A stretch of 60,072 nucleotides of DNA from an uncultured Candidatus Saccharibacteria bacterium (lineage in GTDB: Bacteria; Patescibacteriota; Minisyncoccia; Phycocordibacterales; DATGWK01). Position numbers and translations under genes: made by a program. The stretch spans positions 1 through 60,072 of the forward strand of contig CAYTZJ010000001.1 of the NCBI GenBank assembly GCA_964442475.1, given 5' to 3'. Positions within the stretch are counted from its first letter, which is position 1. Each line of letters starts with the position of its first letter. Below are positions 1 to 60,072 of this stretch, in pieces. The notes beneath the pieces were generated by a model that saw only the letters and a list, made by a program, of their open reading frames with translations, was not told the origin of the DNA and did no database searches.

Positions 1-1139
1 GTTCTGGTAGAAATGCGATCAATCACATGATCAACTCGAAAGTTCGGGGTGTAGAGTTTATTGCGATCAACACTGATGCGCAAGATCTTCACAATTCTCT
101 TGCAAAGAAAAAGATTCACATTGGTAAAAATCTAACTCGTGGTCTTGGTACCGGCATGAATCCAGAACTCGGCCGACGTGCAGTGGACGAGGCCCAAGAA
201 GAAGTTCGCGAAGCAATTGCTGGCGCAGACATGGTGTTTATTGCGTGTGGTGCAGGTGGAGGCACAGGTTCTGGTGCTGCGCCTCGAATTGCTCAAATTT
301 CAAAAGAACTTGGAGCTCTTACTGTTGCCGTCATCACAAAACCATTTTTCTTTGAAGGTCTACAACGCATGCGTATTGCCGAACAAGCAATCGAGGAACT
401 CCGAAGTGTTGTTGATGCAATGATTGTTATTCCTAACGATCGACTTTTAAGCATCATTAGTAAAGAAACAACTGCAAAAAGCGCATTTGCGATGTGTGAT
501 GAAGTCTTGCGCCAAGCAGTCGAAGCAATTTCCGATCTTATTACAACTCCAGGTCTCATCAATATCGACTTTGCTGACGTCAAAGCGATTATGGAAAATG
601 CCGGCCCCGCACTTATGGGTATCGGTAGCGCAGCTGGAGAAAAACGAGCTGAGGAAGCAGCAAAAATTGCTATCAATTCCCCTCTTCTTGAACTTTCTAT
701 TGCTGGAGCAAAGGGTGTTCTATTCTCTATCGCGGGTGGTGACGATCTCACCATGTTCGAAATTCAAGACGCTGCAAAAATCATCACAGAATCTGTTGAC
801 CCAAGCGCTAAAATCATATTCGGTACCATTCGAAACGACGGTATGAAAAAGGGTGAGGTTCGAATTACAGTTATTGCGACAGGCTTTCCTGAAAATGCCA
901 TCAGAAAATCAATTTTCCAGGAAACTTCAGGTAGTAAACCTATGGAAAAGAGAGTTGATGACGCTGAAAAGAAAGGAAAAATCTATAACACCATTCCAAC
1001 TCCAAGCACTACCTCTACTCCAGTAAAAACCGAGGATTCACAAACAGAAAAGAAACCCATCCCCGCTCAACCTGACGATATGGATGATGACGAGTGGTCT
1101 GCTGTTCCAGCGTTCTTAAGACGATCTAAGCTTAAGTAG
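1..1139 (+). CDS. ftsZ: Cell division GTPase FtsZ, 5' end cut by window edge
   Basis: ORF 27..1139 stays open in frame back to nt 3 (SGRNAINHMI). Tubulin signature GGGTGSGAAP, NDRLL, and a conserved C-terminal tail DDDEWSAVPAFLRR. Confidence 0.95.
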   Translation, partial: SGRNAINHMINSKVRGVEFIAINTDAQDLHNSLAKKKIHIGKNLTRGLGTGMNPELGRRAVDEAQEEVREAIAGADMVFIACGAGGGTGSGAAPRIAQISKELGALTVAVITKPFFFEGLQRMRIAEQAIEELRSVVDAMIVIPNDRLLSIISKETTAKSAFAMCDEVLRQAVEAISDLITTPGLINIDFADVKAIMENAGPALMGIGSAAGEKRAEEAAKIAINSPLLELSIAGAKGVLFSIAGGDDLTMFEIQDAAKIITESVDPSAKIIFGTIRNDGMKKGEVRITVIATGFPENAIRKSIFQETSGSKPMEKRVDDAEKKGKIYNTIPTPSTTSTPVKTEDSQTEKKPIPAQPDDMDDDEWSAVPAFLRRSKLK

Positions 1140-1241
1140 ACATATTCCAGCGAGCAAAACAATTCGCATGGGCTCTCCATGGGCTCAGAGGCGCCCAAAG
1201 AAATTTCGTTTTGCGGTATGAGATATGTGGTTTAAAATAGA

Positions 1242-2165
1242 ATGATGATTTACGATTTAGCAATTTTAGGTGGCGGACCTGCCGGTGTTGCCGCTGGTGT
1301 ATACGCGTCGAGAAAAAGACTTTCGACCGTTTTTATTACTGCAAATTTTGAAAGTCAAAGCACCGTTTCTGATGATATTCAAAATTGGATCGGAACCATT
1401 TCTATAAGTGGCCAAGAGCTAGCAGAAAGCCTTCAAAAACATCTCGAACATTACGCTGAAGATGTTGTGAAGTTACAGATTGGCGAATATGTAAAAGAAA
1501 TTTCAAAAAAAGATACACACTTCGTCATTATCACAGATAAAGCATCTTACGAGGCTCGTTCTGTCCTTATCGCAACAGGAAGCATTCGACGCAAACTCCA
1601 AATCCCAGGTGCTGCTGAATTTGAAAACAAAGGTCTCACCTACTGTGCTTCGTGTGATGGACCACTTTTTGCAGGTAAAGACGTCCTTGTCGTCGGTGGC
1701 GGCAATGCGGGCTTTGAAACTGCGGCTCAGCTTCTTGCGTACACAAAAAGTGTCACACTCATTCATAAAGACTCAACCTTCAAAGCCGATGCGGTGACGG
1801 TACAAAAAGTCATGTCTCATCCAAACATGAAAGCTCTTACCGACATTGAAAGCGTGAGCATTGCGGGAGACAAATTTGTTACTTCTTACACATTTAAAAA
1901 CAAAAAGACCGGCGAAGAAACAACTCTTCCTGTTCAGGGTGTTTTCGTAGAAATCGGAGCAATGCCAAATACAAGTTTCGCAAAAAATGTTGTTGAAACT
2001 AATCAGTACGGCCAAATCATCGTTGACCCAAAGACACAGATGACCAAAACTTCAGGAATCTGGGCTGCTGGTGACTGTACCGATGGTCTGTACCACCAAA
2101 ACAACATTGCTGCAGGTGATGCGGTAAAGGCGTTGGAGGATATTTATCTATATTTGAAGGCGTAA
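1242..2165 (+). CDS. trxB: Thioredoxin-disulfide reductase-like flavoprotein
   Basis: FAD motif GGGPAG, NAD(P) motif GGGNAG, redox-active CASC in CASCDG, C-terminal GD motif; 307 aa. Confidence 0.85.
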   Translation: MMIYDLAILGGGPAGVAAGVYASRKRLSTVFITANFESQSTVSDDIQNWIGTISISGQELAESLQKHLEHYAEDVVKLQIGEYVKEISKKDTHFVIITDKASYEARSVLIATGSIRRKLQIPGAAEFENKGLTYCASCDGPLFAGKDVLVVGGGNAGFETAAQLLAYTKSVTLIHKDSTFKADAVTVQKVMSHPNMKALTDIESVSIAGDKFVTSYTFKNKKTGEETTLPVQGVFVEIGAMPNTSFAKNVVETNQYGQIIVDPKTQMTKTSGIWAAGDCTDGLYHQNNIAAGDAVKALEDIYLYLKA

Positions 2166-2219
2166 AAATACAAACGATGCCTCACTCGAACAGTCCCCGA
2201 CTGTTCTCGCGGATCATTG

Positions 2220-2292
2220 TGGGCGATAGAGGACTCGAACCTCTGGCATCAACAACGTCAATGTTGCGCTCTACCAACTGAGCTAATCGCCC
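2220..2292 (-). tRNA. tRNA-Val (anticodon GAC)
   Basis: Reverse complement folds as a cloverleaf: GGGCGAT acceptor, AGCTCAGTTGGTAGAGC D arm, anticodon loop TTGACGT, GGTTCGAGTCC T arm. CCA is not encoded. Confidence 0.9.
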
Positions 2293-2372
2293 TTATTCCG
2301 ATGTCTAAGTCTACCAAAACAGCTAATCGCCCTTATTCCGATGTCTAAGTCTACCAAAACAGCTAATCGCCC
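2281..2372. repeat. 40-bp tandem repeat (2.3 copies) built from the tRNA-Val 5' fragment plus leader
   Basis: 2281-2320 is identical to 2321-2360, followed by a 12-nt partial copy. Each unit holds the first ~23 nt of tRNA-Val and a 17-nt upstream leader. Confidence 0.95.
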
Positions 2373-2486
2373 GATAAACCTTGCCGATTCTAACAGAAAA
2401 AACGATTTATTTAAATACTAAGTCCATAGACTTTGTGCTAATCTATTTCTCAGGAAAAGTACACAAACAAAAGAAAGGAATTCCGA

Positions 2487-3050
2487 ATGTTTGACCCAAT
2501 TGTCTTGATGGCGATTTCTAAATCTAATGAAATCGCAGACTTAATGCTAGTTGCCAGAGAACTCAACAATCAACGCTCAGTCGCCGCAACTGGAACCCTA
2601 TTTGGGAAACCAGAGCTGCCCAAAAGCATCGCACGCGTCATTGGTGTACATCACGACACATCAGAAGAAGAAATTCTCAAGTTTCTGAGCAAAGAAACGA
2701 CTATTTTGATTTTGGGAATTGACGAAACCAATCAAAACCTGACGCCGTTTTTGGTAATAGCGGAAAGAGCAAAATTGTTAGACATTCCCGTGTGCATCTA
2801 CAGCGCAGATCCAGTATTCCACACCAAGTTCGATGCCACATCGCCTGATCTGCAAAGCTTCAGAACATGTATCTCGTGTTGTTTTTGGTCAGGTGAATGT
2901 CCTAACACCAAAACAAGAATACAAGGAATTTTCAAAGATGCAGGAGTGATTTCTGGCTGCAATGTCAAACGTAATCCCAACGGAGCACAGTCAATCGCTC
3001 GACACATAGAAGAAATGTGGCTTTCTCATGTGGCACGCAAATGCCAATAA
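2487..3050 (+). CDS. Hypothetical protein, Cys-rich C-terminal part
   Basis: 187-aa ORF followed by a strong terminator. No family recognised by eye. Confidence 0.5.
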   Translation: MFDPIVLMAISKSNEIADLMLVARELNNQRSVAATGTLFGKPELPKSIARVIGVHHDTSEEEILKFLSKETTILILGIDETNQNLTPFLVIAERAKLLDIPVCIYSADPVFHTKFDATSPDLQSFRTCISCCFWSGECPNTKTRIQGIFKDAGVISGCNVKRNPNGAQSIARHIEEMWLSHVARKCQ

Positions 3051-3089
3051 GCCAAAACACCAAAAGGAATTCGACAAACAAAACAAAAA

Positions 3090-3119
3090 GAGACGGTTCA
3101 AGCCCGTCTCTTTTCTTTT
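3090..3119. terminator. Bidirectional intrinsic terminator
   Basis: GAGACGG / CCGTCTC stem with A-run upstream and T-run downstream, between convergent ORFs 2487..3050 (+) and 3170..3589 (-). Confidence 0.8.
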
Positions 3120-3169
3120 ATTAATACACTTATTCCCAATTGCTAATGCTTAAAAATGTTTCGCAACAA

Positions 3170-3589
3170 CTACCTCCATGAACCAAGAATAAAGCCAAAA
3201 ACAACAAATAATACAAGTTGGTATCCTGCACCGATAAGAAACAAGGTCCATTTATCTTTTTTGGACTTGTTGCTCCACATATAAAGCCCAGCCATAGTTG
3301 GAATAACAAAACCAGCCCAAATCCAAAGGGCATTTGTTACACCACTCGCTTCTTTCCATCCGAGAATATAGTGAACAAGTACATACACCTGAAAAAGTAC
3401 CAAAATAAACTGAGAGACATACATCTTCCACATTCCCTTCATCGCTTCCTTCATGGCCGCTGGGTCGGTTGGCATAACAAAACCCATAGCTTGCATAAAT
3501 TTTTTACCAAACAATGGACCGTGCCACACATGTCCAATAACCATTGCCAAAACCGCACATACTAAAACTGCCCAGTAGTTAATATCCAT
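3170..3589 (-). CDS. DUF1761-family membrane protein
   Basis: 139 aa, four predicted TM helices. The N-terminal W-HGPLFGK-F motif is typical of DUF1761 as recalled. Confidence 0.6.
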   Translation of the reverse strand: MDINYWAVLVCAVLAMVIGHVWHGPLFGKKFMQAMGFVMPTDPAAMKEAMKGMWKMYVSQFILVLFQVYVLVHYILGWKEASGVTNALWIWAGFVIPTMAGLYMWSNKSKKDKWTLFLIGAGYQLVLFVVFGFILGSWR

Positions 3590-3594
3590 AGTAC

Positions 3595-3969
3595 TTATAA
3601 CTTAATTATTTTTCTTACTAAAATACTATACTCATCACCCTGTCTTACACCTTGAACTGTCACGGTATGATTCGCAAACGGAAACGCCGGAACAGCTGCC
3701 ATTGATTTACATGGAACAATTTTTACACCCTCAGCACATTGGCTATATTCATCAAAAACAAGTGCATAACCAATCTTTGATTCTTTATTTTGAATAGTGC
3801 CATCAGATTCTTTGTACTGTTTCCACAAACTTGCAGCTTTAGTGTTTGCGGGACCACTAAAAATAAGTGTTCCTTTTTCACTAAATCTGTTTTTTATTGC
3901 ATGAACGTACGCAAACGTACCGATAATAGCTACAACTAATAAAAAACCGGCAGTTTTTTGCTTGCTCAT
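3595..3969 (-). CDS. Small membrane-anchored hypothetical protein
   Basis: ORF 3595..4107 is trimmed to Met47 (ATG at 3969) because the upstream part overlaps tRNA-Ser. N-terminal TM helix FLLVVAIIGTFAYV. Confidence 0.55.
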   Translation of the reverse strand: MSKQKTAGFLLVVAIIGTFAYVHAIKNRFSEKGTLIFSGPANTKAASLWKQYKESDGTIQNKESKIGYALVFDEYSQCAEGVKIVPCKSMAAVPAFPFANHTVTVQGVRQGDEYSILVRKIIKL

Positions 3970-3996
3970 GGCTAAATTATAGCAAGCTTTTAAGAG

Positions 3997-4083
3997 CGGA
4001 AGTGAGAGGATTCGAACCCCTGATGCCCTTTCGAGCATGCCGCTTTTCGAAAGCGGTGCATTCGACCACTCTGCCACACTTCC
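3997..4083 (-). tRNA. tRNA-Ser (anticodon CGA), long variable arm
   Basis: Reverse complement GGAAGTG...CCGCT TTCGAAA AGCGG, then a long variable arm and GGTTCGAATCC T arm. Confidence 0.9.
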
Positions 4084-4156
4084 ATGGGTCAAGATCAAAA
4101 TATACACTAATTTTTACAGATTTATCAAAAAATGATAGACTTCTTCTCGTTCTTAT

Positions 4157-4200
4157 GACCCTATCATCTATCGATTAGGAGTTTTCCCTCTAACAAGAGT
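4157..4200 (+). pseudogene. Degenerate copy of the 5' half of tRNA-Glu
   Basis: GACCCTATCATCTATCGATTAGGAG matches the first 25 nt of the tRNA-Glu 79 nt downstream with 4 mismatches. Weaker similarity continues towards the anticodon loop. No 3' half is present. Confidence 0.7.
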
Positions 4201-4235
4201 AGAATCGATGGGGCTTAGAATTTAAAGCAAATATT

Positions 4236-4307
4236 GGCCCTATCGTCTATCGGTTAGGACAGTGCCCTTTCAAGGCGCAAAGCTGGGTTCGACTCCCAGT
4301 AGGGTCA
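4236..4307 (+). tRNA. tRNA-Glu (anticodon TTC)
   Basis: Cloverleaf GGCCCTA...GTGCC CTTTCAA GGCGC...CTGGG TTCGACT CCCAG TAGGGTC A. Confidence 0.9.
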
Positions 4308-4317
4308 CACGAGAGAA

Positions 4318-4342
4318 AAACCCAGCCAATGCTGGGTTTTTC
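4318..4342 (+). terminator. Intrinsic terminator after tRNA-Glu
   Basis: CCCAGC caat GCTGGG hairpin followed by TTTTT. Confidence 0.8.
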
Positions 4343-4470
4343 AATACGTGGGACGGCCGGAGGCATGTTTTGCCAGTTGGCAAAACAGCCGAGGCGGGGT
4401 CGAGGAAATTTGCGAGTGACGACGAGCAAATTATCCGTGACCACATGAATTTTTTAGTTATAATTACTCG

Positions 4471-5001
4471 ATGTTCACAATTAATACCCCTAAAACAGAC
4501 CAGGATATTAAAGAAATTCAGGAAGTCTTTTTTCAGACTTGGATGGTCACGTATCCAAATAAAGAACACGGGATAACCAAAGAAGATATCAAAGAAAAGT
4601 TCAAAGATCGATTTTCTTCTGAAACAATTCAAAAAAGAAAAGAGAGTTTAATGAATCCAGCAAAAGAACACCAGTTTTTTGTTGCTCGAGATGAAGAAAA
4701 AATAATTGGAGTATGCAGAGTCACCCTTCATGATGACAAAAACCAACTTCAGGCAATCTACGTGCTACCCGAATATCAAGGAAAAGGAGCTGGGTATTTA
4801 TTGTGGCAAAAAGCTCAAGAATATTTTAATCCTAAAAAACCAACCGTTGTTCAAGTTGCAACTTATAATACGCAAGCTATTAATTTTTATAAAAAATTGG
4901 GATTTATAGACAACGGTAAACGATTCACCGAAGAGAGACACAGAATGCCCATAAGCCAATCACTCATTCCAGAAATGGAAATGGTGCTTAGTCCAAAATA
5001 G
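4471..5001 (+). CDS. GNAT-family N-acetyltransferase
   Basis: Acetyl-CoA binding motif YQGKGAG followed by INFYKKLGF; 176 aa. Confidence 0.8.
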   Translation: MFTINTPKTDQDIKEIQEVFFQTWMVTYPNKEHGITKEDIKEKFKDRFSSETIQKRKESLMNPAKEHQFFVARDEEKIIGVCRVTLHDDKNQLQAIYVLPEYQGKGAGYLLWQKAQEYFNPKKPTVVQVATYNTQAINFYKKLGFIDNGKRFTEERHRMPISQSLIPEMEMVLSPK

Positions 5002-5017
5002 GGTTAATATAAAATGC

Positions 5018-5332
5018 ATGGTTACACAAGAGCTCAAAAATTTCGTTAACTTTATCCGCACACAGAGCGTTGTTGGTCTTGCTGTTGGTTTCATTCTCGG
5101 TAAAGCAATTTCAGACCTCGTTGCCTCGCTCGTAAACGACATCATCAATCCCATTATCGGGCTTGCTCTTTATCGTTTAGGTGATTTGAACGAGCTTGTA
5201 CTTCACATTGGCAATTCAACTATTTCATATGGAAAATTCATTAGCATTTTAATTAATTTTATTATTGTTGCCGCTGTTGTTTATTTTGGAATTACAAAAA
5301 TAATTGGAAAAATCGACAAACCAAAAAACTAG
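5018..5332 (+). CDS. mscL: Large-conductance mechanosensitive channel, short form
   Basis: N-terminal FVNFIRTQSVVGLAVGFILG plus ...DIINPIIG motif and two TM helices. Confidence 0.8.
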   Translation: MVTQELKNFVNFIRTQSVVGLAVGFILGKAISDLVASLVNDIINPIIGLALYRLGDLNELVLHIGNSTISYGKFISILINFIIVAAVVYFGITKIIGKIDKPKN

Positions 5333-5374
5333 TTTATATACTTGACTTTTTTTGTTTTATTGTATAGGCTATAG

Positions 5375-5538
5375 GCAGGATAGTTCTTTTGAAAGGGTTG
5401 AGAGGGCGTGAGGAAGCGGTTTCCAGGTTTCCGATCAGTTTTTACAACTGTTCACTCACAACCACCCCTTCCTTCGCCCTCTCATTCTCCCTTTCATCGT
5501 TCTCATCCCACGCATCCAATCGGATGCGTTTCTTTTTT
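5375..5538 (+). ncRNA. Candidate structured small RNA 1 (long purine/pyrimidine rod plus terminator)
   Basis: TTGACT at 5342-5347 lies upstream. Arm 5391-5419 pairs with 5465-5495 for about 25 bp. Terminator ACGCATCC/GGATGCGT at 5510-5529 is followed by a T-run. ORF 5389..5601 here looks non-coding. Confidence 0.5.
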
Positions 5539-5564
5539 GACAAGAAACACATTTGCTATATATT
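5537..5564 (+). promoter_or_regulatory. Sigma70-like promoter (TTGACA-16-TATATT)
   Basis: TTGACA 5537-5542, TATATT 5559-5564. The -35 box is fused to the preceding terminator T-run. Confidence 0.55.
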
Positions 5565-5570
5565 AGTGAA

Positions 5571-5671
5571 AGACAGGAGAAGTATTATTTTATATTCATG
5601 AGTAGCTACGTGCCGCGACTCGTTGTTGCGGTTTCAAGGACCATACCGACGGCTCGGTATGGTCCTTTTTT
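5571..5671 (+). ncRNA. Candidate small RNA 2
   Basis: Bounded by the promoter at 5537-5564 and the terminator GGACCATACCGA/TCGGTATGGTCC (5638-5665) plus a T-run. Confidence 0.45.
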
Positions 5672-5698
5672 GACAAAAAATGAATAAAGTAATATAAT
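5670..5698 (+). promoter_or_regulatory. Consensus sigma70-like promoter (TTGACA-17-TATAAT)
   Basis: TTGACA 5670-5675, 17-nt spacer, TATAAT 5693-5698. The -35 box is again fused to the upstream terminator T-run. Confidence 0.65.
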
Positions 5699-5704
5699 GG
5701 TAGT

Positions 5705-5790
5705 AGATTCATTTTGCCTTTCTTGGCCTGCGAGGCGCGCTTCCCTCGCAGACACCGACCGCGCCCGAGGTACAACGGGCGCGGTTTTTT
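5705..5790 (+). ncRNA. Candidate small RNA 3 (two GC-rich hairpins)
   Basis: Hairpin CTGCGAGG/CCTCGCAG (5728-5751) and terminator CCGCGCCCG/CGGGCGCGG (5758-5783) plus T6. Confidence 0.45.
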
Positions 5791-5862
5791 ATTTACATTT
5801 TGGATATGTTATACTCTGCTCACTAATCTCCATCTTAAAGGAGACAAATTTAAATAAATCAC

Positions 5863-6105
5863 ATGAAAAAAGTACAAATTTACTCAACACCAGTTTGTAA
5901 ATACTGCAAGCTTGCAAAAGAATACTTCAGTGCAAACAATATCCCCTACGAAGAATTTGATGTGGCTACAGACGTTCAAAGGCGTCAAGAAATGATCGAC
6001 AAAAGTGGCCAAATGGGTGTGCCAGTCATTGTTATTGGTGATTCTGATCTTGTTGTTGGTTTCAACAAACCAGTGATTGCAAACCTTCTCGGTTTACCGG
6101 CGTAG
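5863..6105 (+). CDS. Glutaredoxin-like (NrdH/YruB-type) small redox protein
   Basis: 80 aa, CKYC active site near the N-terminus, GVPVI motif. Extended -10 TGtTATACT at 5807-5815. Confidence 0.8.
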   Translation: MKKVQIYSTPVCKYCKLAKEYFSANNIPYEEFDVATDVQRRQEMIDKSGQMGVPVIVIGDSDLVVGFNKPVIANLLGLPA

Positions 6106-6193
6106 ATAAAACTCAAAGGTCTTATCTAGACTCAGGTTCAACATATTACAAAAGAAGAATCAATGAAATTTGGCATTAACCTTGCCAAAACAA

Positions 6194-6265
6194 GCCGCCG
6201 TAGTTCAATGGATAGAACAACCCCGTCCTAAGGGGTAAATGTTGGTTCGATTCCAACTGGTGGCA
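6194..6265 (+). tRNA. tRNA-Arg (anticodon CCT)
   Basis: Cloverleaf GCCGCCG...ACCCC GTCCTAA GGGGT...GTTGG TTCGATT CCAAC TGGTGGC A. Confidence 0.85.
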
Positions 6266-6307
6266 CAAAAGATGGCACAATAAGCCTTATTTTGCTAGAA
6301 TTGCCCA

Positions 6308-6565
6308 ATGGATTTTCACGATAAGGAGTTTTTTGACAAGTTAATGTCGCTTACAGAAGAAAACAATCGAATGCTTCGTCATATTCGAAGATCGGCTTTT
6401 TGAGCGGGTATTACACGTACTGTGTACTGGTTAATTTTAATTGGTATTTCAGTTGGCACATATTATTATGTCCAGCCATACGTTGAACAACTCATCGCAA
6501 CATATCATGCCACCCAAGAAGCAACAACAAAAATCCAAGGTATCGTAAATCCGTTTCAGAGATAG
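6308..6565 (+). pseudogene. Small membrane-protein ORF interrupted by a single in-frame TGA (6401-6403)
   Basis: Hand translation gives MDFHDKEFFDKLMSLTEENNRMLRHIRRSAF*AGITRTVYWLILIGISVGTYYYVQPYVEQLIATYHATQEATTKIQGIVNPFQR. The frame is coherent across the TGA and a clear TM helix follows it. Confidence 0.5.
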
Positions 6566-6602
6566 TCGTATTGTTCCAAATTAACATCGAAAACGAGTAA
6601 AC

Positions 6603-6626
6603 GCCGAGATAGCCGTTTTGGTAGAT
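6603..6626 (+). pseudogene. Partial copy of the tRNA-Phe 5' end
   Basis: GCCGAGATAGCCGTTTTGGTAGAT versus genuine GCCGAGATAGCTCAGTTGGTAGAG, located 73 nt downstream. Confidence 0.75.
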
Positions 6627-6675
6627 AACATCAAGTCACCACAAACATAAATATTGGCAGTAACTTTAAAATAAC

Positions 6676-6748
6676 GCCGAGATAGCTCAGTTGGTAGAGC
6701 ATTTCCCTGAAGAGGAAGGGGTCGCCGGTTCGAGCCCGGCTCTCGGCA
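6676..6748 (+). tRNA. tRNA-Phe (anticodon GAA)
   Basis: Cloverleaf GCCGAGA...TTTCC CTGAAGA GGAAG...GCCGG TTCGAGC CCGGC TCTCGGC A. Confidence 0.9.
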
Positions 6749-6771
6749 CAGTGTAGACAAATACAACCTAA

Positions 6772-6798
6772 CAAAACCCCCTAAGTAGGGGGTTTTTA
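6772..6798. terminator. Bidirectional intrinsic terminator
   Basis: AAACCCCC taagta GGGGGTTT with flanking A and T runs, between tRNA-Phe (+) and the hsp20 gene (-). Confidence 0.8.
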
Positions 6799-6800
6799 CA

Positions 6801-7262
6801 TTAGTTATTTCTCACTCGCAATTTGGATTGTCGATGTTTATCAAGTTTTGGCAAACGAATAATTAGCAATCCATGCTTTTCCACAGCTTCTGAATCTTCG
6901 ATCTCAACTTCCTGAGGAAGGGTTATAGTGCGAGAAAAACTACCCCAATAAAGCTCTTTATGAAAATAATTATCATCACCAATACTACGTTCAATTTCCC
7001 TTTTTCCCTTAATGGTTACCATATCGCGAGTGATTGTAATGTCGAGATCCTCGGGACGAACACCAGGGACCATGGTTTTGATCACAATGTCATTAGGAGT
7101 TTGGTAGACGTCTACCATGAGCTCACCATCACCAATTTCCATATCGATCTCTTCGGTATCCCCATCTACAGAAATCCGCCTCGACGAAGTCTCTTCTTCG
7201 GTATCATCTTGAACCCTTACGGCTCCAGTCAAACGCTCAAAAAATGATCTCTTTTCTTTCAT
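6801..7262 (-). CDS. Hsp20 / alpha-crystallin small heat-shock protein
   Basis: Alpha-crystallin domain DVYQTPNDIVIKTMVPGV...FSRTITLPQEV...GLLIIRLPK. Confidence 0.85.
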   Translation of the reverse strand: MKEKRSFFERLTGAVRVQDDTEEETSSRRISVDGDTEEIDMEIGDGELMVDVYQTPNDIVIKTMVPGVRPEDLDITITRDMVTIKGKREIERSIGDDNYFHKELYWGSFSRTITLPQEVEIEDSEAVEKHGLLIIRLPKLDKHRQSKLRVRNN

Positions 7263-7957
7263 AATGTATTAATTTGATTTAATCTTTTTATTTTTTCAAA
7301 AAACACTAGTAAGCAAACGACCGAAAACCAGAGTACAAGGAATGTTCCAAGAATATTACTATTGTTATTACTCATTATAGATAAGTTAAAAAGGCTATGC
7401 AATATCGTTGCTATAAAAATTCCAATTATTGTCGTAAATCTTCTGTCACTCTTGCTTCTAAAAAAGGAAAGAGCAATACCAAGACCAACCGTAGCTGAGG
7501 TAGTAACATGAAGAAGGCTTGCACCAATAAAACGAAGATTACCCGTAGCAATAACATCTAAAATACTGTTTCTTTCACCAAAAGCACCTATCATAAAAAG
7601 AAAATTCTCTACCGCTGTAAACCCAAGTGCAGCAGTAACCATAAAAATAACCGCATCAATTGGTTCATCGAACGATTTACTTCGTAGTGCGATGATATAT
7701 GCCGCACCAAACTTCATTATTTCTTCGATAAGCGCTAACGCAAAAACAAAAGCAATTGATCCTTCAGGGAAAAAACCATAAACAACACCCTGTGTCGGTA
7801 TGGTCAAAACAACTGAAACCATTCCTGCAATAAAAGTTATAACAATAAGTCCTCGTGGTTCTGGATGTGCGCTGTCTTCTCTCAACCAAAACCAAAGCCA
7901 AAGAATAGCTGGCACCAAACCGCCAAGAAAGACGTACAAAAGAACCTCCAAATTCAT
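7259..7957 (-). CDS. PrsW-family intramembrane protease
   Basis: Multi-TM protein with EEIMKF, FTAVENFLF and HSLFN motifs. Its TGA stop overlaps the hsp20 ATG (ATGA). Confidence 0.7.
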   Translation of the reverse strand: MNLEVLLYVFLGGLVPAILWLWFWLREDSAHPEPRGLIVITFIAGMVSVVLTIPTQGVVYGFFPEGSIAFVFALALIEEIMKFGAAYIIALRSKSFDEPIDAVIFMVTAALGFTAVENFLFMIGAFGERNSILDVIATGNLRFIGASLLHVTTSATVGLGIALSFFRSKSDRRFTTIIGIFIATILHSLFNLSIMSNNNSNILGTFLVLWFSVVCLLVFFEKIKRLNQINTL

Positions 7958-7972
7958 AGAAAAATTATAACA

Positions 7973-10159
7973 CTATGCATGTGGCCACTGTTCGACCATC
8001 AACATAGAACCTTTTGATGTTGGTAATAGTGACCAAATTTCCTCTGTTACAAACGGCATGCATGGATGAAGAATTCGCAATGATGTTGTGAGTATAGTGT
8101 ACAAAGCATGTTGACGCGAAAGTTTTATCTTCTCGTCTGTTCCATTGAGAATCGGTTTTGATTCCTCAATAATTTTATCTGCAATCTCAGTCCATATATA
8201 CTGATACATTTTTTCTGCAGCAATATGAAGACGATAATCTTCGTACTCTGATGTTACTTCAGCCACAATTTCATTGAGACGTTCAAGAAGCGTTTCATCT
8301 ACCTTCGTAAATGAAACTTTTTTATCAAAATTGACTCCTTCAGAATTTTCGAGAACAAATCGGCTAATGTTCCAAATTTTATTAGCAAAATGCTTATACC
8401 CCTTAACTTTATTTTCATCGAATTTCACATCATTACCAATCGCTGTACCCGACAAAAGTCCCATACGTAACGCATCAGCACCGTATTTCTTTATAAGTTC
8501 AAGTGGATCAATACCATTACCTAAGGATTTACTAAATTTTCGACCCTGCTTGTCTCGAACCAAACCATGAATCATGACAGTTTTAAATGGTACTTGTCCA
8601 AGATGAAAACCACTCATCAAAATCATACGAGAAACCCAAAGTGGCAAAATCTCATATGCTGGTGACATGAATGAGGTTGGATGAAACACGTCAAGATCTT
8701 TGGTTTTTTCTGGCCAACCGAGTGTAGAAAATGTCCAAAGTGCGGAAGAAAACCATGTATCAAGCACATCTTCTTCTTGTTTCCAGCCGTCGCCTTTTGG
8801 GGGAACAACGTCACAATAAACCTCATTGTTTCGGTACCAAACTGGAATTCGATGACCAAACCAAATCTGACGTGATATACACCAATCACGCAAATTTTGT
8901 ACCCAATGAAAATAGGTTTTACTGAACCTTTCTTGAGGCATATGTACTGCACCACCTTCGACAACCTTTTTCATCATCTCTCTGAGAGTAATCTCTGAAC
9001 CAGTTTTAATTCCCGGAATTTCTGAATAAGGAATTGTGAATGATTTATTAACACCAATCCACCACTGAAGTTTTGGTAACGGTTCGACAACAGCGCCTGT
9101 GCGCTCTGATGTAGAAATATTCTGCATTATATCCTCCTCTTTTTCTAAAAGACCTTGAGATTTGAGCCACTCAACAACGATTTCTCTTGCTTCAGTAGTT
9201 TTTTTACCATTAAGTGGTCCATCGACAGTCATTTTTGCATACTCATTGATAACTTGAGGTTTTGGTAAATTATTTTTTTCAGCAATTTCCCAATCAGTGT
9301 GGCTATGAGCAGGTGTCACACCCAGAGCTCCAGTGCCGAATTCCATCTCTACAGATGAATCTGCAACAATTTTGATATGAATTGGCACCTCACAAAAAAC
9401 CGCATCATATTTTTTACCCACAAATCTTTGGTATCGAATATCGTCAGGATGAACAGCAACAGCAACATCACCAACCTTTGTTTCCGGACGAGTTGTGGAA
9501 ATAGAAATTGGAAAATCTTTTGAATATTTGAATGTGTAGAGCTTGCCCGAACGTTCTTCATGAACAACCTCATCATCAGAAATGGTTGTTTGACCTTTTG
9601 GATCCCAATTCACAATTCTATTTCCGCGATAAATCAGTCCGGCATCATACATCCGTTTAAAGGCAGTTGCGACAGCAATATTTCTTTTTTCATCAAGCGC
9701 ATATGCGTATCGTGACCAATCGAGTGATGCACCCATAGATCGAATTTGGTTTAAAATTATACTTTCGCTGTTTTTTGCATATTCCGAAACTCTTTTCACC
9801 AATTCATCTCGTCCAATATCATGACGACTTTTACCTTCATTTTTTTGAATGTCTTTTTCAACACGAGCTTGAGTTGCAATTGCAGCCGAGTCTGTACCAG
9901 GAATCCATAATGTCTTTTTACCTCTCATTCTTTGAAAACGCACGATCGAGTCTTGTAATGAATCCTCGTAAGCATGCCCAAGATGAAGAACACCAGTCAC
10001 ATTTGGTGGCGGCAATACGAGTACAAAAGATTCTTTTCTATTACCAGGTAGATTATCTGGATTAAAATAGCCGGAATCCTCCCAACGTTTGTAGATTAAT
10101 GTTTCTGTATCCTCAGGATTGTACGGCTTGAGAAATTTTGGATTTAAATTTTTAGCCAT
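7973..10159 (-). CDS. valS: Valine--tRNA ligase
   Basis: HIGH motif (HLGHA) and KMSKS motif (KFSKS). Start moved to Met20 (MAKNLNPKF) of ORF 7973..10216. Confidence 0.9.
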   Translation of the reverse strand: MAKNLNPKFLKPYNPEDTETLIYKRWEDSGYFNPDNLPGNRKESFVLVLPPPNVTGVLHLGHAYEDSLQDSIVRFQRMRGKKTLWIPGTDSAAIATQARVEKDIQKNEGKSRHDIGRDELVKRVSEYAKNSESIILNQIRSMGASLDWSRYAYALDEKRNIAVATAFKRMYDAGLIYRGNRIVNWDPKGQTTISDDEVVHEERSGKLYTFKYSKDFPISISTTRPETKVGDVAVAVHPDDIRYQRFVGKKYDAVFCEVPIHIKIVADSSVEMEFGTGALGVTPAHSHTDWEIAEKNNLPKPQVINEYAKMTVDGPLNGKKTTEAREIVVEWLKSQGLLEKEEDIMQNISTSERTGAVVEPLPKLQWWIGVNKSFTIPYSEIPGIKTGSEITLREMMKKVVEGGAVHMPQERFSKTYFHWVQNLRDWCISRQIWFGHRIPVWYRNNEVYCDVVPPKGDGWKQEEDVLDTWFSSALWTFSTLGWPEKTKDLDVFHPTSFMSPAYEILPLWVSRMILMSGFHLGQVPFKTVMIHGLVRDKQGRKFSKSLGNGIDPLELIKKYGADALRMGLLSGTAIGNDVKFDENKVKGYKHFANKIWNISRFVLENSEGVNFDKKVSFTKVDETLLERLNEIVAEVTSEYEDYRLHIAAEKMYQYIWTEIADKIIEESKPILNGTDEKIKLSRQHALYTILTTSLRILHPCMPFVTEEIWSLLPTSKGSMLMVEQWPHA

Positions 10160-10522
10160 TAAATTATGCTTATTTTGAACATCATAGCATGCGCGAATAT
10201 TCGAATAAAATTCCAATTAGAGCTACTTGACTTTATTTAAAAAATATATTAGGATGTTGATGTCGTAAAAAGGACAAAAATAAATTGTAAAGGACAAATA
10301 TTATCAGTCCTACGAAAAAATTATTGTATACAAAAGTTTTTTAAAGGACATAATTTAAGTAGGTGTATAAAAGTCATTTTATCACATTTTGGCTTAAAAT
10401 ATGGCTTTAATAAAGACATTGGATCGCCTAATTTGATTGACTTGTTGGCTAGAAATCATTAGCATTCGGGTTGCGTCTGGAGTAAACATTACTGGCTAAA
10501 TTAACTGAGGATCGGAACAAAC

Positions 10523-13500
10523 ATGAAAACTCCACTATTTTTTTCTTTGAAGCAAAATCTTGGCACAAGACTTTTTGTGCTTATTGTTCTTGTATCTATT
10601 GTCATTCCTCAGACTTACACACTTTCAATTCCATTGGCATTTGCTGATGATGAGACACAAAACACAGAGTCAAGTAACACAGGTGCTAATGTTGAAAGAG
10701 AAACTGAAAGTTCAACTGATGAAGCAGCAAATAATTCCCGTGTTAACAATGCAACGGATAATATTGAAAAAGACGTTATTGATACAAACTCATCAGTTGG
10801 TTCCATCGATCATTCTTCAATCGAAATAGTTAATATTTCTAATAATGAAAGCATTAACGATATTTCTACGATTCCTGTCACATCAGTAAATGTGAATCCA
10901 ACTCTAGACATCAATAATTCTTCTGAAGATAATGCGAACAATTCTGGAAACACTACACACAACACATCAACAAACAACAACGATTCATCACACGAAACCG
11001 AAGATATTCAGCCGGAAGTAGCGGGGGCAAACAGCCTAACCACTACCCCTCAGACGGGCTCAATTACCGTATGTAATGTAATTGCAAAAGCTGATGGACA
11101 AATAGTCTCTTCACCAGCGGGTCTTCCGAATGCCGCTTTTTCATTAAATCTTCGAACACGAATCGGCACAGGAACCCCAATTCAAACCTCTCCTTCAATT
11201 CAAGAGTTTGATTTCTACTCTCATTTATTTACACAAACAACCCCTTCGCCAATTCCTGTGAGTGCACAGTGTATAAAATACAAAAACTTTGAGCTCAGAC
11301 AATACATCTACTCTCCGGTTACAGTAACATCTGAAATCAGCAATAGATGGGAAACACCGAAATACAACGATCAATTCATTACTTCTGTGAATTCGGTTAA
11401 TAGTTTCTACCCGTACAGCCAAGAAATGTTTGATAATAATCAAGCAAATGACGGACAAAGAAACGAAGATGCTGACGGCATCATCACTCTTACAGCCAAT
11501 CGACCAAACCGAGTTTTGGTTATTCTAAACAAACTCAAACCAGTCACACCACAAACAGGTTCAATTACTGTTTGTAATATGATTATTACTAAGAATGGTC
11601 AAATTGCCACGAGCTCTGCGGGTCTACCAGCTGGACAATTTAATATCAACTTTTACCCACTATCGAGTCCACAAACCCCTGTTCAAAACTCAGCCTTTAA
11701 CACTGCCACGTTTAATCCAGCAATACCTTCAGTTTCTGGACTTGCCGCAGAATGTAAGAAATATGAGCACCTACCACTCCAAGCGTATGTGTATACTCAA
11801 GAAACTATTACCGGTGCATCAGATGAAACATGGCAAACACCAAAATATAACGACGGGTACATATTACCTCCAAACCAACTTAATAACTACTTCCTATACA
11901 GCCCAGAATCCTTCGATAACGATCCCTCAAATGACGCTCTAAAAAACGAGGACTCCGACGGTATTATTACCCTAAACGTTAACCGACCAGACCGAGTGTT
12001 GGTTGTAATGAATAAACATAATTTGGTCGGGGGTGAACCGCCACCAGCCTGTGCAAACGGCATAGAATTATCTGTCACAGAGTTTGGTACAGCCGTATCA
12101 CAGGGTCGAATTACTTACTCACCTATTGTTGTTGATGCAGGAACCACAACCGCGACCTTTACGATACATAACAATACAGGTTGTACAGCACCCGTTACCC
12201 TAACGAGTTACAAAATGTTTGATCCGCCACCCGTTCTTTCGACTCAGGTGCTCTTTGATCGAGCAGGCGTAATTCAAGCAACATCAACCACAATCCTAAA
12301 AGTAAGAATTCCTAACTGTGCTGCTCAAATTGACGCATGGTTTGGAATGGCACCAGAATTCTTAGTTGATTCAAATCCATATTCCTACCCCTCTGTTCCA
12401 CATGTTCTAAACGCGTTACTTGTTCGACAAGACCAATCATGTAATACAAATCCAGTTAATACCCCACCCACAATTACCCTTATTGGAAGTAACCCTCTTA
12501 GCATTACCAAAGATTCAATCTTTACTGACCCTGGAGCAACAGCAACAGATGTTCAAGATGGAAACCTCACAGCTTCTATCGTGGCAACAGGTACCGTCAA
12601 TACAAGCGTGGTTGGTACATACACTCGCACTTATACCGTTACCGATTCTGGTGGTCTTTCTGCTTCAACAACTCGAACAGTCAACGTTACAAGTGGTGGT
12701 GGTCCAACAAATAACCCACCAACAATCACAGTTCTCGGTGATAACCCAATGATTGTTTATATTCACACAACTTTTACTGACCCTGGAGCAACAGCAACGG
12801 ATCCAGAAGACGGTAATCTCACAAGCCAAATCGTTACAACCGGCTCTGTGGACACCAACACTCTTGGTAGTTACACAATCACCTACACCGTTACAGACTC
12901 TAAGGGTGTTTCGGTTTCAGCTAATCGTACTGTAAATATTATAGAAAACACAGACAACAATGGTGGAGGCGGAGGTGGAGGTGGTAGTCGTCGCAAAAGT
13001 TCTGGAGGCAGAGTTCTCGGTGTAGAGACCGGTCCTACTGCGTGTTTTTATCTAAACGACTATCTCCGACGTGATCTCAATAATGATCAAGGTGAAGTAT
13101 TGAAACTTCAATTGTTTCTAAAGTATTTTGAAAATGAAGGCAACCTCATTGCAACCGGTAACTTTGACCAAGCTACCTTCGATGCCGTATCACGATTCCA
13201 AACAAAGTATTCAAGTGACATATTAAGTCCATGGGGCTATAACGCACCAACTGGTTATGTTTATATTCTGACAAAAAAGAAAGTAAACGAAATATTCTGT
13301 AAAACAGCGTTTCCAATAAACGCACAACAGCAAGAGGAGATTAATAACTTCAAATCCCTCATTCAGGGCCTTCATGATCGTGGTTTAACTGTTCCCACAG
13401 ACGGTACAATGATGATTGATGATCATGTAATAGATGTAAAGGACACAGTTGGTCTGGCAACATCTACCAATCCAGAAAATCCAAATTCGGAAATGGTTGT

Positions 13501-13891
13501 AAAGGACAAAATGATAAAGGACAAAATGAATACGGAACATTTGAGAGCTGTAGCAGCAGCAATCTTCAGCATACCCAAGGATCGAGAAACGATTTTACAA
13601 GGTATTTATTTCCTTCTAATAGCGCTCATCGCAATCTATCTCTTTACTGAAATCATTGTCGGTAGCCAAGACTTGAGTAAGCTTACGAAATACCGAATAC
13701 AATCTCGAAAGGCCACGGGCTACTTTGCAGGTCTCATTGTTGCAATGATTGCGGCAATCTGGTACCAAGCATTCAGCATCATCGTTCCACTCTTAGTTCT
13801 TGCGATTATTTCTGGAATATTCCTTGCGTGGACAATGACAAAAAAATCAGACGACGACACAATCAATCTTCCTCCTTCTTCAAACCGATAA
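10523..13891 (+). CDS. Giant multi-domain cell-surface protein
   Basis: N-terminal signal/TM. Two ~170-aa internal repeats (TPQTGSITVCN...W-TPKYND...DGIITL). Two DUF5011-type Ig-like repeats (PPTIT..GDNP..FTDPGATATD..DGNLT). Gly8 run, peptidoglycan-binding-like domain, three C-terminal TM helices. Confidence 0.75.
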   Translation: MKTPLFFSLKQNLGTRLFVLIVLVSIVIPQTYTLSIPLAFADDETQNTESSNTGANVERETESSTDEAANNSRVNNATDNIEKDVIDTNSSVGSIDHSSIEIVNISNNESINDISTIPVTSVNVNPTLDINNSSEDNANNSGNTTHNTSTNNNDSSHETEDIQPEVAGANSLTTTPQTGSITVCNVIAKADGQIVSSPAGLPNAAFSLNLRTRIGTGTPIQTSPSIQEFDFYSHLFTQTTPSPIPVSAQCIKYKNFELRQYIYSPVTVTSEISNRWETPKYNDQFITSVNSVNSFYPYSQEMFDNNQANDGQRNEDADGIITLTANRPNRVLVILNKLKPVTPQTGSITVCNMIITKNGQIATSSAGLPAGQFNINFYPLSSPQTPVQNSAFNTATFNPAIPSVSGLAAECKKYEHLPLQAYVYTQETITGASDETWQTPKYNDGYILPPNQLNNYFLYSPESFDNDPSNDALKNEDSDGIITLNVNRPDRVLVVMNKHNLVGGEPPPACANGIELSVTEFGTAVSQGRITYSPIVVDAGTTTATFTIHNNTGCTAPVTLTSYKMFDPPPVLSTQVLFDRAGVIQATSTTILKVRIPNCAAQIDAWFGMAPEFLVDSNPYSYPSVPHVLNALLVRQDQSCNTNPVNTPPTITLIGSNPLSITKDSIFTDPGATATDVQDGNLTASIVATGTVNTSVVGTYTRTYTVTDSGGLSASTTRTVNVTSGGGPTNNPPTITVLGDNPMIVYIHTTFTDPGATATDPEDGNLTSQIVTTGSVDTNTLGSYTITYTVTDSKGVSVSANRTVNIIENTDNNGGGGGGGGSRRKSSGGRVLGVETGPTACFYLNDYLRRDLNNDQGEVLKLQLFLKYFENEGNLIATGNFDQATFDAVSRFQTKYSSDILSPWGYNAPTGYVYILTKKKVNEIFCKTAFPINAQQQEEINNFKSLIQGLHDRGLTVPTDGTMMIDDHVIDVKDTVGLATSTNPENPNSEMVVKDKMIKDKMNTEHLRAVAAAIFSIPKDRETILQGIYFLLIALIAIYLFTEIIVGSQDLSKLTKYRIQSRKATGYFAGLIVAMIAAIWYQAFSIIVPLLVLAIISGIFLAWTMTKKSDDDTINLPPSSNR

Positions 13892-13904
13892 ATCATTAAT
13901 ACAC

Positions 13905-13944
13905 AAAAACCACCCCATCGAACACTCGGGGTGGTTTTTGTTTT
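13905..13944. terminator. Bidirectional intrinsic terminator
   Basis: AACCACCCC / GGGGTGGTT stem with A-run before and T-run after, between convergent genes. Confidence 0.75.
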
Positions 13945-13951
13945 ATTGGAA

Positions 13952-15109
13952 CTAAGAAAGTCTTAAGTTTCCTTGGGCCTCAATCACCGAACGATCCGAC
14001 ACACCATCCTTTTCATATCGAATATAGGCAGCGAGCGCAATCATGAGTGCGTTGTCAGTTGAAAGATTGGTCTCTGGAACAAGAAGTTTTACATCATCGA
14101 ACTCTGAAACTAATTGTTCAAATGATTTTCTAATTACCTGATTTGCAATTACCCCACCTGCAATAATCAACACCTTTGGATTATTTTTTTTAATAACGTG
14201 ACTGGTTTTTGTTACAAGCGTTTCAATAATAGCGTCCTCAAAAGCAACACAAACTTCTTTTTTTAGTTGTTCGTCGATCTCACGAACATCCCTTAGGGTA
14301 TATAAAACTGCCGTCTTTAGGCCTGAAAATGAAAAATCGTCATCCCCGCTTTTTAACATTGGTCGAGGAAAGTTGAAACGTGAAAAAATTCCTTCATCTC
14401 GAGCTTGTCTGGCATACTCAGCAACCTTTGGACCACCAGGATACGCCAAACCAAGCATACGTGCCACCTTGTCATATGCTTCACCCACAGCATCATCTCG
14501 GGTTTCGCCAAGAATTTTATATGAAAGCCAATCGTTAACCAACACAAGTTCTGTATGACCACCAGAGATAAGCAATGCAAGTGCTGGAAACCTTATAGGA
14601 CTACGAAGATTAAGCAATACAGAGGAAATATGACCCTCCATGTGATTAACGGGCATTACAGGAATACCCCATATTTCACCTAGAACCTTTGCGGCATTGA
14701 TTCCGACCCAAAGTGCCGGTTCAAGACCTGGACCATTAGTAACTGCGATTAAATCAATCTTTGGTTTCTGAACAGACTCAATAAAACTAATTATTCTTTC
14801 GGACAATTCTGGTTCCCGACTTAAATCAAGTTTAATTTTTTCTTTAATATCTGTTTCAAGATTATTTTTTTCATTCTTGAAATATAGGCCCGCTTCTTCA
14901 AAAGCCTTTTGAATAAGGGGTGCAAGGTTCTTTGAGTGTTCACGTTTAGCAAGATTTGGAAAAACACCTCCATATTGTTCATGGATTTTGATTTGAGATA
15001 AAACCAAACTCGAAAGCACGGTAAATGTGGGCTGAACTAAGCCACCCTCTGCTTCAATAATACTTACCGCTGTTTCATCACAGCTTGTTTCTATTGCTAA
15101 AATTTTCAT
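13952..15109 (-). CDS. tsaD: tRNA N6-adenosine threonylcarbamoyltransferase
   Basis: ETSCDET, HMEGH and SGGHTEL motifs. Start moved to MKILAIETS (ATG at 15109). Confidence 0.9.
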   Translation of the reverse strand: MKILAIETSCDETAVSIIEAEGGLVQPTFTVLSSLVLSQIKIHEQYGGVFPNLAKREHSKNLAPLIQKAFEEAGLYFKNEKNNLETDIKEKIKLDLSREPELSERIISFIESVQKPKIDLIAVTNGPGLEPALWVGINAAKVLGEIWGIPVMPVNHMEGHISSVLLNLRSPIRFPALALLISGGHTELVLVNDWLSYKILGETRDDAVGEAYDKVARMLGLAYPGGPKVAEYARQARDEGIFSRFNFPRPMLKSGDDDFSFSGLKTAVLYTLRDVREIDEQLKKEVCVAFEDAIIETLVTKTSHVIKKNNPKVLIIAGGVIANQVIRKSFEQLVSEFDDVKLLVPETNLSTDNALMIALAAYIRYEKDGVSDRSVIEAQGNLRLS

Positions 15110-15212
15110 AAATGTGCGAGATACCGGAATCGGACCGGTGTCTGATGCTTGGGAAGCATCCATTCTGCCACTAAACCAATCTCGCTAAAACATGTATACG
15201 AGCTAACGGGCA

Positions 15213-15584
15213 TTACTTTAACCCAAACCATGAAGCAAATCTAGTCCAAAAAGTATTCGGCGGAGATGGTGTTACAGGTGGTTTATCGTTCTTATCACGA
15301 ACAATGACAATCATTGTTTCATCCTTTTTAGCAACACCAAACTTATCTCGGATCTCTTGATCGAAACCGGGCTGACTTTTTACATATGCCAAATCATGTT
15401 CCAACTCAGATTTTCGAAGTTTAAGTTCATTGAGTTCGGCCTGCGCTTCTTTCAGACTTTGTTTACTTTCCTGGCTTTTTTTATAAATATTCCAAGTTGG
15501 TCGAAGTAAAAAAATAAAAAGCACCAGAAATACCACGATGGTGGTCTTTGAATACAGCCGTCGCTTTATTTTGAGGTACTCCAT
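15213..15584 (-). CDS. Septum formation initiator (FtsB/DivIC-like)
   Basis: N-terminal TM helix followed by a coiled coil (LKEAQAELNELKLRKSELEHDL). Confidence 0.65.
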   Translation of the reverse strand: MEYLKIKRRLYSKTTIVVFLVLFIFLLRPTWNIYKKSQESKQSLKEAQAELNELKLRKSELEHDLAYVKSQPGFDQEIRDKFGVAKKDETMIVIVRDKNDKPPVTPSPPNTFWTRFASWFGLK

Positions 15585-15697
15585 AGATAAATTATATCTT
15601 AAACCATATTAAAAACCGATCAGTTGCGAAGTTGATATTTTAGATATAAAATTCGCCTAACCCGTTGCCGACACATGTCGACCGAGGAAGATCAAAC

Positions 15698-15817
15698 ATG
15701 CTTTGGGATCAAAGAAATAGAAAAATAATTAAAATTGTGTGGGGTATACTTGCAGTCTTTGTAATTTTAAGTATGGTGTTGTTCTTTGCAAAAGGAACGA
15801 TTCTTACTACTCTCTAG
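15698..15817 (+). CDS. Possible 39-aa single-TM micro-protein
   Basis: Hand translation gives MLWDQRNRKIIKIVWGILAVFVILSMVLFFAKGTILTTL. GAGGAAG lies 9 nt upstream. Not in the ORF track because it is under 60 aa. Confidence 0.3.
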   Translation: MLWDQRNRKIIKIVWGILAVFVILSMVLFFAKGTILTTL

Positions 15818-15818
15818 A

Positions 15819-17603
15819 CTATTCAGACTGAACCATTTTTAAGAACACATCGTGTGGAATATCCACGGTTCCTTCTGCTTTCATGCGTTTTTTCCCCTCT
15901 TTTTGTTTTTCCCAAAGTTTCATTTTTCGAGTTCTGTCACCTCCATACATATGCTGAGTTACATTCTTTTTAAGTGCTGGAATAGTTCGTGACGAAATAA
16001 TCCTACCGAGCGCACGGGCCTGAACTTTTGTAGCAAACATTTGCTGAGGCAAAAGATTATATAATCTTTCAACCATATCTTTGGATTCCCTTTCAACTGT
16101 CAAACGAGATACAATGCGAGCAAATGCGGGTACTGGCTCATCCGCTACCCACATTTCAATTTTACTCACATCTGCATCACGCATTCCTGTTGCTTCATAC
16201 GAAAGTGAGGCGTAACCGGAAGAAGCACTTTTTACCTTATTGAAAAAATTACGCATAAGTTCTCGTAGTGGCATTTCTGCTGTAATAGAAGTCCTATTAT
16301 CACCAAAAGTATGAGTTTCGCCTACCATACCCTCATGTTCAAATAGCAATGTCATCATCGGGCCAACATATTCTGGTGGTACTATCACTGTGACTTTTGC
16401 CCACGGTTCACGAACAGCCACGATCTCATGTTCCTCTGGAAAAAATGAGGCGGAAAAGATACTAATTGTTTTGCCGTTTTTGAGATCAATTTCATAATTA
16501 ATACTTGGAGTCGTAACGATAAGATTAAGATTTGATTCACGGCGAAGTCGCTCAGAAACAATTTCCAAATGAAGCATACCGAGAAAACCACAACGAAAAC
16601 CCTTACCCAAAACCCCCGACGCTTCTTCTTCGAATGAAAAAGATGAGTCACTTAATTTGAGCCGACCAAGCGCAAGTCGAAGCATTGGAAAATCATCTTG
16701 ACTTTCTGGATAGAGTGAAGACCAAACAACTGGCCGAGGCTTGAGATAGCCTTCCATCGGTGGCATCGTATCACGAACCAATGCCACCGTATCACCCACC
16801 GAAGCGATACCAGGCTCCTTGATTCCCGTTACAATATAACCAATTTCACCTGCAGAAAGTGCAGCGGTTGGGGTTTCCTCCGGAACAAAAATCCCAACAT
16901 CGTTTGCATTAAATTCCTTACCTGAAACACAAAATTTGAGTTGGGTGTTTTTGCTAACCTTACCACCCATAATACGTACATATACAATGACTCCAGTATG
17001 ATTCGAATATTGAAAATCAAAAACAAGCGCTCGTAAACCTGTCTTGTCTTCATCTTTTGCCATTGGTGGTGGCACACGTTTAAGCACAGCATCAAGAAGT
17101 GCTTCTACTCCAGCACCAGTTTTACCAGAAACCTCAACAATATCTTCTTCTTTGCACTCAAGAAGTGTGATCATTTCTTTGCGGACTCGTTCGACACTCG
17201 CAAGCGGTGAATCAATTTTTGAAATAACTGGAATAATTGTAAGTCCTTGGTCACGGGCCATAGCGAGTGTGGAAAGCGTTTGCGCCTGAACACCCTGTGT
17301 TGCATCAACCAAAAGAACGGTTCCTTCAACCGCCTTAAGAGCACGAGAAACTTCGTATGAAAAATCGATATGCCCCGGAGTATCGATAAGATTAATAATA
17401 TGATCCTTATATCTCATTCGAACCGGTTGCATTTTGATCGTAATTCCCCGCTCACGCTCAAGATCCATACTATCGAGTACTTGATCCTTCATCTTGCGTT
17501 TTTCGATCGTACCTGTAATTTCGAGCAATCGATCTGCCAGGGTTGATTTGCCATGGTCAACATGGGCAATGATAGAAAAATTTCTGATTTTGTTTGTATC
17601 CAT
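15819..17603 (-). CDS. lepA: Elongation factor 4
   Basis: GTPase motifs AHVDHGKST, DTPGH and SKID, with a LepA-type C-terminal domain. Confidence 0.95.
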   Translation of the reverse strand: MDTNKIRNFSIIAHVDHGKSTLADRLLEITGTIEKRKMKDQVLDSMDLERERGITIKMQPVRMRYKDHIINLIDTPGHIDFSYEVSRALKAVEGTVLLVDATQGVQAQTLSTLAMARDQGLTIIPVISKIDSPLASVERVRKEMITLLECKEEDIVEVSGKTGAGVEALLDAVLKRVPPPMAKDEDKTGLRALVFDFQYSNHTGVIVYVRIMGGKVSKNTQLKFCVSGKEFNANDVGIFVPEETPTAALSAGEIGYIVTGIKEPGIASVGDTVALVRDTMPPMEGYLKPRPVVWSSLYPESQDDFPMLRLALGRLKLSDSSFSFEEEASGVLGKGFRCGFLGMLHLEIVSERLRRESNLNLIVTTPSINYEIDLKNGKTISIFSASFFPEEHEIVAVREPWAKVTVIVPPEYVGPMMTLLFEHEGMVGETHTFGDNRTSITAEMPLRELMRNFFNKVKSASSGYASLSYEATGMRDADVSKIEMWVADEPVPAFARIVSRLTVERESKDMVERLYNLLPQQMFATKVQARALGRIISSRTIPALKKNVTQHMYGGDRTRKMKLWEKQKEGKKRMKAEGTVDIPHDVFLKMVQSE

Positions 17604-17686
17604 ATTTTTATCTCAAACCCCCAATCTAAGCTTTCAATTCTGAATGTGTTCACACATTCAGGGCTTGAAATTTAGTTTTGAGATTG

Positions 17687-19372
17687 TTACACCTCGGGGT
17701 CGGGTCCGATTACAGGAATTGGAGCTTTCCAGAACTTACCATGCAAAGCAGTCATTGTTTCCCTAAGCTCCCTACTACCCAAGAGGGCGAGCACTATAAT
17801 ACCGCATATAATGCCCACTACACCAGCAATAGCGCCTTGGCTTAAAACACCAATAAATGTATCGAGTGTGAAGATATTTTGAAGTAAATTTAAACTAATG
17901 TACGTGGCCATACCCATAACCAAAGACACAAAAAGAAGTTGTAGTGTAGTTCGAATTAAGCTTTTTGCAACACCCTTGTAGTCTCTATTGAACATATACA
18001 CATGAACTAACGCGGCGGCAATACTACCGATTGAAAAAGCTAGTGGTAACATGAGCACTGTGGTTCCAGACACATCAGTGACCCTAAATAGAGCTTCAAC
18101 AAAATACTGAAATTGAGGAAAAGCGATTACAAAACGAGCCAAAAATGCTGCTGTAGCAATAATAACAAGTGCCGAACAAATGTTGATATAGAATGGAATT
18201 CTTGTATTGCCAGCTGCATATCGAGCGCGAGTAAAAACTAATATTAAACTCTGAGCAGCAAGAGAGATCACAAAAAGAGCAAGAGCGGCCGCTGTAAGAC
18301 GAGTATCCTGCCAACTAAATTCTCCAGAACCCAAAATAACTCGAACTATATGAGCGCGAAGTACAACAAAAAGTGCCACGAGTGGTAATGAAAAGAAAAT
18401 AATATATCGAGCTGTGGTATCAACCAATTCAACAAATTTTGTTCTTTCCCCTCGCGCAAACAAAACTGCCATGGAAGGAAATGCGGCTAAGGAATAACTC
18501 ACTCCAACAACAGAAAGTGGTACAGATTGAAGATTCCAGGAAAGACTAAGAATAGAAATTGAACCTGCACTCATAAGTGAGGCGAGTGAAATAAGAAAAA
18601 ATTCACTTACTTCTTGAGCAGACATTGCGAGCGTTCGTGGAAACGCAACAACAAACATTCCAAAGGCAGTTCGATATTTTTTAAACGAAAAAATAATTCT
18701 AGGAAATAAACCCTGTCGCGCCACAAACGGAACTTGAACTAAAAAATGAAGAACTGCTCCAATTGCCACTCCCCACACCAAACCGGCCGAACCAAAACGT
18801 GGAGCCAAAAAAACAATACCAAAAATAATTCCAGCATTATACAAAAGTGGACTAATGCCATAAATAAAGAATCTGTTGTACAGCTGAGTTACACTTGCAA
18901 TTAAATTCGACAAACCAAGCATAATTGGCGACAACAACAAAATCCTTGTAAGAAGAATAATTTCACTTCGGAATGGTTCTTCAGAAAAACCCGGGAAAAT
19001 TTTTGCCACAAACAATGGAAAAAGAAAAAAGATTATGGCCGAAATTGTTACCATAACAATAAGAAAAATTGAAAACACAACACTCAAAAATTCTCGTCCA
19101 ACATTTTTACTTATTTTTACCCGCTCAGAAAGAAACGGGATTATAATCGAAGCCGAAAAAAGAGACGCAACGACAGCAAAAAGAAAATCTGGAACACGAA
19201 ACGCAGCGTAATACAAATCGAGTGCCTGACTTGCTCCAAAGGTATGAGCAAGTAATCTGTCTCGGACTAAAGCCAAAACCTGAGACATGAGGGCAAATGC
19301 ACCCAAAAGATACGCGGCATCGTGCAGACCACTAATTTCCCTACCCAAAAAACTAATAAATTTCTTTACCAT
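17687..19372 (-). CDS. murJ: Lipid II flippase MurJ/MviN
   Basis: 561-aa polytopic membrane protein with MviN-like N-terminus. TAATG overlap with the upstream gene. Confidence 0.8.
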   Translation of the reverse strand: MVKKFISFLGREISGLHDAAYLLGAFALMSQVLALVRDRLLAHTFGASQALDLYYAAFRVPDFLFAVVASLFSASIIIPFLSERVKISKNVGREFLSVVFSIFLIVMVTISAIIFFLFPLFVAKIFPGFSEEPFRSEIILLTRILLLSPIMLGLSNLIASVTQLYNRFFIYGISPLLYNAGIIFGIVFLAPRFGSAGLVWGVAIGAVLHFLVQVPFVARQGLFPRIIFSFKKYRTAFGMFVVAFPRTLAMSAQEVSEFFLISLASLMSAGSISILSLSWNLQSVPLSVVGVSYSLAAFPSMAVLFARGERTKFVELVDTTARYIIFFSLPLVALFVVLRAHIVRVILGSGEFSWQDTRLTAAALALFVISLAAQSLILVFTRARYAAGNTRIPFYINICSALVIIATAAFLARFVIAFPQFQYFVEALFRVTDVSGTTVLMLPLAFSIGSIAAALVHVYMFNRDYKGVAKSLIRTTLQLLFVSLVMGMATYISLNLLQNIFTLDTFIGVLSQGAIAGVVGIICGIIVLALLGSRELRETMTALHGKFWKAPIPVIGPDPEV

Positions 19373-21780
19373 TAGTTAGACTCAGTAATTGGTAAATCTT
19401 TTCGCTTTTCAGGTTTGGCATCCTTAGAAGGCGCTGCTACAAATGGCGCCCTGCCAGCCTTAAGATTTTCGAGAATTGCATTTAGCTCTGAATTGTTTGG
19501 ATTTAAATCCTTGAGTTCTTCAAAAATTTTAATCGCCTTTGCTGTTTCGCCCGCATTTGCATAACTTAAACCAAGAAAATATTTAGCATTTGCATAGACC
19601 GGTACAAGCGATATTGATTTTTCGAATGCAGCAACAGCACCTCGATATTCCTTTGCATCATACTTTAGAAGACCGAGTCTAAAGAAAATCAATGGATCAT
19701 CGGGGGTAAGAGTAACAATCTGTTCAACACGTTTGATCGCAGCACTTAGGTTGCCTTGTGTGGCGTCAAGTTGCGCCTGAAAAAATATTGCGTCGATATA
19801 ATTACCCTTAAATTCTAGTGATTGATTCAAATATTCTTGAGCAGTCTTAAGATCTTTATTGGATGCAGCAAGTTGAGCCAGAGCAAGATACACTTGTGGG
19901 TTTCGTGGACTAATCTTATTAGCTTCTTCATAACCAGTCTTTGCAGCCTCATAAGCACCCTCAACACCAACTGGCACAATCGTGCTATATACCTGAGCAA
20001 CAATTAATTTATTTTCAAGACGTGATGGATCAGAAAGCTCAGCAAGACGCGCAGCCTCTACTGCACTTGCAGTTCGTTTCTGAAACTCGTTTCTTTGTTC
20101 TTCTGTTATTTCAGTCTTACCATTTGCTTCGGCAATTAACGTATTAATCCTTGATACATTAAGTTGTGCCAGAGATCTATAATAAATATCCCGTTTTGAT
20201 AATCGAATAGCATCAAGAATTTTTGCTTCGACAATATTTGCATCAGCATTTTGAGTTACTGAAACAATCGCTCTTTGGAAAGATACTGATGCTCGACCCT
20301 GTTCAAAAATAATATAACTCAAACCCACAGTAGCAATAAGCACAATGACACCGATCATTGTTGCGATAAAGCCGATCTTTGGATATTTAATAAATTCAAA
20401 TGATTTATTAAGTGTAATACCTGCAACCGCCGTCGAAGCCATAAACAAGCCGGTAAAAAAGAATGTCAAAAACAGAATCACGGTTCCTGGGGTGTAGAAA
20501 ATATTCATAATCCACAAATAGACAACGACACCAAGTGAGGATGTAACAAAAAATCGTGTTGATCTATCTGTATAGCTTGAAAATAAAGACTTAATGCCAA
20601 GCCAAACAATAGACATCAAGAAGAGTAGCCACGCAAACAGTCCCACTATACCGGTTTCAATAATAGAGGTTGGAACAAAACCAATAGCAAAATCAAAATT
20701 TGTATTCCAAAAATTTGTAAGATTGATATTAGGTCGGTACATCTGCCACGCAACACTAAAACGATTTGGACCGGTTCCGAGCACAGGATCTACCTGCAAA
20801 TTAGATTTAAAAACATCATATGTTGCCTCCCATGATGGACGAATCTCGATATTACTAACTCCAAATCGCGCACCTAGATTTGAAGCAAGATCACCACCAA
20901 GCGGCAAAACAAAGACAAGTGCAATAATCGAAATTATAAGAGACTTGATAGCAATTCGATGACGAGGCATTTCGAGTCGTCCGTCAGCAGTTAATTCCAG
21001 GGTTCCAGAAATTCTTTCTGCAACAGCAGTCGAGTGAGCTGCAGTATAAACAAAAAAGATAGCGGCAACAATTCCCGCAACAATCCACATTGTTGAAAAA
21101 TTAACAACGATCATCACAAAAAGCGATAAAAACAAAACCACATACGCCACAGCTTTTTCAACCTTTTTGAGCTTCAAGATTTCAAGAGCGAAGAGCGAAA
21201 GCAACAAACTCACTCCAAAAAAGATCCCGAGCTCATTCAATTTTCCAATCGTATTGGCGGTTATTGATGTAAAAAAACCAATTGATAGAAATTTTGTACC
21301 CAATAAAAATCGTAACGCATGAAAAATACCGAGTAAACCAGCGCCTACAAAAAATATCGCATTAACGACATACAATTTTTTTAGATTTGAAAAAGAAATA
21401 GAAACAAGATATGTAAGCACCATCATGATAAGAACGAATGAAAAAGTGCCAACCTCAAAACCATAGCCGACCAAAGAACCAATTCGAGAAGTGCTTACAA
21501 GTGATGAAATCAGTATCACAACAACCAAACCCACCGATGTTGCCGCTAATACATTTCTCGGGAAAAAAACTGTTCCACGTTTTATGATCGCGAGAATAGT
21601 GAGTATAAATGCAAAAAGTACGCCGAGTGAGATAACAAGTGCCTTGAGATACACAAATGACAAAAATGGAGATGGGCTGAATGCAATTGGCACCAAAACA
21701 AGAAGAATTGTAAGCAAAACGAGAGGTAAATTATCTAATGTTATGAGTTTGCGGAGTACCTGCAATTTATTTAAAATCAT
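19372..21780 (-). CDS. O-antigen-ligase-like (Wzy_C) polytopic membrane protein with C-terminal TPR repeats
   Basis: About 12 TM helices followed by TPR-like repeats. Start moved to Met48 (ATG 21780) because the upstream ORF part overlaps a terminator and rnpB. Confidence 0.65.
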   Translation of the reverse strand: MILNKLQVLRKLITLDNLPLVLLTILLVLVPIAFSPSPFLSFVYLKALVISLGVLFAFILTILAIIKRGTVFFPRNVLAATSVGLVVVILISSLVSTSRIGSLVGYGFEVGTFSFVLIMMVLTYLVSISFSNLKKLYVVNAIFFVGAGLLGIFHALRFLLGTKFLSIGFFTSITANTIGKLNELGIFFGVSLLLSLFALEILKLKKVEKAVAYVVLFLSLFVMIVVNFSTMWIVAGIVAAIFFVYTAAHSTAVAERISGTLELTADGRLEMPRHRIAIKSLIISIIALVFVLPLGGDLASNLGARFGVSNIEIRPSWEATYDVFKSNLQVDPVLGTGPNRFSVAWQMYRPNINLTNFWNTNFDFAIGFVPTSIIETGIVGLFAWLLFLMSIVWLGIKSLFSSYTDRSTRFFVTSSLGVVVYLWIMNIFYTPGTVILFLTFFFTGLFMASTAVAGITLNKSFEFIKYPKIGFIATMIGVIVLIATVGLSYIIFEQGRASVSFQRAIVSVTQNADANIVEAKILDAIRLSKRDIYYRSLAQLNVSRINTLIAEANGKTEITEEQRNEFQKRTASAVEAARLAELSDPSRLENKLIVAQVYSTIVPVGVEGAYEAAKTGYEEANKISPRNPQVYLALAQLAASNKDLKTAQEYLNQSLEFKGNYIDAIFFQAQLDATQGNLSAAIKRVEQIVTLTPDDPLIFFRLGLLKYDAKEYRGAVAAFEKSISLVPVYANAKYFLGLSYANAGETAKAIKIFEELKDLNPNNSELNAILENLKAGRAPFVAAPSKDAKPEKRKDLPITESN

Positions 21781-21852
21781 GCTTACTTTGATGAAATAAT
21801 ATACAGCTATTATCTCAATTTTACCGAGTATTTTCAATCGATCTCTCAACAC

Positions 21853-21877
21853 AAAACCCCGCTTTAGGCGGGGTTTT
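21853..21877 (-). terminator. Intrinsic terminator downstream of rnpB
   Basis: Minus strand reads AAAACCCCGC ctaaa GCGGGGTTTT. Confidence 0.75.
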
Positions 21878-21884
21878 GTAATTT

Positions 21885-22302
21885 GTGTTTCTGGGTCTAT
21901 AAGCCGAATTCTGTCCAGCAAAGCTCCGTGAGGAGCAAAGCGTGGATAACTATTTATCTAGCCCCGTGATTACTCTCGGGGTCAAGCGGCACACTCACAA
22001 CCTTTCGGTTCGAGTCCGGCCTTGCACACAAGTAAGGATTTAGCCGTTGCAACCGATACGTTACCGTACCGACTCATCCCGCGTGGCTTTCAAAGAAAAC
22101 CATGGGAGCTGTAGTTCTTTCGTTCTACAGCGTCTCTGTTCGCACCTCGTGGATCACTCCAGACGGGCGTTACCCGCTACCCTTCCAATTTTGCCCATCG
22201 CAGGTGATGCAAAATTGGTATGTGTTCGGACTTTCCTCCAAACGTCTCCATTTCGCCCCTTGGGCTATACAAGACGATGGCAGTTATCCAACCCAGAACA
22301 AA
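21885..22302 (-). ncRNA. rnpB: RNase P RNA (bacterial type)
   Basis: Minus strand contains GGAGGAAAGUCCGAACAC (CR-I, plus-strand 22224-22240) and GGACAGAAUUCGGCUUAUAG (CR-V, plus-strand about 21898-21917). P1 pairing joins UUCUGGGU (5') to ACCCAGAA (3'). Confidence 0.85.
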
Positions 22303-22335
22303 AAAATAGTAACATAAAATCAGAACAAAAGCAAA

Positions 22336-25300
22336 CTACGGCTGGGTTGAGCCACTATCATTAGAAACATCAGCTGAGTCTGAGTCTGAGTCTGAGTCTG
22401 CAGAATTTTCTGAACGGTCTGAAACACTGTTTCCATTATCGCGTGAAGGTTCAACTTGGGTTTGTGCGTCTTGATCTGAATCATTTGAAACATCAGTTTG
22501 TGGAGAATTCTTTACATCATTTTTTAAATCTCCAGCAACCCCATCGATAAACGAAACGTCTAAAGTGGCCGAAACATCATGTGCAGTGTCACCCGTCGTT
22601 GGAATACTTGGTGCAACAGGCTCAGCATCGCGTCCGTCATTAGGAATTTCCTCATTAGAGTTTTGTCCACATTCGCCAGCAAAATTCTTAAGTTTACCCT
22701 TAATAATTTTTACACAATACGGTTTCCCAGTCGCTTCGTCATAAAGTGTGATACCTGTTGGCTTTTCTGAACTACCAACGATAAGCTCTCCAACTAAAAC
22801 ATTTTTAAACTTGGCAACTGACTCAGAAAATGAAATACCAAAATCTTCGAGAGTTTGGAACGGATTTGACCAAAGTCCGCCACCACCATTCCCAATACGA
22901 ATCTGTGATTCAACCGCAGCAAGTCGTTCCTCGATAGAATCGAGTCGCAACTGTTGCGCCTTTGCGACACCGAGATTAAAGACGGAAAGTTTATACACAT
23001 CAACATCACCGTTTGCAGTAAGAATTTCGCTTGGAGCATCGCTCGCCAAAATTCCAAGTCGATTTGGGGTGCCTGTTTCATCGTTAAATCTAAAGGTTGA
23101 AATATCAATTTCAGTAAGCTTGTTTGCAAAGGCAACTAAATCTTCTTCTTGGAGTTTATTAACATTTGTAATGTCATCTTGGTCTGCCTTAGCCACAAAA
23201 CCTCGTGCTCCAACATCACCAGAGACTTGAAGTTTGTACAACGAATCATTTACACCAATTCCAACATTTCCAGAAGTATTAATTGTGAGTGAAGGAGATG
23301 TTGTCGGCGCATCATTAATAGAGATTCTTTGAGCAATTTCCTGGACTGATTTAACAGTGTCAGAAAGAATTGCTCGAACGTTGATATTTACCTCTCTACC
23401 AGCTTCGTTATACAACGCATATCGAGGATCTACTTGAGACACGTCTTCGGCAATAAAACCAATATCTCTTTTACCATTGTAATATCCTGGCTTGTAGTTA
23501 AATTCTACGGGATTGAGACTCATCAATCGTTCAAGGGATGACTGACCATCAAGTGCACTTATATTTTCCTTTACAGTACGAGTTGAAGAATCACATGTTG
23601 TTCCCCAAAGAAGATAGTGTCTAGTTGCATCAGTTTTTATACATGCAAAATATTCACCCCCCCCAGCTTCGACGAGATTATCGAATGCATAATGATACGT
23701 ACTTGAATCATCGATCGTAAGAAGTGCGGCATTACCAGCACCATTAACATCACCAAGCTGGATCACTCCTGTTGAATCATTAGAACTTGCATCAATTAAT
23801 ACCGCACCACCACTTGAACCCAAGGATGTTCCATTAAGATCAATAGTATAGTTTGGAGTCAAAGTATTAAAACCTAGGGAACCGTTACTAGCAACTACAA
23901 ATGTTGAACTATTTGTATTAATAACAAATGCAGGAGTAGTATCGTTATTTTGGATGGACAATCTAGCGAAGGGTGATGTTGTACCCACTCCAACTTTTCC
24001 ATTTCCAAGAACATTAAAGAGTGTTGCGTTTGTAGAGCTTGCTACTGCAAAGAGAGAGGTTGAGCCAGCAGAAGAAGTTGTTTGGACTGATAGCTTTGAA
24101 AATGGCGAAGATGTGCCAACACCGACGTTACCCTCAACAATTAAACCGTTTGTTGGTGCAGCGATAGTGTCGTATGTAGTACCGTATGAACCGTTACCAG
24201 AAACAGAGAGTTTTGACGCTGGAGACTGTTCACTAATTCCAACAGATGAACTATTGATTGTAATTACTCGAGTACTTGCACCAGTACCCAAATCAAGACG
24301 TGAGCTTAAACCAACTCCACCCTCAATAAAGGCTTTTTGTGTACCGTTTTGTCTCAAACTAATGTTTGGAACCTGACTGTTTGAAGAATCGTTAATTGTT
24401 AGATTAACTGCTCCAGCATTCTCAATCGTTGCAGACCCCCCAGACACATGAAATTTTGATGTGGGTGCTGCGATGCCCACTCCAACGTTCCCGTTCTGCA
24501 ATGCATACAAACTAGACGCAGCAGTAAGGCCACCTGCAAATGTTGAAGTTGAAGTTGTCGTAAATGCACTAAAATAAGAAGATGCTGATTGCCCCGCCAC
24601 CGAAAAGTTCGTATAAGGCGAAGATGTACCCACCCCAACATTACCACTAGCCAAAATATTAAAAAGTGTTTGTTTTGTAGAACTTGCCACTGCAAAGAGA
24701 GATGTGGTTGCAGAAGCAGATGGGCCCTGTAACGAAAATCGTGAAAAAGGAGAACTCGTACCAAAACCAACCTTACCCTCAACAATTAATCCATCGGTAG
24801 GAGCATTTATGCTGCTATATGTATCTCCAATCGCCCCATTACCTTTTACCGACAACATTGAACCAGGCGTAATAAATCCTCCAATACCAACTGCAAGTGG
24901 ATTTGTAGCTGCATCAACATTTTTAATAAAAATTCCCGGAGCATTTAGTGACCCACCATACTGCCAATTTAAATCATTATCAAAAATAGCAATTTGTTGA
25001 GTACCGTAAACAGAATCGTGTGCCCAAATACCAGTCTCATTACCCGCTCCAACACTATCATTGGCTGTTCCAGCATAAAGTCTTGCTGTTCCGCCTGTTG
25101 GGTCACCTAAATATGCCCCAGTACCCCACACATCAAGAGAAACTTCTGGAGATGAAGTGCCAATACCAACATATCCACTTGAACCATCAACTACAAGACC
25201 AGTTAAACCGTCATTTGTCCCATAAAAGAATTTATCAGTACCAGTCATATACGCAGAAATAAGCCTGTCATCATTGGTTATAAGACCAATTTCATCACCA

Positions 25301-26064
25301 ATTGAACCTGATGAAATAGCTGGACGAAAGGCACCTTGATATCCGCCAAGATAAGACAACGAACTATCAATATCGAGTGATGCGTTTGGTGTAGAAGTTC
25401 CAATTCCGACATATCCTGTCGAAAGAATACTGAATGCCGACAAACCACCGGTACCGAAAAATTCTGCAATCTTACCAGCACCATACTGTGCAACGCTCAA
25501 TGAAGTTGTAGCACTCGATGTTGCATTCGTACTGTCATTTCTAAAGAACTGTTCACTCGAAATACCATCGAGTCTGCCTGCTTCAAAAGCCGCTGGAACC
25601 GCCCCAAGAACTTTTCTTGGGCTCATTTCTCCGTCCCATAAAGGCGATCCACCAGAACCCCCAACTTCTACACCAAGGTAGAGTGTTTGATTAAAATCAA
25701 TATTTGTAAGCGGAGTTGAACTACCAAGCATGACGCTGAAAAGACCGTCAGTAACAGTAATGCGATTACCAGCAACAGTACTTCGATCTTCGGTCCAAAT
25801 TGCTGTGGTTGTTGCAGCAGTTGCAGAAGTCAAAAGCCAGAATTTCATATGATAAGTACCATCAGGCACAGCCACATTTGAAGCATTTGTGAGCTTACCT
25901 TGGTAATTAATTTGTGCATTAAAAGCCGCTTGTGCTACCAAGGGTGCACCAGCAGAAATGAAGCCATCAATTCCTACATGGCCTACCAAAACTACAACAA
26001 TGAGAGAAAATACCAAAAATGTTTTGGCTGTGAGAACTATTACTTTTTTTATTGTGTTTTTCAC
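22336..26064 (-). CDS. Tail-fibre-like giant surface protein with endosialidase-chaperone (peptidase S74)-like modules
   Basis: N-terminal TM. At least 9 degenerate repeats of the type (N/Y)VG(I/V)GT(S/T)SP...(L/F)-V. Module ENISALDGQSSLERLMSLNPVEFNYK...IGFIAEDV. A second, weaker module ISTFRFNDE...LGILASDAPSEIL. Coiled coil and an acidic SDSDSD tail. Confidence 0.7.
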   Translation of the reverse strand: MKNTIKKVIVLTAKTFLVFSLIVVVLVGHVGIDGFISAGAPLVAQAAFNAQINYQGKLTNASNVAVPDGTYHMKFWLLTSATAATTTAIWTEDRSTVAGNRITVTDGLFSVMLGSSTPLTNIDFNQTLYLGVEVGGSGGSPLWDGEMSPRKVLGAVPAAFEAGRLDGISSEQFFRNDSTNATSSATTSLSVAQYGAGKIAEFFGTGGLSAFSILSTGYVGIGTSTPNASLDIDSSLSYLGGYQGAFRPAISSGSIGDEIGLITNDDRLISAYMTGTDKFFYGTNDGLTGLVVDGSSGYVGIGTSSPEVSLDVWGTGAYLGDPTGGTARLYAGTANDSVGAGNETGIWAHDSVYGTQQIAIFDNDLNWQYGGSLNAPGIFIKNVDAATNPLAVGIGGFITPGSMLSVKGNGAIGDTYSSINAPTDGLIVEGKVGFGTSSPFSRFSLQGPSASATTSLFAVASSTKQTLFNILASGNVGVGTSSPYTNFSVAGQSASSYFSAFTTTSTSTFAGGLTAASSLYALQNGNVGVGIAAPTSKFHVSGGSATIENAGAVNLTINDSSNSQVPNISLRQNGTQKAFIEGGVGLSSRLDLGTGASTRVITINSSSVGISEQSPASKLSVSGNGSYGTTYDTIAAPTNGLIVEGNVGVGTSSPFSKLSVQTTSSAGSTSLFAVASSTNATLFNVLGNGKVGVGTTSPFARLSIQNNDTTPAFVINTNSSTFVVASNGSLGFNTLTPNYTIDLNGTSLGSSGGAVLIDASSNDSTGVIQLGDVNGAGNAALLTIDDSSTYHYAFDNLVEAGGGEYFACIKTDATRHYLLWGTTCDSSTRTVKENISALDGQSSLERLMSLNPVEFNYKPGYYNGKRDIGFIAEDVSQVDPRYALYNEAGREVNINVRAILSDTVKSVQEIAQRISINDAPTTSPSLTINTSGNVGIGVNDSLYKLQVSGDVGARGFVAKADQDDITNVNKLQEEDLVAFANKLTEIDISTFRFNDETGTPNRLGILASDAPSEILTANGDVDVYKLSVFNLGVAKAQQLRLDSIEERLAAVESQIRIGNGGGGLWSNPFQTLEDFGISFSESVAKFKNVLVGELIVGSSEKPTGITLYDEATGKPYCVKIIKGKLKNFAGECGQNSNEEIPNDGRDAEPVAPSIPTTGDTAHDVSATLDVSFIDGVAGDLKNDVKNSPQTDVSNDSDQDAQTQVEPSRDNGNSVSDRSENSADSDSDSDSADVSNDSGSTQP

Positions 26065-26073
26065 AAAAAGTTT

Positions 26074-27645
26074 TTATTGAAGAACTACATTCTCTGGTTG
26101 GGTCATCTGTTGCTTGCGATGACGATGCGCAAGTACGAGAATCAAAGCAGACAAAAGAATCAAAAGAAACCAGAGATAATTGAATCGATTATCACCTTCA
26201 CTAAATACATCAGGAATCTTTGCAATGATTGCACCACTAAGTGAAGCGAGACCTTGATGTTTGTAATCAAGAATCGCTAACGCGAATTCATACTTACCTG
26301 GTCTTTCAAACGCTGCAAGATTTGCCTCATAGGCAGTCTTGTCTTTGTTTACCCGAAGAAGAAACGAAAATGTTTTATCTTTATCTTCTGGGTCATACAT
26401 CGTGATCGCAATTGTTTTTAAGATTTCTGGAATTTTGTCATAGTCGATCGAAATCGTCAGACTTCTGTCGCCACGAACCTCAACAGTTCCTGAAACAATT
26501 GGTTTTTTTACTCCGTCCTGAATAAAATTAAGATCCCAGATTGAGAGCGACTTAAGCAATGGATCGATCAGATCAGAAGGGAGTTTGAGAATGTCAGCAA
26601 ACAACTGAGGTGAACCTGAACCGGTACCATCGAGAGACAACCTAATATCTGTGACCGAACCGGATGAATAATTTCCTACGAAATCTTTAGCAAATGCTGA
26701 GTAGTAATATGTCTTACCCGGTTCAACATTGCGATCTGTAAATTCTTCTGCTCGCCCTTCATAAATCACCTCGCCTTCACTTGGATCTCTTGGATAGAAG
26801 ATTGGAGATTTAACAATTCTTACTGATTCAAAATCAGTGTGAGGATTACGCCATGTAAGCAACACGTTGCCGTTCTTTTCTGTTGCTTTTAAATTTGTAA
26901 CGTTCTCTGGCGGATTAGAATCTGGAAGCGATAAGGTGTAGAAATCCTGATTGTCTATTACTCGTTTTCTTTCATAACCATCTACAAGCTCAATTTTGAA
27001 GAAATAATGTGTACCCGGCACAAGATCTGTGAGACGAATGACATGATCTTTTTTATAAAGATCACTTGCAAGACTGCCCACTTCAAAATCTTGAGTTTTG
27101 CCCCACCACACGAGAGCTCGCACAGGCACATTCGTTCCAAAGCTAATCAATGCTTCATTAAAGTCAGGTGCCACATTGAGATACAAAAGCGTAATCACTT
27201 GCTGGCCGCTTGTAGTACCACCGCCAACTGGAGTTGATACTGGAACATCAAATGTTGTAGCGGTTGATGAAGCAGAACGTGCAGATTCATTGTTTGCAGC
27301 ATCGATTGCAGAAACGGTATAGGTGTATGCGGTGTTTGGAGTCAAACCCGTATCAGAATAAGTCGTAGCTCCTCCTGATAATCCAATATAATTGTTGTCA
27401 CGAAACACTCGATAATCCGTGACAGCCGTATCGTCTGTTGAAGCAGTCCATGAAAGATCAATTTGGCTTGTTGAAACGGCAGTCGCGCTTAAATCTGTTG
27501 GTACAGAAGGCGCTATAAGGTCCGGCGTATCGTCGATAAGTTGAGAGACGATAAACTGATCTTCTGCTGCATGTGCATATGAATACGCAAAAACAACAAA
27601 AGTGATGATTGTGAGACTTATAGCAATGAACTTAATGATTTTCAT
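26074..27645 (-). CDS. Fibronectin type III domain surface protein, C-terminally anchored
   Basis: Signal peptide. FN3 signature PTDLSATAVSTSQIDLSWTAS...YRVFRD...TAYTYTVSAIDAANNES. C-terminal TM helix followed by HRHRKQQ. Confidence 0.75.
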   Translation of the reverse strand: MKIIKFIAISLTIITFVVFAYSYAHAAEDQFIVSQLIDDTPDLIAPSVPTDLSATAVSTSQIDLSWTASTDDTAVTDYRVFRDNNYIGLSGGATTYSDTGLTPNTAYTYTVSAIDAANNESARSASSTATTFDVPVSTPVGGGTTSGQQVITLLYLNVAPDFNEALISFGTNVPVRALVWWGKTQDFEVGSLASDLYKKDHVIRLTDLVPGTHYFFKIELVDGYERKRVIDNQDFYTLSLPDSNPPENVTNLKATEKNGNVLLTWRNPHTDFESVRIVKSPIFYPRDPSEGEVIYEGRAEEFTDRNVEPGKTYYYSAFAKDFVGNYSSGSVTDIRLSLDGTGSGSPQLFADILKLPSDLIDPLLKSLSIWDLNFIQDGVKKPIVSGTVEVRGDRSLTISIDYDKIPEILKTIAITMYDPEDKDKTFSFLLRVNKDKTAYEANLAAFERPGKYEFALAILDYKHQGLASLSGAIIAKIPDVFSEGDNRFNYLWFLLILLSALILVLAHRHRKQQMTQPENVVLQ

Positions 27646-27656
27646 ATGAACTGTAC

Positions 27657-28436
27657 CTAAAGAGTCACTGCGGTTAGGGTCGTGGTAGCAACATACGTAT
27701 CTTCGAGTTTAAAGCTCGAAGTTCCAACCGTAACTCGAAACTTAATTGTTGTTATCGTTCCAGACGGATGATTCGATGAACTGCGAGACGCAATTGTTTG
27801 ATTCGTCGTACTGAGTCCATCCCAACATTTGTCAGCAGAATCAGTGCCAGTAACTGAGCCACATGATCCCAACTCGTCCAAAAAGTCTGAAACAATATCT
27901 GATCCTTCCGGTGAAAATCCAAAACGTGCTTCGTCTGCTGGAACTGTGAAGTCATAGTCTGGAAATCCAGATGGCGCATAATCCGCAATCGTGTCAGAGG
28001 TTGTGTTGCCCTGCATTGCTGGACTCGAACTCGCCTTTATATAGAGTGCGTAACCAGATGGACTATCAGTCACAACCGTCACCGCGGTTGAACCATTTGA
28101 TGTGCCGCCAGTGATACCACCAAGCGAAGGACTCATTGCAACATCATCAGCCACATCATCAAATGCAATATATGTCTCGTGCATTTGCTGATAACCAGCA
28201 TGGAGTTTGTAGCTTGTACTATTTGAATCTCCAGTAGCAACTTCACCGCCCGTGCTTTCCAAACGATAACTTGCAGACTCACTCAAACCTCCACCAAAAT
28301 TCAAACTGTCACTTTCAATTTTGTAGTTTGAGCTCGACATTCCAACGGCAGACACCCAATCTACATTGCTAGCCAAAGCAAGAACCAAAAAGGTAGCGAC
28401 GATACTTATACCAATTGAGTTCTTAATGGTTTTCAT
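27657..28436 (-). CDS. Secreted beta-rich surface protein, paralog A (WxL-like?)
   Basis: Signal peptide and SxNYxxES repeats. Shares a block SPSLGGITGGTSNG..V.V.T....SGY...IKASSSPAMQ and a CW-GLST...Y-ATTTLTA C-terminus with ORF 29407..30075. Confidence 0.55.
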   Translation of the reverse strand: MKTIKNSIGISIVATFLVLALASNVDWVSAVGMSSSNYKIESDSLNFGGGLSESASYRLESTGGEVATGDSNSTSYKLHAGYQQMHETYIAFDDVADDVAMSPSLGGITGGTSNGSTAVTVVTDSPSGYALYIKASSSPAMQGNTTSDTIADYAPSGFPDYDFTVPADEARFGFSPEGSDIVSDFLDELGSCGSVTGTDSADKCWDGLSTTNQTIASRSSSNHPSGTITTIKFRVTVGTSSFKLEDTYVATTTLTAVTL

Positions 28437-28440
28437 TTTT

Positions 28441-29397
28441 CTATTTCTTCTTTATTTCGAATCTTGTGACGACAAACCGCAAAGCAAGAATCAAAACAAA
28501 AACAGTAGCAAGAACACCGAGTGCGATTTTCCAAGGAATGACCCAAAAAGAAATCTGCATCGTATCAACAATGTCTCCATAGCCTCTATTAATAGAAGCA
28601 ACGGCAGTATATCGACCGAACAAAAACGGACGATTCCATGAAATTTCCCTTAATCGCACAGACTGTGGCAAGGAAAACCACGGATCAACCTCAACAAACC
28701 CAACCTCTTGCCCGAGAATATTTTTGATTCTAATTTCACCATACGGATTAACGTACACAGAACCATTATTCTCATAAAGAAGTCGCATACCGATCGGACC
28801 GCTACCATAGAATTTTTGTCCTTCTACAGTACTGAAACCCGAAAGTCGACCTTCTTCATTAACTGGACCTGGAACTTTGACAAAGAACAACACACCGAGA
28901 CGAGAAACAATTGCTGCTGATTGTGGGCTTGTGGCCTCACGTTCTGTTGTACTCACAAGTACACTGCCGTAGTGTCCTCCTGGATCTACATCGGTTGGCA
29001 CATTAACAGTGACCGGAATTGTCGCTTTTTGACCATTTTCAAGCTCGAACGTAGACGATTCAAACTTCAAAAAATCTTTGAGCGAATATGGTCCACGATC
29101 ATCACCCAAAAGAACGATTGCTTCATTTGGATTTCTCGAACCAGTAAAATCTTCTACTTCGAGATGAAAAACTCTTTTTCCACCTGTTCGGTTTGAAACT
29201 GTAATAGCGGTTGTTTTACTTTCACCAGCCGCAATTTCAATTTCTATCTTTCCGGGTCCAACCACAAAATCCTGATACTGTATATTTGCAACATCGATAC
29301 TCTCAACCTTATACGCGGCAGATGCAGAAATTGGCACAAAAAACGCAATTATCAGACTTAGAGCAACTATGATTTTGGAATATCTGTTTAGGTTCAT
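28441..29397 (-). CDS. DUF916/DUF3324-like cell-surface protein with C-terminal TM anchor
   Basis: Signal peptide, two beta-sandwich-like halves (VPTDVDPGGHYGSVLVS; NNGSVYVNPYGEIRIKN), and a C-terminal TM helix plus basic tail. The architecture is recalled from Firmicute WxL/Csc clusters. Confidence 0.45.
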   Translation of the reverse strand: MNLNRYSKIIVALSLIIAFFVPISASAAYKVESIDVANIQYQDFVVGPGKIEIEIAAGESKTTAITVSNRTGGKRVFHLEVEDFTGSRNPNEAIVLLGDDRGPYSLKDFLKFESSTFELENGQKATIPVTVNVPTDVDPGGHYGSVLVSTTEREATSPQSAAIVSRLGVLFFVKVPGPVNEEGRLSGFSTVEGQKFYGSGPIGMRLLYENNGSVYVNPYGEIRIKNILGQEVGFVEVDPWFSLPQSVRLREISWNRPFLFGRYTAVASINRGYGDIVDTMQISFWVIPWKIALGVLATVFVLILALRFVVTRFEIKKK

Positions 29398-29406
29398 GTT
29401 GAAATA

Positions 29407-30075
29407 TTAATTGGTTGTTGCAGTAAGGGTTGTGGTTGCCTTATAGACACCCTCTGTAATAAGCGAACCAGAATTGATAGTGAGCTTAAAGGCAATTGAC
29501 GACGTTGACCCAGACGCCGAAGTTGCTGTTGTTCGAAATATTGTTGATGTTGCCGTGGTCGAAAGACCATACCAACACGAGCCCATACCTCCGGTATCAG
29601 CAGAACCGGTGTTGCAAGTTGACGCACCATCATCCTTGAATTTTTGTGCCAAATCAGCAGTTGTACTTGCCGAAACGCTATAGCCGAACTCCGCACCAGC
29701 AGGAACAGAGTAAGCAAAATCCGGAACACCAGCAGCTGCAGGAGTGTAATCAGGAATAGAATCTGTTGATGTATCATCTTGCATCGCTGGACTCGAACTT
29801 GCCTTGATCGTCATGGTGTAACCAGACGAATCGTTAGTCAGTACAACAACTGTAGTTGTACCGTTTGAGGTACCACCAGTGATACCACCAAGTGACGGTG
29901 TCATCGTCACATCCTGTGCTGTTGTAGCGAAGGAAATTTCAGATGTAATCGTCTGACTGACTATGAATTGATCCTCAATTGCAAGACCCAACGCAGGCTC
30001 AGCGATGACAAAAATCAACGCAAACGCCATTGTTAGGACAACCGCACCGAGGAAAGAATCTTTTAATTTTTTCAT
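29407..30075 (-). CDS. Secreted beta-rich surface protein, paralog B (WxL-like?)
   Basis: Signal peptide, EDQFIVSQ motif after the predicted cleavage site, and conserved blocks shared with 27657..28436. Confidence 0.55.
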   Translation of the reverse strand: MKKLKDSFLGAVVLTMAFALIFVIAEPALGLAIEDQFIVSQTITSEISFATTAQDVTMTPSLGGITGGTSNGTTTVVVLTNDSSGYTMTIKASSSPAMQDDTSTDSIPDYTPAAAGVPDFAYSVPAGAEFGYSVSASTTADLAQKFKDDGASTCNTGSADTGGMGSCWYGLSTTATSTIFRTTATSASGSTSSIAFKLTINSGSLITEGVYKATTTLTATTN

Positions 30076-30123
30076 GTTAATAAATTAATGCTACTAATCT
30101 CCACAATAAACGCATTCGGGCTT

Positions 30124-31113
30124 TTAAGGTTCTTCACCATCCTTAACTGGAACCATTACGTATAAATATTCTTGATCGTTTTTGTTTTTGAAGACTGGTT
30201 TGATCAAACCAGAAGTTCCTGTTTCGTCAGGAACGATTTTAGCTTCATCTGAAAAATTATTTTCTACGTACGCCTTAACATGCGCATTAGCATCAGGTGA
30301 ACCAGCAGATGGAACAACTACCAAACCGGATTCATCGCTTTTCTCGTTCTGCTGTGACCAGAAAAACGGTCGACCAATTTTTTGTCCTGTTACTGCAATA
30401 AAACTATTGACTCTCGTGATTCTGATTTGTGTCCCATTCACTAGATCAGAAATTTGTTGATCGAGATACATACCAATCGACGAGAATACATGTGACGTAT
30501 ATGCAACTGAACTCACAAGTTCAGATCGATAATTTTTAATGTGTACCAAAGAACCAGAGATTTGATTTTGAACAGCACTTATTTGGACACCACCCAAATT
30601 AATGTGCGATAGAAAATTTGATTTCTGATTGCCACCAATAACATTTGGCACAACAAAAACTAAAAGCAACACGACCACCAAAACACCACCAACAATTCTT
30701 TGAGCAAATACACTCGTTTGACGCTTTGCTTCTTTTCTATCAAGAAAGTTAATAGCTGCCTGATGGAAAGACTTGTATGACAATTCAGGATTAATACCAA
30801 AACCAAGGGGGTTGGTAATCGAGTTCGACATTGTGGCTGCACCAGCCCCAGCAGAACTATTGAAATTACTAACCTCAGAATTCTTTTGATAAATCGAGAT
30901 TCGTCCACGTGGCGTCAAACTTGCAGTTGTTCGATGGGCAAGAAGGGATTCTTCGGAAACAAACCATGATCTACCGACACGTCGGCAATCAAGTAAACTT
31001 TTTCGGCACAACTGTCCGATATAATCGGAATTATAGCCAGTTATTGAACTAGCTCGGCTTGCCGAGATATATTTTTTTCCTTCAAAAATCAATTCACTAC
31101 CCATGCAAATCAT
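30124..31113 (-). CDS. Membrane-tethered helix-turn-helix protein
   Basis: N-terminal excisionase/MerR-like HTH (ISASRASSITGYNSDYIGQLCRKSLLDCRRVGRSWFV), one TM helix (IVGGVLVVVLLLVFVV), then an extracytoplasmic domain. The start is ambiguous: 31176, 31113 or 31104. Confidence 0.6.
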   Translation of the reverse strand: MICMGSELIFEGKKYISASRASSITGYNSDYIGQLCRKSLLDCRRVGRSWFVSEESLLAHRTTASLTPRGRISIYQKNSEVSNFNSSAGAGAATMSNSITNPLGFGINPELSYKSFHQAAINFLDRKEAKRQTSVFAQRIVGGVLVVVLLLVFVVPNVIGGNQKSNFLSHINLGGVQISAVQNQISGSLVHIKNYRSELVSSVAYTSHVFSSIGMYLDQQISDLVNGTQIRITRVNSFIAVTGQKIGRPFFWSQQNEKSDESGLVVVPSAGSPDANAHVKAYVENNFSDEAKIVPDETGTSGLIKPVFKNKNDQEYLYVMVPVKDGEEP

Positions 31114-31414
31114 TATATTTTTTAGTAACAATTTTTTTTCAAAATTTTGGGGATAAATCAAAGAAACTTTTTGCACTAAGGATCACATTAAAAACATGGA
31201 TAAACAGTCACCATGAGGCTTATATGAGGTCATAATCCAAAATTCAAAAAAGATTAAAACGGGAGTTAACTTTTCTCCCTAAACTAATCAGTCAAAACTC
31301 TTAGTTTTAGAAAAAGTTTAAAACCAAATAAAATTAAAATGGGGATTACAAAGATTGATAGTCGTTATAAAAACAGTTACACTTTTTATATATCATTAGT
31401 AAGGTTTATATAAG

Positions 31415-31651
31415 ATGAACATTGAATTTATAACGATTAAGCAAGCAGCAAAACTTCTCGGAGTTACGCCCCTAACTCTTCGTAATTGGGACAACAGTGG
31501 TAAGTTCACAGCGTCTCGCCACCCGATAAATAACTACAGAGTTTATAAAAAAGCTGAGGTTGAAATGCTTATTGAGGACATGAAGTCAAAACAGATAAAA
31601 ACAAAAATCAATAAGCGTCAACCATTCAAACTTCAGATACGCCATGAATAA
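31415..31651 (+). CDS. Small MerR/excisionase-type HTH DNA-binding protein
   Basis: ITIKQAAKLLGVTPLTLRNWDNSGKF...YRVYKKAEV; 78 aa. Confidence 0.7.
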   Translation: MNIEFITIKQAAKLLGVTPLTLRNWDNSGKFTASRHPINNYRVYKKAEVEMLIEDMKSKQIKTKINKRQPFKLQIRHE

Positions 31652-31682
31652 AAAATACCACCCGAAACGGGTGGTATTTTTT
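31651..31682. terminator. Bidirectional intrinsic terminator
   Basis: ATACCACCC gaaac GGGTGGTAT with A5 before and T6 after, between convergent genes. Confidence 0.8.
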
Positions 31683-31701
31683 AACGTTTTTTTGAACCCC
31701 T

Positions 31702-33123
31702 TTAGCCAATTTCTTTGATCAATAATTCTTTGATAACCGTTGGATTTCCAGCTCCACGACTTTCCTTCATTGCCTGCCCAATCAAAAATTGAAGTGCCAC
31801 TTGTTTGCCATTTTTAAAATCAATAATAACAGTTGGATTTGCCTCAATAACTTTTTTAATGATTGGCACCAGAGTTTCTTCATTACTTTGTTGAAGCAAA
31901 TTATTTTCTGTAGCAATTGTTTTTGCGTCACCACTTTTTTCAAACATTATTTTTAATACTTCTTTTGCTCCACGGGACGACACTTCATTCTTTCCGATCA
32001 TTTCAATAAGTGCAGCAAAAGACTTTGGTTGAATTTGTGCTTCACCCCAACGAATAGGATTGGCTCGGACTAATGAAACCAGATCAGAGTTAATATAGTT
32101 GTTTGCGAGCACAATCCCCTTTTTATCTGACTTGAGTTCTTTTACTACTGCCTCAAAATAGTCGCCCCATTCTTTTGAACGAACAAAGATTTCCGCATCT
32201 TCGGTTTTCAATCCGAAATCAACAATCATTCGTTCACGTCGAACCCACGGCAGTTCTGGTAATTCTTTTTTTATTTTCTCTGATTTGAATTCTTCAATTT
32301 CTGAAATATATATCTTGGGTAGATCTGGGTCCGGAAAATATCGATAGTCATGAGAATCTTCTTTGATGCGTTGAGAAAAAGTAACTTCTTTTGTTTCGTC
32401 CCAACCACGTGTTTCCTGCACCACCTTCTCCCCCTTCTCTAAAAGTTCAATGTGTCGTTCAACTTCATAGGCAATTGCACGTTCAACCGCACGAAATGAA
32501 TTGAGATTTTTTACTTCAACCTTTGTCCCCCTCTTTCCTTCTTCTGCACAGACAGAAATATTTGCTTCAACACGCATTTCACCCTTTTCCATATTCGCTT
32601 CACCCGCACCAATATACTGAAGTAAAAGCTGAAGTTCTTTTGCAAAGCGAACCGCTTCTTCTGCAGAGTGAATTACTGGTTCCGTAACAAGCTCCATAAG
32701 AGGCACACCAGCACGATTGAAATCAACGAGGCTTTCTGAACCAGTATCATGAGTTGAACGAGCAGTGTCTTCTTCTAAATGAATTCGTGTAATAGCGATA
32801 CCTGCTAGTTCCCCACCCGAAACAAGTGGATGCTTATACTGACTAATCTGATAGCCCTTTGGTATGTCTGGATAAAAATAATTCTTACGATCAAACTCAG
32901 TAAAATCGGCTATATTCCCTCCTACTGCAAGACCCATTTTAATAACATGTTTTACTGCTTCTTTATTAATCACAGGAAGAGTGCCGGGATGACCCATACA
33001 AATAGGACAAACATTCACATTCGGACGGTCCTCGTTCGGATCGTTTTTGGAATCACAAAACATTTTTGTTCTGGTTTTGAGTTCAGCATGAATCTCCAAA
33101 CCAATAGTTGTTTTATATTTCAT
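31702..33123 (-). CDS. gatB: Asp/Glu-tRNA amidotransferase subunit B
   Basis: N-terminal IGLEIHAEL, CPICMGHPGTLP and C-terminal GatB_Yqey-like region. Confidence 0.95.
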   Translation of the reverse strand: MKYKTTIGLEIHAELKTRTKMFCDSKNDPNEDRPNVNVCPICMGHPGTLPVINKEAVKHVIKMGLAVGGNIADFTEFDRKNYFYPDIPKGYQISQYKHPLVSGGELAGIAITRIHLEEDTARSTHDTGSESLVDFNRAGVPLMELVTEPVIHSAEEAVRFAKELQLLLQYIGAGEANMEKGEMRVEANISVCAEEGKRGTKVEVKNLNSFRAVERAIAYEVERHIELLEKGEKVVQETRGWDETKEVTFSQRIKEDSHDYRYFPDPDLPKIYISEIEEFKSEKIKKELPELPWVRRERMIVDFGLKTEDAEIFVRSKEWGDYFEAVVKELKSDKKGIVLANNYINSDLVSLVRANPIRWGEAQIQPKSFAALIEMIGKNEVSSRGAKEVLKIMFEKSGDAKTIATENNLLQQSNEETLVPIIKKVIEANPTVIIDFKNGKQVALQFLIGQAMKESRGAGNPTVIKELLIKEIG

Positions 33124-33193
33124 GGTGGTTATATTAACAGGCCAAAGGCTTTGAACGCTAGGCTTCAGGTATTAAAAAACAAAAAACTCAAAC

Positions 33194-34168
33194 TTATTTT
33201 TTCCTCTTATTTAAACAACTCACTATTGCATCACTGAGAATCTTTATTGATTCTTCATTAATAACTGAAACAACATATACCTCACCACATTTTTTAAGGG
33301 CTTTTTGTTTTAGTTTTAAACTTTCTGAATCAACAGTGTCAGTTTTGGTAAGAATAATCATTTCTGGTTTCTCTGTAAGTTCTTCATTGTACTTTTCAAG
33401 TTCAGCGCGAACAGTTTTGTATGCAGTTACAACATCTTCATTCTCACAAGAAACACAGTGAAGGATCAAACTAGTGCGAGTAATGTGTTTAAGAAATTTA
33501 TAACCCAAACCCTTTCCGCTCGAAGCTCCAGCGATAAGACCGGGAATGTCTGCTAGTACAAAGCCAAAAAGTGGACCCAAGTGTGGGTCAATTGTTGTGA
33601 ACGCGTAAGCTCCAACTTTTGAAGCGGCATTTGTAAGTGCATTTAAAAGACTTGATTTGCCGGCGTTAGGCAAACCAACCAGACCAGCGTCAGCAACAAG
33701 TGAAAGTTCGATTTCAAAATCTGCTTCTTCCCCCGGCTTACCCAATGTGCTTTGCTTAGGACGGACGTTTGTAGACGCCTTGAAATGTTCGTTACCAAGA
33801 CCGCCACGACCCCCCTTAAGAATCTTAATCACTTGTCCATCCTCAAGAAGATTTACAACCTTACCAGTCGAAAGATTCTTCACACTCGAACCAATTGGCA
33901 GATCGAGAATAAAATCCTCTCCGGCCTTTCCGTCACAACTATCGCGGAAACCATCACCACCTCTTTTAGCAGAAAATTCTTTGATATGACGGTACTGGGC
34001 AAGAATATTTAAGTTTCTGACAGCACGAACATAAACATCACCGCCAAAACCGCCGTTTCCACCGGCGGCCCCTGCTTTGTCCCTGCCCTTTTCATGTCGC
34101 CACCGGACAACACCGTGTCCGCCTGCGCCAGCACTTATATGGACCTTTATCTCGTCTACGAAGGTCAT
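33194..34168 (-). CDS. obg: GTPase Obg
   Basis: Gly-rich Obg fold (GAGGHG, GGNGGFGGDV), G1 GLPNAGKSS and G3 DIPGL. Start moved to MTFVDEIKV. Confidence 0.9.
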   Translation of the reverse strand: MTFVDEIKVHISAGAGGHGVVRWRHEKGRDKAGAAGGNGGFGGDVYVRAVRNLNILAQYRHIKEFSAKRGGDGFRDSCDGKAGEDFILDLPIGSSVKNLSTGKVVNLLEDGQVIKILKGGRGGLGNEHFKASTNVRPKQSTLGKPGEEADFEIELSLVADAGLVGLPNAGKSSLLNALTNAASKVGAYAFTTIDPHLGPLFGFVLADIPGLIAGASSGKGLGYKFLKHITRTSLILHCVSCENEDVVTAYKTVRAELEKYNEELTEKPEMIILTKTDTVDSESLKLKQKALKKCGEVYVVSVINEESIKILSDAIVSCLNKRKK

Positions 34169-34238
34169 TACAGCCAAACTATACGTCAAAATGGCCCTAT
34201 TTCGCAAGGAAAGGGCCTATATGGGCAAAGTACCGTCT

Positions 34239-35123
34239 TTAGGCTTCTAGAGCGATTTTAGCGAGTTTTAGGGCTCCTTCCTTGCTACCAGCTTCAGCTA
34301 CAAAACACATATTGTGGCAGAAGTTGGCGTCTGAGACCCCCGTCACAGCCACTAGATCTGCACCACTTTTACCTGCCCAGGATGCCGGTAGGTCTTTCCT
34401 ATTCACAAAGCCACCAGGACTGTTTCGTACAGTTCTAAGAACCCATGTTTGCTTTTTGGGATGAACTACAAAAAGAGGTTCGGGAAATTTTGAAAGGATT
34501 CCTTTCCACGGATACACTTGATCAAGAATAATAAGACGCTTATCCTCAGTCTTGTGATAAATTTCAGCGACAGACCCTTCACCATCTACCACGCCCTTCA
34601 TCAACTCAATTTCTCTAACTAGTAATTTTTTTGCAAAGTCAACAGCAATTAAAAAATTCTGATCAATGTGTGAATCATCCTCGTTCCACGCTGGATTCAT
34701 GGTTCGAATAAATGTTTGAATGTCGTAATGAAAAACACCAGTAAATATTTCTTTTGAGATTGAAACACCGTTGTCTAGAGCATCCATTGGTTGGATTAAT
34801 TTTTGCTCGATCATGTTTGAAACTTCTTGTGAGCCCGCAATCTTTTCACCATACTCTTTCCAAACCAAACCAAAAGCGGCGTATGGAATTCCGTTTGGCC
34901 TCTTCCCTGCTCCACCAGACTGATGATGGTCAAAACGATTTTTACTCGGATCATGGATTCCTCCGACATCAACAACGTAGTCACCTTTCTCAATTATTTT
35001 CTGATCTCGTGTTCGGATAACTTTTACCTTTCCCAAAAGCAAAGAAAGGCTAGCCACCGCAAAAACATCGTCAGCGTGAAATTCTCCACTATGGGCGACT
35101 ACTGTTTTAGATTTGAACAACAT
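34239..35123 (-). CDS. MYG1/UPF0160-family metal-dependent hydrolase
   Basis: HSGEFHADDV near the N-terminus and a DHHQ motif; 294 aa. Confidence 0.7.
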   Translation of the reverse strand: MLFKSKTVVAHSGEFHADDVFAVASLSLLLGKVKVIRTRDQKIIEKGDYVVDVGGIHDPSKNRFDHHQSGGAGKRPNGIPYAAFGLVWKEYGEKIAGSQEVSNMIEQKLIQPMDALDNGVSISKEIFTGVFHYDIQTFIRTMNPAWNEDDSHIDQNFLIAVDFAKKLLVREIELMKGVVDGEGSVAEIYHKTEDKRLIILDQVYPWKGILSKFPEPLFVVHPKKQTWVLRTVRNSPGGFVNRKDLPASWAGKSGADLVAVTGVSDANFCHNMCFVAEAGSKEGALKLAKIALEA

Positions 35124-37821
35124 GTCGACTACGATACACGAATTTTCTTAACTCTTCAACCAAAACGATTGAAAATGAAAGTGCTACTGCAATCGCTATT
35201 TCGGTAAATGTAAGTGCAGTAGTCTTGAGGAGTTTTTGCATTACCGGATTGTAGATTGCAAAAAACTGAAGAGAAATGACAATACAGGTTGCAATAATCA
35301 GATAGTGATTACCAAAAATTTTCTTTGACCACATTGATTCGTGAGCAGATTTTACGTTCCACGCATTCCACCACTGCAATGCAGCAAGCACGGTAAGCGA
35401 CATGGTATAGGCCTTTGCCATATCAATTCCACTATAGTGTCTAAAAATAAAAATAGTCACGACGGCCATGGTGAGGCCCATGGTAAACGAACGAAAGATG
35501 GAGTGTTTATCAAAAAAGAAACCACTACCATTTCGATTTATACGTTTTTTTACCTGCTCTTTTGGTTCAAACGCCAAAGCTACAACCAAAAATCCATCTG
35601 TCACAAGGTTGAGCCACAAAATCTGGGTGGGAAATACCGGGGGCGGCAAAAACAAAAGCATCGCCCCCACCACGCTTAAAAGTTCACCCATACCTGTTGA
35701 AAAAAGATACAAAATAACTTTTTTAATACTCAAATAGATATTTCTACCTTCGTTGATGGCCGAAACAATACTTTTGAAATTATCATCAAGAAGCACAATG
35801 TCTGCTGCTTCCTTGCTTACCTCGGTGCCAATTTTACCCATTGCAATACCCAAGTCCGCAGCGACAAGCGACAATGCGTCGTTTACACCATCGCCGGTCA
35901 TAGCAACAATGTCACCGTTCTTTTTTAAAAATCGAATAATATCGAGTTTTTCTTCTGGAGATACTCGAGCAAACACCGATGTTCGAGGAAGTTTTTTAAG
36001 AACCTCACCAACCGATATTGATGTCAATTCACTTCCAGTAACAATAGAATCACCATCCCGATAAATCCCCGCCTCACGAGCAATTGTTTCTGCCGTTACT
36101 TTATGATCGCCTGTAATCATTACAATCCTTACCCCACTTTCTCGCGCCGCCTCTACAGATTCGCGAACACCTTCGCGTAATACATCTCGCATCCCCAAAA
36201 GCCCCACAAACGTTGCACTTGAAATAGGATCCTTATTAAGTTCACCCTTAAAATCTGAAACATAAGAAACCGCCAACACCCGCAACCCATCGCGAGACAT
36301 TGCATGAACCAAATCTTCGATCTCTGTTTTCGCTGCTTCAGTAAGTTTTTTAACATGTGTGCCAATTCTGATATTGGTTGAAAGACCAAGCACAGACTCA
36401 GGTGCACCGACAATAGAAAGAAATGATTTATTTTTAACAGAGTGAAGGGTGGCGTGATATTTCAATTTTGAATCGAATGGAATGTCATTGATCTGCGGTT
36501 CTTCCTGTTCAAGTTCATCTTTATGAAAACCAACCTTCTCCCCCAATACAAGCATGGCTGCTTCTGTAGGATCACCAGCAACATGCCATATTCCTTCTTT
36601 TTCGTTAAGAACTACACGCGCATTGGCACAAAACGTTGCGATTTTACCCATAAAAATAATTTCTGGATGATTCGCTGGGTCAACCGGAATACTATCGTAA
36701 AGAACATCACCCCGAGGTTCATACCCATTTCCTAAAATAGAAAAAGTTTTACCGCTCACAAAAACTTTTTCTATCATCAATTCGTTTTTCGTAATTGTGC
36801 CAGTTTTATCTACAGCAATAACACTAGTCTGCCCAAGCGCCTCCACCGCCGCAAGATTTTTTACCAAAGCATTTTGTTTTGCCATGCGATACGCACCAAT
36901 AGAAAGAACGAGAGTAATTACAACCGGCAATCCCTCTGGAACAAGAGAAACAGCAACTGCAACGGCCGTAAAAAACATTTCACTAATAGAATTACCGTAA
37001 AGAATTCCAATACCAAAAACAATTACTGAAACAGCAAGCACACCAATACCTACCTTTTTCGAAAGTATTCGTATGTCTTTATTTAGAGGAATTTCTGTAT
37101 CAAGACCAAAAATTTTCTGAGAAATACCACCAATAACTGTTTGCACACCCGTAGCAACAACAATCGCTTTCGCAGAACCAGCAACAATAAAAGAACCCCT
37201 AAAAACCATGTTTCTCTGATCTGCCGGATTTGTAATAGACTGCGAAATCGTTTCTGAGTTTTTTGAAACCGGTTCAGACTCCCCAGTAAGCGCAGATTCA
37301 TCTACTCGTAAATTCTTTACTTCAAAAAGCCGAGCATCTGCTGGAACCTTATCACCCTCCCGAAGTACAATAATGTCACCAGGTACAATTTCCTCATCAA
37401 CAATAAGTTCTTCCACCCCGTCACGAATCGCAACGGCTTGGGTTTTTGTAAAATTTTGAAGCGCCCGTAATGTATTCTGTGCCTTTCCCTCTTGGAAAAC
37501 CCCGATCACTGCATTTGCAAGAAGTACAGCCAAAATAACAACCGTATCAGTAACATCGCCCAAAAAGAACACAATGATACTTGCAATTACTAATATATAA
37601 ATAAGCGGACTTTGAAACTGGTGCAAAAAAATCTGAAACAATGAAAGAGTTTTTGTTGCAGGCAAACTATTACTTCCATATCGTTTTAGTCTTTTTACAA
37701 CCTCAGTCAGTGTCAGACCGCGCTCACCAGTACTAAAGTGTGTGAAAAGATGAGAGACATCTTCGCTCGCCCATGAGCGCTTCACGATCTCACCCTTGGG
37801 TTGTACAACCAACTTTGTCAT
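35107..37821 (-). CDS. Cation-transporting P-type ATPase (type II, Ca2+-ATPase-like)
   Basis: Phosphorylation motif DKTGTIT, TGES, hinge TGDGVNDA, about 10 TM helices. Confidence 0.9.
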   Translation of the reverse strand: MTKLVVQPKGEIVKRSWASEDVSHLFTHFSTGERGLTLTEVVKRLKRYGSNSLPATKTLSLFQIFLHQFQSPLIYILVIASIIVFFLGDVTDTVVILAVLLANAVIGVFQEGKAQNTLRALQNFTKTQAVAIRDGVEELIVDEEIVPGDIIVLREGDKVPADARLFEVKNLRVDESALTGESEPVSKNSETISQSITNPADQRNMVFRGSFIVAGSAKAIVVATGVQTVIGGISQKIFGLDTEIPLNKDIRILSKKVGIGVLAVSVIVFGIGILYGNSISEMFFTAVAVAVSLVPEGLPVVITLVLSIGAYRMAKQNALVKNLAAVEALGQTSVIAVDKTGTITKNELMIEKVFVSGKTFSILGNGYEPRGDVLYDSIPVDPANHPEIIFMGKIATFCANARVVLNEKEGIWHVAGDPTEAAMLVLGEKVGFHKDELEQEEPQINDIPFDSKLKYHATLHSVKNKSFLSIVGAPESVLGLSTNIRIGTHVKKLTEAAKTEIEDLVHAMSRDGLRVLAVSYVSDFKGELNKDPISSATFVGLLGMRDVLREGVRESVEAARESGVRIVMITGDHKVTAETIAREAGIYRDGDSIVTGSELTSISVGEVLKKLPRTSVFARVSPEEKLDIIRFLKKNGDIVAMTGDGVNDALSLVAADLGIAMGKIGTEVSKEAADIVLLDDNFKSIVSAINEGRNIYLSIKKVILYLFSTGMGELLSVVGAMLLFLPPPVFPTQILWLNLVTDGFLVVALAFEPKEQVKKRINRNGSGFFFDKHSIFRSFTMGLTMAVVTIFIFRHYSGIDMAKAYTMSLTVLAALQWWNAWNVKSAHESMWSKKIFGNHYLIIATCIVISLQFFAIYNPVMQKLLKTTALTFTEIAIAVALSFSIVLVEELRKFVYRSRHVVQI

Positions 37822-38873
37822 TACTCAATAGACTTATTTTTCATGATGACTGGATACAGTTCAAGGAGTGCAAACAAAAGACCGAGAACAACTGGTCCAG
37901 CGATAAAACCAACGGGGCCAAAGAAACTAATTCCTCCAAGTACAGAAATCAAAATTAAGAACGGATGAATTTTAACTCCTCGGTTGATAAAATACGGTGC
38001 AAGAATGTTGTCGATGAGACCAACAGCAAAAACAACCCAAATCAAAAGTCCGATGGATTGAGAAATATTTCCACTCAAGAACAAAAATATTATTGCTGGA
38101 ATATTTACTAAACTTGTACCGAGAGCAGGAACAAGAGATGCGACTGCTGCTACCGTACCCCAAATCACAGGATTCGAAACACCAAACAGCCAAAAACCAA
38201 CACCCGTAAGAATACCTTGAATAAGACCAATTAAAAGCTGGCCACGCAATACAGAATTAACTGTCAAAGAAATTTTATTCAGAATCAAATTGTCATACGC
38301 ATCAAAAAGTGGGCTCCACGCCAAAATATTTTTGATGAGCCTTTCGTGATCTCGAAAAAGATAAAACAAGCACAAAACATACAAGAAAACACCAAGAGTC
38401 ACTCGCAAAATTCCAGAAAAGAATGACGAAAGATGGCTTGTAAGCCATTTGAACACCTGTTCGGTATACTGACTAATATTAAGAAAATGATTGAGTTTGA
38501 AGTTAGAACCAGGAATACGACTGTGAACATAATTTTCAATGTTGGTAACAACTGTTTCGATCTGGGCGCTACCAGCTGAAATATTTTGATTTTTAAGATA
38601 AAAATCAGTAGATTCTTTAATCAAAAGATTACCGATAAACAAAAGTGGAGTAATTATCACCACAAGAACAATGGCAACAGAGAAAAGTGCGGCTAGATTT
38701 TTTTTATTCTTTAGACTATTGAGTATTTTGGTATGGACCGGCTTAAACAAAATATAGGTAATAATCGCAAGAAAAATAGCATTAACATATGGTGCAGTAA
38801 TGAAATAAAAAAGTACTGCCACCAAAACCAAAAAAATCACATAAAAAATCAACTGCGAAAATTTAGCATTCAT
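37821..38873 (-). CDS. AI-2E family transporter (PerM/UPF0118)
   Basis: 350-aa polytopic membrane protein with the topology and C-terminal Gly/Pro-rich helices typical of the family. TAATG overlap with the ATPase gene. Confidence 0.65.
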   Translation of the reverse strand: MNAKFSQLIFYVIFLVLVAVLFYFITAPYVNAIFLAIITYILFKPVHTKILNSLKNKKNLAALFSVAIVLVVIITPLLFIGNLLIKESTDFYLKNQNISAGSAQIETVVTNIENYVHSRIPGSNFKLNHFLNISQYTEQVFKWLTSHLSSFFSGILRVTLGVFLYVLCLFYLFRDHERLIKNILAWSPLFDAYDNLILNKISLTVNSVLRGQLLIGLIQGILTGVGFWLFGVSNPVIWGTVAAVASLVPALGTSLVNIPAIIFLFLSGNISQSIGLLIWVVFAVGLIDNILAPYFINRGVKIHPFLILISVLGGISFFGPVGFIAGPVVLGLLFALLELYPVIMKNKSIE

Positions 38874-38900
38874 ATTGGAATTATACCATGCGGTAACAAA

Positions 38901-41420
38901 CTAACCTTTTGTCATCAGTTTTTGGTGTTCTTCTGTGTTCTTAAGTCCGCAATTTTTATACTTTTTACCTGAACCGCATGAACACGGATCATTTCTTCCA
39001 ATATCAGGATTTGATTTAGAAAAAACACTCTGAGCCTTCTCACCGCTTTCAGCAATACGAGCAAATCGAACCTGTGGTTGTTCCCTAACCTCTTGAAGTT
39101 TTTCTGTTGGAGCTGTTCCGACTTGAGCACTAATGTTTGGAATTAATTTTAAAATTTCTTCTTTTATACTGTTTTCCATTGTTTGGAACATTCGAAGACC
39201 TTCTTTTTTGTATTCAACCAAGGGGTCACGTTGACCATAAGCACGAAGCTGCACACTACCGCGCATGTAATCCATTGCCTCAAGATGTTCAACCCAAAAC
39301 ATATCAATCATTTGCAGAATAAGTCTTTGGAGAACACGCGCAAACTGCTCAGCTCCAATTTGAGATTTTTTATCTTCAATAATTTTTCGCATTTCCGCAT
39401 CTTCTGGTGAAATTATTGAATCGACATATTCATAAACCACCTGAGCCTCACCGGTAAGAATTTTTCGACGACGTTCGTAAATAGTTTTTCTTTGAAAATT
39501 CAAAACGTCATCAAACTGCAAAACAAATTTTCGAGAATCAAAATTATGTCCTTCGATTTTTGTTTGAGCATTTTCAAGCGAACGAGTAATGAGTGAATTT
39601 TTGATTGGTTCATCCTCAGCCAAACCAATCTTACCCATAAGTTTTTTGATCGTATCAGAAGCAAATACACGCATGAGTGTATCTTCAAGAGAAACAAAAA
39701 ACTGGGTTTCGCCCGGGTCACCTTGTCGGCCAGTTCGTCCTCGAAGTTGATTGTCGATTCTTCGAGCCTCATGCCGCTCTGTTCCGATCACAAAGAGTCC
39801 ACCAAGCTTACGGACCTCTTCGGCAACTTCTGGCGTTGTGGGATTTCCACCGAGTTTAATATCAACACCACGACCGGCAAGGTTTGTTGCAACAGTCACC
39901 GCACCCTTACGTCCAGCTTGTGCAATAATTTCTCCTTCATTTTCATGATTCTTGGCATTTAATAATTCGTGTGGAATACCCTCATTCTTGAGATACGCAG
40001 AGAGAAGCTCATTTTTTTCAATAGAAACAGTTCCAACAAGTACAGGCTGTCCTCTCCCATGTAATTCTTTAATCTTTTTTGATACAGCCTTAAACTTTCC
40101 AAATTCTGTTTGAAAAATAAGATCATCATGATCAACACGGGCAATTGGTTTGTTTGTAGGAACAGTAGCAACCTCAAGTCCGTAAACTTTGAAAAATTCT
40201 TCTTTCGAGGTAAGAGCCGTACCAGTCATACCTGAAAGCTTTTCGTACATTCGGAAATAATTCTGGAACGTAATCGAGCCAAATGTGCGAGATTCTTTTT
40301 GGATTTTTACACCCTCTTTTGCCTCGATGGCTTGATGTAGACCCTCAGACCAACGGCGTCCGGGCTGAAGACGACCGGTGAATTCATCGACAATAACAAT
40401 CTCATCGTTTTTTACGACATAGTCGCGATCTTTTTGATAAAGTTCTTTGGCTTTTACGGCAGTTTCCAAATGATGCACATATTTGATCCCCTTGTCGGTA
40501 TAAATATTTTCAATACCAAGAGCCTTTTCGGCTTCAGTAATTCCATCATCGGTAAGGCTTATTGCTCGTCGTTTTTCATCAATAGTATAGTGAGTCTCTT
40601 TTGTAAGACCACGCACCATTTTTGAAAATGTTGAATAAAGATTTTCTGAATCAGAAGAAGGAGCAGAAATAATCAGCGGAGTTCGAGCTTCGTCAATCAA
40701 AATCGAATCAACTTCGTCGACAATTGCATAGTAAAAGCCGCGCTGTCGCAGTTTGCTTTGCTCGTATTCCAAATTATCCCGAAGATAGTCAAAACCAAAT
40801 TCGTTGTTCGTACCATATGTAATATCAGCGGCATACGCTTCCGTTCGAGTTACAGGACGCAAAAATTCTCGGACTACTCTAAAAGACCCAACTTCATCAC
40901 GAGTTTGGTCGAGTTCTTTGTGGTTTGGGTCGTATATAAAAGACTCATCGTGGTTGATAACACCAACAGTCAAACCAAGCGCGTTGTAGATCTGTCCCAT
41001 CCACACAGCATCACGTCGTGAAAGATAATCGTTGACTGTAACCACATGCACTCCTTTTCCCGTAAGGGCGTTAAGGTATGCTGGCAATGTTGCAACAAGA
41101 GTTTTACCTTCACCAGTTCGCATTTCTGCGCCACCACCACGGTGCAACACCATTCCACCAATAAGCTGAACATCAAAATGTCTTTGGCCCAACGTTCTTT
41201 TTGATGCTTCGCGGACAGCTGCAAACGCTTCGGGCAAAATGTCATCAAGTGATTCTCCCTTTCCTAAGCGAGATTTGAGTTCAAGTGTTTTGACCTTTAA
41301 ATCAGTATCAGAAAGAGCCTGGAATGTTGGTTCCAGGGCGTTTATTTTCTTTACGACTGACTCAAGCGGTTTAATGATTCTCGTGCTTGAATCCCCCAAA
41401 ATACTGCTTAAAAATGCCAT
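38901..41420 (-). CDS. secA: Preprotein translocase ATPase SecA
   Basis: Walker A MRTGEGKT, DEVDSILIDEARTPLIIS and C-terminal zinc motif CSCGSGKKYKNCG. Confidence 0.95.
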   Translation of the reverse strand: MAFLSSILGDSSTRIIKPLESVVKKINALEPTFQALSDTDLKVKTLELKSRLGKGESLDDILPEAFAAVREASKRTLGQRHFDVQLIGGMVLHRGGGAEMRTGEGKTLVATLPAYLNALTGKGVHVVTVNDYLSRRDAVWMGQIYNALGLTVGVINHDESFIYDPNHKELDQTRDEVGSFRVVREFLRPVTRTEAYAADITYGTNNEFGFDYLRDNLEYEQSKLRQRGFYYAIVDEVDSILIDEARTPLIISAPSSDSENLYSTFSKMVRGLTKETHYTIDEKRRAISLTDDGITEAEKALGIENIYTDKGIKYVHHLETAVKAKELYQKDRDYVVKNDEIVIVDEFTGRLQPGRRWSEGLHQAIEAKEGVKIQKESRTFGSITFQNYFRMYEKLSGMTGTALTSKEEFFKVYGLEVATVPTNKPIARVDHDDLIFQTEFGKFKAVSKKIKELHGRGQPVLVGTVSIEKNELLSAYLKNEGIPHELLNAKNHENEGEIIAQAGRKGAVTVATNLAGRGVDIKLGGNPTTPEVAEEVRKLGGLFVIGTERHEARRIDNQLRGRTGRQGDPGETQFFVSLEDTLMRVFASDTIKKLMGKIGLAEDEPIKNSLITRSLENAQTKIEGHNFDSRKFVLQFDDVLNFQRKTIYERRRKILTGEAQVVYEYVDSIISPEDAEMRKIIEDKKSQIGAEQFARVLQRLILQMIDMFWVEHLEAMDYMRGSVQLRAYGQRDPLVEYKKEGLRMFQTMENSIKEEILKLIPNISAQVGTAPTEKLQEVREQPQVRFARIAESGEKAQSVFSKSNPDIGRNDPCSCGSGKKYKNCGLKNTEEHQKLMTKG

Positions 41421-41543
41421 ATTTTTACAAGGAACATATTGTAGCAGAAAACGAGTTTTATTTCATGGTCAACTCAGATTTTTAAATTAAACCTCACAAA
41501 CAAAAAACCTCCTTTCGGAGATTTTTTGTAAACACTTTGCAAA

Positions 41544-41627
41544 CTATCGTTGTCGCTTTGTAGCTTTCTTTTTAGACTTCTTTGAAGCTGTTCGCTTCTT
41601 TGTTGTCTTTTTTGTTTTCTTTTTCAT
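41544..41627 (-). CDS. Possible 27-aa Lys-rich micro-protein
   Basis: Hand translation gives MKKKTKKTTKKRTASKKSKKKATKRQR, followed by a weak hairpin with T-run at about 41500-41528. No RBS seen. Confidence 0.2.
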   Translation of the reverse strand: MKKKTKKTTKKRTASKKSKKKATKRQR

Positions 41628-41756
41628 TATTTTTGAGAACTGATCTCAAATTATTAGCGAACAAAAATCTTTTCCGACCACACTTTTATTATGAGACATT
41701 TTATTTTCAACACAATAGAAAAAAAATTTAAAAGTGGATAAGTACAAAAAAAAAAT

Positions 41757-42773
41757 TTACAAAAAACCTATCGGAATAACTTCCCATTCAATTTCAATTC
41801 CCGTTTTATTTTTTACTTCGTTAAAAATTTTGTCCGCTAGTTTTTTTATTTCTATTGAAGTTCCTCCACCAAAATTTACGAGCGCGAGTGGTTGCGTCTT
41901 GTACAAACCAACATTCCCCTCCCTATATCCGTTAAAATTACAAACCTTATCGAGAATCCAAGCTAGTGGAATTTTTTTGAAACCACCGTATGCAGGGAAA
42001 AAAGGCAAACCTGGATACAAACCAGCAAGTTCGGTATATCTTTCCTCTGTGACTATTGGATTTTTAAAAAAAGATCCTGCAGTACCAATTTTTGTAATAT
42101 CAGGAAGTTTGTTTTTCCTAATGTCTATTACCACATTCCTAACTTCTAAAGGGGTTGGCTGTTTTTTTCCAACAAAATAATTAGCGAGATCTTTGTATGA
42201 GAGGTTCGGTTTACCGCTTTCGCTAAGACGCATTGCAACTCGAGTTACAATAAGTGCTCTACCTTCTTCTGTTTTAAAAAAACTATCCCGATATCCGAAT
42301 CGACACTCCGAGTTAAGTAATGTGCGAACATTCATGATTTTCGGATCAAAAACTTCAACCCATTCAATTACTTCACGTATTTCTGTTCCATATGCTCCGA
42401 TGTTTTGTACCGGTGCCGCACCAACAGATCCAGGAATCCATGAAAGATTTTCTATACCTGCTAAATTTTTTGAAATACTAGTAGCAACCACCGTATCCCA
42501 ATGTTCAGACGCTCCTGCAATAACAAGATTTGATTCAGGAAATTCAATTCCATTAATGTTCAACTTAATAACAACTCCATCATATCCTTCATCTGAGACA
42601 AGAAGATTAGAACCACCACCAATCACAAAGTATGAAAGCTTTTTACTAAGAGCAAAATTAATTGCAGATTTGAGATCGGAAATTTCATTTACATTGATCA
42701 AAAAACGAGCTGGGCCACCAACCCGAAATGTAGTAAATGAAGCCAGGGGCACATTAGGAAAAATTTCAATCAT
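41757..42773 (-). CDS. murB: UDP-N-acetylenolpyruvoylglucosamine reductase
   Basis: FAD-binding N-terminal region (FRVGGPA, GGGSNLL) and MurB C-terminal domain. Confidence 0.9.
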   Translation of the reverse strand: MIEIFPNVPLASFTTFRVGGPARFLINVNEISDLKSAINFALSKKLSYFVIGGGSNLLVSDEGYDGVVIKLNINGIEFPESNLVIAGASEHWDTVVATSISKNLAGIENLSWIPGSVGAAPVQNIGAYGTEIREVIEWVEVFDPKIMNVRTLLNSECRFGYRDSFFKTEEGRALIVTRVAMRLSESGKPNLSYKDLANYFVGKKQPTPLEVRNVVIDIRKNKLPDITKIGTAGSFFKNPIVTEERYTELAGLYPGLPFFPAYGGFKKIPLAWILDKVCNFNGYREGNVGLYKTQPLALVNFGGGTSIEIKKLADKIFNEVKNKTGIEIEWEVIPIGFL

Positions 42774-42917
42774 TGTAACTTCTCATCACCATCGACTGCG
42801 TAACTCCATGGATATATTATGAGTGCAAGCGACAGTGAGGAGGAGATGCAATGCACCACCTCGTCATCATAAATGATGACACCCTTAATACAAAACCATT
42901 CACTATCAAAAACTTCT

Positions 42918-42958
42918 CAAGAAAAACTAAACTCCACGCGCGTTAAGAAGTTTAGTTT
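42918..42958 (-). terminator. Intrinsic terminator
   Basis: 10-bp stem AAACTAAACT/AGTTTAGTTT with a 15-nt loop, then T4 on the minus strand, directly after the stop of 42961..45162. Confidence 0.5.
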
Positions 42959-42960
42959 TT

Positions 42961-45162
42961 CTATTTCGTTGGATTACGCCCAGCTTGGATTTCTTTAATG
43001 AAGTATTCGATTTCCTTTTTTCTTTCTGGGAATTTCGTCAGTGTTTCTTGAAGGATGGTGAGTGATTTTGTTCTTTGACCATTTGCAAGATATCCAGCAG
43101 ATAGACGAAGCCAAAGCGATGCGTCTTCTGGAGACATCTTCACACGGTTTTCAAGTATTTTTATTGCACCCAACGGGTTACCAGTATTTGCATAAGCCGA
43201 AATAAGTCTTTCGTCAAAAAAATTAGGGTCTTTCGAGAGTTCATTTACCAACTCATCTGCCAGTTTGTTTTGTTTTGCATAAAGAGCGGCAATTGCATAC
43301 AAAACCTTAGACTCGGAACTAGTTTTCTCGAGTTCATATGCAGTCTTAAAGTAATCAAGAGCAACAACATAATTACCCGCGGTTAATTCAGAGAAACCTA
43401 TTTCATAGTATGCCCGCTGTTTCTTTGGTGTTAGTTCCAAAGCCTTTATCAAATAAGGTTTCGCACCCGAAACATCACCCATTCGAGTCCGAATCCCCCC
43501 CATAGAAAGAAGGTAACGAGCATCATCTGGAAATCTAGTAATTGTTTTATCAAGATTTTCAATCAGTAAAACAGCGAATTCTCGTCTCGTCTGTTCAGAA
43601 ATATTTTGATTATTAAAAGCATTAAACTGACCAATCATTTGATCCGTAGCCTCACCTGTTGCAAATGTGTTTGCATCAAACGCAGCCTTAAAATACCCGA
43701 GGCTTTGCTCGGTAGTTTTACCATTAGTATCAAGTGCTCTAATGATATCTCGATTGGCACCAATTTGTTTTACGTTCCAGGTGTAAACCGAAACGACGAC
43801 TAAAATAATCGCGATAGTTGGAATTGCTGCCTGAGAAATAGCTTTGTTATTACTCAATCTTTCAATCCATTGTGGGGCGTTTTTGTTTCGCACAGATTCT
43901 GAATGAATAAATGCGAGCAATGAAAAGAAATAAACATAACTAATGAGATTATCGAATACGAATAGGTTCTGGAAAAAATAGGCGCCGAGCAACCCAACCA
44001 ACAAACTCTTCTGACCTAAAGAAAATTCTTTATTTTTCCAGATCAAGAACAGTGCACCCACGAACAGAGACATGTATGCTAAAAAACCCACAATGCCCGT
44101 TGTAACAAGCCAATCGAGCACGATGTTGTGAGCCCTATCGAACCACGGCTCCTGATTGTACATTCGAGGGTCGTAGTATTTATTAAATACATAATTAAAA
44201 TTTTCCTGACCCCATCCAAGAATTGGCCGATCCTTAAAGCCCTGCCAAGCCATTGGCCACACAAAACGTCGACCCTGATTATTGATTGACTCGAGTGAAA
44301 GCGAAGAAAAACGACCGAGAGTTGGACTGTTGGTTACAAAGTTAGTATTACGAGCAGCAAAGAAACCGCCCACCACAAGAGCAACCAAAATCAAAAGACC
44401 AATACCCATTTTGCGAACCATTGGTCTGTGCTTTTCAAACAATGCAATACCAAGAGCGGTCAAAATGAGTCCGCCAAACAAAGCCAAAATCGCACCTCGA
44501 GTTGCTGTGTAATAAAGAGTAATAAGTTGGCACACAAGCGCAAGTCCATACCATCCATACAATGGCCATTTATTTTTTACCCCTCTTTCATACACACCCA
44601 GTGACAGTAGCAAGGTGATGAAAATATTGAAAAGCATATAGACGGCAAGATACGTAGCGTTTCCAAACGTACCATCAATTCGAACTCCACCTTGATTTAT
44701 TTGAATCTTTCCGGCTAACTGCAAAAAAGTGTAGAAAGCCATAATGATGCTTGCAAAAATAGAAATATTGAAAAACAAACGCCAACGTTCTTTGGTATTT
44801 AGAACAGAACTTGCAATGAAGTAATAAGCAGTAACATGAAGTAGTGTAAGAAATCCGTCCATGCGTTCGTAGTTACTCCAAAAACTGTGGTAAAAAGAAT
44901 GTCCAAACACATCCGCAATAAAAACAACACCAACAAGACTTAACACGGACCAAGAAAGCCAAGACATCTTGGGTCGCACCGAAGACTCAAAAAACATACC
45001 TATAATCCAAAAACCAAAAAGAATTTCAATCAAAATCCTAAATGTAAAACCCTTGCCTGTAATAAAAGGAAAAAGCTGGGTGTCGGCGATAATGAAAGGA
45101 ATAAAGAGAACAGCAAACAAACCAGCGATCAGTGAATACGACAGTAAATTATTAGATTTCAT
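42961..45162 (-). CDS. O-antigen-ligase-like (Wzy_C) polytopic membrane protein with C-terminal TPR repeats
   Basis: Same architecture as 19372..21780: about 12 TM helices plus a TPR-rich C-terminal half. Confidence 0.65.
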   Translation of the reverse strand: MKSNNLLSYSLIAGLFAVLFIPFIIADTQLFPFITGKGFTFRILIEILFGFWIIGMFFESSVRPKMSWLSWSVLSLVGVVFIADVFGHSFYHSFWSNYERMDGFLTLLHVTAYYFIASSVLNTKERWRLFFNISIFASIIMAFYTFLQLAGKIQINQGGVRIDGTFGNATYLAVYMLFNIFITLLLSLGVYERGVKNKWPLYGWYGLALVCQLITLYYTATRGAILALFGGLILTALGIALFEKHRPMVRKMGIGLLILVALVVGGFFAARNTNFVTNSPTLGRFSSLSLESINNQGRRFVWPMAWQGFKDRPILGWGQENFNYVFNKYYDPRMYNQEPWFDRAHNIVLDWLVTTGIVGFLAYMSLFVGALFLIWKNKEFSLGQKSLLVGLLGAYFFQNLFVFDNLISYVYFFSLLAFIHSESVRNKNAPQWIERLSNNKAISQAAIPTIAIILVVVSVYTWNVKQIGANRDIIRALDTNGKTTEQSLGYFKAAFDANTFATGEATDQMIGQFNAFNNQNISEQTRREFAVLLIENLDKTITRFPDDARYLLSMGGIRTRMGDVSGAKPYLIKALELTPKKQRAYYEIGFSELTAGNYVVALDYFKTAYELEKTSSESKVLYAIAALYAKQNKLADELVNELSKDPNFFDERLISAYANTGNPLGAIKILENRVKMSPEDASLWLRLSAGYLANGQRTKSLTILQETLTKFPERKKEIEYFIKEIQAGRNPTK

Positions 45163-45201
45163 TGGTTAAAAATATCACAAAGTCAGTACAAGCAAAAATC
45201 A

Positions 45202-46236
45202 TTAAGGTCGCATTGTTTTGACAAGCTGATTAAAAAGATTGTCCAAACTATGCTTTTTGGCTTCATCTCTAAGTTTTTTTCCAGTAATTGCCTTATGTTC
45301 TGATGATAGTTTCAACACATAATCAAGCTTTTGCGCCAAATCTGTCGAATCACGATCCTTAAACATTAACACTTCTCCAATAGTACTCCTCAGAGATTCA
45401 TTGGAAACAAGAACGAGATTTTCACACATCATTGCCTCAATTACTGTTTTATCAAAACTACCTGAATCAGTCAGATTCACAAAAATTTCGTACTGATTAT
45501 ACACATGTGGAGTTTCAGTATTGGGAACACCTTTTTTGAAAATCAATCTTCCGGCCTTAACCAAACCTTCAGCTTGAGATCTAATTTTTAAATAGTACTC
45601 ATGATCAATTGATGTTGGATCACCATAAATACATGCTACAAAATTAGAATTTTTCTGACTTAACAAATAAAGCGCATCGATAAAGACATCAATATGTTTT
45701 ACTGGTGAAATTCTTGTTACAAGCAAAATCGAATTGGGAATTTTATTAATTTCAGGATTTCTATAAAAGAATTCTGAATCAACACCAACTGGCATGAGTA
45801 ATGTTTTTTTGAATCGTGCAGTAAATGAACCACGTGAAGTACAAAAAACCTTATCCGAAACCCAAACAGCGTATCGAGTAAAGAAGTTGCCTATTTTATG
45901 ATTACGCCAAAAATAAATTTTCTTACCTAATAATTTCCAAATCTTCCAACCAAGCACAACATATTCCTGATTCATGTGAACAAAAACCGCATCATAGTTT
46001 TTTCGTTCCGACAAAATATATGAATAAAAATTTAGTATATATCTGAACCTAGATACCTTCTTCTCCTTACCCAACGAAAGAATTTTTACATTTTGAGGTA
46101 AATGATGTTCACCTTTTTCTAAACAAATAACTGTTACGAATTCAAAATTTTTAGAAAATTCATTGAGCCATCGATGAAAAAAACCGAGAATTGCATCTTG
46201 TTTATCTACCTTTTGAGTAATTACGAGTAATTTCAT
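45202..46236 (-). CDS. Glycosyltransferase (GT-B fold, family 4-like)
   Basis: Start moved to MKLLVITQK (ATG 46236), abutting the upstream stop (TAATATG). C-terminal E-x7-E-like region. Confidence 0.7.
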   Translation of the reverse strand: MKLLVITQKVDKQDAILGFFHRWLNEFSKNFEFVTVICLEKGEHHLPQNVKILSLGKEKKVSRFRYILNFYSYILSERKNYDAVFVHMNQEYVVLGWKIWKLLGKKIYFWRNHKIGNFFTRYAVWVSDKVFCTSRGSFTARFKKTLLMPVGVDSEFFYRNPEINKIPNSILLVTRISPVKHIDVFIDALYLLSQKNSNFVACIYGDPTSIDHEYYLKIRSQAEGLVKAGRLIFKKGVPNTETPHVYNQYEIFVNLTDSGSFDKTVIEAMMCENLVLVSNESLRSTIGEVLMFKDRDSTDLAQKLDYVLKLSSEHKAITGKKLRDEAKKHSLDNLFNQLVKTMRP

Positions 46237-46237
46237 A

Positions 46238-47137
46238 TTAGCCCTTAATGTTTTTACTCTTTGGTGCCGCGGCAAGAATTTCATCACCATATACACCACG
46301 CAAAAGATCGAGGTCTTTACCACTTTGAAGCAAAAGGGAAATGTTTTTCTCTTTCATTGCCTCAATCATGGTCATTCCAACCGCATCACCAACAAGTTCT
46401 CTGTATAGTCGCGAAAGTGTTTCGTAGTCCTTAATATGACAGTCACCACCAACACCTCTTCCCGACTTTGGATTTGGCTCAATGTGCCATTTTGCAATAA
46501 CTGGATCCTGAAACGCAATCATGGGGTCTGTAATAATAAGATCTTTGATATCCGACCATTTCACACCAAGTTTCATCGAAAGATCAAAAAGAATATTCAT
46601 GTAAATTGATCGAGCAAAAAGCGATGTATTGTGAACATATTTGAAGAACTCAGCTGTCTCCGAGGAAACAATTTTTGCAGGCGCTTTCGGTAACACTTTT
46701 ATTACAACTTTAGCGCGTTCAACATACGCTCTAGATTTCTTTGGAATACCGATAATATTTTCGATCGGATGAGCGGCATCGTACATAGCAGTGCCACGAC
46801 TCAAAAACTCTGGACTGTGCATCACAAAAAGTTTTGGAAACTGTCTTTGAATTGAAGTGGTTGTGCGTGGTGCAAGAGTTGATTTAATAACGACCGTTGT
46901 GCCTGGTGCAATGTTTGTAAGAGCGTTACGAACAATACTGTCATCAAAACCATTAGGAGTTGTTGGAGTTGGAACAGCAACAAAAACAATACCGCATTCT
47001 TTTAATTTTTCTTTATTGATATTGTACGGTGCTTCAAGTGCATAACGAACTACCTTGTAACCGCGTTTTTCAAAATCATCAGAATAATTCTTACCAATCC
47101 AACCCTGTCCAATAAAGCCAATCAGTGGTTTTTTCAT
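46238..47137 (-). CDS. UDP-glucose/GDP-mannose dehydrogenase-family protein (short)
   Basis: Rossmann motif GFIGQGWIG, VAVPTPT, SPEFL and a GGDCHIKD catalytic-Cys-like motif. Confidence 0.65.
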   Translation of the reverse strand: MKKPLIGFIGQGWIGKNYSDDFEKRGYKVVRYALEAPYNINKEKLKECGIVFVAVPTPTTPNGFDDSIVRNALTNIAPGTTVVIKSTLAPRTTTSIQRQFPKLFVMHSPEFLSRGTAMYDAAHPIENIIGIPKKSRAYVERAKVVIKVLPKAPAKIVSSETAEFFKYVHNTSLFARSIYMNILFDLSMKLGVKWSDIKDLIITDPMIAFQDPVIAKWHIEPNPKSGRGVGGDCHIKDYETLSRLYRELVGDAVGMTMIEAMKEKNISLLLQSGKDLDLLRGVYGDEILAAAPKSKNIKG

Positions 47138-47164
47138 AGTTTCACTATTATATTCGCAACACCC

Positions 47165-48307
47165 TTACTTTCCAAATACGGATTCTAGACTTTTTTTATA
47201 AACCTCAAGATACTTTTTTTTGTCAGAAATCACGACCTTCTTTATTCGCAAACTTGCTTCTTGGGCAAAATTCATTCGTAGACCCTGATCTTCAATAAGT
47301 TGCGAAATTTTTGTAACCAAACACGCGCTATCACCGATTGGACATACAAGTGAAATACCATCTTTGAGCAAAATATCTGCAATACCCACATCGGTAGAAA
47401 TTACTGGACAACCCGCAGCTACTGCCTCAACGAGCGTAAGTCCATAGCCTTCAAAGTTTGATGTGAGCAAAAACAAATGTGCAGTTTTATAATACGAACA
47501 TAGATCAGACTGCCATTCTTCAAACACCACATTATGTTTTAGATTTAGTTTTTCAACTATTTTTTTGAGTTTGAACTTTTCTGGACCAGAGCCAACAATG
47601 ACTAAACCAACTTTTGGGTACTTGTCGGCAATCTGTTTGAATGCACGCAAGGCAAGAGGAATGTTTTTTTCTGTAGTAAGCCGAGATGCCATGAGAATGA
47701 TAAAAGTAAATTGTGGATATTTTTTTTGTAAATCAATGGTAACTGGAGCATTTTCGTATTTAGAAACATCAACAAAGATCGGCAACACTGTCGGCTCAAT
47801 ATTGGGAGCAAGTTTTATTTTCTTAAGATTTTCAAGAATTTTCTGGCTCACCACACGCACACCGTCTGCTTGTGGCAATACCTTGCGAGCGATCCTAATC
47901 CGAATTTTATTAAGTATTGACCCCTGCACAAAAAATGGATTCGAAAAGTCAGTGTGGATTTGAACATGAAGAGGTAAGCCAAATTTATTTTTGATTTTTA
48001 CTCCTGCTAAACCCGTTTCAAACGGGTCTTGAACAGTTACCACGGTGTCCGTCGGTTTCAAGGTTCGATTCTTGATGATTTCCCCAGCAATCTTTACTGC
48101 TCCTGCAATATACGTTAACTTTGAAAATGAGTTCGTTGCATACACCCAAACATTGGAAGAAAGCTGAACCCTTGTTTCAAAACCTGACTTGGTAAAAACA
48201 ATAATGTGAAGCTCATCAAAGAGCGTTCCGTACTCAATTTGTCTTTGTCGGACCGCACTGTCGTCCTTAAACAAATTTCTATCTGTTCCAATACTAATGA
48301 CTTTCAT
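47165..48307 (-). CDS. Glycosyltransferase family 4
   Basis: GT-B fold with FEGYGLTLVEAVAAGCPVIST motif. Confidence 0.8.
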   Translation of the reverse strand: MKVISIGTDRNLFKDDSAVRQRQIEYGTLFDELHIIVFTKSGFETRVQLSSNVWVYATNSFSKLTYIAGAVKIAGEIIKNRTLKPTDTVVTVQDPFETGLAGVKIKNKFGLPLHVQIHTDFSNPFFVQGSILNKIRIRIARKVLPQADGVRVVSQKILENLKKIKLAPNIEPTVLPIFVDVSKYENAPVTIDLQKKYPQFTFIILMASRLTTEKNIPLALRAFKQIADKYPKVGLVIVGSGPEKFKLKKIVEKLNLKHNVVFEEWQSDLCSYYKTAHLFLLTSNFEGYGLTLVEAVAAGCPVISTDVGIADILLKDGISLVCPIGDSACLVTKISQLIEDQGLRMNFAQEASLRIKKVVISDKKKYLEVYKKSLESVFGK

Positions 48308-49313
48308 GAATATTCTTAACTATAGCTAAAATTTCGTCAGTTATGTCAGCCCAAGAATGGATAAAATTAAATGCGGCGACCTTCTGCTGTTGTGCCCGAT
48401 AGTTTGCTTCGTCGGACAAAAATAGAATCTTTTCCTTTATATCCTCAACATTCTCTGGATCAACGAATATACCAATATCCTTAATTCTCGGCATTAGCCC
48501 GTTTTCCTGAGTAAGAATAAAGGGTGTATTAGTTCGAATCGCATCCAAAACCATGTTAGGACTAATATCGCCAAGCGAAACAAGAATTACTGCATAACTT
48601 GAAGAAATCTTTTCGAAGAATTCTCCGTATGGGGCATTAGAGGTATCAAGGGCAATACTTGAATCAACTTTCTGGGCTTGTACAAATGCCTCTGTTAGTT
48701 TTGGCAGGTTTTTCCATTTGAGCGGTCTTGTCCCAGCAACAAAAACTCTTTCTCTCTCATTGTTTTTTGTTTTTTTCTCACCATAGAAATTCTCAACAAC
48801 AAAATTCTTTTTCGCATCAAGTTCGTATGCCTGTTCAAAAATCTCCTTCTGCCAGTGTGTGCTAAATATAACTGCAGACATATTTTGCAGAGTCCATTTT
48901 GTAATACTAAAAATTATTTTTTCTTTCCAATTCAACTTTAAAAAATTTTCCTTATAAAAATTCTTTAAAAGAACCAAATCACCTGTTCTTTCAACATACG
49001 ACTCCCACAAAAAATCACCGCCAGTTCGGACAATAATTTTTTTATTAAAAAACCTTGCGGCAACGACAGCTGGCCACCCAACACTAAACGTATCGAGCGC
49101 GAAGATAAAGTCTACTCCACGCAACGAACACAGAGTACGCCAAAAAAAAAGCTCGTGACGAATGATGGGTGGAAGTCTATGTTCAAGTCCATATGTAAGA
49201 ACTTTCACGATATTTCCCCGCTTTTCAAATTCTTCCCTTATCTCTTTTGCATACTGTGCCGGGCCACCAATTTGTGGTGGATATATACCAGTACAGATTA
49301 AGATCTTCGCCAT
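48294..49313 (-). CDS. Glycosyltransferase (GT-B fold)
   Basis: N-terminal ILICTGIYPPQIGGP motif; overlaps the downstream GT gene by 14 nt. Confidence 0.65.
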   Translation of the reverse strand: MAKILICTGIYPPQIGGPAQYAKEIREEFEKRGNIVKVLTYGLEHRLPPIIRHELFFWRTLCSLRGVDFIFALDTFSVGWPAVVAARFFNKKIIVRTGGDFLWESYVERTGDLVLLKNFYKENFLKLNWKEKIIFSITKWTLQNMSAVIFSTHWQKEIFEQAYELDAKKNFVVENFYGEKKTKNNERERVFVAGTRPLKWKNLPKLTEAFVQAQKVDSSIALDTSNAPYGEFFEKISSSYAVILVSLGDISPNMVLDAIRTNTPFILTQENGLMPRIKDIGIFVDPENVEDIKEKILFLSDEANYRAQQQKVAAFNFIHSWADITDEILAIVKNIHESH

Positions 49314-49421
49314 ATAGGCCCAAGTATAGCCTTTTTAAGCTTTGGGCTCTAGGCTTTAGTCATTCGGTAAAATTAATATGAGAATTAATATCTCAGTAAG
49401 CAATATTTCACAATCAAATAA

Positions 49422-50558
49422 CTAGTAACCAGTTACCCTTTCAAAAATCTCTTTTTTCATCCTTTCTACGATAAAATCCCAATCATATTTCTTAAAAACA
49501 AGCTCCTTAGCGTTTTCAACCACATCCTGACGAAGTCGAGTGTTGTACATAATACTTCGCACAACTTCTGCAATATTCTTGGGGCTTTTTACTTCACAAA
49601 AGAAACCAGTTTTGCCTTCGGTAATAAAATCTGGAATACCACCAACAGGAGTTCCGATAACTGGAATTCCTGCCGCCATTGCTTCAATAAATGAATTACC
49701 CAAACCCTCAGAAACTGAAGGTCGAATAAAAATATCTGAAATTTTTAAATACTTTGGTAAATTTTTATGCTCGATAAAACCAATAAATTTTATTCTATCT
49801 AAAACATTTAAATGTGTTGCAAGATCTTTGAGTTGATTTTCTAATTGCCCCGTACCAAGTATCAAAAATTTTACCTTTTCTGGTAATCGTGGCAGTGCTT
49901 CGATCACATCAGCAATACCATTTTTTTCCACCAACCGAGAGGCTGTGACAAGATAAATATCATCCGCAGTTTTACCTAACTTTGTTTTAATGTCTTCAAG
50001 TTCTGACCATGCGTAACTTTTAGTAAACAAAGCCAAATCAACTCCATTAGGAATTACCACAATCGGCTTCTTGGTTCCCATGCTTTGAGCAAAATCTGCA
50101 AGATAATTTGAAATAGTCTGAATAATCGTTGCCCGTTTAAAAATCTGACGAAAAACTGGCGAAAAAAATCCTACACGTTTTTTAATATATTCAATCGGAT
50201 CACCTTCTTGAAGAGTTAGGATGAATGGAGTTCGTGGATTAAAAATCTTAAATAGTAACGCGGCAAAACCGTTATAGCTTGCCATTATCGACCACGTAGC
50301 ATCAAACCCAATTTCTCTATGTAGATCGAGCGCTCTTTTTACACCCCCAAACGGCATTAGATATTTACCAAGTTTTCCTCTACCAATGCGATGCACATGA
50401 ACATTACCAATTTTTTCTTCCGCGTTTTGATTACCATCAATATTGATAGTGATCATGTGAAATTCTATATCAGTGAGCCGATCGGTAATTTCTTTTACTG
50501 CAATTTCAGCACCACCGACAAATGGATGATATGCAACTGAGAATATGAGAATTTTCAT
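49422..50558 (-). CDS. Glycosyltransferase family 4
   Basis: GGAEIAV near the N-terminus and SEGLGNSFIEAMAAGIPVIGT motif. Confidence 0.8.
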   Translation of the reverse strand: MKILIFSVAYHPFVGGAEIAVKEITDRLTDIEFHMITINIDGNQNAEEKIGNVHVHRIGRGKLGKYLMPFGGVKRALDLHREIGFDATWSIMASYNGFAALLFKIFNPRTPFILTLQEGDPIEYIKKRVGFFSPVFRQIFKRATIIQTISNYLADFAQSMGTKKPIVVIPNGVDLALFTKSYAWSELEDIKTKLGKTADDIYLVTASRLVEKNGIADVIEALPRLPEKVKFLILGTGQLENQLKDLATHLNVLDRIKFIGFIEHKNLPKYLKISDIFIRPSVSEGLGNSFIEAMAAGIPVIGTPVGGIPDFITEGKTGFFCEVKSPKNIAEVVRSIMYNTRLRQDVVENAKELVFKKYDWDFIVERMKKEIFERVTGY

Positions 50559-50606
50559 AGATAAGCACCATTACCATATCATAAAAAAATAACCCAGTAT
50601 TTTGGA

Positions 50607-52400
50607 TTATTTTTTTGTCTTAATATCCAATACTCTTCGCAATACATCTTCTGGAACCTCTTTTGGTTGATTAGTTTCAATTGTTGCAGGACGTACTACC
50701 GATTCATGTTTTTGTTTCTGCTCTTGATTTATTGATTTAGTTTCTTTTCCAACTATTGGCGTTGATACTGGCTGAGATTCTGACGATACGTCTGAACGCA
50801 CAGATTCTTTTTTTGCTTTTTCAACAATATCCTTAAGTGCATCCTTAAGCTGGTTAAGATTTTCTTTTGAAGGACCTTTGTTTGGTTTTTTAAGTGTATT
50901 AAGAGAAAGTGGAATTGGAGCCTGTTGAGCTTGTGGCTTTGGTTGAGGTTTGGGTTGAGGTTGAGGTTTAGATTGAGGTGTTAGTTCACTCACATGAGCT
51001 GTTGGGACAAAAACAGGAGCCGGACGGGACTCTACCTTTGATATTGCTGGTGAAACAGGCTTTTCCCCATTCTTGTGTTGGTCAGTAGATTTGTTATCCC
51101 CTTTTTCGGACGTAATTGGTTCATGCCATTTTTTGATCGCGTCTTCAACCTCAAGTCGTTCGCGAGCAAAGGTTTTTCGGGAATGTTCGATAACATCATC
51201 TTTGCTGTTAATTTCTGGCTTTTTAATCGGCGGTAACGTCGAAGCAGAAAAAGGTTGCGACGAAACACCATCAATCATGAGCTTAAGGTAAATTTGAACA
51301 AAACCGAGATTTACTAAGTCTTCGGCCGTAAACACTGGTGCAAATTCTTTCTCCAAAACTTCAGCATCAAAAGCACCGACTCGAAACGTCACCATGGTTC
51401 CAACGTTACCAAAAACCGCCGCTCGAACCTCTTCTGACATTTGTTCAATGTATTGATGTGCAATCGTCAGACTCAATTTATATTTTCGAGCTTCAGAAAG
51501 AATGTCGGCAAAAGATTCGTTAGCAAAAGACTGAAACTCGTCAACGTAAAGATAAAACGGTGGCAAGGTTTTCATTCTTGTTTCAGAAACATCGGCACGC
51601 GAAAGCGCAGCAAGATAAATTTTAGTAATGATCATACTACCAATGAGATTGGCATTAGTTTCACCAACTCTGCCCTTAGAAAGATTAATGATGAGAATTT
51701 TTTTCTCATCCATTATTTTTCGAATATCAAAACTCGATTTTGGCTGGCCGATAATATTTCGTACCAACGGATTAGAAATAAACTGACCAATTTTGTTCTG
51801 AATCGCAGCACCAGCTTCTTGCATGTATCGCTCTCCATACTTTGCAAATTCATCAACCCAAAAAGATTTTACTGATGGATCTTTAATATTCTCTACAACC
51901 TTCTTTCGGTAATCTTTATCGGCCAACATTCTGTTAACACCAACAAGTGTAGAGTCTGGATATTCCAAAAGTGCAAGCAAAATATTGCTCAAAATATATT
52001 CCATTCGAGCAGACCACGCATCTACCCAAATCTTTTTAAATGCACTCATCAAACCGTTAGCAACCAAATGTCGTTTGCCTGCACCCACATCTTCCATGAC
52101 ATTAAATGAAATCGGATATTCGGTATCAAACGGTGCGAAATAAATCACATCTTTAATGCGTTCTGGTGGCACATATTCAAGGAGGAGATCGGCGGTTTTG
52201 CCGTGTGGGTCGATGAACGCCATTCCATTGCCATTCTGGATATCCTGAACTGCCATGTTTTCAAGCAATGTCGACTTACCCATACCGGTCTTGCCGATCA
52301 CATACATGTGACGCCAACGATCTTTAGTTTTGATACCAAAGGGCACCCGCTTATTGCGAGAATCGGTTTCAGCAAAATATGTTACTTGTTCTTCGTTCAT
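50607..52400 (-). CDS. VirD4/TraG/TraD-like (type IV coupling protein-like) P-loop NTPase with low-complexity C-terminus
   Basis: Walker A GKTGMGKST, Walker B LYVDEFQSF, AHQY motif, and a PQPQPKPQPKPQ tail. Start moved to MNEEQVTYF (ATG 52400). No N-terminal TM helices seen. Confidence 0.6.
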   Translation of the reverse strand: MNEEQVTYFAETDSRNKRVPFGIKTKDRWRHMYVIGKTGMGKSTLLENMAVQDIQNGNGMAFIDPHGKTADLLLEYVPPERIKDVIYFAPFDTEYPISFNVMEDVGAGKRHLVANGLMSAFKKIWVDAWSARMEYILSNILLALLEYPDSTLVGVNRMLADKDYRKKVVENIKDPSVKSFWVDEFAKYGERYMQEAGAAIQNKIGQFISNPLVRNIIGQPKSSFDIRKIMDEKKILIINLSKGRVGETNANLIGSMIITKIYLAALSRADVSETRMKTLPPFYLYVDEFQSFANESFADILSEARKYKLSLTIAHQYIEQMSEEVRAAVFGNVGTMVTFRVGAFDAEVLEKEFAPVFTAEDLVNLGFVQIYLKLMIDGVSSQPFSASTLPPIKKPEINSKDDVIEHSRKTFARERLEVEDAIKKWHEPITSEKGDNKSTDQHKNGEKPVSPAISKVESRPAPVFVPTAHVSELTPQSKPQPQPKPQPKPQAQQAPIPLSLNTLKKPNKGPSKENLNQLKDALKDIVEKAKKESVRSDVSSESQPVSTPIVGKETKSINQEQKQKHESVVRPATIETNQPKEVPEDVLRRVLDIKTKK

Positions 52401-52505
52401 AGAACTGTTTACAGAAATTATATCAAAATGTAAAAGAAAAAGCCCCGACTTTAGCCAAACGGCTGAAATCGAAGCTTCCATTGTTTACGCTTTGGATATT
52501 GAGAG

Positions 52506-53735
52506 CTATCTTCCAATCGGTTCAAGCGCTCCAGCCGTATAGATATTACTTGGTGCCCAGAGCATCCATGAATCAAGTCCAACGTCATTTGTAGCTCGAA
52601 TTTGTGCTCTTACTTCAGCAATGTCGTAGTTTCCACCATAATCAAAGTCTTGCAGCCACGGACGAAGTTTTTTGTATGAATTTTGAGAAAACTGAGGAGT
52701 TGAGGTTGGGTAACTAGCATCCATCGCTTTCGCTCTTTCAACAGCACTACCCATTACAAACTTGATAAGTTCATACGGAACCTTATTTGGATCAGCCCAA
52801 CCATTGAACGTTTTTGGATAATGTGATGGATACACCATTGGTGCAACATAATCAAAATGAGGCAATGCTTTTTCTAACACTTGCCCAATTCCCAAATCAT
52901 CATAATTTGTCGTGACCATACCAAAAAGATCTGCAGAAGTTACAATCCCCTGTGGTCTCAGTCTGTCATTCAAATACACAAAAAATTCCTCCAGTGCTTC
53001 TGAACGTGTTTTGTTTCTACTCAAAGTAAAATCAGTATCTTTCATGTTTCCATCCGAAGGAAATCTGATGTAATCAAAATTTATCTCATCAAAACCAATT
53101 TTGTATGACTCTTCTGCAAGTGTGGCAATGTAATCCCAATGTTCACGTGCTCCAACATCAATAAAACTCAACCCCTTATAATCTTTCCAAACACCACCAT
53201 CAGACAATTTTCGCACCGCAAGTTCTGGGCGCAAATTCGACATACGAGGATCCTGAAAAACGGTAATTCTTCCAATAACGTAAATATCTTTTTTATGCAA
53301 AGAGTCAATAAATTCAAGCATGTCCACCGCACCACATTCATCAGACACAGAATCAACAAGTTTTGGATTATCAGTCGTAAAACTAATATAGCCAGTAAAA
53401 TCTTTGATATCGATTATCACAGAATTAAGTTCAGTCTCGTCAATCAGCTTCACAAGCTTGTCTCGAAAATTTCGAGTTCCAACAACACACTGACTCATGT
53501 AAATCGATTTGACTGGATGTGGTGTCTTTATATGTACCGGAACAATTGTTGGCACAACAGCAATTTTTGGTGTCGTGGTTGAATTCAAATTTTCTGAACT
53601 GACTTCAGGAGTAGTTTTGTTGTCATACTGGATACTAAAAAATTCTGACGACGACATCGTCAGCACGCCAACCGAAACAATCAAAATAATAAGACCGCTG
53701 ATTTGTATATAAAGAGGTAAACGCGGTTTTGCCAT
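52506..53735 (-). CDS. Membrane-anchored putative glycoside hydrolase (GHL/DUF4015-like TIM barrel)
   Basis: N-terminal TM helix; VFQDP, EINFDYIRFP and WLQDFDYG motifs recalled from the putative glycoside hydrolase family. Confidence 0.5.
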   Translation of the reverse strand: MAKPRLPLYIQISGLIILIVSVGVLTMSSSEFFSIQYDNKTTPEVSSENLNSTTTPKIAVVPTIVPVHIKTPHPVKSIYMSQCVVGTRNFRDKLVKLIDETELNSVIIDIKDFTGYISFTTDNPKLVDSVSDECGAVDMLEFIDSLHKKDIYVIGRITVFQDPRMSNLRPELAVRKLSDGGVWKDYKGLSFIDVGAREHWDYIATLAEESYKIGFDEINFDYIRFPSDGNMKDTDFTLSRNKTRSEALEEFFVYLNDRLRPQGIVTSADLFGMVTTNYDDLGIGQVLEKALPHFDYVAPMVYPSHYPKTFNGWADPNKVPYELIKFVMGSAVERAKAMDASYPTSTPQFSQNSYKKLRPWLQDFDYGGNYDIAEVRAQIRATNDVGLDSWMLWAPSNIYTAGALEPIGR

Positions 53736-53747
53736 GTAACTACAAAA

Positions 53748-54077
53748 TCAGAAAGTTTTAACAATATTTGAACGATCTTTTATCGACGCAAGATCGGTAT
53801 AGGGTTCTTCATCATCACTTGCAAAACGCGGACGACTTTCAACAAAAACTTCTGAACTTTTAATTGGCTTTGTAGGCATTTCGATTTCATTGAGCCTTTT
53901 ATTACGTGCATATATAAAAGCAAGAATAATCACTGAGAGACCTGCCACCATTAAAAAAATTGATTCATATTTACTTGGGAAACCGAAAAATGGTACAAGT
54001 AAAATCAGGAGCCCTATAAGAAAAAGAATGCGATTTTGGGTAATCATTGGCACAACTATATCATACACATCAACCAA
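53748..54077 (-). CDS. Small two-TM membrane protein
   Basis: 109 aa, TTG start per ORF track, two hydrophobic helices, TGA stop. Confidence 0.45.
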   Translation of the reverse strand: MVDVYDIVVPMITQNRILFLIGLLILLVPFFGFPSKYESIFLMVAGLSVIILAFIYARNKRLNEIEMPTKPIKSSEVFVESRPRFASDDEEPYTDLASIKDRSNIVKTF

Positions 54078-54093
54078 AACACCCTGTGGAATA

Positions 54094-55395
54094 CTAAGAA
54101 ACCAACATTTTTGCTAATTTGTTTACATCTCCGGCACCAATTGTAAAGACAACGTCATTCTTTTTAAGATTTGTTTTTAAAAAATCAACCGCACTTTCAA
54201 AAGTTTCAAAAGCCACAGATCTCCTTCCCTCTTTTTGAATTTCTTGGACCAATGTGTAATTTGAAATTGTTGGATCTTTTTGTTCACGAGCAGCATAAAT
54301 CGGCAAAATCAAGATCTGATCTGCAGAAGAAAACGCATTACCGAACTCATAAAAATGTTCTTTGGTTCGACTATATAAATGAGGTTGAAAAACTGCAATG
54401 ATTTGATTGTTAGGAAACTTCTCACGAGCCGCTTCAAGTGTTGCTTTTATTTCCGTTGGATGATGTGCGTAGTCATCGTAGACAAAAGCTCCAGATTTTG
54501 TTTGACCTATTTTCTCAAAACGTCGCCACGTACCAGTGAAATTTTTGAGACCTGAAAGAATTACCTCTTTAGAAATACCCAATTCCTCGGCAACCACCAA
54601 AACCGCCCTCGCATTTTTAATATTATGCTGGCCCGGAACATTAAGAGTAATATTCTCAGAAACAGAAGCATAATCCAAAACTTTTTTGTCAAAATTAGAA
54701 AGAATTGGTTTAACATTATTATCTTCAAGGTTTGTGACAAGTATTCCGCCCTCTTTTATGCCATGAATGAACTCAGAAAATCCTTTTTGAATTCCCGTAA
54801 GATCTTTGTAGTAGTCGAGATGGTCATCATCGATGTTTGTAATAATTGCAATGTCAGGCTTTATGTTTAAAAACGAGCGCTTGTACTCACAAGCTTCTAC
54901 GACTAAATACTTGCTTTTACCAGAAATAAAATTTGTTCCTGACTTCAAGAGACTTCCAACAATAACTGTTGGATCAAGGCCGGCCTCTATAAGTACCTGA
55001 GCAATCATTGCAGTCGTTGTAGTTTTTCCATGAGTACCAGCAACTGCGATCGTAAATTTATCTTTAGAAATCAAACCGAGAGATTCTGGATATGAAATTG
55101 TTAGAATATTTTTTGATTTAGCAGCAAGAAATTCTAAATTGTCATCAGAAATAGCAACAGTGTATATCACAAGATCTATTTCCTCAGGAAGAGTCGCTTG
55201 AGTGGCACCAATATGAATACGAGCCCCAAGCTTTGTAAGTTCATCGGTAATTAAAGAAGCGTTCATATCTGAACCGTATACTTTTTTTCCTTCATGCAAA
55301 AACATACGGGCAACGGCAGACATACCAATACCACCAATGCCGATAAAATAGACAGATTTTATATTTTGTAGATTGATTGTCTCTTTGTTAAGCAT
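54094..55395 (-). CDS. murC: UDP-N-acetylmuramate--L-alanine ligase
   Basis: GIGGIGMS, GTHGKTTTT and Mur ligase middle and C-terminal domains. Confidence 0.9.
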   Translation of the reverse strand: MLNKETINLQNIKSVYFIGIGGIGMSAVARMFLHEGKKVYGSDMNASLITDELTKLGARIHIGATQATLPEEIDLVIYTVAISDDNLEFLAAKSKNILTISYPESLGLISKDKFTIAVAGTHGKTTTTAMIAQVLIEAGLDPTVIVGSLLKSGTNFISGKSKYLVVEACEYKRSFLNIKPDIAIITNIDDDHLDYYKDLTGIQKGFSEFIHGIKEGGILVTNLEDNNVKPILSNFDKKVLDYASVSENITLNVPGQHNIKNARAVLVVAEELGISKEVILSGLKNFTGTWRRFEKIGQTKSGAFVYDDYAHHPTEIKATLEAAREKFPNNQIIAVFQPHLYSRTKEHFYEFGNAFSSADQILILPIYAAREQKDPTISNYTLVQEIQKEGRRSVAFETFESAVDFLKTNLKKNDVVFTIGAGDVNKLAKMLVS

Positions 55396-55452
55396 ATATT
55401 TATCTTGAATCTGAAAGGTTAAAACTCAACTCTAATACATGTATGTTCAGAT

Positions 55453-56787
55453 TTAAGATTTAAGATTCATTATCGCGGCATTAAATTGATCTCCTCTATC
55501 ATACTCATTCTTGAATAGACCAAAAGAAGCAAATCCAGGACTCATTAAAATTCGATCGCTAGATATAGAAAACTTTACAGCTTCACTCACTGCTTCATTC
55601 ATGCTACGAACAAAAACTATCGGCAGACGAGACCTCATTTCCTCAATTTTATCTTTTATTGTATCTGTGCCACTACCCGGCAAAACAACTAGCGCTTTTG
55701 CATATTCTGGTATCAAAGAAAGCAGTGAATCGACTTGCAATTTTTTATCCGCCCCACCAAAAATAAGAATAGTTTTCTTGTCTTTTCCTAGCGCCTTAAG
55801 TCCCGCAATTGTCGCCTCTTGGGTGGTGCTGTTTGTATCATTATAGATATCAATTCCATTGAAATTTCTAATTTTTTCCAATCGACCCGGAGCAGCTTTG
55901 AATTTTTCTACTGCCACCTTGATAGTTTCTTCTGCAACCCCCAAAGCCTTTGCCGCTGCGCTTGCAAGAGCGATATTAAGTTTGTTGTGTTCACCAGGAA
56001 TTTGAACCTGCCATAAACCAGGGACGTCGCCTGCTTTTGCAACCACAACCTTGGAAACGGGTTTTGGGCCAAATTTTTCTATGTATTCCAATACCTGCTC
56101 GCTCACGACTAATGTGTCATCAGGTTTTTGAGAGCGATATATATTAGCCTTGTCAGCAAAATATTTTTCCATACTACCACCGTAATAATTCAAATGGTCA
56201 CGCATAAAGGTCGAAAACACGGCGACTTTTAACGAAAGATCTTTAAATCCCTGCAATTGCCACGAATCAAGTTCAAGCACCGCAACATCACCCTCTTTTG
56301 TTTTGTTCAAAAAATCTATGGTAGAAACACCAAGAATATTTCCACCAAGAAAAACCTGGTGTCCTGTACCTTTGTAGTGTTCATTTAAAATTGCATGCAA
56401 AAGATACGAAACTGTGGACTTACCACGAGTTCCTGTCACCCCCACAACAGTTGCCTTGGTATTTTCTACAAAAATCTGTGTGCTCATTTTTATCGGCACA
56501 TTGTTTTTTTCTGCTTCTGCAATAAAAGGAGACTCAAGCGGAACCCCTGCAGCCTTGATAACCAAATCAGCATTTCTAAAATCCTCGAGCCGGTGTTCAC
56601 CCAACACAAATTTAATGTTGTTGTATTTTTTTAATATCTCGAGTGAACTCGCCAAATCTTTTTCTGATTTCAAATCAGTTACCGTAAGGTCGGCACCAGC
56701 TTCTGCAAAAAATGCCGCATCACCCACACCTCGGCCAAGAAGTCCGAGTCCCATGAGAGTTATTTTTTTATTCTTAAAATCAACCAT
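55453..56787 (-). CDS. murD: UDP-N-acetylmuramoylalanine--D-glutamate ligase
   Basis: N-terminal GLGLLGRG Rossmann-like motif, GTRGKST P-loop, Mur ligase domains. Confidence 0.9.
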   Translation of the reverse strand: MVDFKNKKITLMGLGLLGRGVGDAAFFAEAGADLTVTDLKSEKDLASSLEILKKYNNIKFVLGEHRLEDFRNADLVIKAAGVPLESPFIAEAEKNNVPIKMSTQIFVENTKATVVGVTGTRGKSTVSYLLHAILNEHYKGTGHQVFLGGNILGVSTIDFLNKTKEGDVAVLELDSWQLQGFKDLSLKVAVFSTFMRDHLNYYGGSMEKYFADKANIYRSQKPDDTLVVSEQVLEYIEKFGPKPVSKVVVAKAGDVPGLWQVQIPGEHNKLNIALASAAAKALGVAEETIKVAVEKFKAAPGRLEKIRNFNGIDIYNDTNSTTQEATIAGLKALGKDKKTILIFGGADKKLQVDSLLSLIPEYAKALVVLPGSGTDTIKDKIEEMRSRLPIVFVRSMNEAVSEAVKFSISSDRILMSPGFASFGLFKNEYDRGDQFNAAIMNLKS

Positions 56788-56830
56788 TTTCTAACCAATT
56801 TATTGGGTAATTGTACATTTTTTCACACAA

Positions 56831-56858
56831 AGAAAAAGGCGGTCTTTCATAGACCGCC
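56831..56858 (-). terminator. Intrinsic terminator overlapping the stop codon of 56847..57776
   Basis: Minus strand reads GGCGGTCT atgaa AGACCGCC followed by TTTTTCT. Confidence 0.7.
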
Positions 56859-57776
56859 ACGCTGACTACCTTGAGGTAACCTGACCACCAGCACACCATT
56901 TCGCGTTTGATCTCCACGCCGACAGCTGTGCCAGACACGTTCTCCAAACTCATCAACCTCAGTCGCAGTGTCAGTAGGGTCAACAGAGAAATGTTCAGAG
57001 TCTGTTGGCACACCAGACCTTTCCAGTTGAACCTTCACCACTGCAGCAAGGTCAATGGGACATTGATCGTATGGTTTGCCCACTACCTGCGGGCCAAATT
57101 CCTCTACGAGATGCCTCGCCAACTCCACATTCTTCTCACCATAATCCGGATGATTAGAAGGATGAGTAAACGACGGAGCCTTAATGCCACAAAGCATCGC
57201 CACCTCAACACTATCTGTCCGACCGAACCAGCCCTGAAGCGACGCGACCACCACACTTTGGTAAGTAAGATGATGTGTTGCCCGAACCTCAGCCGGTTCA
57301 ATCAAACTGTTTCGCCCCCCATGACACCCAACTACGAGTCCATTTGGCATGCGAAACACCAGAGTGTAGCAGTCGGCAGAGGGCAGAAAGTACGCTCCGG
57401 GCTCGGTGAGGCGAACACCGTCACCATCACCGCCAAAATGGAACTCGACTCCATCAACAACAATACGATCTCGGTAGAGATCGGGATCGTCGTTGATCAC
57501 TGTGCCGACAGTTCTTTCACGAATGACCGCATCCCCTTTGAGATTTGAGAGATTGGGGTCCTCGAATGCAAGGGGTGTAAACACCCGCGTCACGCCGCAC
57601 TGCTTTGCGTAGCGTGCAAGAACCATAAACAGATAGGACTTATTCTCCGACTGCATATGATTCCAGTCATGAGGCCTGCCGAAAGCAAACACGCGAACGG
57701 TTTTCCTAAACAAATCGAATTGTCGTGTTGGAAGTATCCGCTCAGAGGCGGAGCTTCCGAGAACCTGTTCAGCCAC
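56847..57776 (-). CDS. Diverged DUF152 / PgeF (YfiH, laccase-domain) family-like protein, G+C-rich
   Basis: PSADCYTLVF...GCHGGRNS resembles the ADC-P...HAGWRG core, and HSCRRG...TRNG resembles the C-terminal SYRR...GR motif. Start set to GTG 57776, 6 nt after the perfect SD AAAGGAGGTG (plus strand 57781-57790). Confidence 0.4.
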   Translation of the reverse strand: MAEQVLGSSASERILPTRQFDLFRKTVRVFAFGRPHDWNHMQSENKSYLFMVLARYAKQCGVTRVFTPLAFEDPNLSNLKGDAVIRERTVGTVINDDPDLYRDRIVVDGVEFHFGGDGDGVRLTEPGAYFLPSADCYTLVFRMPNGLVVGCHGGRNSLIEPAEVRATHHLTYQSVVVASLQGWFGRTDSVEVAMLCGIKAPSFTHPSNHPDYGEKNVELARHLVEEFGPQVVGKPYDQCPIDLAAVVKVQLERSGVPTDSEHFSVDPTDTATEVDEFGERVWHSCRRGDQTRNGVLVVRLPQGSQRGGL

Positions 57777-57883
57777 AAAGCACCTCCTTTGAGTGGTTAC
57801 GATAAAGACCAAAAAACACCGACATAAACGTACTACTTAAAAAACTCTTGGTCAACAGCTGTAAAAATGAAGTAACGACCTGC

Positions 57884-57957
57884 GTGGGCGTACCAGGAGT
57901 TGAACCTGGGACCTCGTCATTATCAGTGACGCGCTCTAACCACCTGAGCTATACGCC
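57884..57957 (-). tRNA. tRNA-Ile (anticodon GAT)
   Basis: Reverse complement GGGCGTA TA GCTC AGGTGGTTA GAGC G CGTCA CTGATAA TGACG AGGTC CCAGG TTCAACT CCTGG TACGCCC A. Confidence 0.9.
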
Positions 57958-58151
57958 CACGCAAACAACAACTTCATTTTTACAAGAACCGAGCGAACCA
58001 TTTATATCGTAATCGATATCAGTGACGCGCTCTAACCACCTGAGCTATACGCCCACGCAAACAACAACTTCATTTTTACAAGAACCGAGCGAACCATTTA
58101 TATCGTAATCGATATCAGTGACACGCTCTAACCACAACAACTATACGCCCG
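57920..58151. repeat. 96-bp tandem repeat (2.4 copies) made of the tRNA-Ile 5' half plus a 57-nt leader
   Basis: 57921-58016 is repeated at 58017-58112. A third, diverged 39-nt copy of the tRNA 5' half sits at 58113-58151. Confidence 0.95.
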
Positions 58152-58260
58152 CAACGTCCTTTCTGGCGAAACCTTAAATTATCAGAAAATGTGCCTTTAA
58201 ACAAGACTGTGCCGGCAACAAAAAACCACGAGCTCCGCCAGTGGTCTTCATCAGAACATA

Positions 58261-58698
58261 TTAACTCTTGAGCTCTTTCTTCACTTTCGTCCAGTACTTC
58301 TCCGTACTAGACTTTTTCCAACCGTTGGGTCCACCGTTCCAAATCCTTGCTCGATCTTCATCCGTTGGCTCTCGACCCAAACGTTTCTTGGTCGCGTAAA
58401 GCCCAATGTAGCATTCGAAGATCTTGATCGAAAGACTTCGGTCGTTCTGGCAGTCCTCGGCACGATAGTTTGTGCCGAGGGCTCTGTTCACATCGTCAAC
58501 ACAAGGTTGGCGAATCTGAAGACAGCCGTAGGCTTTATTCTTCAAATTCGTATCGCCGACGACTGAGTCATCTCCTCCAGATTCCACCTGGATGAGGGCT
58601 TCAACAAGACTTGCCGAGGGCTCGCTTGCTGAAACCTGTGCACCTAGACAAACAAAAGTAAGAAAGCTGAAAAGAACAATCCATTTTTTCGAAAACAT
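58261..58698 (-). CDS. Secreted lysozyme-like / lytic transglycosylase (SLT-like) protein, G+C-rich
   Basis: Signal peptide; catalytic-type motif QVESGGD followed by AYGCLQIR; AAGGA 7 nt upstream of the ATG. Confidence 0.55.
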   Translation of the reverse strand: MFSKKWIVLFSFLTFVCLGAQVSASEPSASLVEALIQVESGGDDSVVGDTNLKNKAYGCLQIRQPCVDDVNRALGTNYRAEDCQNDRSLSIKIFECYIGLYATKKRLGREPTDEDRARIWNGGPNGWKKSSTEKYWTKVKKELKS

Positions 58699-58867
58699 GT
58701 GTAATTCCTTTTACACATTCTTGCTTTCCAGAAACGGCACATGCCGATTCATTGAGCAATTAAATAATATCATTATATAAACAAATTGTCAAGTTTTGAT
58801 GAAAATAAAAAAGGACCCCAGTGCAACGTAGCAAAGGGGCCCTACTCCACAGGAACAAACATCACCA

Positions 58868-59326
58868 TCACATGGCGCCACAGGGAGTGAAACACCCCCT
58901 CGGACACTGATGGTCATCATTACCCCTGTTTTGCACAGGCAGACCACACTGAGTGCAGAACCGAGTCTTGCTCATGGCAAGCGCAACGGTCATGCAATTG
59001 ATGGTGTCCGAAATGACTGCGGGCTTCTCGAGGTTGCCAGCTCTGATCTTGTATCGAGCACGTGCAACTACGTCATCCCTGACTCCAGGTTCCCTTCCTC
59101 CTCCGGAGAAAAGCCGGCGTGAAGGGGTCATCCTCTGACGATGCGCGATGTGCCCCGGCATTTGGCCGAGACCAGGTTCCGGCATGTCGGAATCTGTCAA
59201 AATACCTCGCTGAGTTTGAGTCCGACTCAGCTTGGTCGTTGGGACGCGTGGGCCGAGATTCTGAGCCAAAGGCTTAATCTCTGCCAACCGTCCATCTCCA
59301 GCATGCTTTCCGTGCATCTGACACAT
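58868..59326 (-). CDS. Hypothetical protein, very G+C-rich, C-terminal Cys cluster
   Basis: Start set at Met39 of ORF 58868..59440 (ATG 59326), preceded by GGAGG with a 7-nt spacer. CTQCG...CPRGC near the C-terminus; TGA stop. Confidence 0.45.
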   Translation of the reverse strand: MCQMHGKHAGDGRLAEIKPLAQNLGPRVPTTKLSRTQTQRGILTDSDMPEPGLGQMPGHIAHRQRMTPSRRLFSGGGREPGVRDDVVARARYKIRAGNLEKPAVISDTINCMTVALAMSKTRFCTQCGLPVQNRGNDDHQCPRGCFTPCGAM

Positions 59327-59408
59327 GTCAAAACCTCCGTGATAATGTGAAAAGATCCGTTTCGGTCTGCTGGAATGATAGCACCCATACCTCATTTTGT
59401 CAAACAAC

Positions 59409-59437
59409 AAAAAACCACCCAGTGGGTGATTTTTTTC
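59409..59437. terminator. Weak bidirectional hairpin with flanking A/T runs
   Basis: A6 CCACCC agt GGGTG A T7, a 5-bp stem. Lies downstream of the 16S 3' end on the minus strand. Confidence 0.3.
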
Positions 59438-59585
59438 CATCCTTTATTTTGTTCCGTTCTTTGTTGTCTGTCTTTCCAGACGGTCATGTTGATTTTAGGA
59501 TTCAACAAAATCCATTGTATTCCAATAAATTGGAATACAATACCGACACAGTTACCGATGCATTAAAATGCAGTCAGATGTTTCA

Positions 59586-60072
59586 ATTTGAAATATTCCA
59601 CGAGCAGCTTCCGCTACCCGTGCCTTGTTACGACTTACTCCCTGTCACCGAGCTTACCTTAGGACCGCGCGAGGCGATACTTCGGGTACTCCCGGCTCCC
59701 TTGAGTTGACGGGCGGTGAGTACAAGACTTGAGAACGTATTCACCGCAGTATAGCTGACCTGCGATTACTAGCAATTCCGGCTTCATGGGGTCGAGTTGC
59801 AGCCCCCAATCCGAACTGGCGCATCTTTTATTACGATTAGCTCAGGGTTACCCCGTCGCGGCGCGTTGTAGATGCGATTGTATTATGTGTGTAGCCCCGG
59901 ATATCAGAGGGTCATGCTGACCTGGCGTTATCCTCGCCTTCCTCCCAGCTCAGAGACTGCAATTTTTAAAAATTGTAATCTTTGAGCTGGGCAGTCTCGC
60001 CTGATACATGTAACAGACAACGAGGGTTGCGTTCGTTACCCCACTTAAGGGAACAATTCAAACCACGAACTG
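59586..60072 (-). rRNA. rrs: 16S rRNA, 3' ~480 nt (continues beyond window)
   Basis: Reverse complement contains AAGTCGTAACAAGG (1492 region), TTGTACTCACCGCCCGTCA (1392 region), GCTACACAC, AACGAACGCAACCC, and helix 45 with a GGAA loop. Confidence 0.9.

What the first reader, a model, noticed from the sequence alone, without database searches (positions are those of the whole stretch)
2267..2372. tRNA-Val is preceded by two tandem 40-bp units, each a 5' tRNA fragment plus leader
On the minus strand the functional tRNA-Val(GAC) is preceded by two copies of GGGCGATTAGCTGTTTTGGTAGAC + CTTAGACATCGGAATAA. Each copy holds the first ~23 nt of the tRNA (acceptor 5' strand and D arm) plus the 17-nt leader that abuts the mature 5' end. 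The period is exactly 40 bp: 2281-2320 equals 2321-2360, followed by 12 nt more. Inside the tRNA-derived part the change is D-loop CAG to GTT, which destroys the D stem. Upstream tRNA-fragment copies also occur at tRNA-Glu, tRNA-Phe and tRNA-Ile in this window, so this looks like a recurrent genome feature rather than a one-off slip.
Basis: seen in the sequence. Interest (0 to 1): 0.6.

Follow-up and report, generated by a model that had tools for sequence, protein, structure and literature searches.

The report
Rewritten tRNA 5'-end copies in leader
The two 40-base units before this valine tRNA gene belong to a repeat family that sits upstream of many tRNA genes in tiny-genome (CPR) bacteria: each unit copies the tRNA's first 22 bases but always carries the same five-base rewrite, GTTTT or GTCTT, and its job is still unknown.

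Summary
On the minus strand, 2372..2333 and 2332..2293 are two identical 40-bp units, followed by tRNA-Val(GAC) at 2292..2219.

The units are not a local slip. The core TAGCTGTTTTGGTAG occurs 9 times in this 628-kb genome (at most 1 mismatch), always upstream of a tRNA on the same strand. It occurs in 122 of 401 genomes of the order and in Saccharibacteria. It was never tRNA-linked outside CPR or in viral contigs.

Each unit has four parts:
- nt 1-12 of its own tRNA;
- a fixed pentamer, GTYTT, at nt 13-17;
- nt 18-22 of the tRNA;
- a spacer of about 16 nt.

Arrays lie downstream of a sigma-70-type promoter or inside tight tRNA clusters, so they are most likely transcribed as leader or spacer RNA.

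The tRNA-derived flanks follow the gene, which indicates concerted evolution. The pentamer stays GTYTT even where the native D-loop differs, which indicates selection.

Four ideas failed their tests: a unit hairpin, use of the unit as a -35 element, pairing with RNase P RNA or 16S rRNA, and selection for acceptor pairing.

Best reading (about 0.5): a selected pre-tRNA leader element made of a disabled 5' copy that carries a U-rich single-stranded recognition site. Function was not shown.

This scan found the same family earlier on other DNA.

The parts
2387..2415 (-). Sigma-70-type promoter-like site TTTAAA-17-TAGAAT with TG before the -10. Its -10 ends 14 nt upstream of the distal unit.
   Evidence: this is the only promoter-like match in 2100-2600. 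It is a consensus match, not proof of function. Searches show the same geometry at other arrays.
2333..2372 (-). Distal leader unit. Copy of tRNA-Val nt 1-12 (2372..2361), block GTTTT (2360..2356), copy of nt 18-23 GGTAGA (2355..2350), spacer CTTAGACATCGGAATAA (2349..2333).
2293..2332 (-). Proximal leader unit, identical to the distal one. Block GTTTT at 2320..2316. Its spacer abuts the mature 5' end of the tRNA.
2219..2292 (-). Functional tRNA-Val(GAC). The D-arm is TAGCTCAGTTGGTAGAGC and no CCA is encoded.
   Evidence: 70 bits against Rfam RF00005.
6603..6627 (+). Unit of the same family upstream of tRNA-Phe(GAA): GCCGAGA TAGCCGTTTTGGTAG ATA.
4157..4199 (+). Diverged 5'-half copy of tRNA-Glu(UUC). 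Here CAGTG at nt 25-29 is replaced by GTTTT.
57959..58150 (-). Two 96-bp units upstream of tRNA-Ile(GAU). The proximal unit is an unrewritten copy of nt 1-38 (CAG kept), so it is probably young. The distal unit carries GTT at nt 13-15.

Best explanation
The two units belong to a CPR-wide family of pre-tRNA leader repeats.

Shown:
- Each unit is a copy of its own tRNA's nt 1-12, then a fixed pentamer GTYTT in place of nt 13-17, then a copy of nt 18-22, then a spacer of about 16 nt.
- Units stand singly or in head-to-tail arrays directly upstream of the cognate tRNA, on the same strand.
- The tRNA-derived flanks track the cognate tRNA from species to species.
- The pentamer does not track the native D-loop.

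Inferred:
- Units arose by tandem duplication of the segment from about -16 to about +22 of the gene.
- They expand and contract by unit-unit slippage.
- Unequal crossing-over or gene conversion with the gene keeps them like the gene.
- They are transcribed as the 5' leader. Here the leader would be about 88 nt, starting from the promoter-like site at 2415..2387. Elsewhere they are transcribed as inter-tRNA spacers.
- RNase P, whose RNA is encoded at 21884-22299, cuts them off.

Inferred function: the rewrite removes C13, A14 and G15. Together with the lost 3' D-stem strand, this stops the copy from forming a D-arm or tRNA core. It therefore cannot replace the true 5' half during folding and processing. 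The pentamer is also held constant as a sequence, which points to a single-stranded U-rich site read by a trans-acting factor. This genome encodes two candidate factors: a cold-shock-domain protein (B. subtilis CspB prefers GTCTTTG/T) and RNase Y (cuts after G in A/U-rich unstructured RNA). The net role would be control or assistance of pre-tRNA maturation or turnover.
For: - Specificity. All 9 copies of the core in the genome (at most 1 mismatch) are upstream of tRNAs on the same strand. The core is found in 7/7 genomes of the genus, in 122/401 genomes and 87/223 genera of the order, and in Paceibacteria and Saccharibacteria records. No non-CPR hit showed tRNA linkage with a matching acceptor copy: the rest lay away from tRNAs, and two Firmicutes hits near a tRNA had no matching copy. 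In viral contigs 0/118 hits were tRNA-linked.
- Acceptor copy. It matches its own tRNA at a mean of 6.1/7 positions, against 2.9/7 for random tRNAs. It co-varies with the tRNA across Val-GAC orthologues.
- Motif-independent sample. Units detected only through nt 1-12 have nt 13-15 = GTY in 47/51 cases and nt 24 = T in 45/51. There are almost no intermediates between CAG and GTY.
- Block independent of the native loop. The block is GTTTT upstream of tRNAs whose loop reads CAACT, CAGCT or CAGGT, while nt 18 onward follows the native sequence.
- Transcription. The best -10 element sits 8-10 nt before the distal unit's first base, the same distance as before unit-less tRNAs. The window has TTTAAA-17-TAGAAT upstream of the array. 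14/159 arrays start 7-68 nt after another same-strand tRNA, 9 of them within 30 nt.
- Enzymes. RNase P RNA is present. RNase Y, RNase J and a cold-shock-domain protein are present.
- Published site preferences: PMC1904285 and PMC4608709.
Against: - Transcription and processing are therefore inferred.
- Units are facultative. Many tRNAs with the same D-arm lack them, for example Val-UAC and Ala-GGC here and Phe and Lys-CUU in G192. About 70% of genomes in the order lack the exact core. No essential role is implied.
- Most of the unit collection was fished with the motif itself. The motif-independent samples are small and their members are related to each other.
- The RNase Y preference is weak and degenerate.
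- The match to the CspB site is 5-6 of 7 positions and was measured for a Bacillus protein on DNA.
- A pure 'disabling' role does not explain why G13 is preferred over A, or why nt 16-17 must be TT.
Confidence: 0.5

Rival explanations
1. Non-functional minisatellite. Tandem duplications of the promoter-proximal region arise by slippage and persist nearly neutrally. The shared GTYTT reflects a few old origins passed on by unit-unit duplication, not selection.
For: - Units within an array are almost identical and copy number runs from 1 to 10.
- Acceptor copies decay with a plain GC-to-AT bias and show no pairing constraint.
- Units are facultative per tRNA and per genome.
- A young, unrewritten 96-bp duplicate exists at tRNA-Ile.
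Against: - Spacers have diverged beyond recognition between orthologous arrays, yet the block remains GTYTT.
- 107/166 unit-bearing tRNAs have a single unit, so no sibling copy can preserve the block.
- The block is the same upstream of at least 12 tRNA species and in two CPR classes.
- The block resists homogenisation by the gene while its flanks do not.
- These genomes are only 0.6-0.8 Mb.
Confidence: 0.2
2. The units are cut out of the precursor and act in trans as small RNAs of about 40 nt that mimic tRNA 5' fragments, for example as sponges or decoys for a factor that binds tRNA 5' regions.
For: - Units have a regular size of 36-41 nt, and each is preceded by the same YAY|G context as the real tRNA 5' end.
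- Precedents exist. E. coli tRNA-linked repeats copy a tRNA end, are co-transcribed and yield sRNAs. The 3'ETS-leuZ spacer acts as an sRNA sponge. Both are described in PMC8144298.
Against: - Release by RNase P would need the acceptor copy to pair with the 3' strand. Mismatches in the copies break that pairing as often as they keep it.
- Units have no structure of their own.
- No complementary partner was found in the genome at up to 2 mismatches, nor in RNase P RNA or the 16S 3' part.
Confidence: 0.12
3. Each unit is a promoter module, so an array is a set of tandem promoters that raises tRNA output. TTGGTA would serve as the -35, or TGGTAG.. as an extended -10.
For: - TTGGTA resembles TTGACA, and a few tRNA-Lys leaders have a good -10 exactly 17 nt downstream.
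- The spacer of the Val unit is homologous to the -10 region upstream of the array.
Against: - -10-like hexamers are not enriched 16-18 nt after TTGGTA: 10 observed against 11.3 expected.
- With the usual 15-18-nt spacers, a -10 would fall inside the next acceptor copy.
- The hexamer TAG-N-T-M lacks the essential T at its last position.
- Units also occur 7-30 nt behind another tRNA inside clusters.
- In the window, the promoter scan finds only the site upstream of the array.
Confidence: 0.07
4. Scars of a mobile element or integrase that targets the 5' part or D-loop of tRNA genes. These would be attL-like remnants or footprints of insertion and excision at nt 12/13.
For: - tRNA genes are classic integration sites.
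- In other CPR loci a REP-like palindrome is inserted exactly at nt 12/13 of 5' fragments: Glu-CUC in G192 and Arg-GCG in L246.
Against: - No integrase or element lies between the copies.
- Units are 36-41 bp, head-to-tail and identical, which is not what attL/attR pairs look like.
- The 5' end is copied rather than the 3' end.
- The same block appears at many different tRNA species.
- The motif is absent from tRNA contexts in viral contigs.
Confidence: 0.05
5. Assembly artefact: the true locus has one unit or none.
For: The genome is a fragmented MAG of 55 contigs, with some single-copy genes present twice.
Against: - The array is shorter than a typical read.
- The same architecture is seen in many independent assemblies. 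One is a single 701,796-bp contig with 3 x 40 bp at the orthologous, syntenic tRNA-Val(GAC).
Confidence: 0.02

Closest known systems
E. coli tRNA-linked repeats (TLRs; Egan & Landy 1978, as described in PMC8144298)
   Same: They are short repeats inside tRNA and rRNA operons. Each copies 18-19 bp of one end of the adjacent stable-RNA gene, occurs 1-5 times per locus and is co-transcribed. Some are processed into RNAs that bind proteins (Hfq, CsrA).
   Different: TLRs copy the 3' end and lie downstream of the gene. The units here copy the 5' end, lie upstream, and carry a fixed five-base rewrite. No sequence relationship was found.
Plastid trnF(GAA) pseudogene tandem arrays in Brassicaceae and Solanaceae (PMC3786074; Koch et al. 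2005)
   Same: One to seven or more tandem partial tRNA copies of 32-73 bp sit directly 5' of the functional gene, near its sigma-70-type promoter motifs. Copy number varies between lineages.
   Different: The plastid copies keep the anticodon, D and T domains and mostly lack the acceptor strands. They affect a single tRNA gene and are treated as neutral markers. Here nt 1-22 are copied, at least 12 tRNA species are affected, and one block is held constant across bacterial classes.
Partial tRNA genes left by integrases (attL/attR duplications at tRNA genes)
   Same: A fragment of a tRNA gene lies next to an intact copy.
   Different: Integrase scars normally duplicate the 3' part, flank a kilobase-scale element that carries an integrase, and are not tandem 40-bp arrays. 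None of these features is present here.
Type III toxin-antitoxin RNA repeats (ToxI-like; from my own knowledge)
   Same: They are head-to-tail repeats of about 36 nt that are transcribed and cut into unit RNAs.
   Different: ToxI arrays precede a toxN-type endoribonuclease gene. Here the downstream gene is a tRNA, and the units carry tRNA-specific sequence.

Membership tests
CPR tRNA leader repeats with the GTYTT block (seen earlier in this scan; not found in the literature searched) | Copy of the cognate tRNA's nt 1-12 at the start of the unit | tested here: met
   12/12 identity in both Val units. Family-wide, the acceptor copy matches at a mean of 6.1/7 against 2.9/7 for random tRNAs.
CPR tRNA leader repeats with the GTYTT block (seen earlier in this scan; not found in the literature searched) | GTYTT in place of nt 13-17, followed by GGTAG | tested here: met
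   Both units read GTTTTGGTAG. In the motif-independent sample, 47/51 units have GTY.
CPR tRNA leader repeats with the GTYTT block (seen earlier in this scan; not found in the literature searched) | Same strand as the cognate tRNA and directly upstream of it, with unit length about 36-41 bp | tested here: met
   The period here is 40 bp and the spacer abuts +1. The family's most common period is 37-40 bp.
CPR tRNA leader repeats with the GTYTT block (seen earlier in this scan; not found in the literature searched) | Lies within the transcribed precursor, downstream of the promoter | tested here: inconclusive
   A promoter-like site lies at 2415..2387, upstream of the array, and the family shows the same geometry.
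Integrase att duplication at a tRNA gene | A duplicated tRNA segment flanks an integrated element that carries an integrase | tested here: not met
   The copies are adjacent at a 40-bp period. The neighbouring genes are FtsZ, a pyridine-nucleotide disulphide oxidoreductase, a 187-aa protein with no Pfam match and a DUF1761 protein.
E. coli-type tRNA-linked repeats | 18-19 bp identical to the 3' end of the upstream tRNA or rRNA gene, located downstream of it | tested here: not met
   The copies are of the 5' end and lie upstream. No 3'-end copy was found downstream of tRNA-Val (z 0.3).
Plastid trnF-type pseudogene arrays | Tandem partial copies 5' of the gene that keep the anticodon domain and lack the acceptor strands | tested here: not met
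   Location and tandem arrangement match. The content does not: the acceptor strand and D-loop are kept and the anticodon domain is absent (PMC3786074).
Sigma-70 promoter | A -35-like and a -10-like hexamer 16-18 bp apart, or an extended -10 with T at the last position | tested here: not met
   No promoter-like match falls inside the units. There is no -10 enrichment after TTGGTA.
Any Rfam 15 family other than tRNA | Match at the gathering threshold | tested here: not met
   Only tRNAs and SSU rRNA were reported in the window.

The most novel reading that the evidence does not exclude
The GUYUU-bearing units are a dedicated cis element of CPR pre-tRNAs. A duplicated D-loop has been exapted into a loading or cleavage site for a single-strand RNA-binding factor, such as a cold-shock-domain chaperone or RNase Y. 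That factor would govern maturation or decay of a defined subset of tRNAs. This would be a regulatory layer of tRNA biogenesis not described in any bacterium.
Probability: 0.2. Interest if true: 0.8.

Novelty: new variant of a known kind. Interest (0 to 1): 0.62.

Why it matters
CPR bacteria have minimal genomes with single-copy tRNA genes, and almost nothing is known about how they make and control stable RNAs. This element has a precise anatomy and a wide but CPR-restricted distribution. It also shows an unusual evolutionary signature: its flanks are homogenised with the gene, while a five-base block is shielded from that homogenisation.

If the block is a recognition site, it opens a testable route into pre-tRNA processing in organisms that can barely be cultured.

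There are practical consequences too. The units break contigs at tRNA genes, because several arrays sit at contig ends. They can also mislead tRNA and pseudogene annotation.

Tried and rejected
1. Unit hairpin (U-tract pairing with an A-rich spacer). Units with 13-25-nt spacers are no more stable than shuffles (z 0.02; z -0.04). Only long-spacer leaders show a weak signal (mean z -0.86). Rejected as a general feature.
2. TTGGTA as a -35 element. No -10 enrichment at 16-18 nt. Rejected.
3. Selection for pairing of the acceptor copy with the tRNA 3' strand, which would allow RNase P cleavage at unit starts. 42 substitutions keep pairing and 85 break it, and G>A opposite C is nearly as common as C>T opposite G. 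Not supported.
4. Complementarity of the core to RNase P RNA or to the 16S 3' part. No better than shuffled cores.
5. An antisense or trans partner elsewhere in the genome. None at up to 2 mismatches.
6. Carriage by phages. 0/118 viral hits are tRNA-linked.
7. Known RNA family. None.
8. RNase E-type site. A motif scan found no RNase E/G signature. RNase Y and RNase J are present instead.
9. Literature searches for a description of such leader repeats found none.
10. Could not be done. Read mapping and RNA-seq (look-up of sequencing runs closed). More relatives' loci (fetch from genomes closed). Phylogenetic profiling of the motif (genome search closed).

Full report
**1. The observation**

On the minus strand the sequence reads as follows:
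- a promoter-like site, TTTAAA-17-TAGAAT with TG before the -10, at 2415..2387;
- 14 nt;
- unit 1, 2372..2333;
- unit 2, 2332..2293;
- tRNA-Val(GAC), 2292..2219.

Both units are GGGCGATTAGCTGTTTTGGTAGAC-TTAGACATCGGAATAA, 40 nt and identical to each other. TRF gives period 40, 2.6 copies, score 185. ARAGORN and Rfam confirm the tRNA.

Compared with the tRNA, nt 1-12 and 16-23 are identical, nt 13-15 are GTT instead of CAG, and nt 24-25 are CT instead of GC. Its written unit has one C too many.

Neighbouring genes are ordinary: FtsZ, a pyridine-nucleotide disulphide oxidoreductase, a protein of unknown family and a DUF1761 protein.

**2. Recurrence in this genome**

The assembly is 628 kb in 55 contigs, 40% G+C, with 35 tRNAs. 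I aligned each tRNA to its own flanks. Significant copies of the 5' end appear upstream of Val-GAC, Glu, Phe, Ile-GAU, Lys, Thr-GGU, Met, Ala-UGC and Asn. Reading the upstream sequences by eye adds three copies before His, which the alignment did not flag. Almost nothing comparable lies downstream.

The core TAGCTGTTTTGGTAG occurs 7 times exactly and 9 times with at most 1 mismatch. Every occurrence is upstream of a tRNA on the same strand. Each is preceded by the 7-nt acceptor strand of that particular tRNA.

**3. Distribution**

- The exact core is present in 7/7 genomes of the genus.
- With at most 1 mismatch it is present in 122/401 genomes and 87/223 genera of the order. GTT and GTC are the two main variants.
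- A scan of one genome per prokaryotic species gave many chance hits. tRNA-linked hits whose acceptor copy matched came only from Nomurabacteria, Parcubacteria/Paceibacteria, Taylorbacteria and Saccharibacteria records, plus one unnamed bin.
- No viral hit was tRNA-linked (0/118).
- I read a complete 701,796-bp genome of another family (G192) in full. It has the same gene order around tRNA-Val(GAC) and three 40-bp units there. It also has units at Thr-UGU, Ile-UAU and Lys-UUU.

**4. Anatomy of the family** (159 non-redundant tRNA loci, 239 units)

A unit consists of an acceptor copy (7 nt), TAGCT, GTYTT, GGTAG and a spacer.
- The most common period is 37-40 bp. The most common proximal spacer is 15-19 nt.
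- There are 1-10 units per tRNA.
- After GGTAG the next bases are D-T-M, with T in 84% of units.
- Hosts are tRNAs with the TAGCTCAGTTGGTAGAGC-type D-arm: Thr (three anticodons), Val (three), Lys (two), Phe, Ile-UAU, Met, Asn and Ala. tRNAs with other D-arms (Arg-CCU 0/16, Arg-UCU 0/12, Ser, Leu, Gln, Gly) almost never have 5' copies.

**5. What is conserved and why**

The collection was fished with the motif, so I built samples that do not depend on it.

- Non-proximal fragments found only through nt 1-12 have G-T-Y at nt 13-15 in 47/51 cases and T at nt 24 in 45/51. Nt 25 is A in 33, C in 12 and T in 2. Nt 16-22 are about as similar to the tRNA as the acceptor copy is.
- Bystander tRNAs that did not match the fishing pattern are the most telling.
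  - Asp with native CAACT or CAGCT, Thr with CAGCT, and Thr and Phe with CAGGT all have GTTTT in the fragment. A Thr-GGU with CAGCC has GTTCT, so the block is only partly kept there.
  - Nt 18 follows the native variant, for example A18 in three loci.
  - The same holds for Lys in this genome (CAGCT to GTTTT) and for an Ala with CATCT.
- The flanks are therefore kept like the gene, while a five-base block is kept different from it, and kept the same everywhere.
- There are essentially no intermediates between CAG and GTY: 194 GTT or GTC against 6 others.
- The only clearly young copy, the proximal 96-bp Ile unit here, still has CAG.
- Spacers of orthologous Val-GAC arrays share no similarity. 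Their acceptor copies follow each species' tRNA: GGGCGAT, GGGCGGT, GCGCGGT, GCGCGAT.
- I read this as concerted evolution of the tRNA-derived parts, by unit-unit and unit-gene unequal exchange, plus purifying selection on the block. The second part matters because 107/166 unit-bearing tRNAs have a single unit and no sibling to copy from.

**6. DNA-level or RNA-level, and where in the transcript**

- The best sigma-70-type -10 lies 8-10 nt before the first base of the distal unit. That is the same distance as before the first base of unit-less tRNAs. All three classes of start share Y-A-Y | G.
- The distal unit thus occupies the place of the tRNA 5' end relative to the promoter, and the array is downstream of it.
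- In the window, the promoter scan finds one site, upstream of the array.
- In 14/159 cases the array begins 7-68 nt after another same-strand tRNA, 9 of them within 30 nt. That leaves no room for a terminator and a promoter.
- These results make a transcribed leader or spacer the most economical reading. No RNA data could be obtained.
- RNase P RNA is encoded in the window (21884-22299, 91.7 bits) and in relatives.

**7. Mechanistic tests**

- Units are not structured: z about 0 against shuffles, with only long-spacer leaders showing weak structure.
- TTGGTA does not act as a -35.
- The acceptor copy shows plain GC-to-AT decay, with 85 pair-breaking changes against 42 pair-keeping ones. It is not selected to pair with the 3' strand.
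- The core is not complementary to RNase P RNA or to the 16S 3' part beyond chance.
- What the rewrite does, from established tRNA structure knowledge:
  - G13 cannot pair with G22.
  - U14 removes the U8-A14 tertiary pair.
  - Y15 removes the G15-C48 pair.
  - U24 and A25 cannot pair with C11 and G10.
  - The wobble-competent alternatives, U13 and U25, are rare despite the A+T-rich genome.
- The copy is therefore thoroughly disabled as a D-arm.
- Disabling alone does not require TT at nt 16-17, nor one identical solution everywhere. I therefore infer sequence-specific reading of a single-stranded U-rich site.
- Candidate readers encoded here are RNase Y (613 bits), an RNase J family protein, and a cold-shock-domain protein.
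- S. aureus RNase Y cuts after G in A/U-rich unstructured RNA, but only weakly so (PMC4608709; bioRxiv 10.1101/2023.03.12.532304).
- B. subtilis CspB prefers GTCTTTG/T (PMC1904285). Compare GTCTTGG and GTTTTGG in the units.
- These are leads, not tests.

**8. Comparison with known systems**

- E. coli tRNA-linked repeats copy 18-19 bp of the 3' end and lie downstream. Some give protein-binding sRNAs (PMC8144298).
- Plastid trnF pseudogene arrays are tandem and 5'-proximal. They keep the anticodon domain, mostly lack acceptor strands and concern one gene (PMC3786074).
- Integrase scars, type III antitoxin repeats, promoters and Rfam families all fail their defining features (see the membership test).
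- I found no description of 5'-end leader repeats with a fixed rewrite.
- This scan had already noted the same family on other DNA. My tests agree with those notes and add four results:
  - the block does not depend on the native D-loop;
  - the acceptor copy shows no pairing constraint;
  - the promoter and cluster geometry places the arrays inside the transcript;
  - the promoter and hairpin ideas are rejected.

**9. Verdict**

The feature is real and recurrent, and part of it is under selection. It is a new variant of tRNA-linked repeats. Its function is unproven. Confidence is 0.5 for the reading as a transcribed, disabled 5' copy that carries a selected U-rich recognition block.

The main rival is a near-neutral minisatellite (0.2). 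The other rivals are a trans-acting unit RNA (0.12), promoter modules (0.07), mobile-element scars (0.05) and an assembly artefact (0.02).

This prevented read mapping, RNA evidence and phylogenetic profiling.

Noticed in passing
window 57959-58150 (minus strand): tRNA-Ile(GAU) has two 96-bp units. The proximal one is an exact copy of tRNA nt 1-38 with CAG intact. The distal one has GTT at nt 13-15 plus two other changes. Together they look like a young and an old stage of the same process.
   Followed up: partly
window 21884-22299 (minus strand): The RNase P RNA (bacterial type A) scores 91.7 bits, below Rfam's gathering score of 100. It is similarly divergent in several genomes of the genus.
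   Followed up: partly
all tRNA loci read (window, G192, fetched loci): The best -10 elements end 8-11 nt before tRNA position +1, and positions -3..-1 read Y-A-Y before G+1. Many CPR tRNA transcripts may therefore start at or within a few nt of the mature 5' end, which would make them nearly leaderless.
   Followed up: partly
G192 (L030, tRNA-Glu-CUC upstream) and L246 (tRNA-Arg-GCG upstream): A REP-like palindrome (CCTGCCTGCCGGCAGGCAGG or similar) is inserted at nt 12/13 (Glu-CUC) or just after nt 13 (Arg-GCG) of upstream 5' tRNA fragments. Copies of it also lie upstream of two tRNA-Ala genes in G192.
   Followed up: no
own genome contig C38, upstream of tRNA-His (5142-5213): Three diverged copies of the tRNA-His 5' end (gtggctag...) precede the gene at a period of about 35 nt. 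They belong to a different sequence family from the GTYTT units.
   Followed up: no
own genome contigs C8/C20 and C22/C41: RNase Y (514 aa) and RNase J (633 and 639 aa) each occur twice on different contigs. The bin may hold two closely related strains or redundant contigs.
   Followed up: no
own genome contig C3, downstream of tRNA-Ser(GCU) 34798-34885: A 19-nt exact copy of the tRNA 3' end (nt 70-88) lies 150 nt downstream (z 13). This is the classic signature of an integration site or of a 3'-end-linked repeat.
   Followed up: no
L273 (metagenome locus, tRNA-Ile-UAU): Three identical units carry the acceptor copy GCCAGAA, while the tRNA has GCGAGTA. Units can therefore multiply among themselves after drifting away from the gene.
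   Followed up: no
L195 (metagenome locus, tRNA-Phe): This is the largest array seen: ten 38-bp units. Its spacer, gtaACATCGGAATAtt, shares ACATCGGAATA with the spacer of the Val units in this window, although both tRNA and organism differ.
   Followed up: no

Follow-up and report, generated by a model that had tools for sequence, protein, structure and literature searches.

The tyrT locus of Escherichia coli carries 178-bp tandem repeats, each of which contains the last 19 nt of tRNA-Tyr (rtT), and ToxI, of the type III toxin-antitoxin systems, consists of 5.5 repeats of 36 nt. The 3'ETS-leuZ sponge, also from E. coli, is a pre-tRNA 3' spacer that base-pairs with small RNAs (sRNAs) through Hfq. 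Fragments of tRNA genes are left behind by the integration of mobile elements (attL/attR), as reported by Reiter in 1989 and Williams in 2002 and reviewed in PMC9897764. Such fragments have been described as products either of element integration or of CRISPR spacer uptake (PMC9897764).

The repeats considered here carry the 5' end of the tRNA gene that they precede. They resemble integration fragments in that a partial tRNA copy lies beside an intact gene, on the same strand, with breaks in loops (PMC9897764). Integration fragments, however, are 3' parts with kilobases of element DNA and an integrase in between, and they decay freely, whereas the copies here are 5' parts, 16-58 nt from the gene, in tandem and with a fixed 3-nt block. 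The tyrT repeats are likewise short tandem repeats by a tRNA gene that carry its terminal piece and are co-transcribed, but they lie downstream, contain the 3' end, occur at a single locus and lack a conserved substitution block. ToxI offers identical tandem repeats of ~36-40 nt in one RNA that could be cut to unit length; there a toxin gene follows and the repeats are not tRNA-derived, whereas here a tRNA gene follows, with no toxin ORF and no Rfam match. In 3'ETS-leuZ, too, a discarded part of a pre-tRNA carries conserved sequence with its own role, but that part is a 3' spacer with sRNA partners, while the element here mimics the tRNA itself. Organelle pseudo-tRNAs and duplication remnants share a local tandem duplication overlapping the gene end; they decay neutrally, in contrast to a block that is invariant over many lineages and tRNA types. 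The tyrT repeats and the ToxI arrays may be regarded as the nearest formal analogues. The defining combination (5' fragments, tens of nucleotides away, tandem, with a fixed 3-nt block) is found in none of the systems compared, and it looks like an apparently undescribed, conserved leader element rather than random decay. The earlier note knew of no described element with this property, and none matching was found in the literature searched, which is not proof of absence.

The window and its four tRNA loci with upstream copies

The window, meaning the whole 60,072-nucleotide stretch of DNA that was analysed, has a base composition of 40% G+C and contains the 3' end of a bacterial 16S rRNA and seven tRNA genes (ARAGORN). 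Copies of the 5' part lie upstream of four of the seven, those for Val, Glu, Phe and Ile, and each of these four has CAG>GTT in at least one copy. The earlier note had reported the replacement at three loci: its Val, Phe and Ile fragments are present where it placed them, on the same strand as their tRNA, and to them must be added a Glu fragment (4157-4197) that it missed.

The tRNA-Val(GAC) gene is intact (2219..2292, minus strand; ARAGORN; Rfam tRNA 70 bits) and is preceded by two 40-nt repeat units of identical sequence. Unit 1 (2293..2332, minus strand) comprises a 17-nt spacer (2293-2309) and a 5' fragment, nt 1-23 (2310-2332), with GTT at 2318-2320; in unit 2 (2333..2372, minus strand) the fragment occupies 2350-2372 and GTT 2358-2360. 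Both fragments read GGGCGATTAGCT-GTT-TTGGTAGAC, and the core of the unit, UGUUUUGGU, finds its complement, AUCGGAAUA, in the spacer. Upstream of the outermost unit, the promoter scan places a putative promoter that fits the clade consensus (2387..2415, minus strand): TTTAAA, 17 nt, TG-n-TAGAAT, with the G1 of the fragment 14 nt further on. In the window, array and tRNA gene are followed by a terminator and unrelated ORFs.

Upstream of the intact tRNA-Glu(TTC) gene (4236..4308, plus strand; ARAGORN), a diverged fragment covers about nt 1-40 (4157..4197, plus strand). It reads GGA-GTT-TTCCC against GGA-CAG-TGCCC in the tRNA, which puts the CAG>GTT change at tRNA positions 25-27 (window 4181-4183). 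The change had been tied to a universally conserved position of the D-loop, but the tie is not strict, the Glu block lying outside the D-loop. The scan finds a putative promoter 15 nt before the fragment (4113..4141, plus strand; TTTACA, 17 nt, TG-n-TAGACT).

The intact tRNA-Phe(GAA) gene (6676..6749, plus strand; ARAGORN) follows a 5' fragment of nt 1-23 (6603..6625, plus strand) that carries T12>C and GTT at 6615-6617 and reads GCCGAGATAGCC-GTT-TTGGTAGAT. Its tail, GATAACATC, recurs in Phe units at four related loci (L131, L196, L134 and L110). The spacer segment ACCACAAAC (6638..6646, plus strand) is complementary to the unit core GUUUUGGU, and a hairpin is predicted between them. Alignment by eye reveals an older, decayed Phe unit (CAGAGATAGTCGTATTGTTCC; 6557..6577, plus strand), the tail of which, ending in TTAACATCGAA, is homologous to the tail of the unit that follows.

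At the intact tRNA-Ile(GAT) gene (57884..57958, minus strand; ARAGORN), two 96-nt repeat units differ at five positions only. The proximal unit (57959..58054, minus strand) consists of a 58-nt spacer, which includes the leader 9-mer AGTTGTTGT (57965-57973, minus strand), and an exact copy of tRNA nt 1-38 (58017-58054) that retains CAG. The distal unit (58055..58150, minus strand) has the identical spacer, with the 9-mer at 58061-58069, and a copy of nt 1-38 (58113-58150) that departs from the tRNA by C11>T, CAG13-15>GTT (58136-58138) and C28>T; C11>T yields TATAGT. Positions 9-17 of this copy (58134-58142) are the same 9-mer as in the adjacent leader. A weak putative extended -10, TGATAATTT (58176..58184, minus strand), lies 25 nt upstream of the outermost Ile copy and is absent from the promoter-scan output.

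Recurrence of the block in related genomes

The surroundings of relatives of the neighbouring thioredoxin reductase (TrxB) provided a comparison set chosen without regard to the feature: 80 loci, 1.2 Mb and 144 tRNAs, all from metagenome-assembled genomes of Patescibacteria/CPR of the Paceibacteria type. The best TrxB matches to the window are 88%, 88% and 69% identical, and an exact-protein look-up of the window TrxB for strain variants returned no record. Among 37 tRNA-Val(GAC) loci, seven (the window and six relatives) have upstream fragments with the GTY block. In these, nt 1-12 of the fragment match the local tRNA exactly or with one change, despite acceptor stems that are genome-specific. 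Single fragments read AGGCGATTAGCTGTTTTGGTAG (L002), GGGCGGTTAGCTGTTTTGGTAG (L003) and GCACGCTTAGCTGTCTTGGTAG (L009), two copies are present in each of L013 and L036, and L025 is degenerate. G13 and T14 are invariant in all 10 of these synteny-anchored copies, at loci that were not selected by pattern, and the spacers are unalignable. This constancy spans lineages with TrxB 55-88% identical, and on a neighbour-joining tree of TrxB the bearers are scattered among non-bearers.

How general is the replacement, and is it enriched over other changes? A metagenome scan was run with TAGCYNNNTTGGTAG, then 23-53 nt, then the intact D-arm TAGCTCAGTTGGTAGAG, leaving the three positions free; the gap is too small to hold two whole tRNA genes. 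It returned at least 120 loci, with 124 matches listed, and the taxonomy of these loci is based on shared tRNA gene order. L137, L140-142, L146 and L156 come from the Hainich wells. Since the pattern fixed nt 8-12 and 16-22 as well as the period range, the conservation of those positions and the distribution of periods are biased, and the free observations are the trinucleotide, nt 1-7 and the tail only. Among the 124 matches listed, the triplet is CAG in 61, GTT in 40, GTC in 20, and CAT, CAA and CCG in one each. GTY thus accounts for 60 of the 63 non-CAG fragments among the matches listed, with a p of about 5e-86 if the 63 alternatives are equiprobable, and no single-step intermediate between CAG and GTY occurs among them. 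The GTY units comprise at least 59 distinct sequences, which form 43 clusters outside the core, and are followed by at least 10 isoacceptor types: Phe(GAA), Thr(GGT, CGT, TGT), Val(GAC, TAC, CAC), Lys(CTT, TTT) and Ala(TGC). Of 97 core motifs, 92 lie within 450 nt upstream of a tRNA on the same strand, and of the remaining five, three stand before tRNA-Thr genes overlooked by ARAGORN because of a group I intron.

On these sequence counts, chance is excluded as the source of the GTY pattern. The suspicion that independent random decay is an unlikely explanation was well founded, and the enrichment of the replacement over other changes, proposed as its test, is borne out by the free triplet. A parent tRNA with a native GTT, which would have undone the case, did not turn up: none of 411 real tRNA genes in 2.0 Mb of fetched related loci has GTY at 13-15, and an origin in such a tRNA was rejected. 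The three loci do not, however, represent three independent events as had been supposed; there is instead a widespread family of homologous repeat units, and the Val and Phe units belong to a single sequence family found again in other genomes.

Anatomy of the repeat units

Each unit is laid out in the same order: nt 1-12 of the tRNA's own sequence, G13-T14-Y15 in place of C13-A14-G15, the D-loop nt 16-22, a biased tail and an A/T-rich spacer. The spacer end resembles an ordinary tRNA leader (..AAATAT|G), and the A(-2)U(-1)|G context before each unit is that of a real RNase P site. In 39 of 60 units nt 1-7 are those of the cognate tRNA; the others have one to three differences, mostly C>T or G>A. 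Clear tRNA homology ends at G22 in the GTY class. Beyond it, a diverged continuation can be followed in several tail families (for example GGTAG-AAT-GCAC and GGTAG-GCC-CAGATC), and in units among the matches listed the tail is biased: purines make up 78% at position 23 (p 3e-4), where C occurs in 2 of 59, pyrimidines make up 83% at position 24 (p 3e-9), and at position 25 A reaches 63% while T, at 34% in spacers, drops to 6 of 59 (10%; p 2e-5). The CAG-keeping class differs in that homology continues into the anticodon arm, with variable end points.

The tails GTAAC, GTATAC, GTCGTT, TTAAAC, (T)AATGCA and GCCCAG recur, each with several isoacceptors; the 11-mer ACATCGGAATA is common to the window Val unit and a Phe unit of L134, and GGTAGRTAACATC is common to Phe units of five sources. 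It follows from these shared tails and the 11-mer that the units are homologous across genomes and partly across tRNA types. At L145 and L200 the unusual D-loop bases of the local tRNA flank the block on both sides, and GTT is still present between them.

Related loci differ in copy number, which ranges from one to 10 or more per tRNA. The shortest period is 34 nt; the gap limits of the scan admitted 38-68 nt only. Arrays of identical units are frequent, with 10 copies in L134, five in L159 and four in L113, and array periods of 34-41 nt. Their neighbours are varied, as at ordinary tRNA loci, with no conserved adjacent gene. An Rfam covariance-model scan recovered tRNA genes only, with nothing above E=1 on the fragments bar a tRNA hit below threshold that falls on the exact Ile copy. 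The units are a lineage-wide class of short repeats situated between the promoter and the 5' end of those tRNA genes that are promoter-proximal, in CPR of the Paceibacteria type.

Promoters and the probable position of the units in the leader

The promoters of the clade were characterized at 247 fragment-free tRNAs from these lineages. TAnnnT is enriched 4-5 fold at 8-15 nt from +1, and TAnnnA is not enriched; promoters of the form TGnTAnnnT peak 8-16 nt before the gene. A TG at -15/-14 is usual, as are TTG at -35 and, from -20 to -16, a tract rich in A or T. Many loci have a promoter of this type 8-16 nt before the outermost fragment, among them the window Val and Glu loci, L165, L178, L143, L156 and L090, and high-scoring sites are rare within spacers. 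Since the canonical promoters precede the outermost copy, transcription probably takes in the units as a portion of the 5' leader, and the outermost fragment would mark the original position of the gene's 5' end.

Origin of the units and constancy of the block

Local tandem duplication of the leader together with the 5' part of the gene, followed by unequal crossing-over, is largely shown to be the source of the units. Its signature is seen at many loci, where the spacer has on its 3' side a second copy of the leader sequence that precedes the fragment (window Val and Ile, L110, L162, L137, L148, L181 and L176). Duplication and unequal crossing-over would keep nt 1-12 and 16-22 tRNA-like. In the window Val locus the tail TTAGACATCGG resembles TTAGAATCGG in the promoter, which suggests a junction between the D-loop TTGGTAGA and a look-alike extended -10. 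Slippage between the promoter -10 and the D-loop was rejected as a general route: it predicts a period of d+25, and the observed periods are 4-30 nt longer.

CAG>GTT can come after the duplication, as it has at Ile. There, four of the five differences between the units are covered by one patch equal to the 9-mer AGTTGTTGT of each spacer, and a templated patch is possible. Homogenisation from the tRNA cannot yield GTY because there is no donor among tRNA genes. Quasi-palindrome template switching within the D-arm fails by reasoning, as it predicts CTA and not GTY; a BHB or D-loop intron fails likewise, with the bulge in the wrong orientation and the downstream gene intact. A neutral remnant of tandem duplication would fit the copy of leader and 5' part, but the substitutions are constrained and not scattered. 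The constancy of G13 and T14, the absence of intermediates and the retention of GTT at L145 and L200, to which the biased tail adds, speak for purifying selection, or else for strongly biased conversion, as the force that holds GTY.

A proposed non-tRNA fold of the leader copy

What might selection be acting on? The reading favoured here, tentatively and with somewhat less than even confidence, is that selection maintains the GTY block because it holds the copy in the leader in a small fold unlike that of a tRNA. The units would be transcribed from the canonical promoter beyond the outermost copy, within the 5' leader of the pre-tRNA, and RNase P, cutting at the real +1, would discard them. 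The identical 5' acceptor strand in the leader would compete for the 3' strand of the tRNA. Selection would hold a block that abolishes all four D-stem pairs and the tertiary-core nt 13, 14 and 15; nt 12-15 would find their partner in 22-25 or, at some loci, in a complementary segment of the spacer, so that the leader copy would be locked in a small hairpin and no second cloverleaf would be nucleated. G, U and Y could face Y24, R23 and G22 in any tail, G and U being the two bases able to accommodate both alternatives at Y24 and R23, which may be the reason for the recurring triplet.

Several features of the units fit this scheme. The changed blocks hit each D-stem pair once, at 13 on one strand and at 23-25 on the other, and A14 and R15 are tertiary-core nucleotides in all tRNAs. 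In the slid register (Y15-G22, U14-R23, G13-Y24 and U12-A25, with the loop UUGGUA), GUY, R23, Y24, A25 and the scarcity of C23 are jointly accounted for. In full transcripts of the Val, Phe and Ile loci, the predicted minimum-energy fold pairs nt 1-7 of the outermost copy with the tRNA 3' strand (P 0.93-0.99); as far as the folding model goes, the leader copy is a serious thermodynamic competitor. Hairpins between core and spacer are predicted in about ten loci. They are specific for GTY, with the native triplet at rank 0-1 of 64, in window Val, L112, L171, L173, L131, L148 and L165, and window Phe, L183 and L190 have hairpins that depend on GTY as well.

Other results weigh against it. The same folding model has GTT raising the predicted advantage of outer acceptor pairing by 1.3-3.7 kcal/mol, and the acceptor strand, the actual competitor, is intact in the units. 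Complementarity between core and spacer is not significant over the whole set (median p 0.58), and a hairpin of this kind common to the class was rejected, real as it is in about ten loci. Folding of the leader only does not favour GTY (median rank 28 of 64). The 12-15/22-25 stem has three or four pairs, mostly G-U, and is thermodynamically marginal, RNAfold favouring another register; covariation cannot inform the slid register, since 13-15 and 22 do not vary. Pairing with U24 should be no weaker for A13 than for G13, but A13 is never seen, and the Ile and Glu cases fall outside the hairpin geometry. About a dozen triplets could disable the D-arm, and the exclusivity of GTY is not fully explained by the model. 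The proposal, made in the earlier note, that the change stops the decoy from folding as a tRNA agrees with the data, every D-stem pair and nt 13, 14 and 15 being altered, but it leaves the exclusive use of GTY unexplained.

Two variants were rejected. Selection for pairing of nt 1-7 with the tRNA 3' strand is at odds with the C>T and G>A mismatches, which break pairs about as often as they keep them. An extended hairpin (8-25, 9-24, 11-22) has weak covariation at 6-27 and 7-26 (z below 2), and C23 is depleted where it predicts enrichment.

Alternative explanations

Could the GTY core be a recognition or processing signal for a trans-acting factor? Such a signal is possible, if unlikely, and might take either of two forms: a single-stranded endonuclease site at which the leader is cut, GU|YUU, or a D-arm mimic, resistant to cleavage or modification, by which a D-arm-binding enzyme or toxin is titrated, the array being a multi-copy decoy small RNA. 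An invariant G13-T14-Y15 between retained nt 8-12 and 16-22, in distant lineages and with 10 tRNA types, is typical of a recognised motif. The arrays of identical 34-41-nt units (10 in L134, five in L159) look like processed repeat RNAs, the units share the RNase P-site context A(-2)U(-1)|G, and the class as a whole is not explained by any RNA secondary structure. GU|YUU resembles the preference of RNase E-type enzymes, R-N|W-U-U; that consensus, however, is loose and prefers A/U at +1, where a third of the units have C. It also counts against a trans-acting factor that no candidate was identified, that no conserved gene lies beside the arrays, whose varied neighbours are those of ordinary tRNA loci, and that a match to ToxI or any other Rfam family is absent.

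The block might also be an unselected product of mutation, a multi-nucleotide patch brought in from a donor, nearby or ectopic, by template switching or short-tract gene conversion and spread between fragments of different tRNAs through their shared D-arm flanks, in a concerted evolution that is possibly biased. This is rather unlikely. It would agree with the single AGTTGTTGT patch from the adjacent leader that explains four of the five Ile differences, with the lack of single-step intermediates from CAG to GTY, with tails common to tRNA types and genomes (ACATCGGAATA; TTAAAC, GTAAC, GTATAC, AATGCA), and with the Ile array, where the young proximal copy has CAG and the older distal copy GTT. 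Yet D-arm donors with CAG far outnumber GTY units, and conversion without selection should erase GTY. A GTYTTGG donor was not found near Val or Phe, the biases of the tail too indicate selection, and an invariant G13/T14 over TrxB identities of 55-88% and unalignable spacers needs purifying selection or strong conversion bias.

A more specific proposal in the same vein as the trans-acting signal is that the arrays are genes for a multi-copy mimic of the tRNA 5' end and D-arm, 34-40 nt long, released from the leader and acting in trans. We consider it quite improbable. Such a mimic could possibly serve as an uncleavable decoy or as an antitoxin, its target being a tRNA nuclease or modification enzyme directed at the D-arm, or else as a tRF-like regulator of translation; GTY would then keep binding and block catalysis.

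It is very unlikely that the unit is an internal or nascent promoter, with arrays acting as tandem promoters that raise tRNA output. The likeness is real: the D-loop TTGGTAG resembles an extended -10 (TGnTAG..), to which GTY adds a T-rich tract, and promoters of the clade read T-tract-TGn-TAnnnT. T17, G18 and A21, present in all units, would be TG at -15/-14 and A at -11, and the position matrix favours G>T at -17. The window Val unit, TTTTGGTAGACT, lies 15 nt from the next +1, as in this genome's own spacing; TGGTAGAAT occurs in L171, L114 and L191, and the 16S promoter of L183, ATGTTTTTGGGCTAGAAT, resembles the core. The clade, however, requires T at -7, as the enrichment of TAnnnT attests, and unit position 25 is T in 6 of 59 and depleted. 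Units score low in the position matrix, and the good promoters are found beyond the outermost copy, on its upstream side. G is not favoured at -19, and higher scores would go to TTT or ATT, which never occur. On the 8-16 nt expected between hexamer and +1 the units divide: those with a period of 34-41 nt have this distance, and the 27 whose period is 47 nt or more do not. An internal extended -10 is rejected for the class, with the window Val unit (TGGTAGACT, 15 nt to +1) a possible lone exception, and the G/T-rich site that the earlier note had offered as one purpose of the change falls, as a promoter-like element of the class, to the depleted T at -7 and the low matrix scores. Related readings were rejected as well. 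TTGGTA as a -35, with a -10 in the spacer, shows no enrichment at the expected positions, and AAATAT as a -10 at -6..-1 would by its geometry start transcription inside the tRNA. The boxA consensus is GYUCUUUAANA, and comparison by eye with the core GCUGUYUUGGU finds the invariant G13 where boxA needs C, so a boxA/Nus site was rejected too.

That the fragments are att scars of mobile elements targeting the 5' part of tRNAs is extremely improbable. In its favour, integration is known to generate tRNA fragments (PMC9897764), many tRNAs of related loci are followed, 110-230 nt downstream, by 3' fragments, and homology breaks at the fixed points 12/13, 22/23 and 37/38. Against it, the gap of 16-58 nt between gene and fragment holds neither integrase nor element, arrays of identical units are incompatible with such an origin, and integration duplicates the 3' part, whereas every fragment here is a 5' part (nt 1-22 or 1-38) that lies upstream of its gene and shares its strand. 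The 29 matches to TAGCYGTTTTGGTAGA in viral contigs all fall within coding DNA, away from any tRNA, and are due to chance. A CRISPR array was rejected because the units of one array are identical over their full length, spacer part included (window Val; L134, L159, L113).

Implications

Partial tRNA copies are usually dismissed as integration scars or junk; here a precise change is kept in them over many CPR lineages and ten or more tRNA species, and the copies directly precede essential single-copy tRNA genes. The signature TAGCYGTYTTGGTAG can be used to locate the element, which also calls for caution in tRNA annotation and in the use of repeat and CRISPR finders on CPR genomes. The loci offer a natural test bed for competing 5' strands in pre-tRNA folding and for the choice of RNase P site. 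If the units do act in trans, they would represent a new class of tRNA-mimic small RNA. The finding implies an unrecognised constraint or function in the transcription, folding or processing of pre-tRNAs in these reduced genomes.

Structured leaders upstream of tRNA genes

Among the related CPR genomes and metagenome contigs (loci numbered L), tRNA-Ser(CGA) is preceded in several relatives by a conserved, structured leader of 125-160 nt (L026, L049, L066, L074, L078, L088/L157), exemplified by L066:13146-13281. At its 5' start stands a fragment, a partial 5' copy comprising nt 1-12 (or 1-18) of tRNA-Ser itself, and this fragment is preceded by the canonical promoter. In several relatives the fragment is succeeded by an AU-rich hairpin of 12 bp that shows compensatory changes and is closed by a CUGC or UUGC loop, and a long-range helix joins fragment nt 7-12 to AGCCRY close to the leader 3' end. 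Comparison with Rfam returned no family match for this leader. In the window (3996-4308), tRNA-Ser(CGA) forms a divergent pair with tRNA-Glu(TTC) around a shared region of ~150 nt; this layout is kept across the relatives, in many of which the two extended -10 promoters overlap in a back-to-back orientation.

A different hairpin occurs in the class of upstream tRNA 5' copies that retain CAG. These pseudo-5' halves carry a GC-rich hairpin in place of the anticodon-stem 5' strand, upstream of tRNA-Gly-CCC (L122, L125, L151, L092, L105, L095) and tRNA-Asn-GTT (L199, L193, L187). Pairing in the stem is retained while its sequence varies from locus to locus. This CAG-retaining class probably comes from other phyla.

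Leaders and gene arrangement in the window

Upstream of the window's own tRNA-Gly(CCC), at a distance of 8 nt, lies GTTAGCTCGTATACA (15193-15207, minus strand), which looks like a D-arm remnant (TTAGCT) fused to GTATAC, a recurrent tail of GTY units (the leader repeats with GTT or GTC in place of CAG), and which has no matching acceptor strand. In the distal, GTT-bearing tRNA-Ile copy, the substitution C11>T changes the hexamer TATAGC to TATAGT, which resembles a -10 element and was detected by promoter scan (58140-58145, minus strand). The tRNA-Ile gene itself lies downstream of the 16S rRNA 3' end (59586-60072, minus strand), beyond 1.6 kb with ORFs, among them one of 145 aa (58261-58698); the stretch from the 16S rRNA up to tRNA-Ile is 57959-60072 on the minus strand. 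No 23S rRNA gene was found within the window, which suggests a fragmented rRNA operon.

Introns, downstream copies and palindromic insertions

Group I introns of ~240 nt occupy the anticodon loop of tRNA-Thr(GGT) in L150, L112 and L100, and these split genes were overlooked by ARAGORN. Two elements stand on their 5' side: a GTY unit and, in addition, another partial copy, which consists of the 5' exon and the start of the intron.

Copies of tRNA 3' ends, exact or near-exact, lie 110-230 nt downstream of the intact tRNA in 16 related loci (e.g. L077, L060, L017, L066, L049). They are 15-23 nt long, run from the T-loop to the discriminator and derive from Ser, Val, Glu and Phe genes. The distance between gene and copy is too small for an integrated element to lie between them.

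Finally, a GC-rich palindrome, CCTGC(C/T)TGCCGGCAGGCAGG, splits the 5' fragment between nt 9 and 10 upstream of tRNA-Phe in L008 and of tRNA-Val in L068, and a shorter form, CCTGCCGGCAGGCAGG, follows fragment nt 27 in L197. The L008 and L068 insertion resembles a small palindromic mobile repeat.

Follow-up and report, generated by a model that had tools for sequence, protein, structure and literature searches.

In the chaperone-usher pili of Gram-negative bacteria (Pap, Fim, CFA/I and Csu), the tip subunit has no donor strand and is followed by repeating subunits and finally by a terminator. In the TasA fibre of Bacillus, the TapA protein anchors or nucleates the fibre and has a strand that mimics the donor strand. 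The system closest to the locus described here is the Pam pilus of Ca. Mycosynbacter amalyticus (Saccharimonadia), which was solved in a June 2026 preprint (Troman et al., bioRxiv 10.64898/2026.03.03.709456). PamA and PamB are two-domain pilins of 55 and 39 kDa in which the linker between the domains serves as donor strand, PamC and PamD are FimC/PapD-like with a C-terminal transmembrane (TM) helix, and PamR, with a strand at its N-terminus, two FnIII domains and a TM helix at its C-terminus, is the proposed terminator and anchor. The pam operons are reported to adjoin ATP-synthase genes, and a tail-fibre-like gene is co-localised with the pam operon (10.64898/2026.03.03.709456). A further point of reference is provided by the WxL clusters, in which WxLIP consists of DUF916, DUF3324 and a TM helix (PDB 9i1y and 9i25) and is described as binding WxL proteins at the cell wall and not as an assembly chaperone (PMC10599100).

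Here, we analyze a six-gene cluster of an ultrasmall (CPR/Patescibacteria) bacterium. Its most likely product is a thin filament on the cell surface, held together by a β-strand that the subunits lend each other. An earlier reading from the sequence alone had called this machine uncharacterized, which the Pam preprint and the NCBIfam PamT model, weakly matched by one gene of the cluster, put out of date.

Results

The window, which is the whole stretch of 60,072 nucleotides that was analyzed, carries the cluster as six genes on the minus strand, g1 to g6 in transcription order. ORF analysis places g1 at 30124-31176, g2 at 29407-30075 (222 aa), g3 at 28441-29397 (318 aa), g4 at 27657-28436 (259 aa), g5 at 26074-27645 (523 aa) and g6 at 22336-26064 (1242 aa), and reproduces the reported gaps of 48, 9, 4, 11 and 9 nt. 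A hydropathy scan detects an N-terminal signal peptide or anchor in g2 to g6 and a TM helix in the middle of g1 (residues 161-179), in agreement with the claim that every product has one or the other. The stretch after the unit is not an empty spacer: it holds the RNase P RNA gene (rnpB, 21884-22299) after the six genes, and then a palindromic, GC-rich hairpin (21851-21879, no strand assigned) that would close the transcription unit. A second hairpin (31649-31683) lies upstream of g1, past a divergent MerR gene. The two stems, of 13 bp and 16 bp, are each followed by a T-run, and both hairpins, called by consensus match, are predicted to act as terminators. GC content is unremarkable. The flanking genes are housekeeping genes (GatB, Obg, MurJ, LepA, TsaD and rnpB) whose synteny is kept across genomes, and capsid, terminase, baseplate and integrase genes are absent from the flanks, as the sequence-only reading had observed.

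The core g2-g3-g4-g5 recurs in 136 or more species genomes of Patescibacteria, most of them from the Parcubacteria group, and its gene order is fixed in 80 loci from these species-level genomes. Each locus has exactly one g2-type and one g4-type gene, g3 always sits between these two pilin genes in strict co-conservation, and a variable giant surface protein usually adjoins the core. The neighbourhood check proposed earlier thus finds the genes co-conserved across many Patescibacteria, and the analysis supports the view that the cluster gives this CPR bacterium a conserved apparatus in its envelope, and not one of phage origin.

At the head of the operon, g1 precedes the core in the closer "type I" loci only, some of which carry it in duplicate. 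The proposal that it encodes a membrane-tethered HTH protein holds for the TM helix, and for the HTH at the family level only, with HTH_17 matched by 8 of 18 orthologues (best E=7e-7); this HTH_17-like motif is cytoplasmic and N-terminal (~30937-31074). The start of g1 probably lies further in, at Met25 (coordinate 31104), which is invariant among orthologues. The C-terminal segment is extracytoplasmic and conserved, with the motif Y..A..GY.DY.GQLCR..GR.W.V. With an HTH_17 domain, a TM helix and an external domain, g1 is plausibly a membrane-bound regulator or sensor of the operon.

Behind its signal peptide and N-terminal strand, the g2 protein has a single β-sandwich with a conserved Cys154/Cys167 pair. 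It is a paralog of g4, as had been proposed for the two small secreted proteins (45% identity over 175 aa, E=5e-40). Its relatives form 399 clusters at E≤1e-3, and the domain has 671 representatives at 50% identity, some longer relatives matching the haloarchaeal TafC model. In its AF2 monomer model (pLDDT 77, medium confidence), the Foldseek neighbours are mainly subunits joined by donor-strand exchange (DSE): CfaB is best, the TasA fibre 8aur ranks third, and FimG, FimA, PapE, PapK, PapA, the PapG pilin domain, CsuA/B and CanA are also matched, with modest scores throughout (best E=4.6e-4, TM 0.37-0.59). Viral structures gave no significant match to this fold. Directly after the signal-peptide cleavage site lies the putative donor-strand motif IEDQFIVSQTITS (29941-29979, minus strand, residues 33-45), in which hydrophobic residues alternate. 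It is among the most conserved segments of the protein, Q36 being invariant and E34, F37, Q41 and T44 nearly so. In the monomer model, residues 31-46 are assigned no strand (pLDDT 59-72) and lie outside the β-sandwich. The predicted fold makes g2 a chaperone-usher-pilin-like subunit and a candidate shaft pilin.

The g3 protein has a signal peptide, two Ig-like β-sandwich domains of the DUF916/WxLIP type and a C-terminal TM helix (28471-28527, minus strand, residues 291-309 in the hydropathy scan), and its AF2 model (pLDDT 85.6) shows the two β-sandwiches and the helix. The top Foldseek match is WxLIP (E=4e-12), followed by RbmA (5e-10 to 3e-7) and then by CfaA, CsuC, EcpB, DraB and CupB2 (1e-8 to 1e-6), which are chaperones of chaperone-usher pili. 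By sequence, g3 alone matches Pfam WxLIP_PGBD (E=6e-4), its family profile matches the solved EfmWxLIP1 (9i25/9i1y, E=5e-7), and its homologues carry the name DUF916 (PF06030). The DUF916-like architecture recognized earlier is therefore borne out, and g3 is a true DUF916/WxLIP homologue. By analogy, it is a candidate membrane-anchored chaperone.

The β-sandwich of g4 is as in g2, and g4 lacks the EDQF-type donor strand. It carries instead a highly conserved N-terminal module (28182-28340, minus strand, residues 33-85, SxNYxIxSDSxNFGGG...AGYQQM) that might self-complement the groove. All 34 sampled members of the g4 family matched the NCBIfam PamT model NF058579, named "CPR-type pilus protein PamT" (best E=3e-14), all far below its 240-bit cutoff; the match of g4 itself reaches ~39 bits against this cutoff and spans about half of the model. 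We consider g4 a candidate tip or cap subunit.

The g5 protein is composed of a signal peptide, an N-terminal strand, three fn3-type domains and an unassigned domain, a C-terminal TM helix (26128-26184, minus strand, residues 488-506 in the hydropathy scan) and a basic cytoplasmic tail. The Pfam fn3 match (E=4e-15) and this helix confirm its description as an fn3 protein with a C-terminal anchor; its PHROG matches are generic fn3, found in phage fn3-bearing tail proteins. Save for the strand motif, g5 is unrelated to g2 and lacks a pilin domain, and this motif recurs directly past the g5 signal peptide (match at position ~20-28), where the putative donor strand is AEDQFIVSQLI (27535-27567, minus strand, residues 27-37). 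Across 54 non-redundant genomes, the g2 and g5 strands co-vary: same-genome pairs scored 24.1 against 19.9 for different-genome pairs, none of 5000 permutations reached the same-genome score, and the shuffled control gave 15.8 ± 3.4. Pairs such as EDQFTVKQ/EDQFTVKQ, YDQFTISQT/YDSFTVSQT, SQFTETLVI/SQFTTTLTI and TDTFEVTQQ/TDDFTVTQQ (g2/g5) illustrate the effect. No such signal with g2 arose for g4, g3 or the giant protein, which served as negative controls. Gene conversion could also produce this co-variation, as could a common interaction with g3 instead of the pilin groove. We regard g5 as a candidate PamR-like terminator or anchor.

The product of the last gene, g6, has a signal anchor at its N-terminus, five or more GNVGVGTSSP-type repeats and an Asp/Ser/Asn-rich tail, and matches PHROG tail-fibre families. 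One of the endosialidase-chaperone-like modules described for it is an internal Peptidase_S74 domain, an intramolecular-chaperone domain (23422-23586, minus strand, residues 827-881, Pfam E=1.4e-12); the second fell away (BLASTP E=2.9). No solved relative was found by sequence. For 66 loci the flank extends over 4 kb or more; in 40 of these, an ORF of 800 aa or longer is one of the two genes closest to the core on either side. These giant neighbours switch side relative to g2-g5; those of other lineages have LamG/LVIVD domains or no match in Pfam, and in more distant relatives they belong to a different family. The N-termini of g6 show no genome-specific donor strand (14.5 vs 14.0, 901 of 5000 permutations), and no pilin domain was found in it. 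A role of g6 as a physical component of the pilus is unsupported, since it lacks a donor strand and the giant family varies by lineage, and the coupling of the apparatus to a tail-fibre-like protein reduces to adjacency. Together with the unrelated giants elsewhere, g6 probably belongs to a set of adhesins or fibres that differ by lineage and are expressed along with the pilus without being covalent or DSE parts of it.

Discussion

We propose, with a probability of about 0.7, that g2-g3-g4-g5 encode an usher-less, chaperone-assisted DSE pilus of a monoderm CPR bacterium, a compact relative of Pam. The parts of the cluster map one-to-one onto the pam operon (pilins, TM chaperone, FnIII and TM anchor that starts with a strand, fibre neighbour), likeness to PamA, B, C, D and R being judged by description and to PamT by the NF058579 match. 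Both systems would be CPR-specific, Sec-exported and usher-less, with DSE-joined truncated Ig-like pilins, a membrane-retained PapD/FimC-like chaperone, a single-domain PamT-type pilin and a tail-fibre-like neighbour. They differ in that g2 is a single domain of 222 aa with its strand at the extreme N-terminus, while the Pam strand is a linker; in having one chaperone and two pilin genes here against two chaperones and PamA/B/E/T; in the roughly three fn3-type domains and extra domain of g5 against two FnIII domains in PamR; in the HTH/TM protein heading the operon here; and in their hosts, of the Parcubacteria group here and Saccharimonadia/Microgenomatia for Pam. The annotated genes of the window include no ATP-synthase, CorB or MFS gene. 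With chaperone-usher pili, the cluster shares the subunit fold, a strand placed as an N-terminal extension as in PapA/FimA, the two-Ig chaperone fold and the logic of strandless tip, repeating subunit and terminator. It differs from them by the lack of an outer membrane, a membrane-tethered chaperone and a terminator that is a TM-anchored fn3 protein and not a PapH-like pilin. Annotation of the window and the sampled loci shows no usher gene, and the cluster proteins have no detectable sequence similarity to the PapD_N/C and Fimbrial Pfam families.

It is unlikely that the cluster instead forms a non-filamentous complex of the WxL/Csc type known from Firmicutes, in which g3 would hold g2 and g4 (1:1 or 1:2) by β-strand insertion without polymerisation and g2/g4 or g6 would be presented on the surface as adhesins. 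The resemblance noticed by the sequence-only reading is real for g3, which is homologous to WxLIP in sequence and structure and shares its signal peptide, two Ig domains and C-terminal TM helix; the commonest WxL cluster, one WxLIP with two secreted WxL partners, mirrors one g3 with two paralogs, and strand insertion between WxLIP and WxL is indicated by AF2 and by the 9i25 structure. It fails for the small paralogs: the Pfam WxL model matched 0 of 38 and 0 of 34 members of the two families (E≤10), the dual Trp-x-Leu motif is absent from both, and the fold of g2 matches that of chaperone-usher pilins, the WxL chain of 9i25 being outside its top 50 matches. As no WxL domains are present, the analogy is limited to g3. 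Furthermore, WxL complexes are described as wall-bound and not filamentous, no LPXTG protein is present here, and WxL clusters have no counterpart to the strand-sharing fn3 anchor. A g5 that carries and co-evolves with the g2 strand would be left unexplained, as would the steady PamT matches of g4. The pilin-like paralogs and the g2 donor strand that co-varies with g5 therefore lead us to prefer a DSE pilus.

We consider quite unlikely a chaperone-independent fibre like TasA/TapA or archaeal ABP/Taf, with g2 self-assembling outside the cell, g5 a TapA-like anchor or nucleator and g3 a wall- or host-binding accessory. These monoderm or archaeal systems likewise use N-terminal strand donation and a donor-strand-mimicking accessory protein, 8aur, CanA and TafC are among the matches of g2 or its longer relatives, and the g2/g5 strand sharing fits equally well as with chaperone-assisted DSE. 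Such fibres, however, depend on SipW or Tat and form without an Ig-fold chaperone, whereas every locus keeps a strictly co-conserved g3 between its two pilin genes, and the closest structural neighbours of the two-domain g3 fold include, after WxLIP and RbmA, the chaperones of chaperone-usher pili. Neither a SipW-type signal peptidase nor a Peptidase_M73/TasA family signal was detected, nor any TasA/TapA or ABP/Taf sequence-family signal in g2-g5. The giant fibre would be the real machine if g6 were a trimeric tail-fibre-like adhesin and g2-g5 its export, anchor or display accessories. The tight spacing (g6 follows g5 by 9 nt), the 40 of 66 loci with a giant ORF and the conserved tail-fibre-like neighbour of Pam (10.64898/2026.03.03.709456) speak for this, but giants of more than one family on varying sides of an invariant g2-g5, and a g6 without genome-specific donor strand or pilin domain, make it very unlikely. 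A prophage remnant or domesticated phage tail module is almost certainly the wrong explanation: the PHROG and Peptidase_S74 matches of g6 and the phage fn3-bearing tail proteins matched by g5 are set against housekeeping flanks in conserved synteny without phage structural or integrase genes, unremarkable GC content, a g2 fold without significant viral match and g5 matches that are generic fn3. The phage-derived content of the cluster is the fold type of g6 only.

The DSE pilus reading draws on homologies, folds, topology, synteny and strand co-variation, and the organism's filament is a prediction from its genes; from these we infer that the subunits polymerise, in what order they do so, that a chaperone acts on them and that the structure has a part in attachment to the host. 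With their signal peptides, all components leave the cytoplasm via Sec. Newly exported pilins would be bound by g3, which would complete their incomplete Ig fold and pass them on like PapD, FimC or PamC/D. Subunits of g2 would polymerise as the mature N-terminus IEDQFIVSQTITS of each fills the groove of the preceding one, and g4, which has no donor strand and can only accept one, would be placed at the distal tip. By inserting its own strand into the final g2 subunit, g5 would end elongation and fix the filament in the membrane, which is the role proposed for PamR. The cluster would thereby represent a previously unrecognized, stripped-down relative of the Pam pilus.

A compact six-gene unit flanked by housekeeping genes

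The sequence-only reading had described six closely spaced minus-strand genes as a WxL/Csc-like surface cluster coupled to a phage-tail-fibre-type protein. The ORF map reproduced these genes and the gaps of 48, 9, 4, 11 and 9 nt between them: in transcription order, g1, a membrane-tethered HTH protein (30124-31176); g2, a secreted beta-rich protein (29407-30075); g3, a WxLIP-like protein (28441-29397); g4, the secreted paralog of g2 (27657-28436); g5, an fn3 protein with a TM anchor (26074-27645); and g6, a tail-fibre-like giant (22336-26064). The small paralogs g2 and g4 share 45% identity over 175 aa (E=5e-40). A hydropathy scan agreed that every product has a signal peptide or a TM helix, with an N-terminal Sec signal peptide or anchor in each of g2-g6, C-terminal TM helices in g3 (residues 291-309) and g5 (488-506), and a sole TM helix in g1 (161-179).

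One flank of the unit holds TsaD, LepA, MurJ and a TPR/polytopic membrane protein, and the other MerR, GatB, Obg, MYG1 and a P-type ATPase. These are housekeeping genes in conserved synteny and include no phage genes, in agreement with the sequence-only reading, and GC content is uniform over the window. The longest TsaD ORF (13952-15163, minus strand) is overlapped at its 5' end by tRNA-Gly(CCC) (15114-15185, minus strand), so that its start is also over-called. Further along the window, a VirD4/TrwB-like coupling ATPase (50607-52481, minus strand; TrwB_AAD_bind, T4SS-DNA_transf) lies amid glycosyltransferase and Mur ligase genes; it may belong to the CPR type IV secretion/conjugation-like system that PMC12102498 discusses.

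Within the 415 nt 3' of g6 lie the RNase P RNA gene and, after it, a strong terminator. This full-length, divergent RNA gene (21884-22299, minus strand) lies directly downstream of g6 on the same strand and scores 91.7 bits against RF00010 (E=1.4e-28), which is below the gathering score of 100, so that it was missed by a gathering-threshold scan. The terminator is palindromic and spans 21851-21879. A sigma-70 promoter scan returned fewer sites than shuffled sequence, none of them convincing upstream of g1. Gene spacing and the bracketing terminators are the two observations that suggest a single transcript.

The four-gene core is conserved across the Parcubacteria group

A genome scan recovered 136 g3 relatives, and the best 80 of these 136 loci, all from metagenome-assembled genomes, were kept for comparison. 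The module is found in no fewer than 136 genomes at species level, most of them from the Parcubacteria group; among the best 80 loci, the specifically named lineages are mainly Paceibacteria, Kaiserbacteria, Zambryskiibacteria, Nomurabacteria, Falkowbacteria and other Parcubacteria-group members. A few names are evidently wrong. Several module-bearing MAG records are labelled Candidatus Nanoarchaeia, Azotimanducaceae or Acidimicrobiales (L007, L020; P0092, P0124) and many others bear the generic label "uncultured Candidatus Saccharibacteria"; such labels probably reflect mis-binned contigs or automated naming. Conservation of the gene neighbourhood, proposed earlier as a check, was borne out across these 80 Patescibacteria loci: the order g2-g3-g4-g5 is kept in essentially every locus with enough sequence, and complete loci have exactly one g2-type and one g4-type gene each.

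Two kinds of neighbourhood surround this core. Type I loci, such as the one in the window, comprise Obg, GatB, a divergent MerR gene, g1, the core, a giant fibre of S74 type, a TPR membrane protein and MurJ. Type II loci have one or two giants directly upstream of the core (1,300-3,000 aa, with LamG/LVIVD or without Pfam domains) and central-metabolism genes downstream. The conserved downstream trio of type II loci was considered as a functional partner and rejected, the genes being GAPDH, RpiB and Rpe. Among the 66 loci flanked by 4 kb or more, 40 have an ORF of at least 800 aa within the two genes nearest to the core on either side, and this giant neighbour varies among loci in both family and side.

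In the window, the giant is g6. It matches PHROG tail-fibre families (E=8e-16) and has one Peptidase_S74 module (PF13884, residues 827-881, E=1.4e-12, above the gathering score), which is internal and not C-terminal. Of the endosialidase-chaperone-like modules initially read in g6, this one stands and a second was rejected. Another large surface protein, of 1,122 aa with two Bact_surface_Ig-like domains (E=2e-42), is encoded about 8 kb from the operon (10523-13891, plus strand); it has no pilin domain.

The first gene, g1, is found in type I loci alone. Its start is probably the invariant Met25 at coordinate 31104, which corrects the ORF call. Assignment to HTH_17 comes solely from a per-member Pfam scan, in which 8 of 18 orthologues matched; the N-terminus of g1 gave no significant pairwise BLAST match to the neighbouring MerR protein, and searching the PDB with a g1 profile was uninformative. 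Tandem duplicates of g1 (two copies, ~225-360 aa) occur in some loci (L003, L024, L025, L028, L032, L038, L048, L064, L073). Divergent from g1 is a small MerR/HTH_17 protein (78-80 aa; window 31415-31651, plus strand), kept at this place in type I loci (L001, L005-L018), which is a second candidate regulator of the unit. At the other end of type I loci, the unit is directly followed by a large polytopic membrane protein with C-terminal TPR repeats (19372-21921, minus strand). As called from a TTG start, its ORF is too long and crosses the terminator; a -35/-10-like site at 21837..21809 suggests that translation begins further in, at about Met48. A second such protein in the window (42961-45162, minus strand) also has a Wzy_C/O-antigen-ligase domain.

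g3 is a WxLIP homologue with a predicted chaperone fold

Clustered at 90% identity, the g3 family has no fewer than 1,346 clusters, and some of these are named DUF916 or bear PF06030. In g3 itself, the Pfam match to WxLIP_PGBD (DUF916) is sub-threshold (E=6e-4); a 31-member g3 profile matched EfmWxLIP1, the solved WxL-interacting protein (WxLIP) of Enterococcus faecium (9i25, 9i1y), with E=5e-7. The AlphaFold2 model (pLDDT 85.6) has a signal helix, two beta-sandwich domains and a C-terminal TM helix (289-317). Its top Foldseek match in the PDB is again WxLIP (9i1y/9i25, E=4e-12, 263-276 columns, covering both domains), followed by RbmA and then by CfaA, CsuC, EcpB, DraB and CupB2 (E=1e-8 to 1e-6), which are chaperones of chaperone-usher pili. 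The DUF916 resemblance pointed out from sequence is therefore correct as homology, and the model indicates that g3 also has the pilus-chaperone fold described for PamC and PamD, two proteins of the Pam pilus discussed below. Matches of g3-family members to choice-of-anchor T in NCBIfam were weak and uninformative.

[quoted passage not shown] The suggestion that the small paralogs are WxL proteins had to be dropped: Pfam WxL matched 0 of 38 g2-family and 0 of 34 g4-family members at E<=10. In mature g2 and g4 just one Trp is conserved, within C-W-x-G-L, and no WxL chain is among the top 50 structural matches of g2.

CPR cells are monoderm, and no usher-like gene turned up among those annotated in the window and in sampled related loci. 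There were no Pfam matches to PapD_N/PapD_C or Fimbrial, and the predicted similarity of g3 and g2 to classical chaperone-usher proteins is at the level of fold only.

g2 and g4 resemble pilins

The AF2 model of g2 (pLDDT 77) is a beta-sandwich from residue 47 to the C-terminus. Its Foldseek neighbours in the PDB are mostly donor-strand-complemented subunits, the best being CfaB (E=4.6e-4), with FimG, FimA, PapE, PapK, PapA, the PapG pilin domain, CsuA/B, TasA and CanA among the others. The individual scores are modest and the enrichment is striking, which suggests a pilin-like fold. PamA and PamB structures were not among these matches, a search of g2 against a viral fold library gave no significant match, and nothing was matched in a PDB sequence search with g2, g4, g1 and g6.

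Residues 33-45 of g2 (IEDQFIVSQTITS) directly follow the signal-peptide cleavage site. This strand is among the most conserved positions of the g2 family, yet lies outside the fold in the monomer model. In g4, which has the same sandwich, the strand is replaced by a very conserved 50-residue module, SxNYxIxSDSxNFGGG...AGYQQM. A conserved Cys pair is found in both proteins. Within the signal-peptide region of g2, every family member has an invariant Glu-Pro pair (residues 26-27, window 29995-30000, minus strand; FVxxEPxLxxA|IEDQF). Neither g4 nor g5 has this pair, an uncommon feature in a Sec signal peptide that may mark a special cleavage or recognition step.

An exhaustive profile search gave 671 representatives of the g2 domain (50% identity clusters). 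In some, the domain forms the very C-terminal end of a longer protein (365-1,566 aa; e.g., P0386, P0411, P0413, P0419, P0453). Those sampled match PamT, the proposed Pam tip pilin, below threshold, and look like two-domain pilins of PamA/B type or tip adhesins. In two of them (P0462, P0488) the N-terminal part matches the haloarchaeal Tat-fimbria protein TafC, a hint that archaeal strand-donation pili may be remotely connected.

The g2 strand is mirrored in g5 and changes with it

Mature g5 begins with AEDQFIVSQLI, a sequence that shares its EDQFIVSQ core with the g2 strand. The remainder of g5 consists of fn3 domains (Pfam E=4e-15) unrelated to g2. We scored the best ungapped 9-mer of the g2 strand within the first 120 residues of g5 from the same or from another genome, using 80 loci from species-representative genomes and five metagenomic loci, with a result set of 54 non-redundant genomes. 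Same-genome pairs had a mean score of 24.1 versus 19.9 for different genomes, and 0 of 5,000 pairing permutations reached the observed mean; the shuffled-strand control gave 15.8 +/- 3.4. The match lies at about position 20-28 of g5, directly after the signal peptide, and the paired variants change together by lineage (g2/g5: EDQFTVKQ/EDQFTVKQ, YDQFTISQT/YDSFTVSQT, AEDQFEIHQ/VEDTFEVHQ, SQFTETLVI/SQFTTTLTI, TDTFEVTQQ/TDDFTVTQQ).

The separation of the two motifs predates the divergence of these genomes, so independent drift would give equal similarity within and between genomes. The same-genome excess therefore points to a shared constraint, and the simplest reading of these sequences is that the g2 and g5 strands would fit the same acceptor groove. 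The same test, positive for g5, rejected a donor strand on g4 (13.2 same-genome versus 13.7), on g3 (17.6 versus 17.6) and on the N-terminus of the giant neighbour (14.5 versus 14.0, reached by 901 of 5000 permutations).

Comparison with the Pam pilus

Two filaments of Ca. Mycosynbacter amalyticus were solved by cryo-EM in a 2026 preprint (10.64898/2026.03.03.709456). Their operon encodes PapD/FimC-like chaperones with a C-terminal TM helix (PamC, PamD), a single-domain pilin lacking a donor strand and proposed as the tip (PamT), and an RbmA-like protein with two FnIII domains, an extra N-terminal strand and a C-terminal TM, proposed as terminator and anchor (PamR); a tail-fibre-like gene is a conserved neighbour (10.64898/2026.03.03.709456). 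This template maps one-to-one onto g2-g6. By architecture and fold, g3 resembles PamC/D as the preprint describes them, and g5 resembles PamR in its FnIII domains, its TM helix (488-506) and its N-terminal strand, core-identical to that of g2 and co-varying with it. Truncated Ig-like Pam pilins are completed by a donated strand; g2 has a pilin-like fold with its N-terminal strand outside the monomer model, and the co-variation with g5 supports a shared groove. The g4 protein matches NCBIfam NF058579, "CPR-type pilus protein PamT" (39.3 bits, E=4.8e-10, model positions 6-139 of 241), as do all 34 sampled members of its family (best E=3e-14). All lie far below the 240-bit cutoff, which indicates distant homology and not equivalog membership. 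An NCBIfam scan of all g3- and g2-family members found no Pam model besides PamT.

Strict membership in the Pam family fails on the PamT score, on the lack of two-domain major pilins and on the ATP-synthase neighbourhood reported for pam operons, as no ATP-synthase gene was seen among those annotated in the window. The two-domain pilins PamA and PamB (N-terminal 9-strand sandwich, linker donor strand, C-terminal domain) have no counterpart in the window or in any complete locus, where the only two pilin-domain genes are short and single-domain. Unlike in Pam, the shaft pilin would be a single domain whose donor strand is terminal and not internal; there is one chaperone, and an HTH/TM gene is present. 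In its working, the g2-g5 system would correspond to the Pam pilus and, at a greater distance, to chaperone-usher pili that lack the usher.

A model for usher-less assembly

Drawing on sequence, predicted structure (g2 and g3 modelled as monomers) and comparative genomics, we propose that the core encodes an usher-less donor-strand pilus with g4 as tip, g2 as shaft, g5 as anchor and g3 as chaperone, a reading to which we assign a probability of roughly 70%. The g3 protein would catch exported pilins at the membrane and complement their fold. Lacking a donor strand, g4 would begin the fibre as distal acceptor, and each g2 would then be added by inserting its N-terminal strand into the previous subunit. 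Entry of the g5 strand into the last g2 would end growth and anchor the filament in the membrane by way of fn3 spacers and the TM helix. The unit may be regulated by g1, and g6 would be a co-located, probably trimeric fibre with S74 as intramolecular chaperone, which the strand code does not connect to the pilus.

A literal WxL-type wall complex would account for g3, but leaves the missing WxL domains, the pilin fold and the g5 strand unexplained, and we regard it as unlikely. Strand mimicry would also fit a chaperone-free fibre like that of TasA/TapA; the invariant presence and chaperone fold of g3 are at odds with such a fibre, which makes this quite improbable. That the core serves to display the giant fibre seems more doubtful still: the identity and position of the giant gene change from locus to locus. 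A phage origin, which the tail-fibre matches of g6 might bring to mind, is contradicted by the genomic context of housekeeping genes and is barely credible.

Discussion

Patescibacteria are mostly thought to live attached to other microbes and, to our knowledge, their contact molecules are largely unknown outside a few cultured Saccharibacteria. The module described here occurs mostly in the large, uncultured Parcubacteria group and is annotated in current databases only as hypothetical proteins. Read as a minimal donor-strand pilus, it would extend the Pam system to another major CPR branch, and it offers a testable four-protein assembly model with a genome-specific donor-strand code, readable from sequence, that is common to shaft pilin and membrane anchor. 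The variable giant neighbours are obvious candidates for determinants of host specificity.

Relative to the literature searched, the new elements are the extension to the Parcubacteria group, the minimal four-gene architecture with its strand code, and the sequence bridge between g3 and WxLIP/DUF916. The Pam preprint mentions neither WxL nor DUF916 (10.64898/2026.03.03.709456); insertion of a DUF916 hairpin into the WxL partner is predicted in the WxLIP literature. The g3 link raises the possibility of an assembly principle common to Firmicutes WxL clusters and CPR pili. More tentatively, Pam pili, the Parcubacteria four-gene module and Firmicutes WxL/Csc clusters could be branches of one ancient, monoderm-wide usher-less system, with a membrane-anchored DUF916/WxLIP donor-strand chaperone as its hallmark. 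If this is true, WxLIP proteins would be pilus-type chaperones, and the module would be the minimal form of the system (tip, shaft, anchor and chaperone), with which episymbionts would present to their host a giant adhesin that differs between lineages, g6 here and its replacements elsewhere.

Follow-up and report, generated by a model that had tools for sequence, protein, structure and literature searches.

A Patescibacteria chromosome encodes a putative secreted protein built like a phage tail fibre, with two serial ICA modules

Results

A fibre-like gene closes a six-gene operon beside gatB

The 60,072-nt stretch of DNA analysed here (the window) carries, beside gatB, an operon whose sixth and last gene encodes a long fibre-like protein, referred to below as the query (Table 1). 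Orthologues share an N-terminal 'KK(I/V)I...' region, which backs the GTG start of the ORF; the preceding fn3 gene ends 9 nt ahead of that start. The gene is present as a single copy in the 628-kb assembly, in which no other copies of its head or of the S74 domain were found. From the N- to the C-terminus, the protein comprises a hydrophobic signal, a head, a repeat shaft, a first intramolecular chaperone (ICA, Peptidase_S74) module, a linker, a second ICA module, a Cys-pair domain and an acidic tail. The peptides quoted in an earlier note on this DNA were all located where it had placed them in the translation of 22336..26064: INYQGKLT (aa 52-59) and LGAVPAAFEA (aa 153-162) in the head, ENISALDG (aa 833-840, nt 23545-23568) and DIGFIAEDV (aa 867-875) in module 1, and ISTFRFNDE (aa 988-996, nt 23077-23103) and LRLDSIEERLAAVE (aa 1039-1052) in module 2. 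With the whole protein, a search of NCBIfam gave no match and phmmer against the PDB gave just a marginal repeat match to 8on4 (E 0.07). A 1122-aa surface protein encoded at 10523-13891 was considered as a relative and rejected, the two proteins being unrelated on comparison.

Table 1. Features of the fibre gene and its operon, in positions of the window
Feature	Position (nt)	Strand	Description
Five upstream co-oriented genes	26074..31176	-	350, 222, 318, 259 and 523 aa; last = fn3 protein
Fibre CDS	22336..26064	-	1242 aa; stop codon 22336-22338
N-terminal signal	25927..26064	-	aa 1-46; basic n-region, hydrophobic core, ...PLVAQA|AFN
Head	25420..25926	-	aa 47-215; INYQGKL...DGEMSPRK..VPAAFEA; Ig-like beta-sandwich plus short extension
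Variable shaft	23785..25419	-	aa 216-760; 10 GxGT(S/T)SP...L.V repeats
Neck	23587..23784	-	aa 761-826; ends ...TTC(824)DS(826), from module-1 alignment
ICA module 1 (Peptidase_S74)	23320..23586	-	aa 827-915; Ser827 at nt 23584-23586, Lys832 at nt 23569-23571
Linker	23215..23319	-	aa 916-950; carries the 11th repeat (GNVGIGVNDSLYKLQVSG)
ICA module 2 (type B)	22897..23214	-	aa ~951-1056; C-terminal long helix (QQLRLDSIEERLAAVE)
Gly-rich linker and Cys-pair domain	22669..22896	-	aa 1057-1132; EKPTGITLYDE.TG.PYC...G.C; Cys1117, Cys1132
Acidic tail	22339..22668	-	aa 1133-1242; Asp/Ser-rich low-complexity, ends ...GSTQP

The neighbours of the fibre gene encode SecA, Obg, GatB, LepA, MurJ, TsaD, LeuRS and MurB. 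No phage genes were found within 20 kb on either side, and the window as a whole held no structural genes of a phage, tailocin or eCIS; nearby PHROG matches were limited to fn3 and TPR domains. Among the 80 best-matching Paceibacteria loci, the operon genes were detected upstream of head-bearing genes in 47-66, with an fn3 homologue immediately upstream in 62, and loci L001 and L003 show the same operon order as the query. In relatives, the fibre locus lies between gatB and the TPR/Wzy-murJ-lepA genes. Given the housekeeping and envelope neighbours, the restriction of PHROG matches to fn3 and TPR and the presence of the upstream operon in most of the 80 loci, a prophage origin was rejected, as anticipated by the earlier note, which had placed the gene outside any prophage.

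A probable Sec signal precedes a highly conserved head

The sole hydrophobic segment of the fibre spans aa 5-40. It had been read as a transmembrane helix, but a Sec signal peptide is more likely, with an A-x-A site lying immediately N-terminal of the head in most of the 25 homologues listed; aa 1-46 are thus probably cleavable. In the query, the hydrophobic core lies ~18 residues upstream of the AQA site. Because this spacing is long for signal peptidase I, the segment could instead stay as a membrane anchor. No anchor motif (LPXTG, TM or lipobox) was recognised elsewhere in the fibre. Two operon partners have C-terminal hydrophobic anchors, and the upstream operon products are candidate membrane anchors of the fibre.

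The head is common to 104 of the 119 top homologues, with 49-78% identity over 35 aligned homologues, and is modelled by AF2 with a pLDDT of 80. Foldseek gave no specific structural match (best E 0.05 in the PDB and 0.012 in the viral library, generic Ig-like), and a sequence search of the head against the PDB returned nothing significant. A head search of species-representative genomes yielded 522 confirmed stretches among those matching the search patterns, and the top 80 were all Patescibacteria MAGs. As in an unnamed Patescibacteria family of head-domain fibres, the query signal peptide is followed directly by the INYQGKL...PRK..VPAAFEA head.

The shaft is repetitive, phage-fibre-like and variable

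The repeat motif [VL]G[IVFL][GSN]..P/S..[LFI].[VIL] occurs 11 times in the fibre, 10 copies being N-terminal of module 1 and one between the modules, whereas 2000 shuffled sequences averaged 0.09 copies and never held more than 2; the earlier note had counted at least nine degenerate repeats. Its description of the protein as tail-fibre-like is borne out by PHROG tail-fibre matches across aa 459-915 (phrog_9942, 8e-16; phrog_18345, 3e-8; phrog_5481, 1e-7; phrog_1980, 2e-7). In source records, relatives are annotated as 'tail fiber domain-containing protein' or as hypothetical. The shaft also holds an internal 189-bp duplication (23972-24160 / 24617-24805). A role as a DGR target was rejected as no template repeat was found, blastn against the 628-kb assembly returning only the gene itself and this duplication.

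The shaft is not conserved between positional orthologues. Identity to these proteins is 58-67% over the N-terminal ~230 aa and 40-48% over the C-terminal ~250 aa, while the middle is unrelated or repeat-expanded. From these alignments, the shaft is apparently swapped between orthologues while the head and the C-terminal cassette are kept.

The first ICA module has an intact dyad and the second has lost it

Module 1 matches PF13884 with 48.1 bits (gathering cut-off 22; E 1.4e-12; profile positions 1-55 of 58), and its profile matches five solved ICA domains, among them 8jov (4e-17), 6f45 (2e-10), 8hqz (3e-9) and 7dc3 (5e-9). The dyad, a Ser followed five residues on by a Lys, marks the N-terminal boundary of module 1, and Ser827/Lys832 are invariant in 20 aligned sequences. 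Together with the PF13884 score, this makes module 1 a genuine Peptidase_S74/ICA domain. The dyad is present in 94 of the 95 type-A (module-1) modules of relatives and aligns with S587(A)/K592 of MyRF. The conserved Arg of the family is shifted by one position in module 1 (S-T-R-x-x-K compared with S-D-x-R-x-K). The AF2 monomer has a pLDDT of 73-94 over this module, and in tblastn searches of phage records, T5-like and cyanophage fibres matched over module 1 only.

Module 2 is more diverged. Alone, the query segment scored 14 bits against PF13884 (E 0.06), which is under the cut-off, and BLASTP between the modules gave nothing significant (E 4), their kinship being visible to profile methods only. 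A profile of 17 orthologous module-2 segments matched 8hqz (T5 fibre) at 8e-8 and 7dc3 (MyRF) at 2e-3, 14 of the 17 members matched PF13884 (best 4e-7), and hhalign of module 2 against module 1 gave 97.2% probability (E 4e-11). The earlier reading of this region as a second, more diverged copy thus holds. The module-2 profile also matches trimeric GCN4 coiled coils. AF2 pLDDT for module 2 is 78-86, and the monomer model, in which the relative orientation of the modules carries no meaning (pTM 0.38), shows residues 82-101 and 209-243 (model numbering) as long helices. In Foldseek, its best match was the MyRF ICA (E 9e-4, TM(target) 0.5).

The catalytic dyad had been proposed as a test of both modules. 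Found in module 1, it is missing from module 2, where the dyad columns hold Ala960 (nt 23185-23187) and Ile965 (nt 23170-23172). In MyRF, S587A or K592A each abolishes cleavage, and the cut falls N-terminal to the Ser and takes place in trimers only (PMC8326128). In light of these mutants and the intact Ser827/Lys832, we infer that module 1 is competent for self-cleavage, and module 2, to judge from its Ala/Ile columns, is a cleavage-dead pseudo-ICA. The predicted scissile bond lies directly after Ser826, placed at Ser826|Ser827 by analogy with P586|S587 of MyRF (PMC8326128).

Elsewhere, type-B modules mostly keep the S..K pair (126 of 146). The dead modules fall mostly in one clade, in which 14 dead-dyad type-B modules, the query's included, group together after masking of the dyad columns (support 0.87). 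The tandem arrangement itself was seen in 57 of 258 relatives, 52 of which have both dyads intact. The combination of an intact first and a dead second ICA was found among the 57 tandem proteins in the query, P0003 and P0013 only, and in one orthologue (L021) found separately. The positional orthologues P0004-P0008 and P0010 have the dead module only, without module 1. Two modules in tandem had been called atypical, which is true of the phage records searched, none of which covers at least 80% of the tandem cassette, but not within the protein's own family; the layout is common in this bacterial group and not unique to the query.

A conserved Cys-pair domain separates module 2 from the acidic tail

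The earlier note had described the remainder of the protein as about 200 more residues and an acidic tail. The tail is indeed acidic, with 20 Asp and 19 Ser in the last 110 residues, and is not conserved: aa 1133-1242 have no sequence homologues, and orthologues end in similar stretches of 75-120 aa, acidic or rich in Pro and Thr. The rest needs correcting, as it includes a conserved Cys-pair domain of ~75 aa that is shared with the end of a phage tail fibre. This domain, with nearly invariant columns, is common to 43 of the 119 homologues and is modelled in the AF2 monomer as a beta-meander (pLDDT ~80); no relatives were found in Pfam or the PDB. Every bacterial version runs on into a tail past the Cys-pair domain, a tail that is missing from the phage version.

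Discussion

Taken together, the domain architecture suggests, and we infer, that the query is a secreted protein built like a phage tail fibre and encoded by a Patescibacteria chromosome. We think it reasonably probable that it forms a chromosomal, Sec-exported, trimeric surface or attachment fibre of Paceibacteria (Patescibacteria/CPR) that cuts itself at Ser826|Ser827. The signal peptide would be taken off at AQA|AF, and the two serial ICA modules, each predicted to end in a helix that could form a trimeric coiled coil, would bring three chains into register from the C-terminus and nucleate shaft folding; the identity of the ICA domains is clear from the profile matches, and trimerisation is expected from the family. 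Module 1 (Ser827/Lys832) would then cut before Ser827, leaving a ~79-kDa mature fibre (aa 47-826) and shedding a ~44-kDa piece (aa 827-1242) made up of ICA-1, one repeat, the dead ICA-2, the Cys-pair domain and the acidic tail. Based on the tail-fibre analogy and the conservation pattern, the highly conserved Ig-like head may dock the fibre to the membrane-anchored proteins of the operon, and the hypervariable shaft, which cleavage would leave exposed at the C-terminus, may bind the target (host) cell. Counting against this picture are the shifted Arg of module 1, the long spacing between the hydrophobic core and the AQA site and the lack of a recognised cell-anchoring motif in the fibre.

In the orthologues with the dead module only, the mature protein keeps the conserved cassette, which suggests that the cassette has a role past transient folding; in that case its loss from the query by shedding would be hard to understand. 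This speaks for a reading that we nevertheless consider unlikely, in which there is no cleavage, both ICAs remain in the protein and only nucleate its trimerisation and folding, and the C-terminal cassette (ICA-2, Cys-pair domain, acidic tail) is a functional distal tip or second attachment point of the mature fibre. The 14 dead-dyad modules are still strongly conserved, and the tail past the Cys-pair domain is confined to the bacterial versions, as this reading would have it. The near-invariance of the dyad in module 1 among relatives (94 of 95) and its intactness in the query, L021, P0003 and P0013 argue for cleavage, however, and the solved cases offer no precedent for a trimeric ICA that keeps its Ser/Lys dyad intact yet goes uncleaved (PMC8326128).

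Less probable still is a fibre that is not attached to the cell but, once its signal peptide is removed, leaves it as a trimer, either soluble or associated with vesicles, and serves for instance as a decoy for phages with the same fibre type or as a bacteriocin-like binder. Such a role would fit the probable cleavable signal peptide, the lack of recognised LPXTG, TM or lipobox motifs elsewhere in the fibre and the existence of one phage with the same repeat, S74 and Cys-pair modules, but the tight operon coupling (9-nt gap to the fn3 gene) and the two partners with C-terminal hydrophobic anchors speak against it, and the extreme, class-wide conservation of the head is easier to reconcile with docking to a conserved structure of the cell than with a free ligand. 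Virion proteins normally lack a Sec signal, and the presence of one in the fibre, the absence of phage, tailocin or eCIS structural genes from the window and of other S74 or head copies from the assembly, the shared gatB / TPR/Wzy-murJ-lepA locus of relatives and the upstream operon kept in most of the 80 best-matching loci make it very improbable that the gene codes for the tail fibre of a decayed prophage, a tailocin or a contractile injection system, despite its PHROG tail-fibre matches, S74 domain and relatives named 'tail fiber domain-containing protein'.

We also raise the speculative and rather doubtful proposal that the gatB-linked six-gene operon of Paceibacteria builds a phage-tail-fibre-derived attachment organelle with which these episymbionts recognise host cells, and in which the double ICA would provide a two-step maturation: the outer module, with the Cys-pair domain, would register the chains and the inner module would cut. 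Loss of the second dyad in the query's clade would merge two shed fragments into one 44-kDa trimeric product that is maybe functional itself. If this were true, the product may cap the tip until contact, or act as a released signal or decoy, and trading of repeat/ICA/Cys-pair cassettes with phages would tie the host range of CPR bacteria to that of their phages.

Patescibacteria are abundant, mostly uncultured and thought to live attached to other microbes, and we know of no described mechanism for the attachment of Paceibacteria. The fibre locus is a concrete, testable candidate for this role; conserved ends with a swappable middle in the last gene of an operon that is conserved across the class are the pattern expected of a specificity determinant. 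Intramolecular chaperones of the self-cleaving kind, familiar from phage spikes and from MyRF, are here used in series, and the natural clade of 14 modules in which the protease is lost and the fold kept provides a ready-made system to separate the chaperone role from the cleavage role.

Comparison with known systems

The closest solved relatives are the phage ICA/Peptidase_S74 proteins (PF13884; endoNF 3GW6, T5 L-shaped fibre 8HQZ, S16 long fibre 6F45 and GA-1 neck appendage 3GUD). Module 1 is above the HMM threshold for this family, its Ser/Lys align with the catalytic dyad downstream of a phage-fibre-homologous repeat shaft, and profile comparison places module 2 in it as a diverged member. 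Unlike these fibres, the query is cell-encoded in a conserved operon, has a Sec signal and two serial ICA modules, the second without a dyad, and continues past the chaperone with an extra Cys-pair domain and an acidic tail.

A non-viral precedent is the ICA of MyRF/MYRF (7DC3), the best structural match of the query AF2 model and a profile match for both modules, which works outside virions and is cut before the Ser only when trimeric (PMC8326128). There, a single ICA frees a transcription factor from a membrane anchor, whereas the query has no C-terminal anchor and its N-terminal product is presumably the functional fibre.

A Cys-pair alignment search of 2.9 million viral contigs returned one locus, L085 (IMGVR_UViG_3300009285_005118), on a contig that carries terminase, portal and major head genes; a single-protein scan of the viral contigs found nothing. 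The tail fibre encoded there (P0260, 553 aa) has the same order as the query, namely the GYVGIGTTSPATKLDV repeat, an S74 domain with the dyad (32% identity, E 1e-10) and the Cys-pair domain (35% identity, E 2e-10). Unlike the query, it has a single ICA and lacks both the head domain and a tail past the Cys-pair domain.

In the collection of papers searched, none linked Peptidase_S74 to Patescibacteria. The query is a plain member of the unnamed Patescibacteria surface-protein family represented by P0003, P0005, P0012 and P0052, with which it shares the signal, head, shaft, ICA module(s), Cys-pair domain, low-complexity tail and operon context. Most tandems in this family have both modules intact, unlike the intact/dead combination of the query.

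Predicted self-cleavage at an intact chaperone module

Against Pfam, the fibre gave a single significant match, to PF13884 (Peptidase_S74) at aa 827-881 (48.1 bits; gathering score 22), and both residues of a catalytic Ser/Lys dyad, Ser827 and Lys832, were present, bearing out the tail-spike chaperone domain proposed in the earlier note. By its sequence, this segment (module 1, aa 827-915) is a genuine intramolecular chaperone (ICA) domain of the Peptidase_S74 type, dyad included. A profile built from 20 homologous module-1 segments matched the solved ICA structures 8jov (4e-17), S16 long fibre 6f45 (2e-10), T5 L-shaped fibre 8hqz (3e-9), the non-viral MyRF 7dc3 (5e-9) and GA-1 neck appendage 3gud (1.5e-3). 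Ser827 and Lys832 are the only invariant N-terminal columns among the 20 segments, and they align with S587(A) and K592 of the MyRF crystal construct. In MyRF, where these residues equal S911 and K916 of endoNF, S587A alone or K592A alone abolishes cleavage, the bond cut lies between P586 and S587, and a trimer is required for cutting (PMC8326128). By analogy, the fibre is predicted to be cut between Ser826 and Ser827, which would split the protein into a mature part of ~79 kDa (aa 47-826) and a C-terminal piece of ~44 kDa. The dyad motif in the fibre's subgroup, S-T-R-x-x-K, places the Arg one position earlier than the canonical S-D-x-R-x-K. Separately, Cys824 precedes the catalytic Ser by three residues ('TC..SS') and is kept in most type-A (module-1-type) ICA modules of the family; a Cys at this position is not a known feature of phage ICA domains.

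AF2 was used to model aa 815-1140 from 22 sequences. The model is confident over module 1 (pLDDT 73-94), the second module (78-86) and the Cys-pair domain that follows (~80), and its best PDB match was the MyRF ICA domain (E 9e-4).

A diverged second module without the dyad

Module 2 (aa ~951-1056, type B) reached only 14 bits (E 0.06) against PF13884 when searched alone, below the cut-off, and BLASTP of module 2 against module 1 gave no match. A profile of 17 module-2 segments (the segment is carried by 16 of 119 first-round relatives) matched the T5 fibre chaperone (8e-8) and MyRF (2e-3), as well as trimeric coiled coils over the terminal helix of the module; 14 of the 17 members matched PF13884 individually (best 4e-7), and profile-profile comparison of the two module types gave 97.2% probability (E 4e-11). 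Ala960 falls opposite Ser827 and Ile965 opposite Lys832 both in this comparison and when 175 segments were aligned independently by HMM. Judged from these alignments, module 2 is a real second ICA copy, but a pseudo-protease; of the two modules proposed in the earlier note, only the first has the dyad.

Other type-B modules read 'FVNISTRxAKKDI', with S..K kept in 126 of 146 full-length cases. Of the 20 dead modules (those with the dyad lost), 14, the fibre's among them, grouped in one clade (support 0.87) once the two dyad columns were masked. Outside the dyad, the module stays well conserved within this clade, which indicates selection for a non-catalytic role. In the main alternative to self-cleavage, the chain stays uncut and its conserved C-terminal cassette is a permanent tip. 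Orthologues with a dead module only favour such a tip, but the module-1 dyad is strictly conserved, which argues against it, and self-cleavage is the reading we prefer.

Two modules in series had been called atypical, yet the arrangement is common in the fibre's own family. When 1.84 billion representatives were scanned in full by HMMER, with aa 915-1135 as the query (repeat, module 2 and Cys-pair domain), 1581 clusters passed E <= 1e-3, of which 60 also passed E <= 1e-30; the proteins listed ranged from 103 to 7920 aa, and many matches spanned nearly the whole query. Among 258 related proteins, 55 carry a type-A followed by a type-B module (with one repeat between them in aligned examples) and two carry two type-A modules. 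Both dyads are intact in 54 of the 258 (52 A-B, 2 A-A), while the first is intact and the second dead in three (the fibre, P0003 and P0013); 17 proteins have a single dead type-B module. The orthologue in a sister species (locus L021), found separately, is also an intact-plus-dead tandem. In the phage collection, tail fibres (T5-like, cyanophage) were matched by module 1 only, and no record covered at least 80% of the tandem.

Head and repeat shaft

The peptides that the earlier note had quoted from the fibre were all recovered where it had placed them. A loose repeat pattern, [VL]G[IVFL][GSN]..P/S..[LFI].[VIL], matched the fibre 11 times (shuffle control: mean 0.09, maximum 2 in 2000 shuffles), with ten copies ahead of module 1 and one between the two C-terminal modules. 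An internal duplication of 189 bp shows growth of the shaft by block duplication. Positional orthologues are 58-67% identical over the first ~230 residues and 40-48% over the last ~250, and their central 650-1400 residues have only the repeat motif in common. In L021, the closest species, the operon proteins are 77-94% identical to those of the window, and the main difference in the fibre is an extra near-identical repeat block; the closing ...STQP is retained. The L021 orthologue, whose ORF is split by a masked run of N in the stored record, has three near-identical ~65-aa blocks (TYDTIAAPTDGLIVEGKAGFGTSSPFSRLSVQGPSSAATTSLFAVASST...), pointing to recent repeat-number expansion in the shaft.

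The GTG start, 9 nt past the stop of the upstream fn3 gene, is supported by the basic 'KK(I/V)I' N-terminus kept in orthologues. The sole hydrophobic stretch of the fibre is aa 5-40, and an A-x-A signal-peptidase-type site precedes the head in most of the 25 homologues listed, many of which have short canonical signal peptides. The head was modelled as an Ig-like sandwich (pLDDT 80), for which no specific structural relative was found.

Features of the fibre locus and of two related loci
Feature	Coordinates	Strand	Details
Fibre ORF	22336..26064	-	1242 residues; GTG start at 26064
Shaft internal duplication	23972-24160 / 24617-24805		71% identity
Cys824 codon	23593-23595		
C-terminal GS(T/P)QP-stop	22339-22353	-	~10050 in L021 orthologue
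Non-coding gap	21922-22335		415 nt
Hairpin	21851-21879		ACAAAACCCCGC TTT AGGCGGGGTTTTGT
Five upstream operon genes	26074-31176	-	350, 222, 318, 259, 523 aa
318-aa operon protein	28441-29397	-	
L021 fibre orthologue	5866-10066	+	
Phage tail fibre	L085:8471-10132	+	553 aa; Cys-pair domain at very end

A conserved chromosomal operon

The window is chromosomal, with the housekeeping genes SecA, Obg, GatB, LepA, MurJ, TsaD, LeuRS and MurB, and the only PHROG matches among the fibre's neighbours are to fn3 and TPR domains, in agreement with the earlier placement of the gene outside any prophage; a degraded phage or tailocin origin is less likely. Six genes are co-oriented here, and the fibre gene closes the row. 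A head-alignment scan of species-representative genomes gave 522 confirmed stretches, the best 80 of which all lie in Patescibacteria MAGs, titled Paceibacteria, Zambryskibacteria, Kaiserbacteria, Taylorbacteria or Nomurabacteria, or, for about half of the 80 (third-party TPA assemblies), 'uncultured Candidatus Saccharibacteria'. In these best 80 loci (L005-L084), the five upstream genes keep the same order ahead of the head-bearing gene (47-66 loci), in most cases beside gatB, with homologues of g1 (350 aa) in 66, g2 (222 aa) in 47, g3 (318 aa) in 48, g4 (259 aa) in 60 and g5 (fn3, 523 aa) in 62, and gatB is nearby in 43. A reduced form, with the first operon gene and gatB alone detectable, was seen in about 16 of the 80. 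P0003, P0005 and P0013 occupy the same locus in other MAGs, in the order gatB, a small divergent MerR gene, four genes of 341-343, 233, 319-328 and 259 aa, the fn3 gene, the fibre gene, TPR/Wzy, murJ and lepA. In the 628-kb assembly, the head and each ICA type occur once.

The 318-aa operon protein has a sub-threshold match to WxLIP_PGBD PF06030 (E 6e-4, 20 bits; cut-off 27) and a C-terminal hydrophobic anchor, which together hint at a WxL/Csc-like surface complex. A strong hairpin with a 13-bp stem, possibly a bidirectional terminator, is assigned to the long non-coding stretch that separates the fibre stop from the following gene.

A proposed model of the fibre, and a phage counterpart

The analysis establishes the domain identities, the state of each dyad, how the family is distributed, the synteny and the non-phage context. 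We propose that the fibre is exported and its signal peptide removed, and that two ICA modules in series would nucleate trimerisation from the C-terminus. By cutting itself before Ser827, the fibre would shed the 44-kDa piece with the dead module inside, the head would dock the fibre to the operon's membrane-anchored partners, and the variable shaft would recognise the target; a released, non-attached fibre is less likely. Relatives are annotated as 'tail fiber domain-containing protein' or 'Phage tail fiber-like protein', so the S74 match is already known to annotation pipelines. None of the literature searched described the tandem ICA cassette, the clade of dead-dyad modules, the Cys-pair domain or the class-wide operon context.

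The ~200 residues and acidic tail that the earlier note saw beyond the modules do end in an Asp/Ser-rich stretch (the last 110 residues), and they also contain a domain with a phage counterpart. Past the module-2 helix come a Gly-rich linker and a ~75-aa Cys-pair domain (consensus EKPTGITLYDE.TG.PYC...G.C; Cys1117 and Cys1132 nearly invariant), found in 43 of 119 relatives and with no Pfam or PDB relative. The very C-terminus, ...GS(T/P)QP-stop, is common to the fibre, the L021 orthologue and P0013, although the preceding acidic tail is unalignable; this shared ending may be a short terminal signal or may be coincidental.

In a single scan of 2.9 million viral contigs, the Cys-pair domain turned up once, in the genuine phage contig IMGVR_UViG_3300009285_005118 of IMG/VR (L085), which encodes terminase, portal and major head protein. 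Its tail fibre runs from the same GYVGIGTTSPATKLDV repeat (GxGT type) as in the bacterial fibre through an intact S74 (4e-17) to the Cys-pair domain, with the stop five residues on, and the domain is therefore part of the chaperone end in real tail fibres. The N-terminus of this phage protein is signal-peptide-like (MKKCRPTVSVILAGVSLGILLTPVTASA); signal peptides are unusual in tail fibres. Compared with the phage fibre, the bacterial versions have 75-240 extra residues past the Cys-pair domain. In positional orthologues these form acidic or Pro/Thr-rich tails; others carry DUF5011-type Ig-like domains there. Seven relatives with such Ig-like domains (P0014, P0052, P0088, P0078, P0090, P0093 and P0108) have intact ICA dyads, and the domains lie within the predicted cleavage product, which suggests that the fragment shed can itself be functional.
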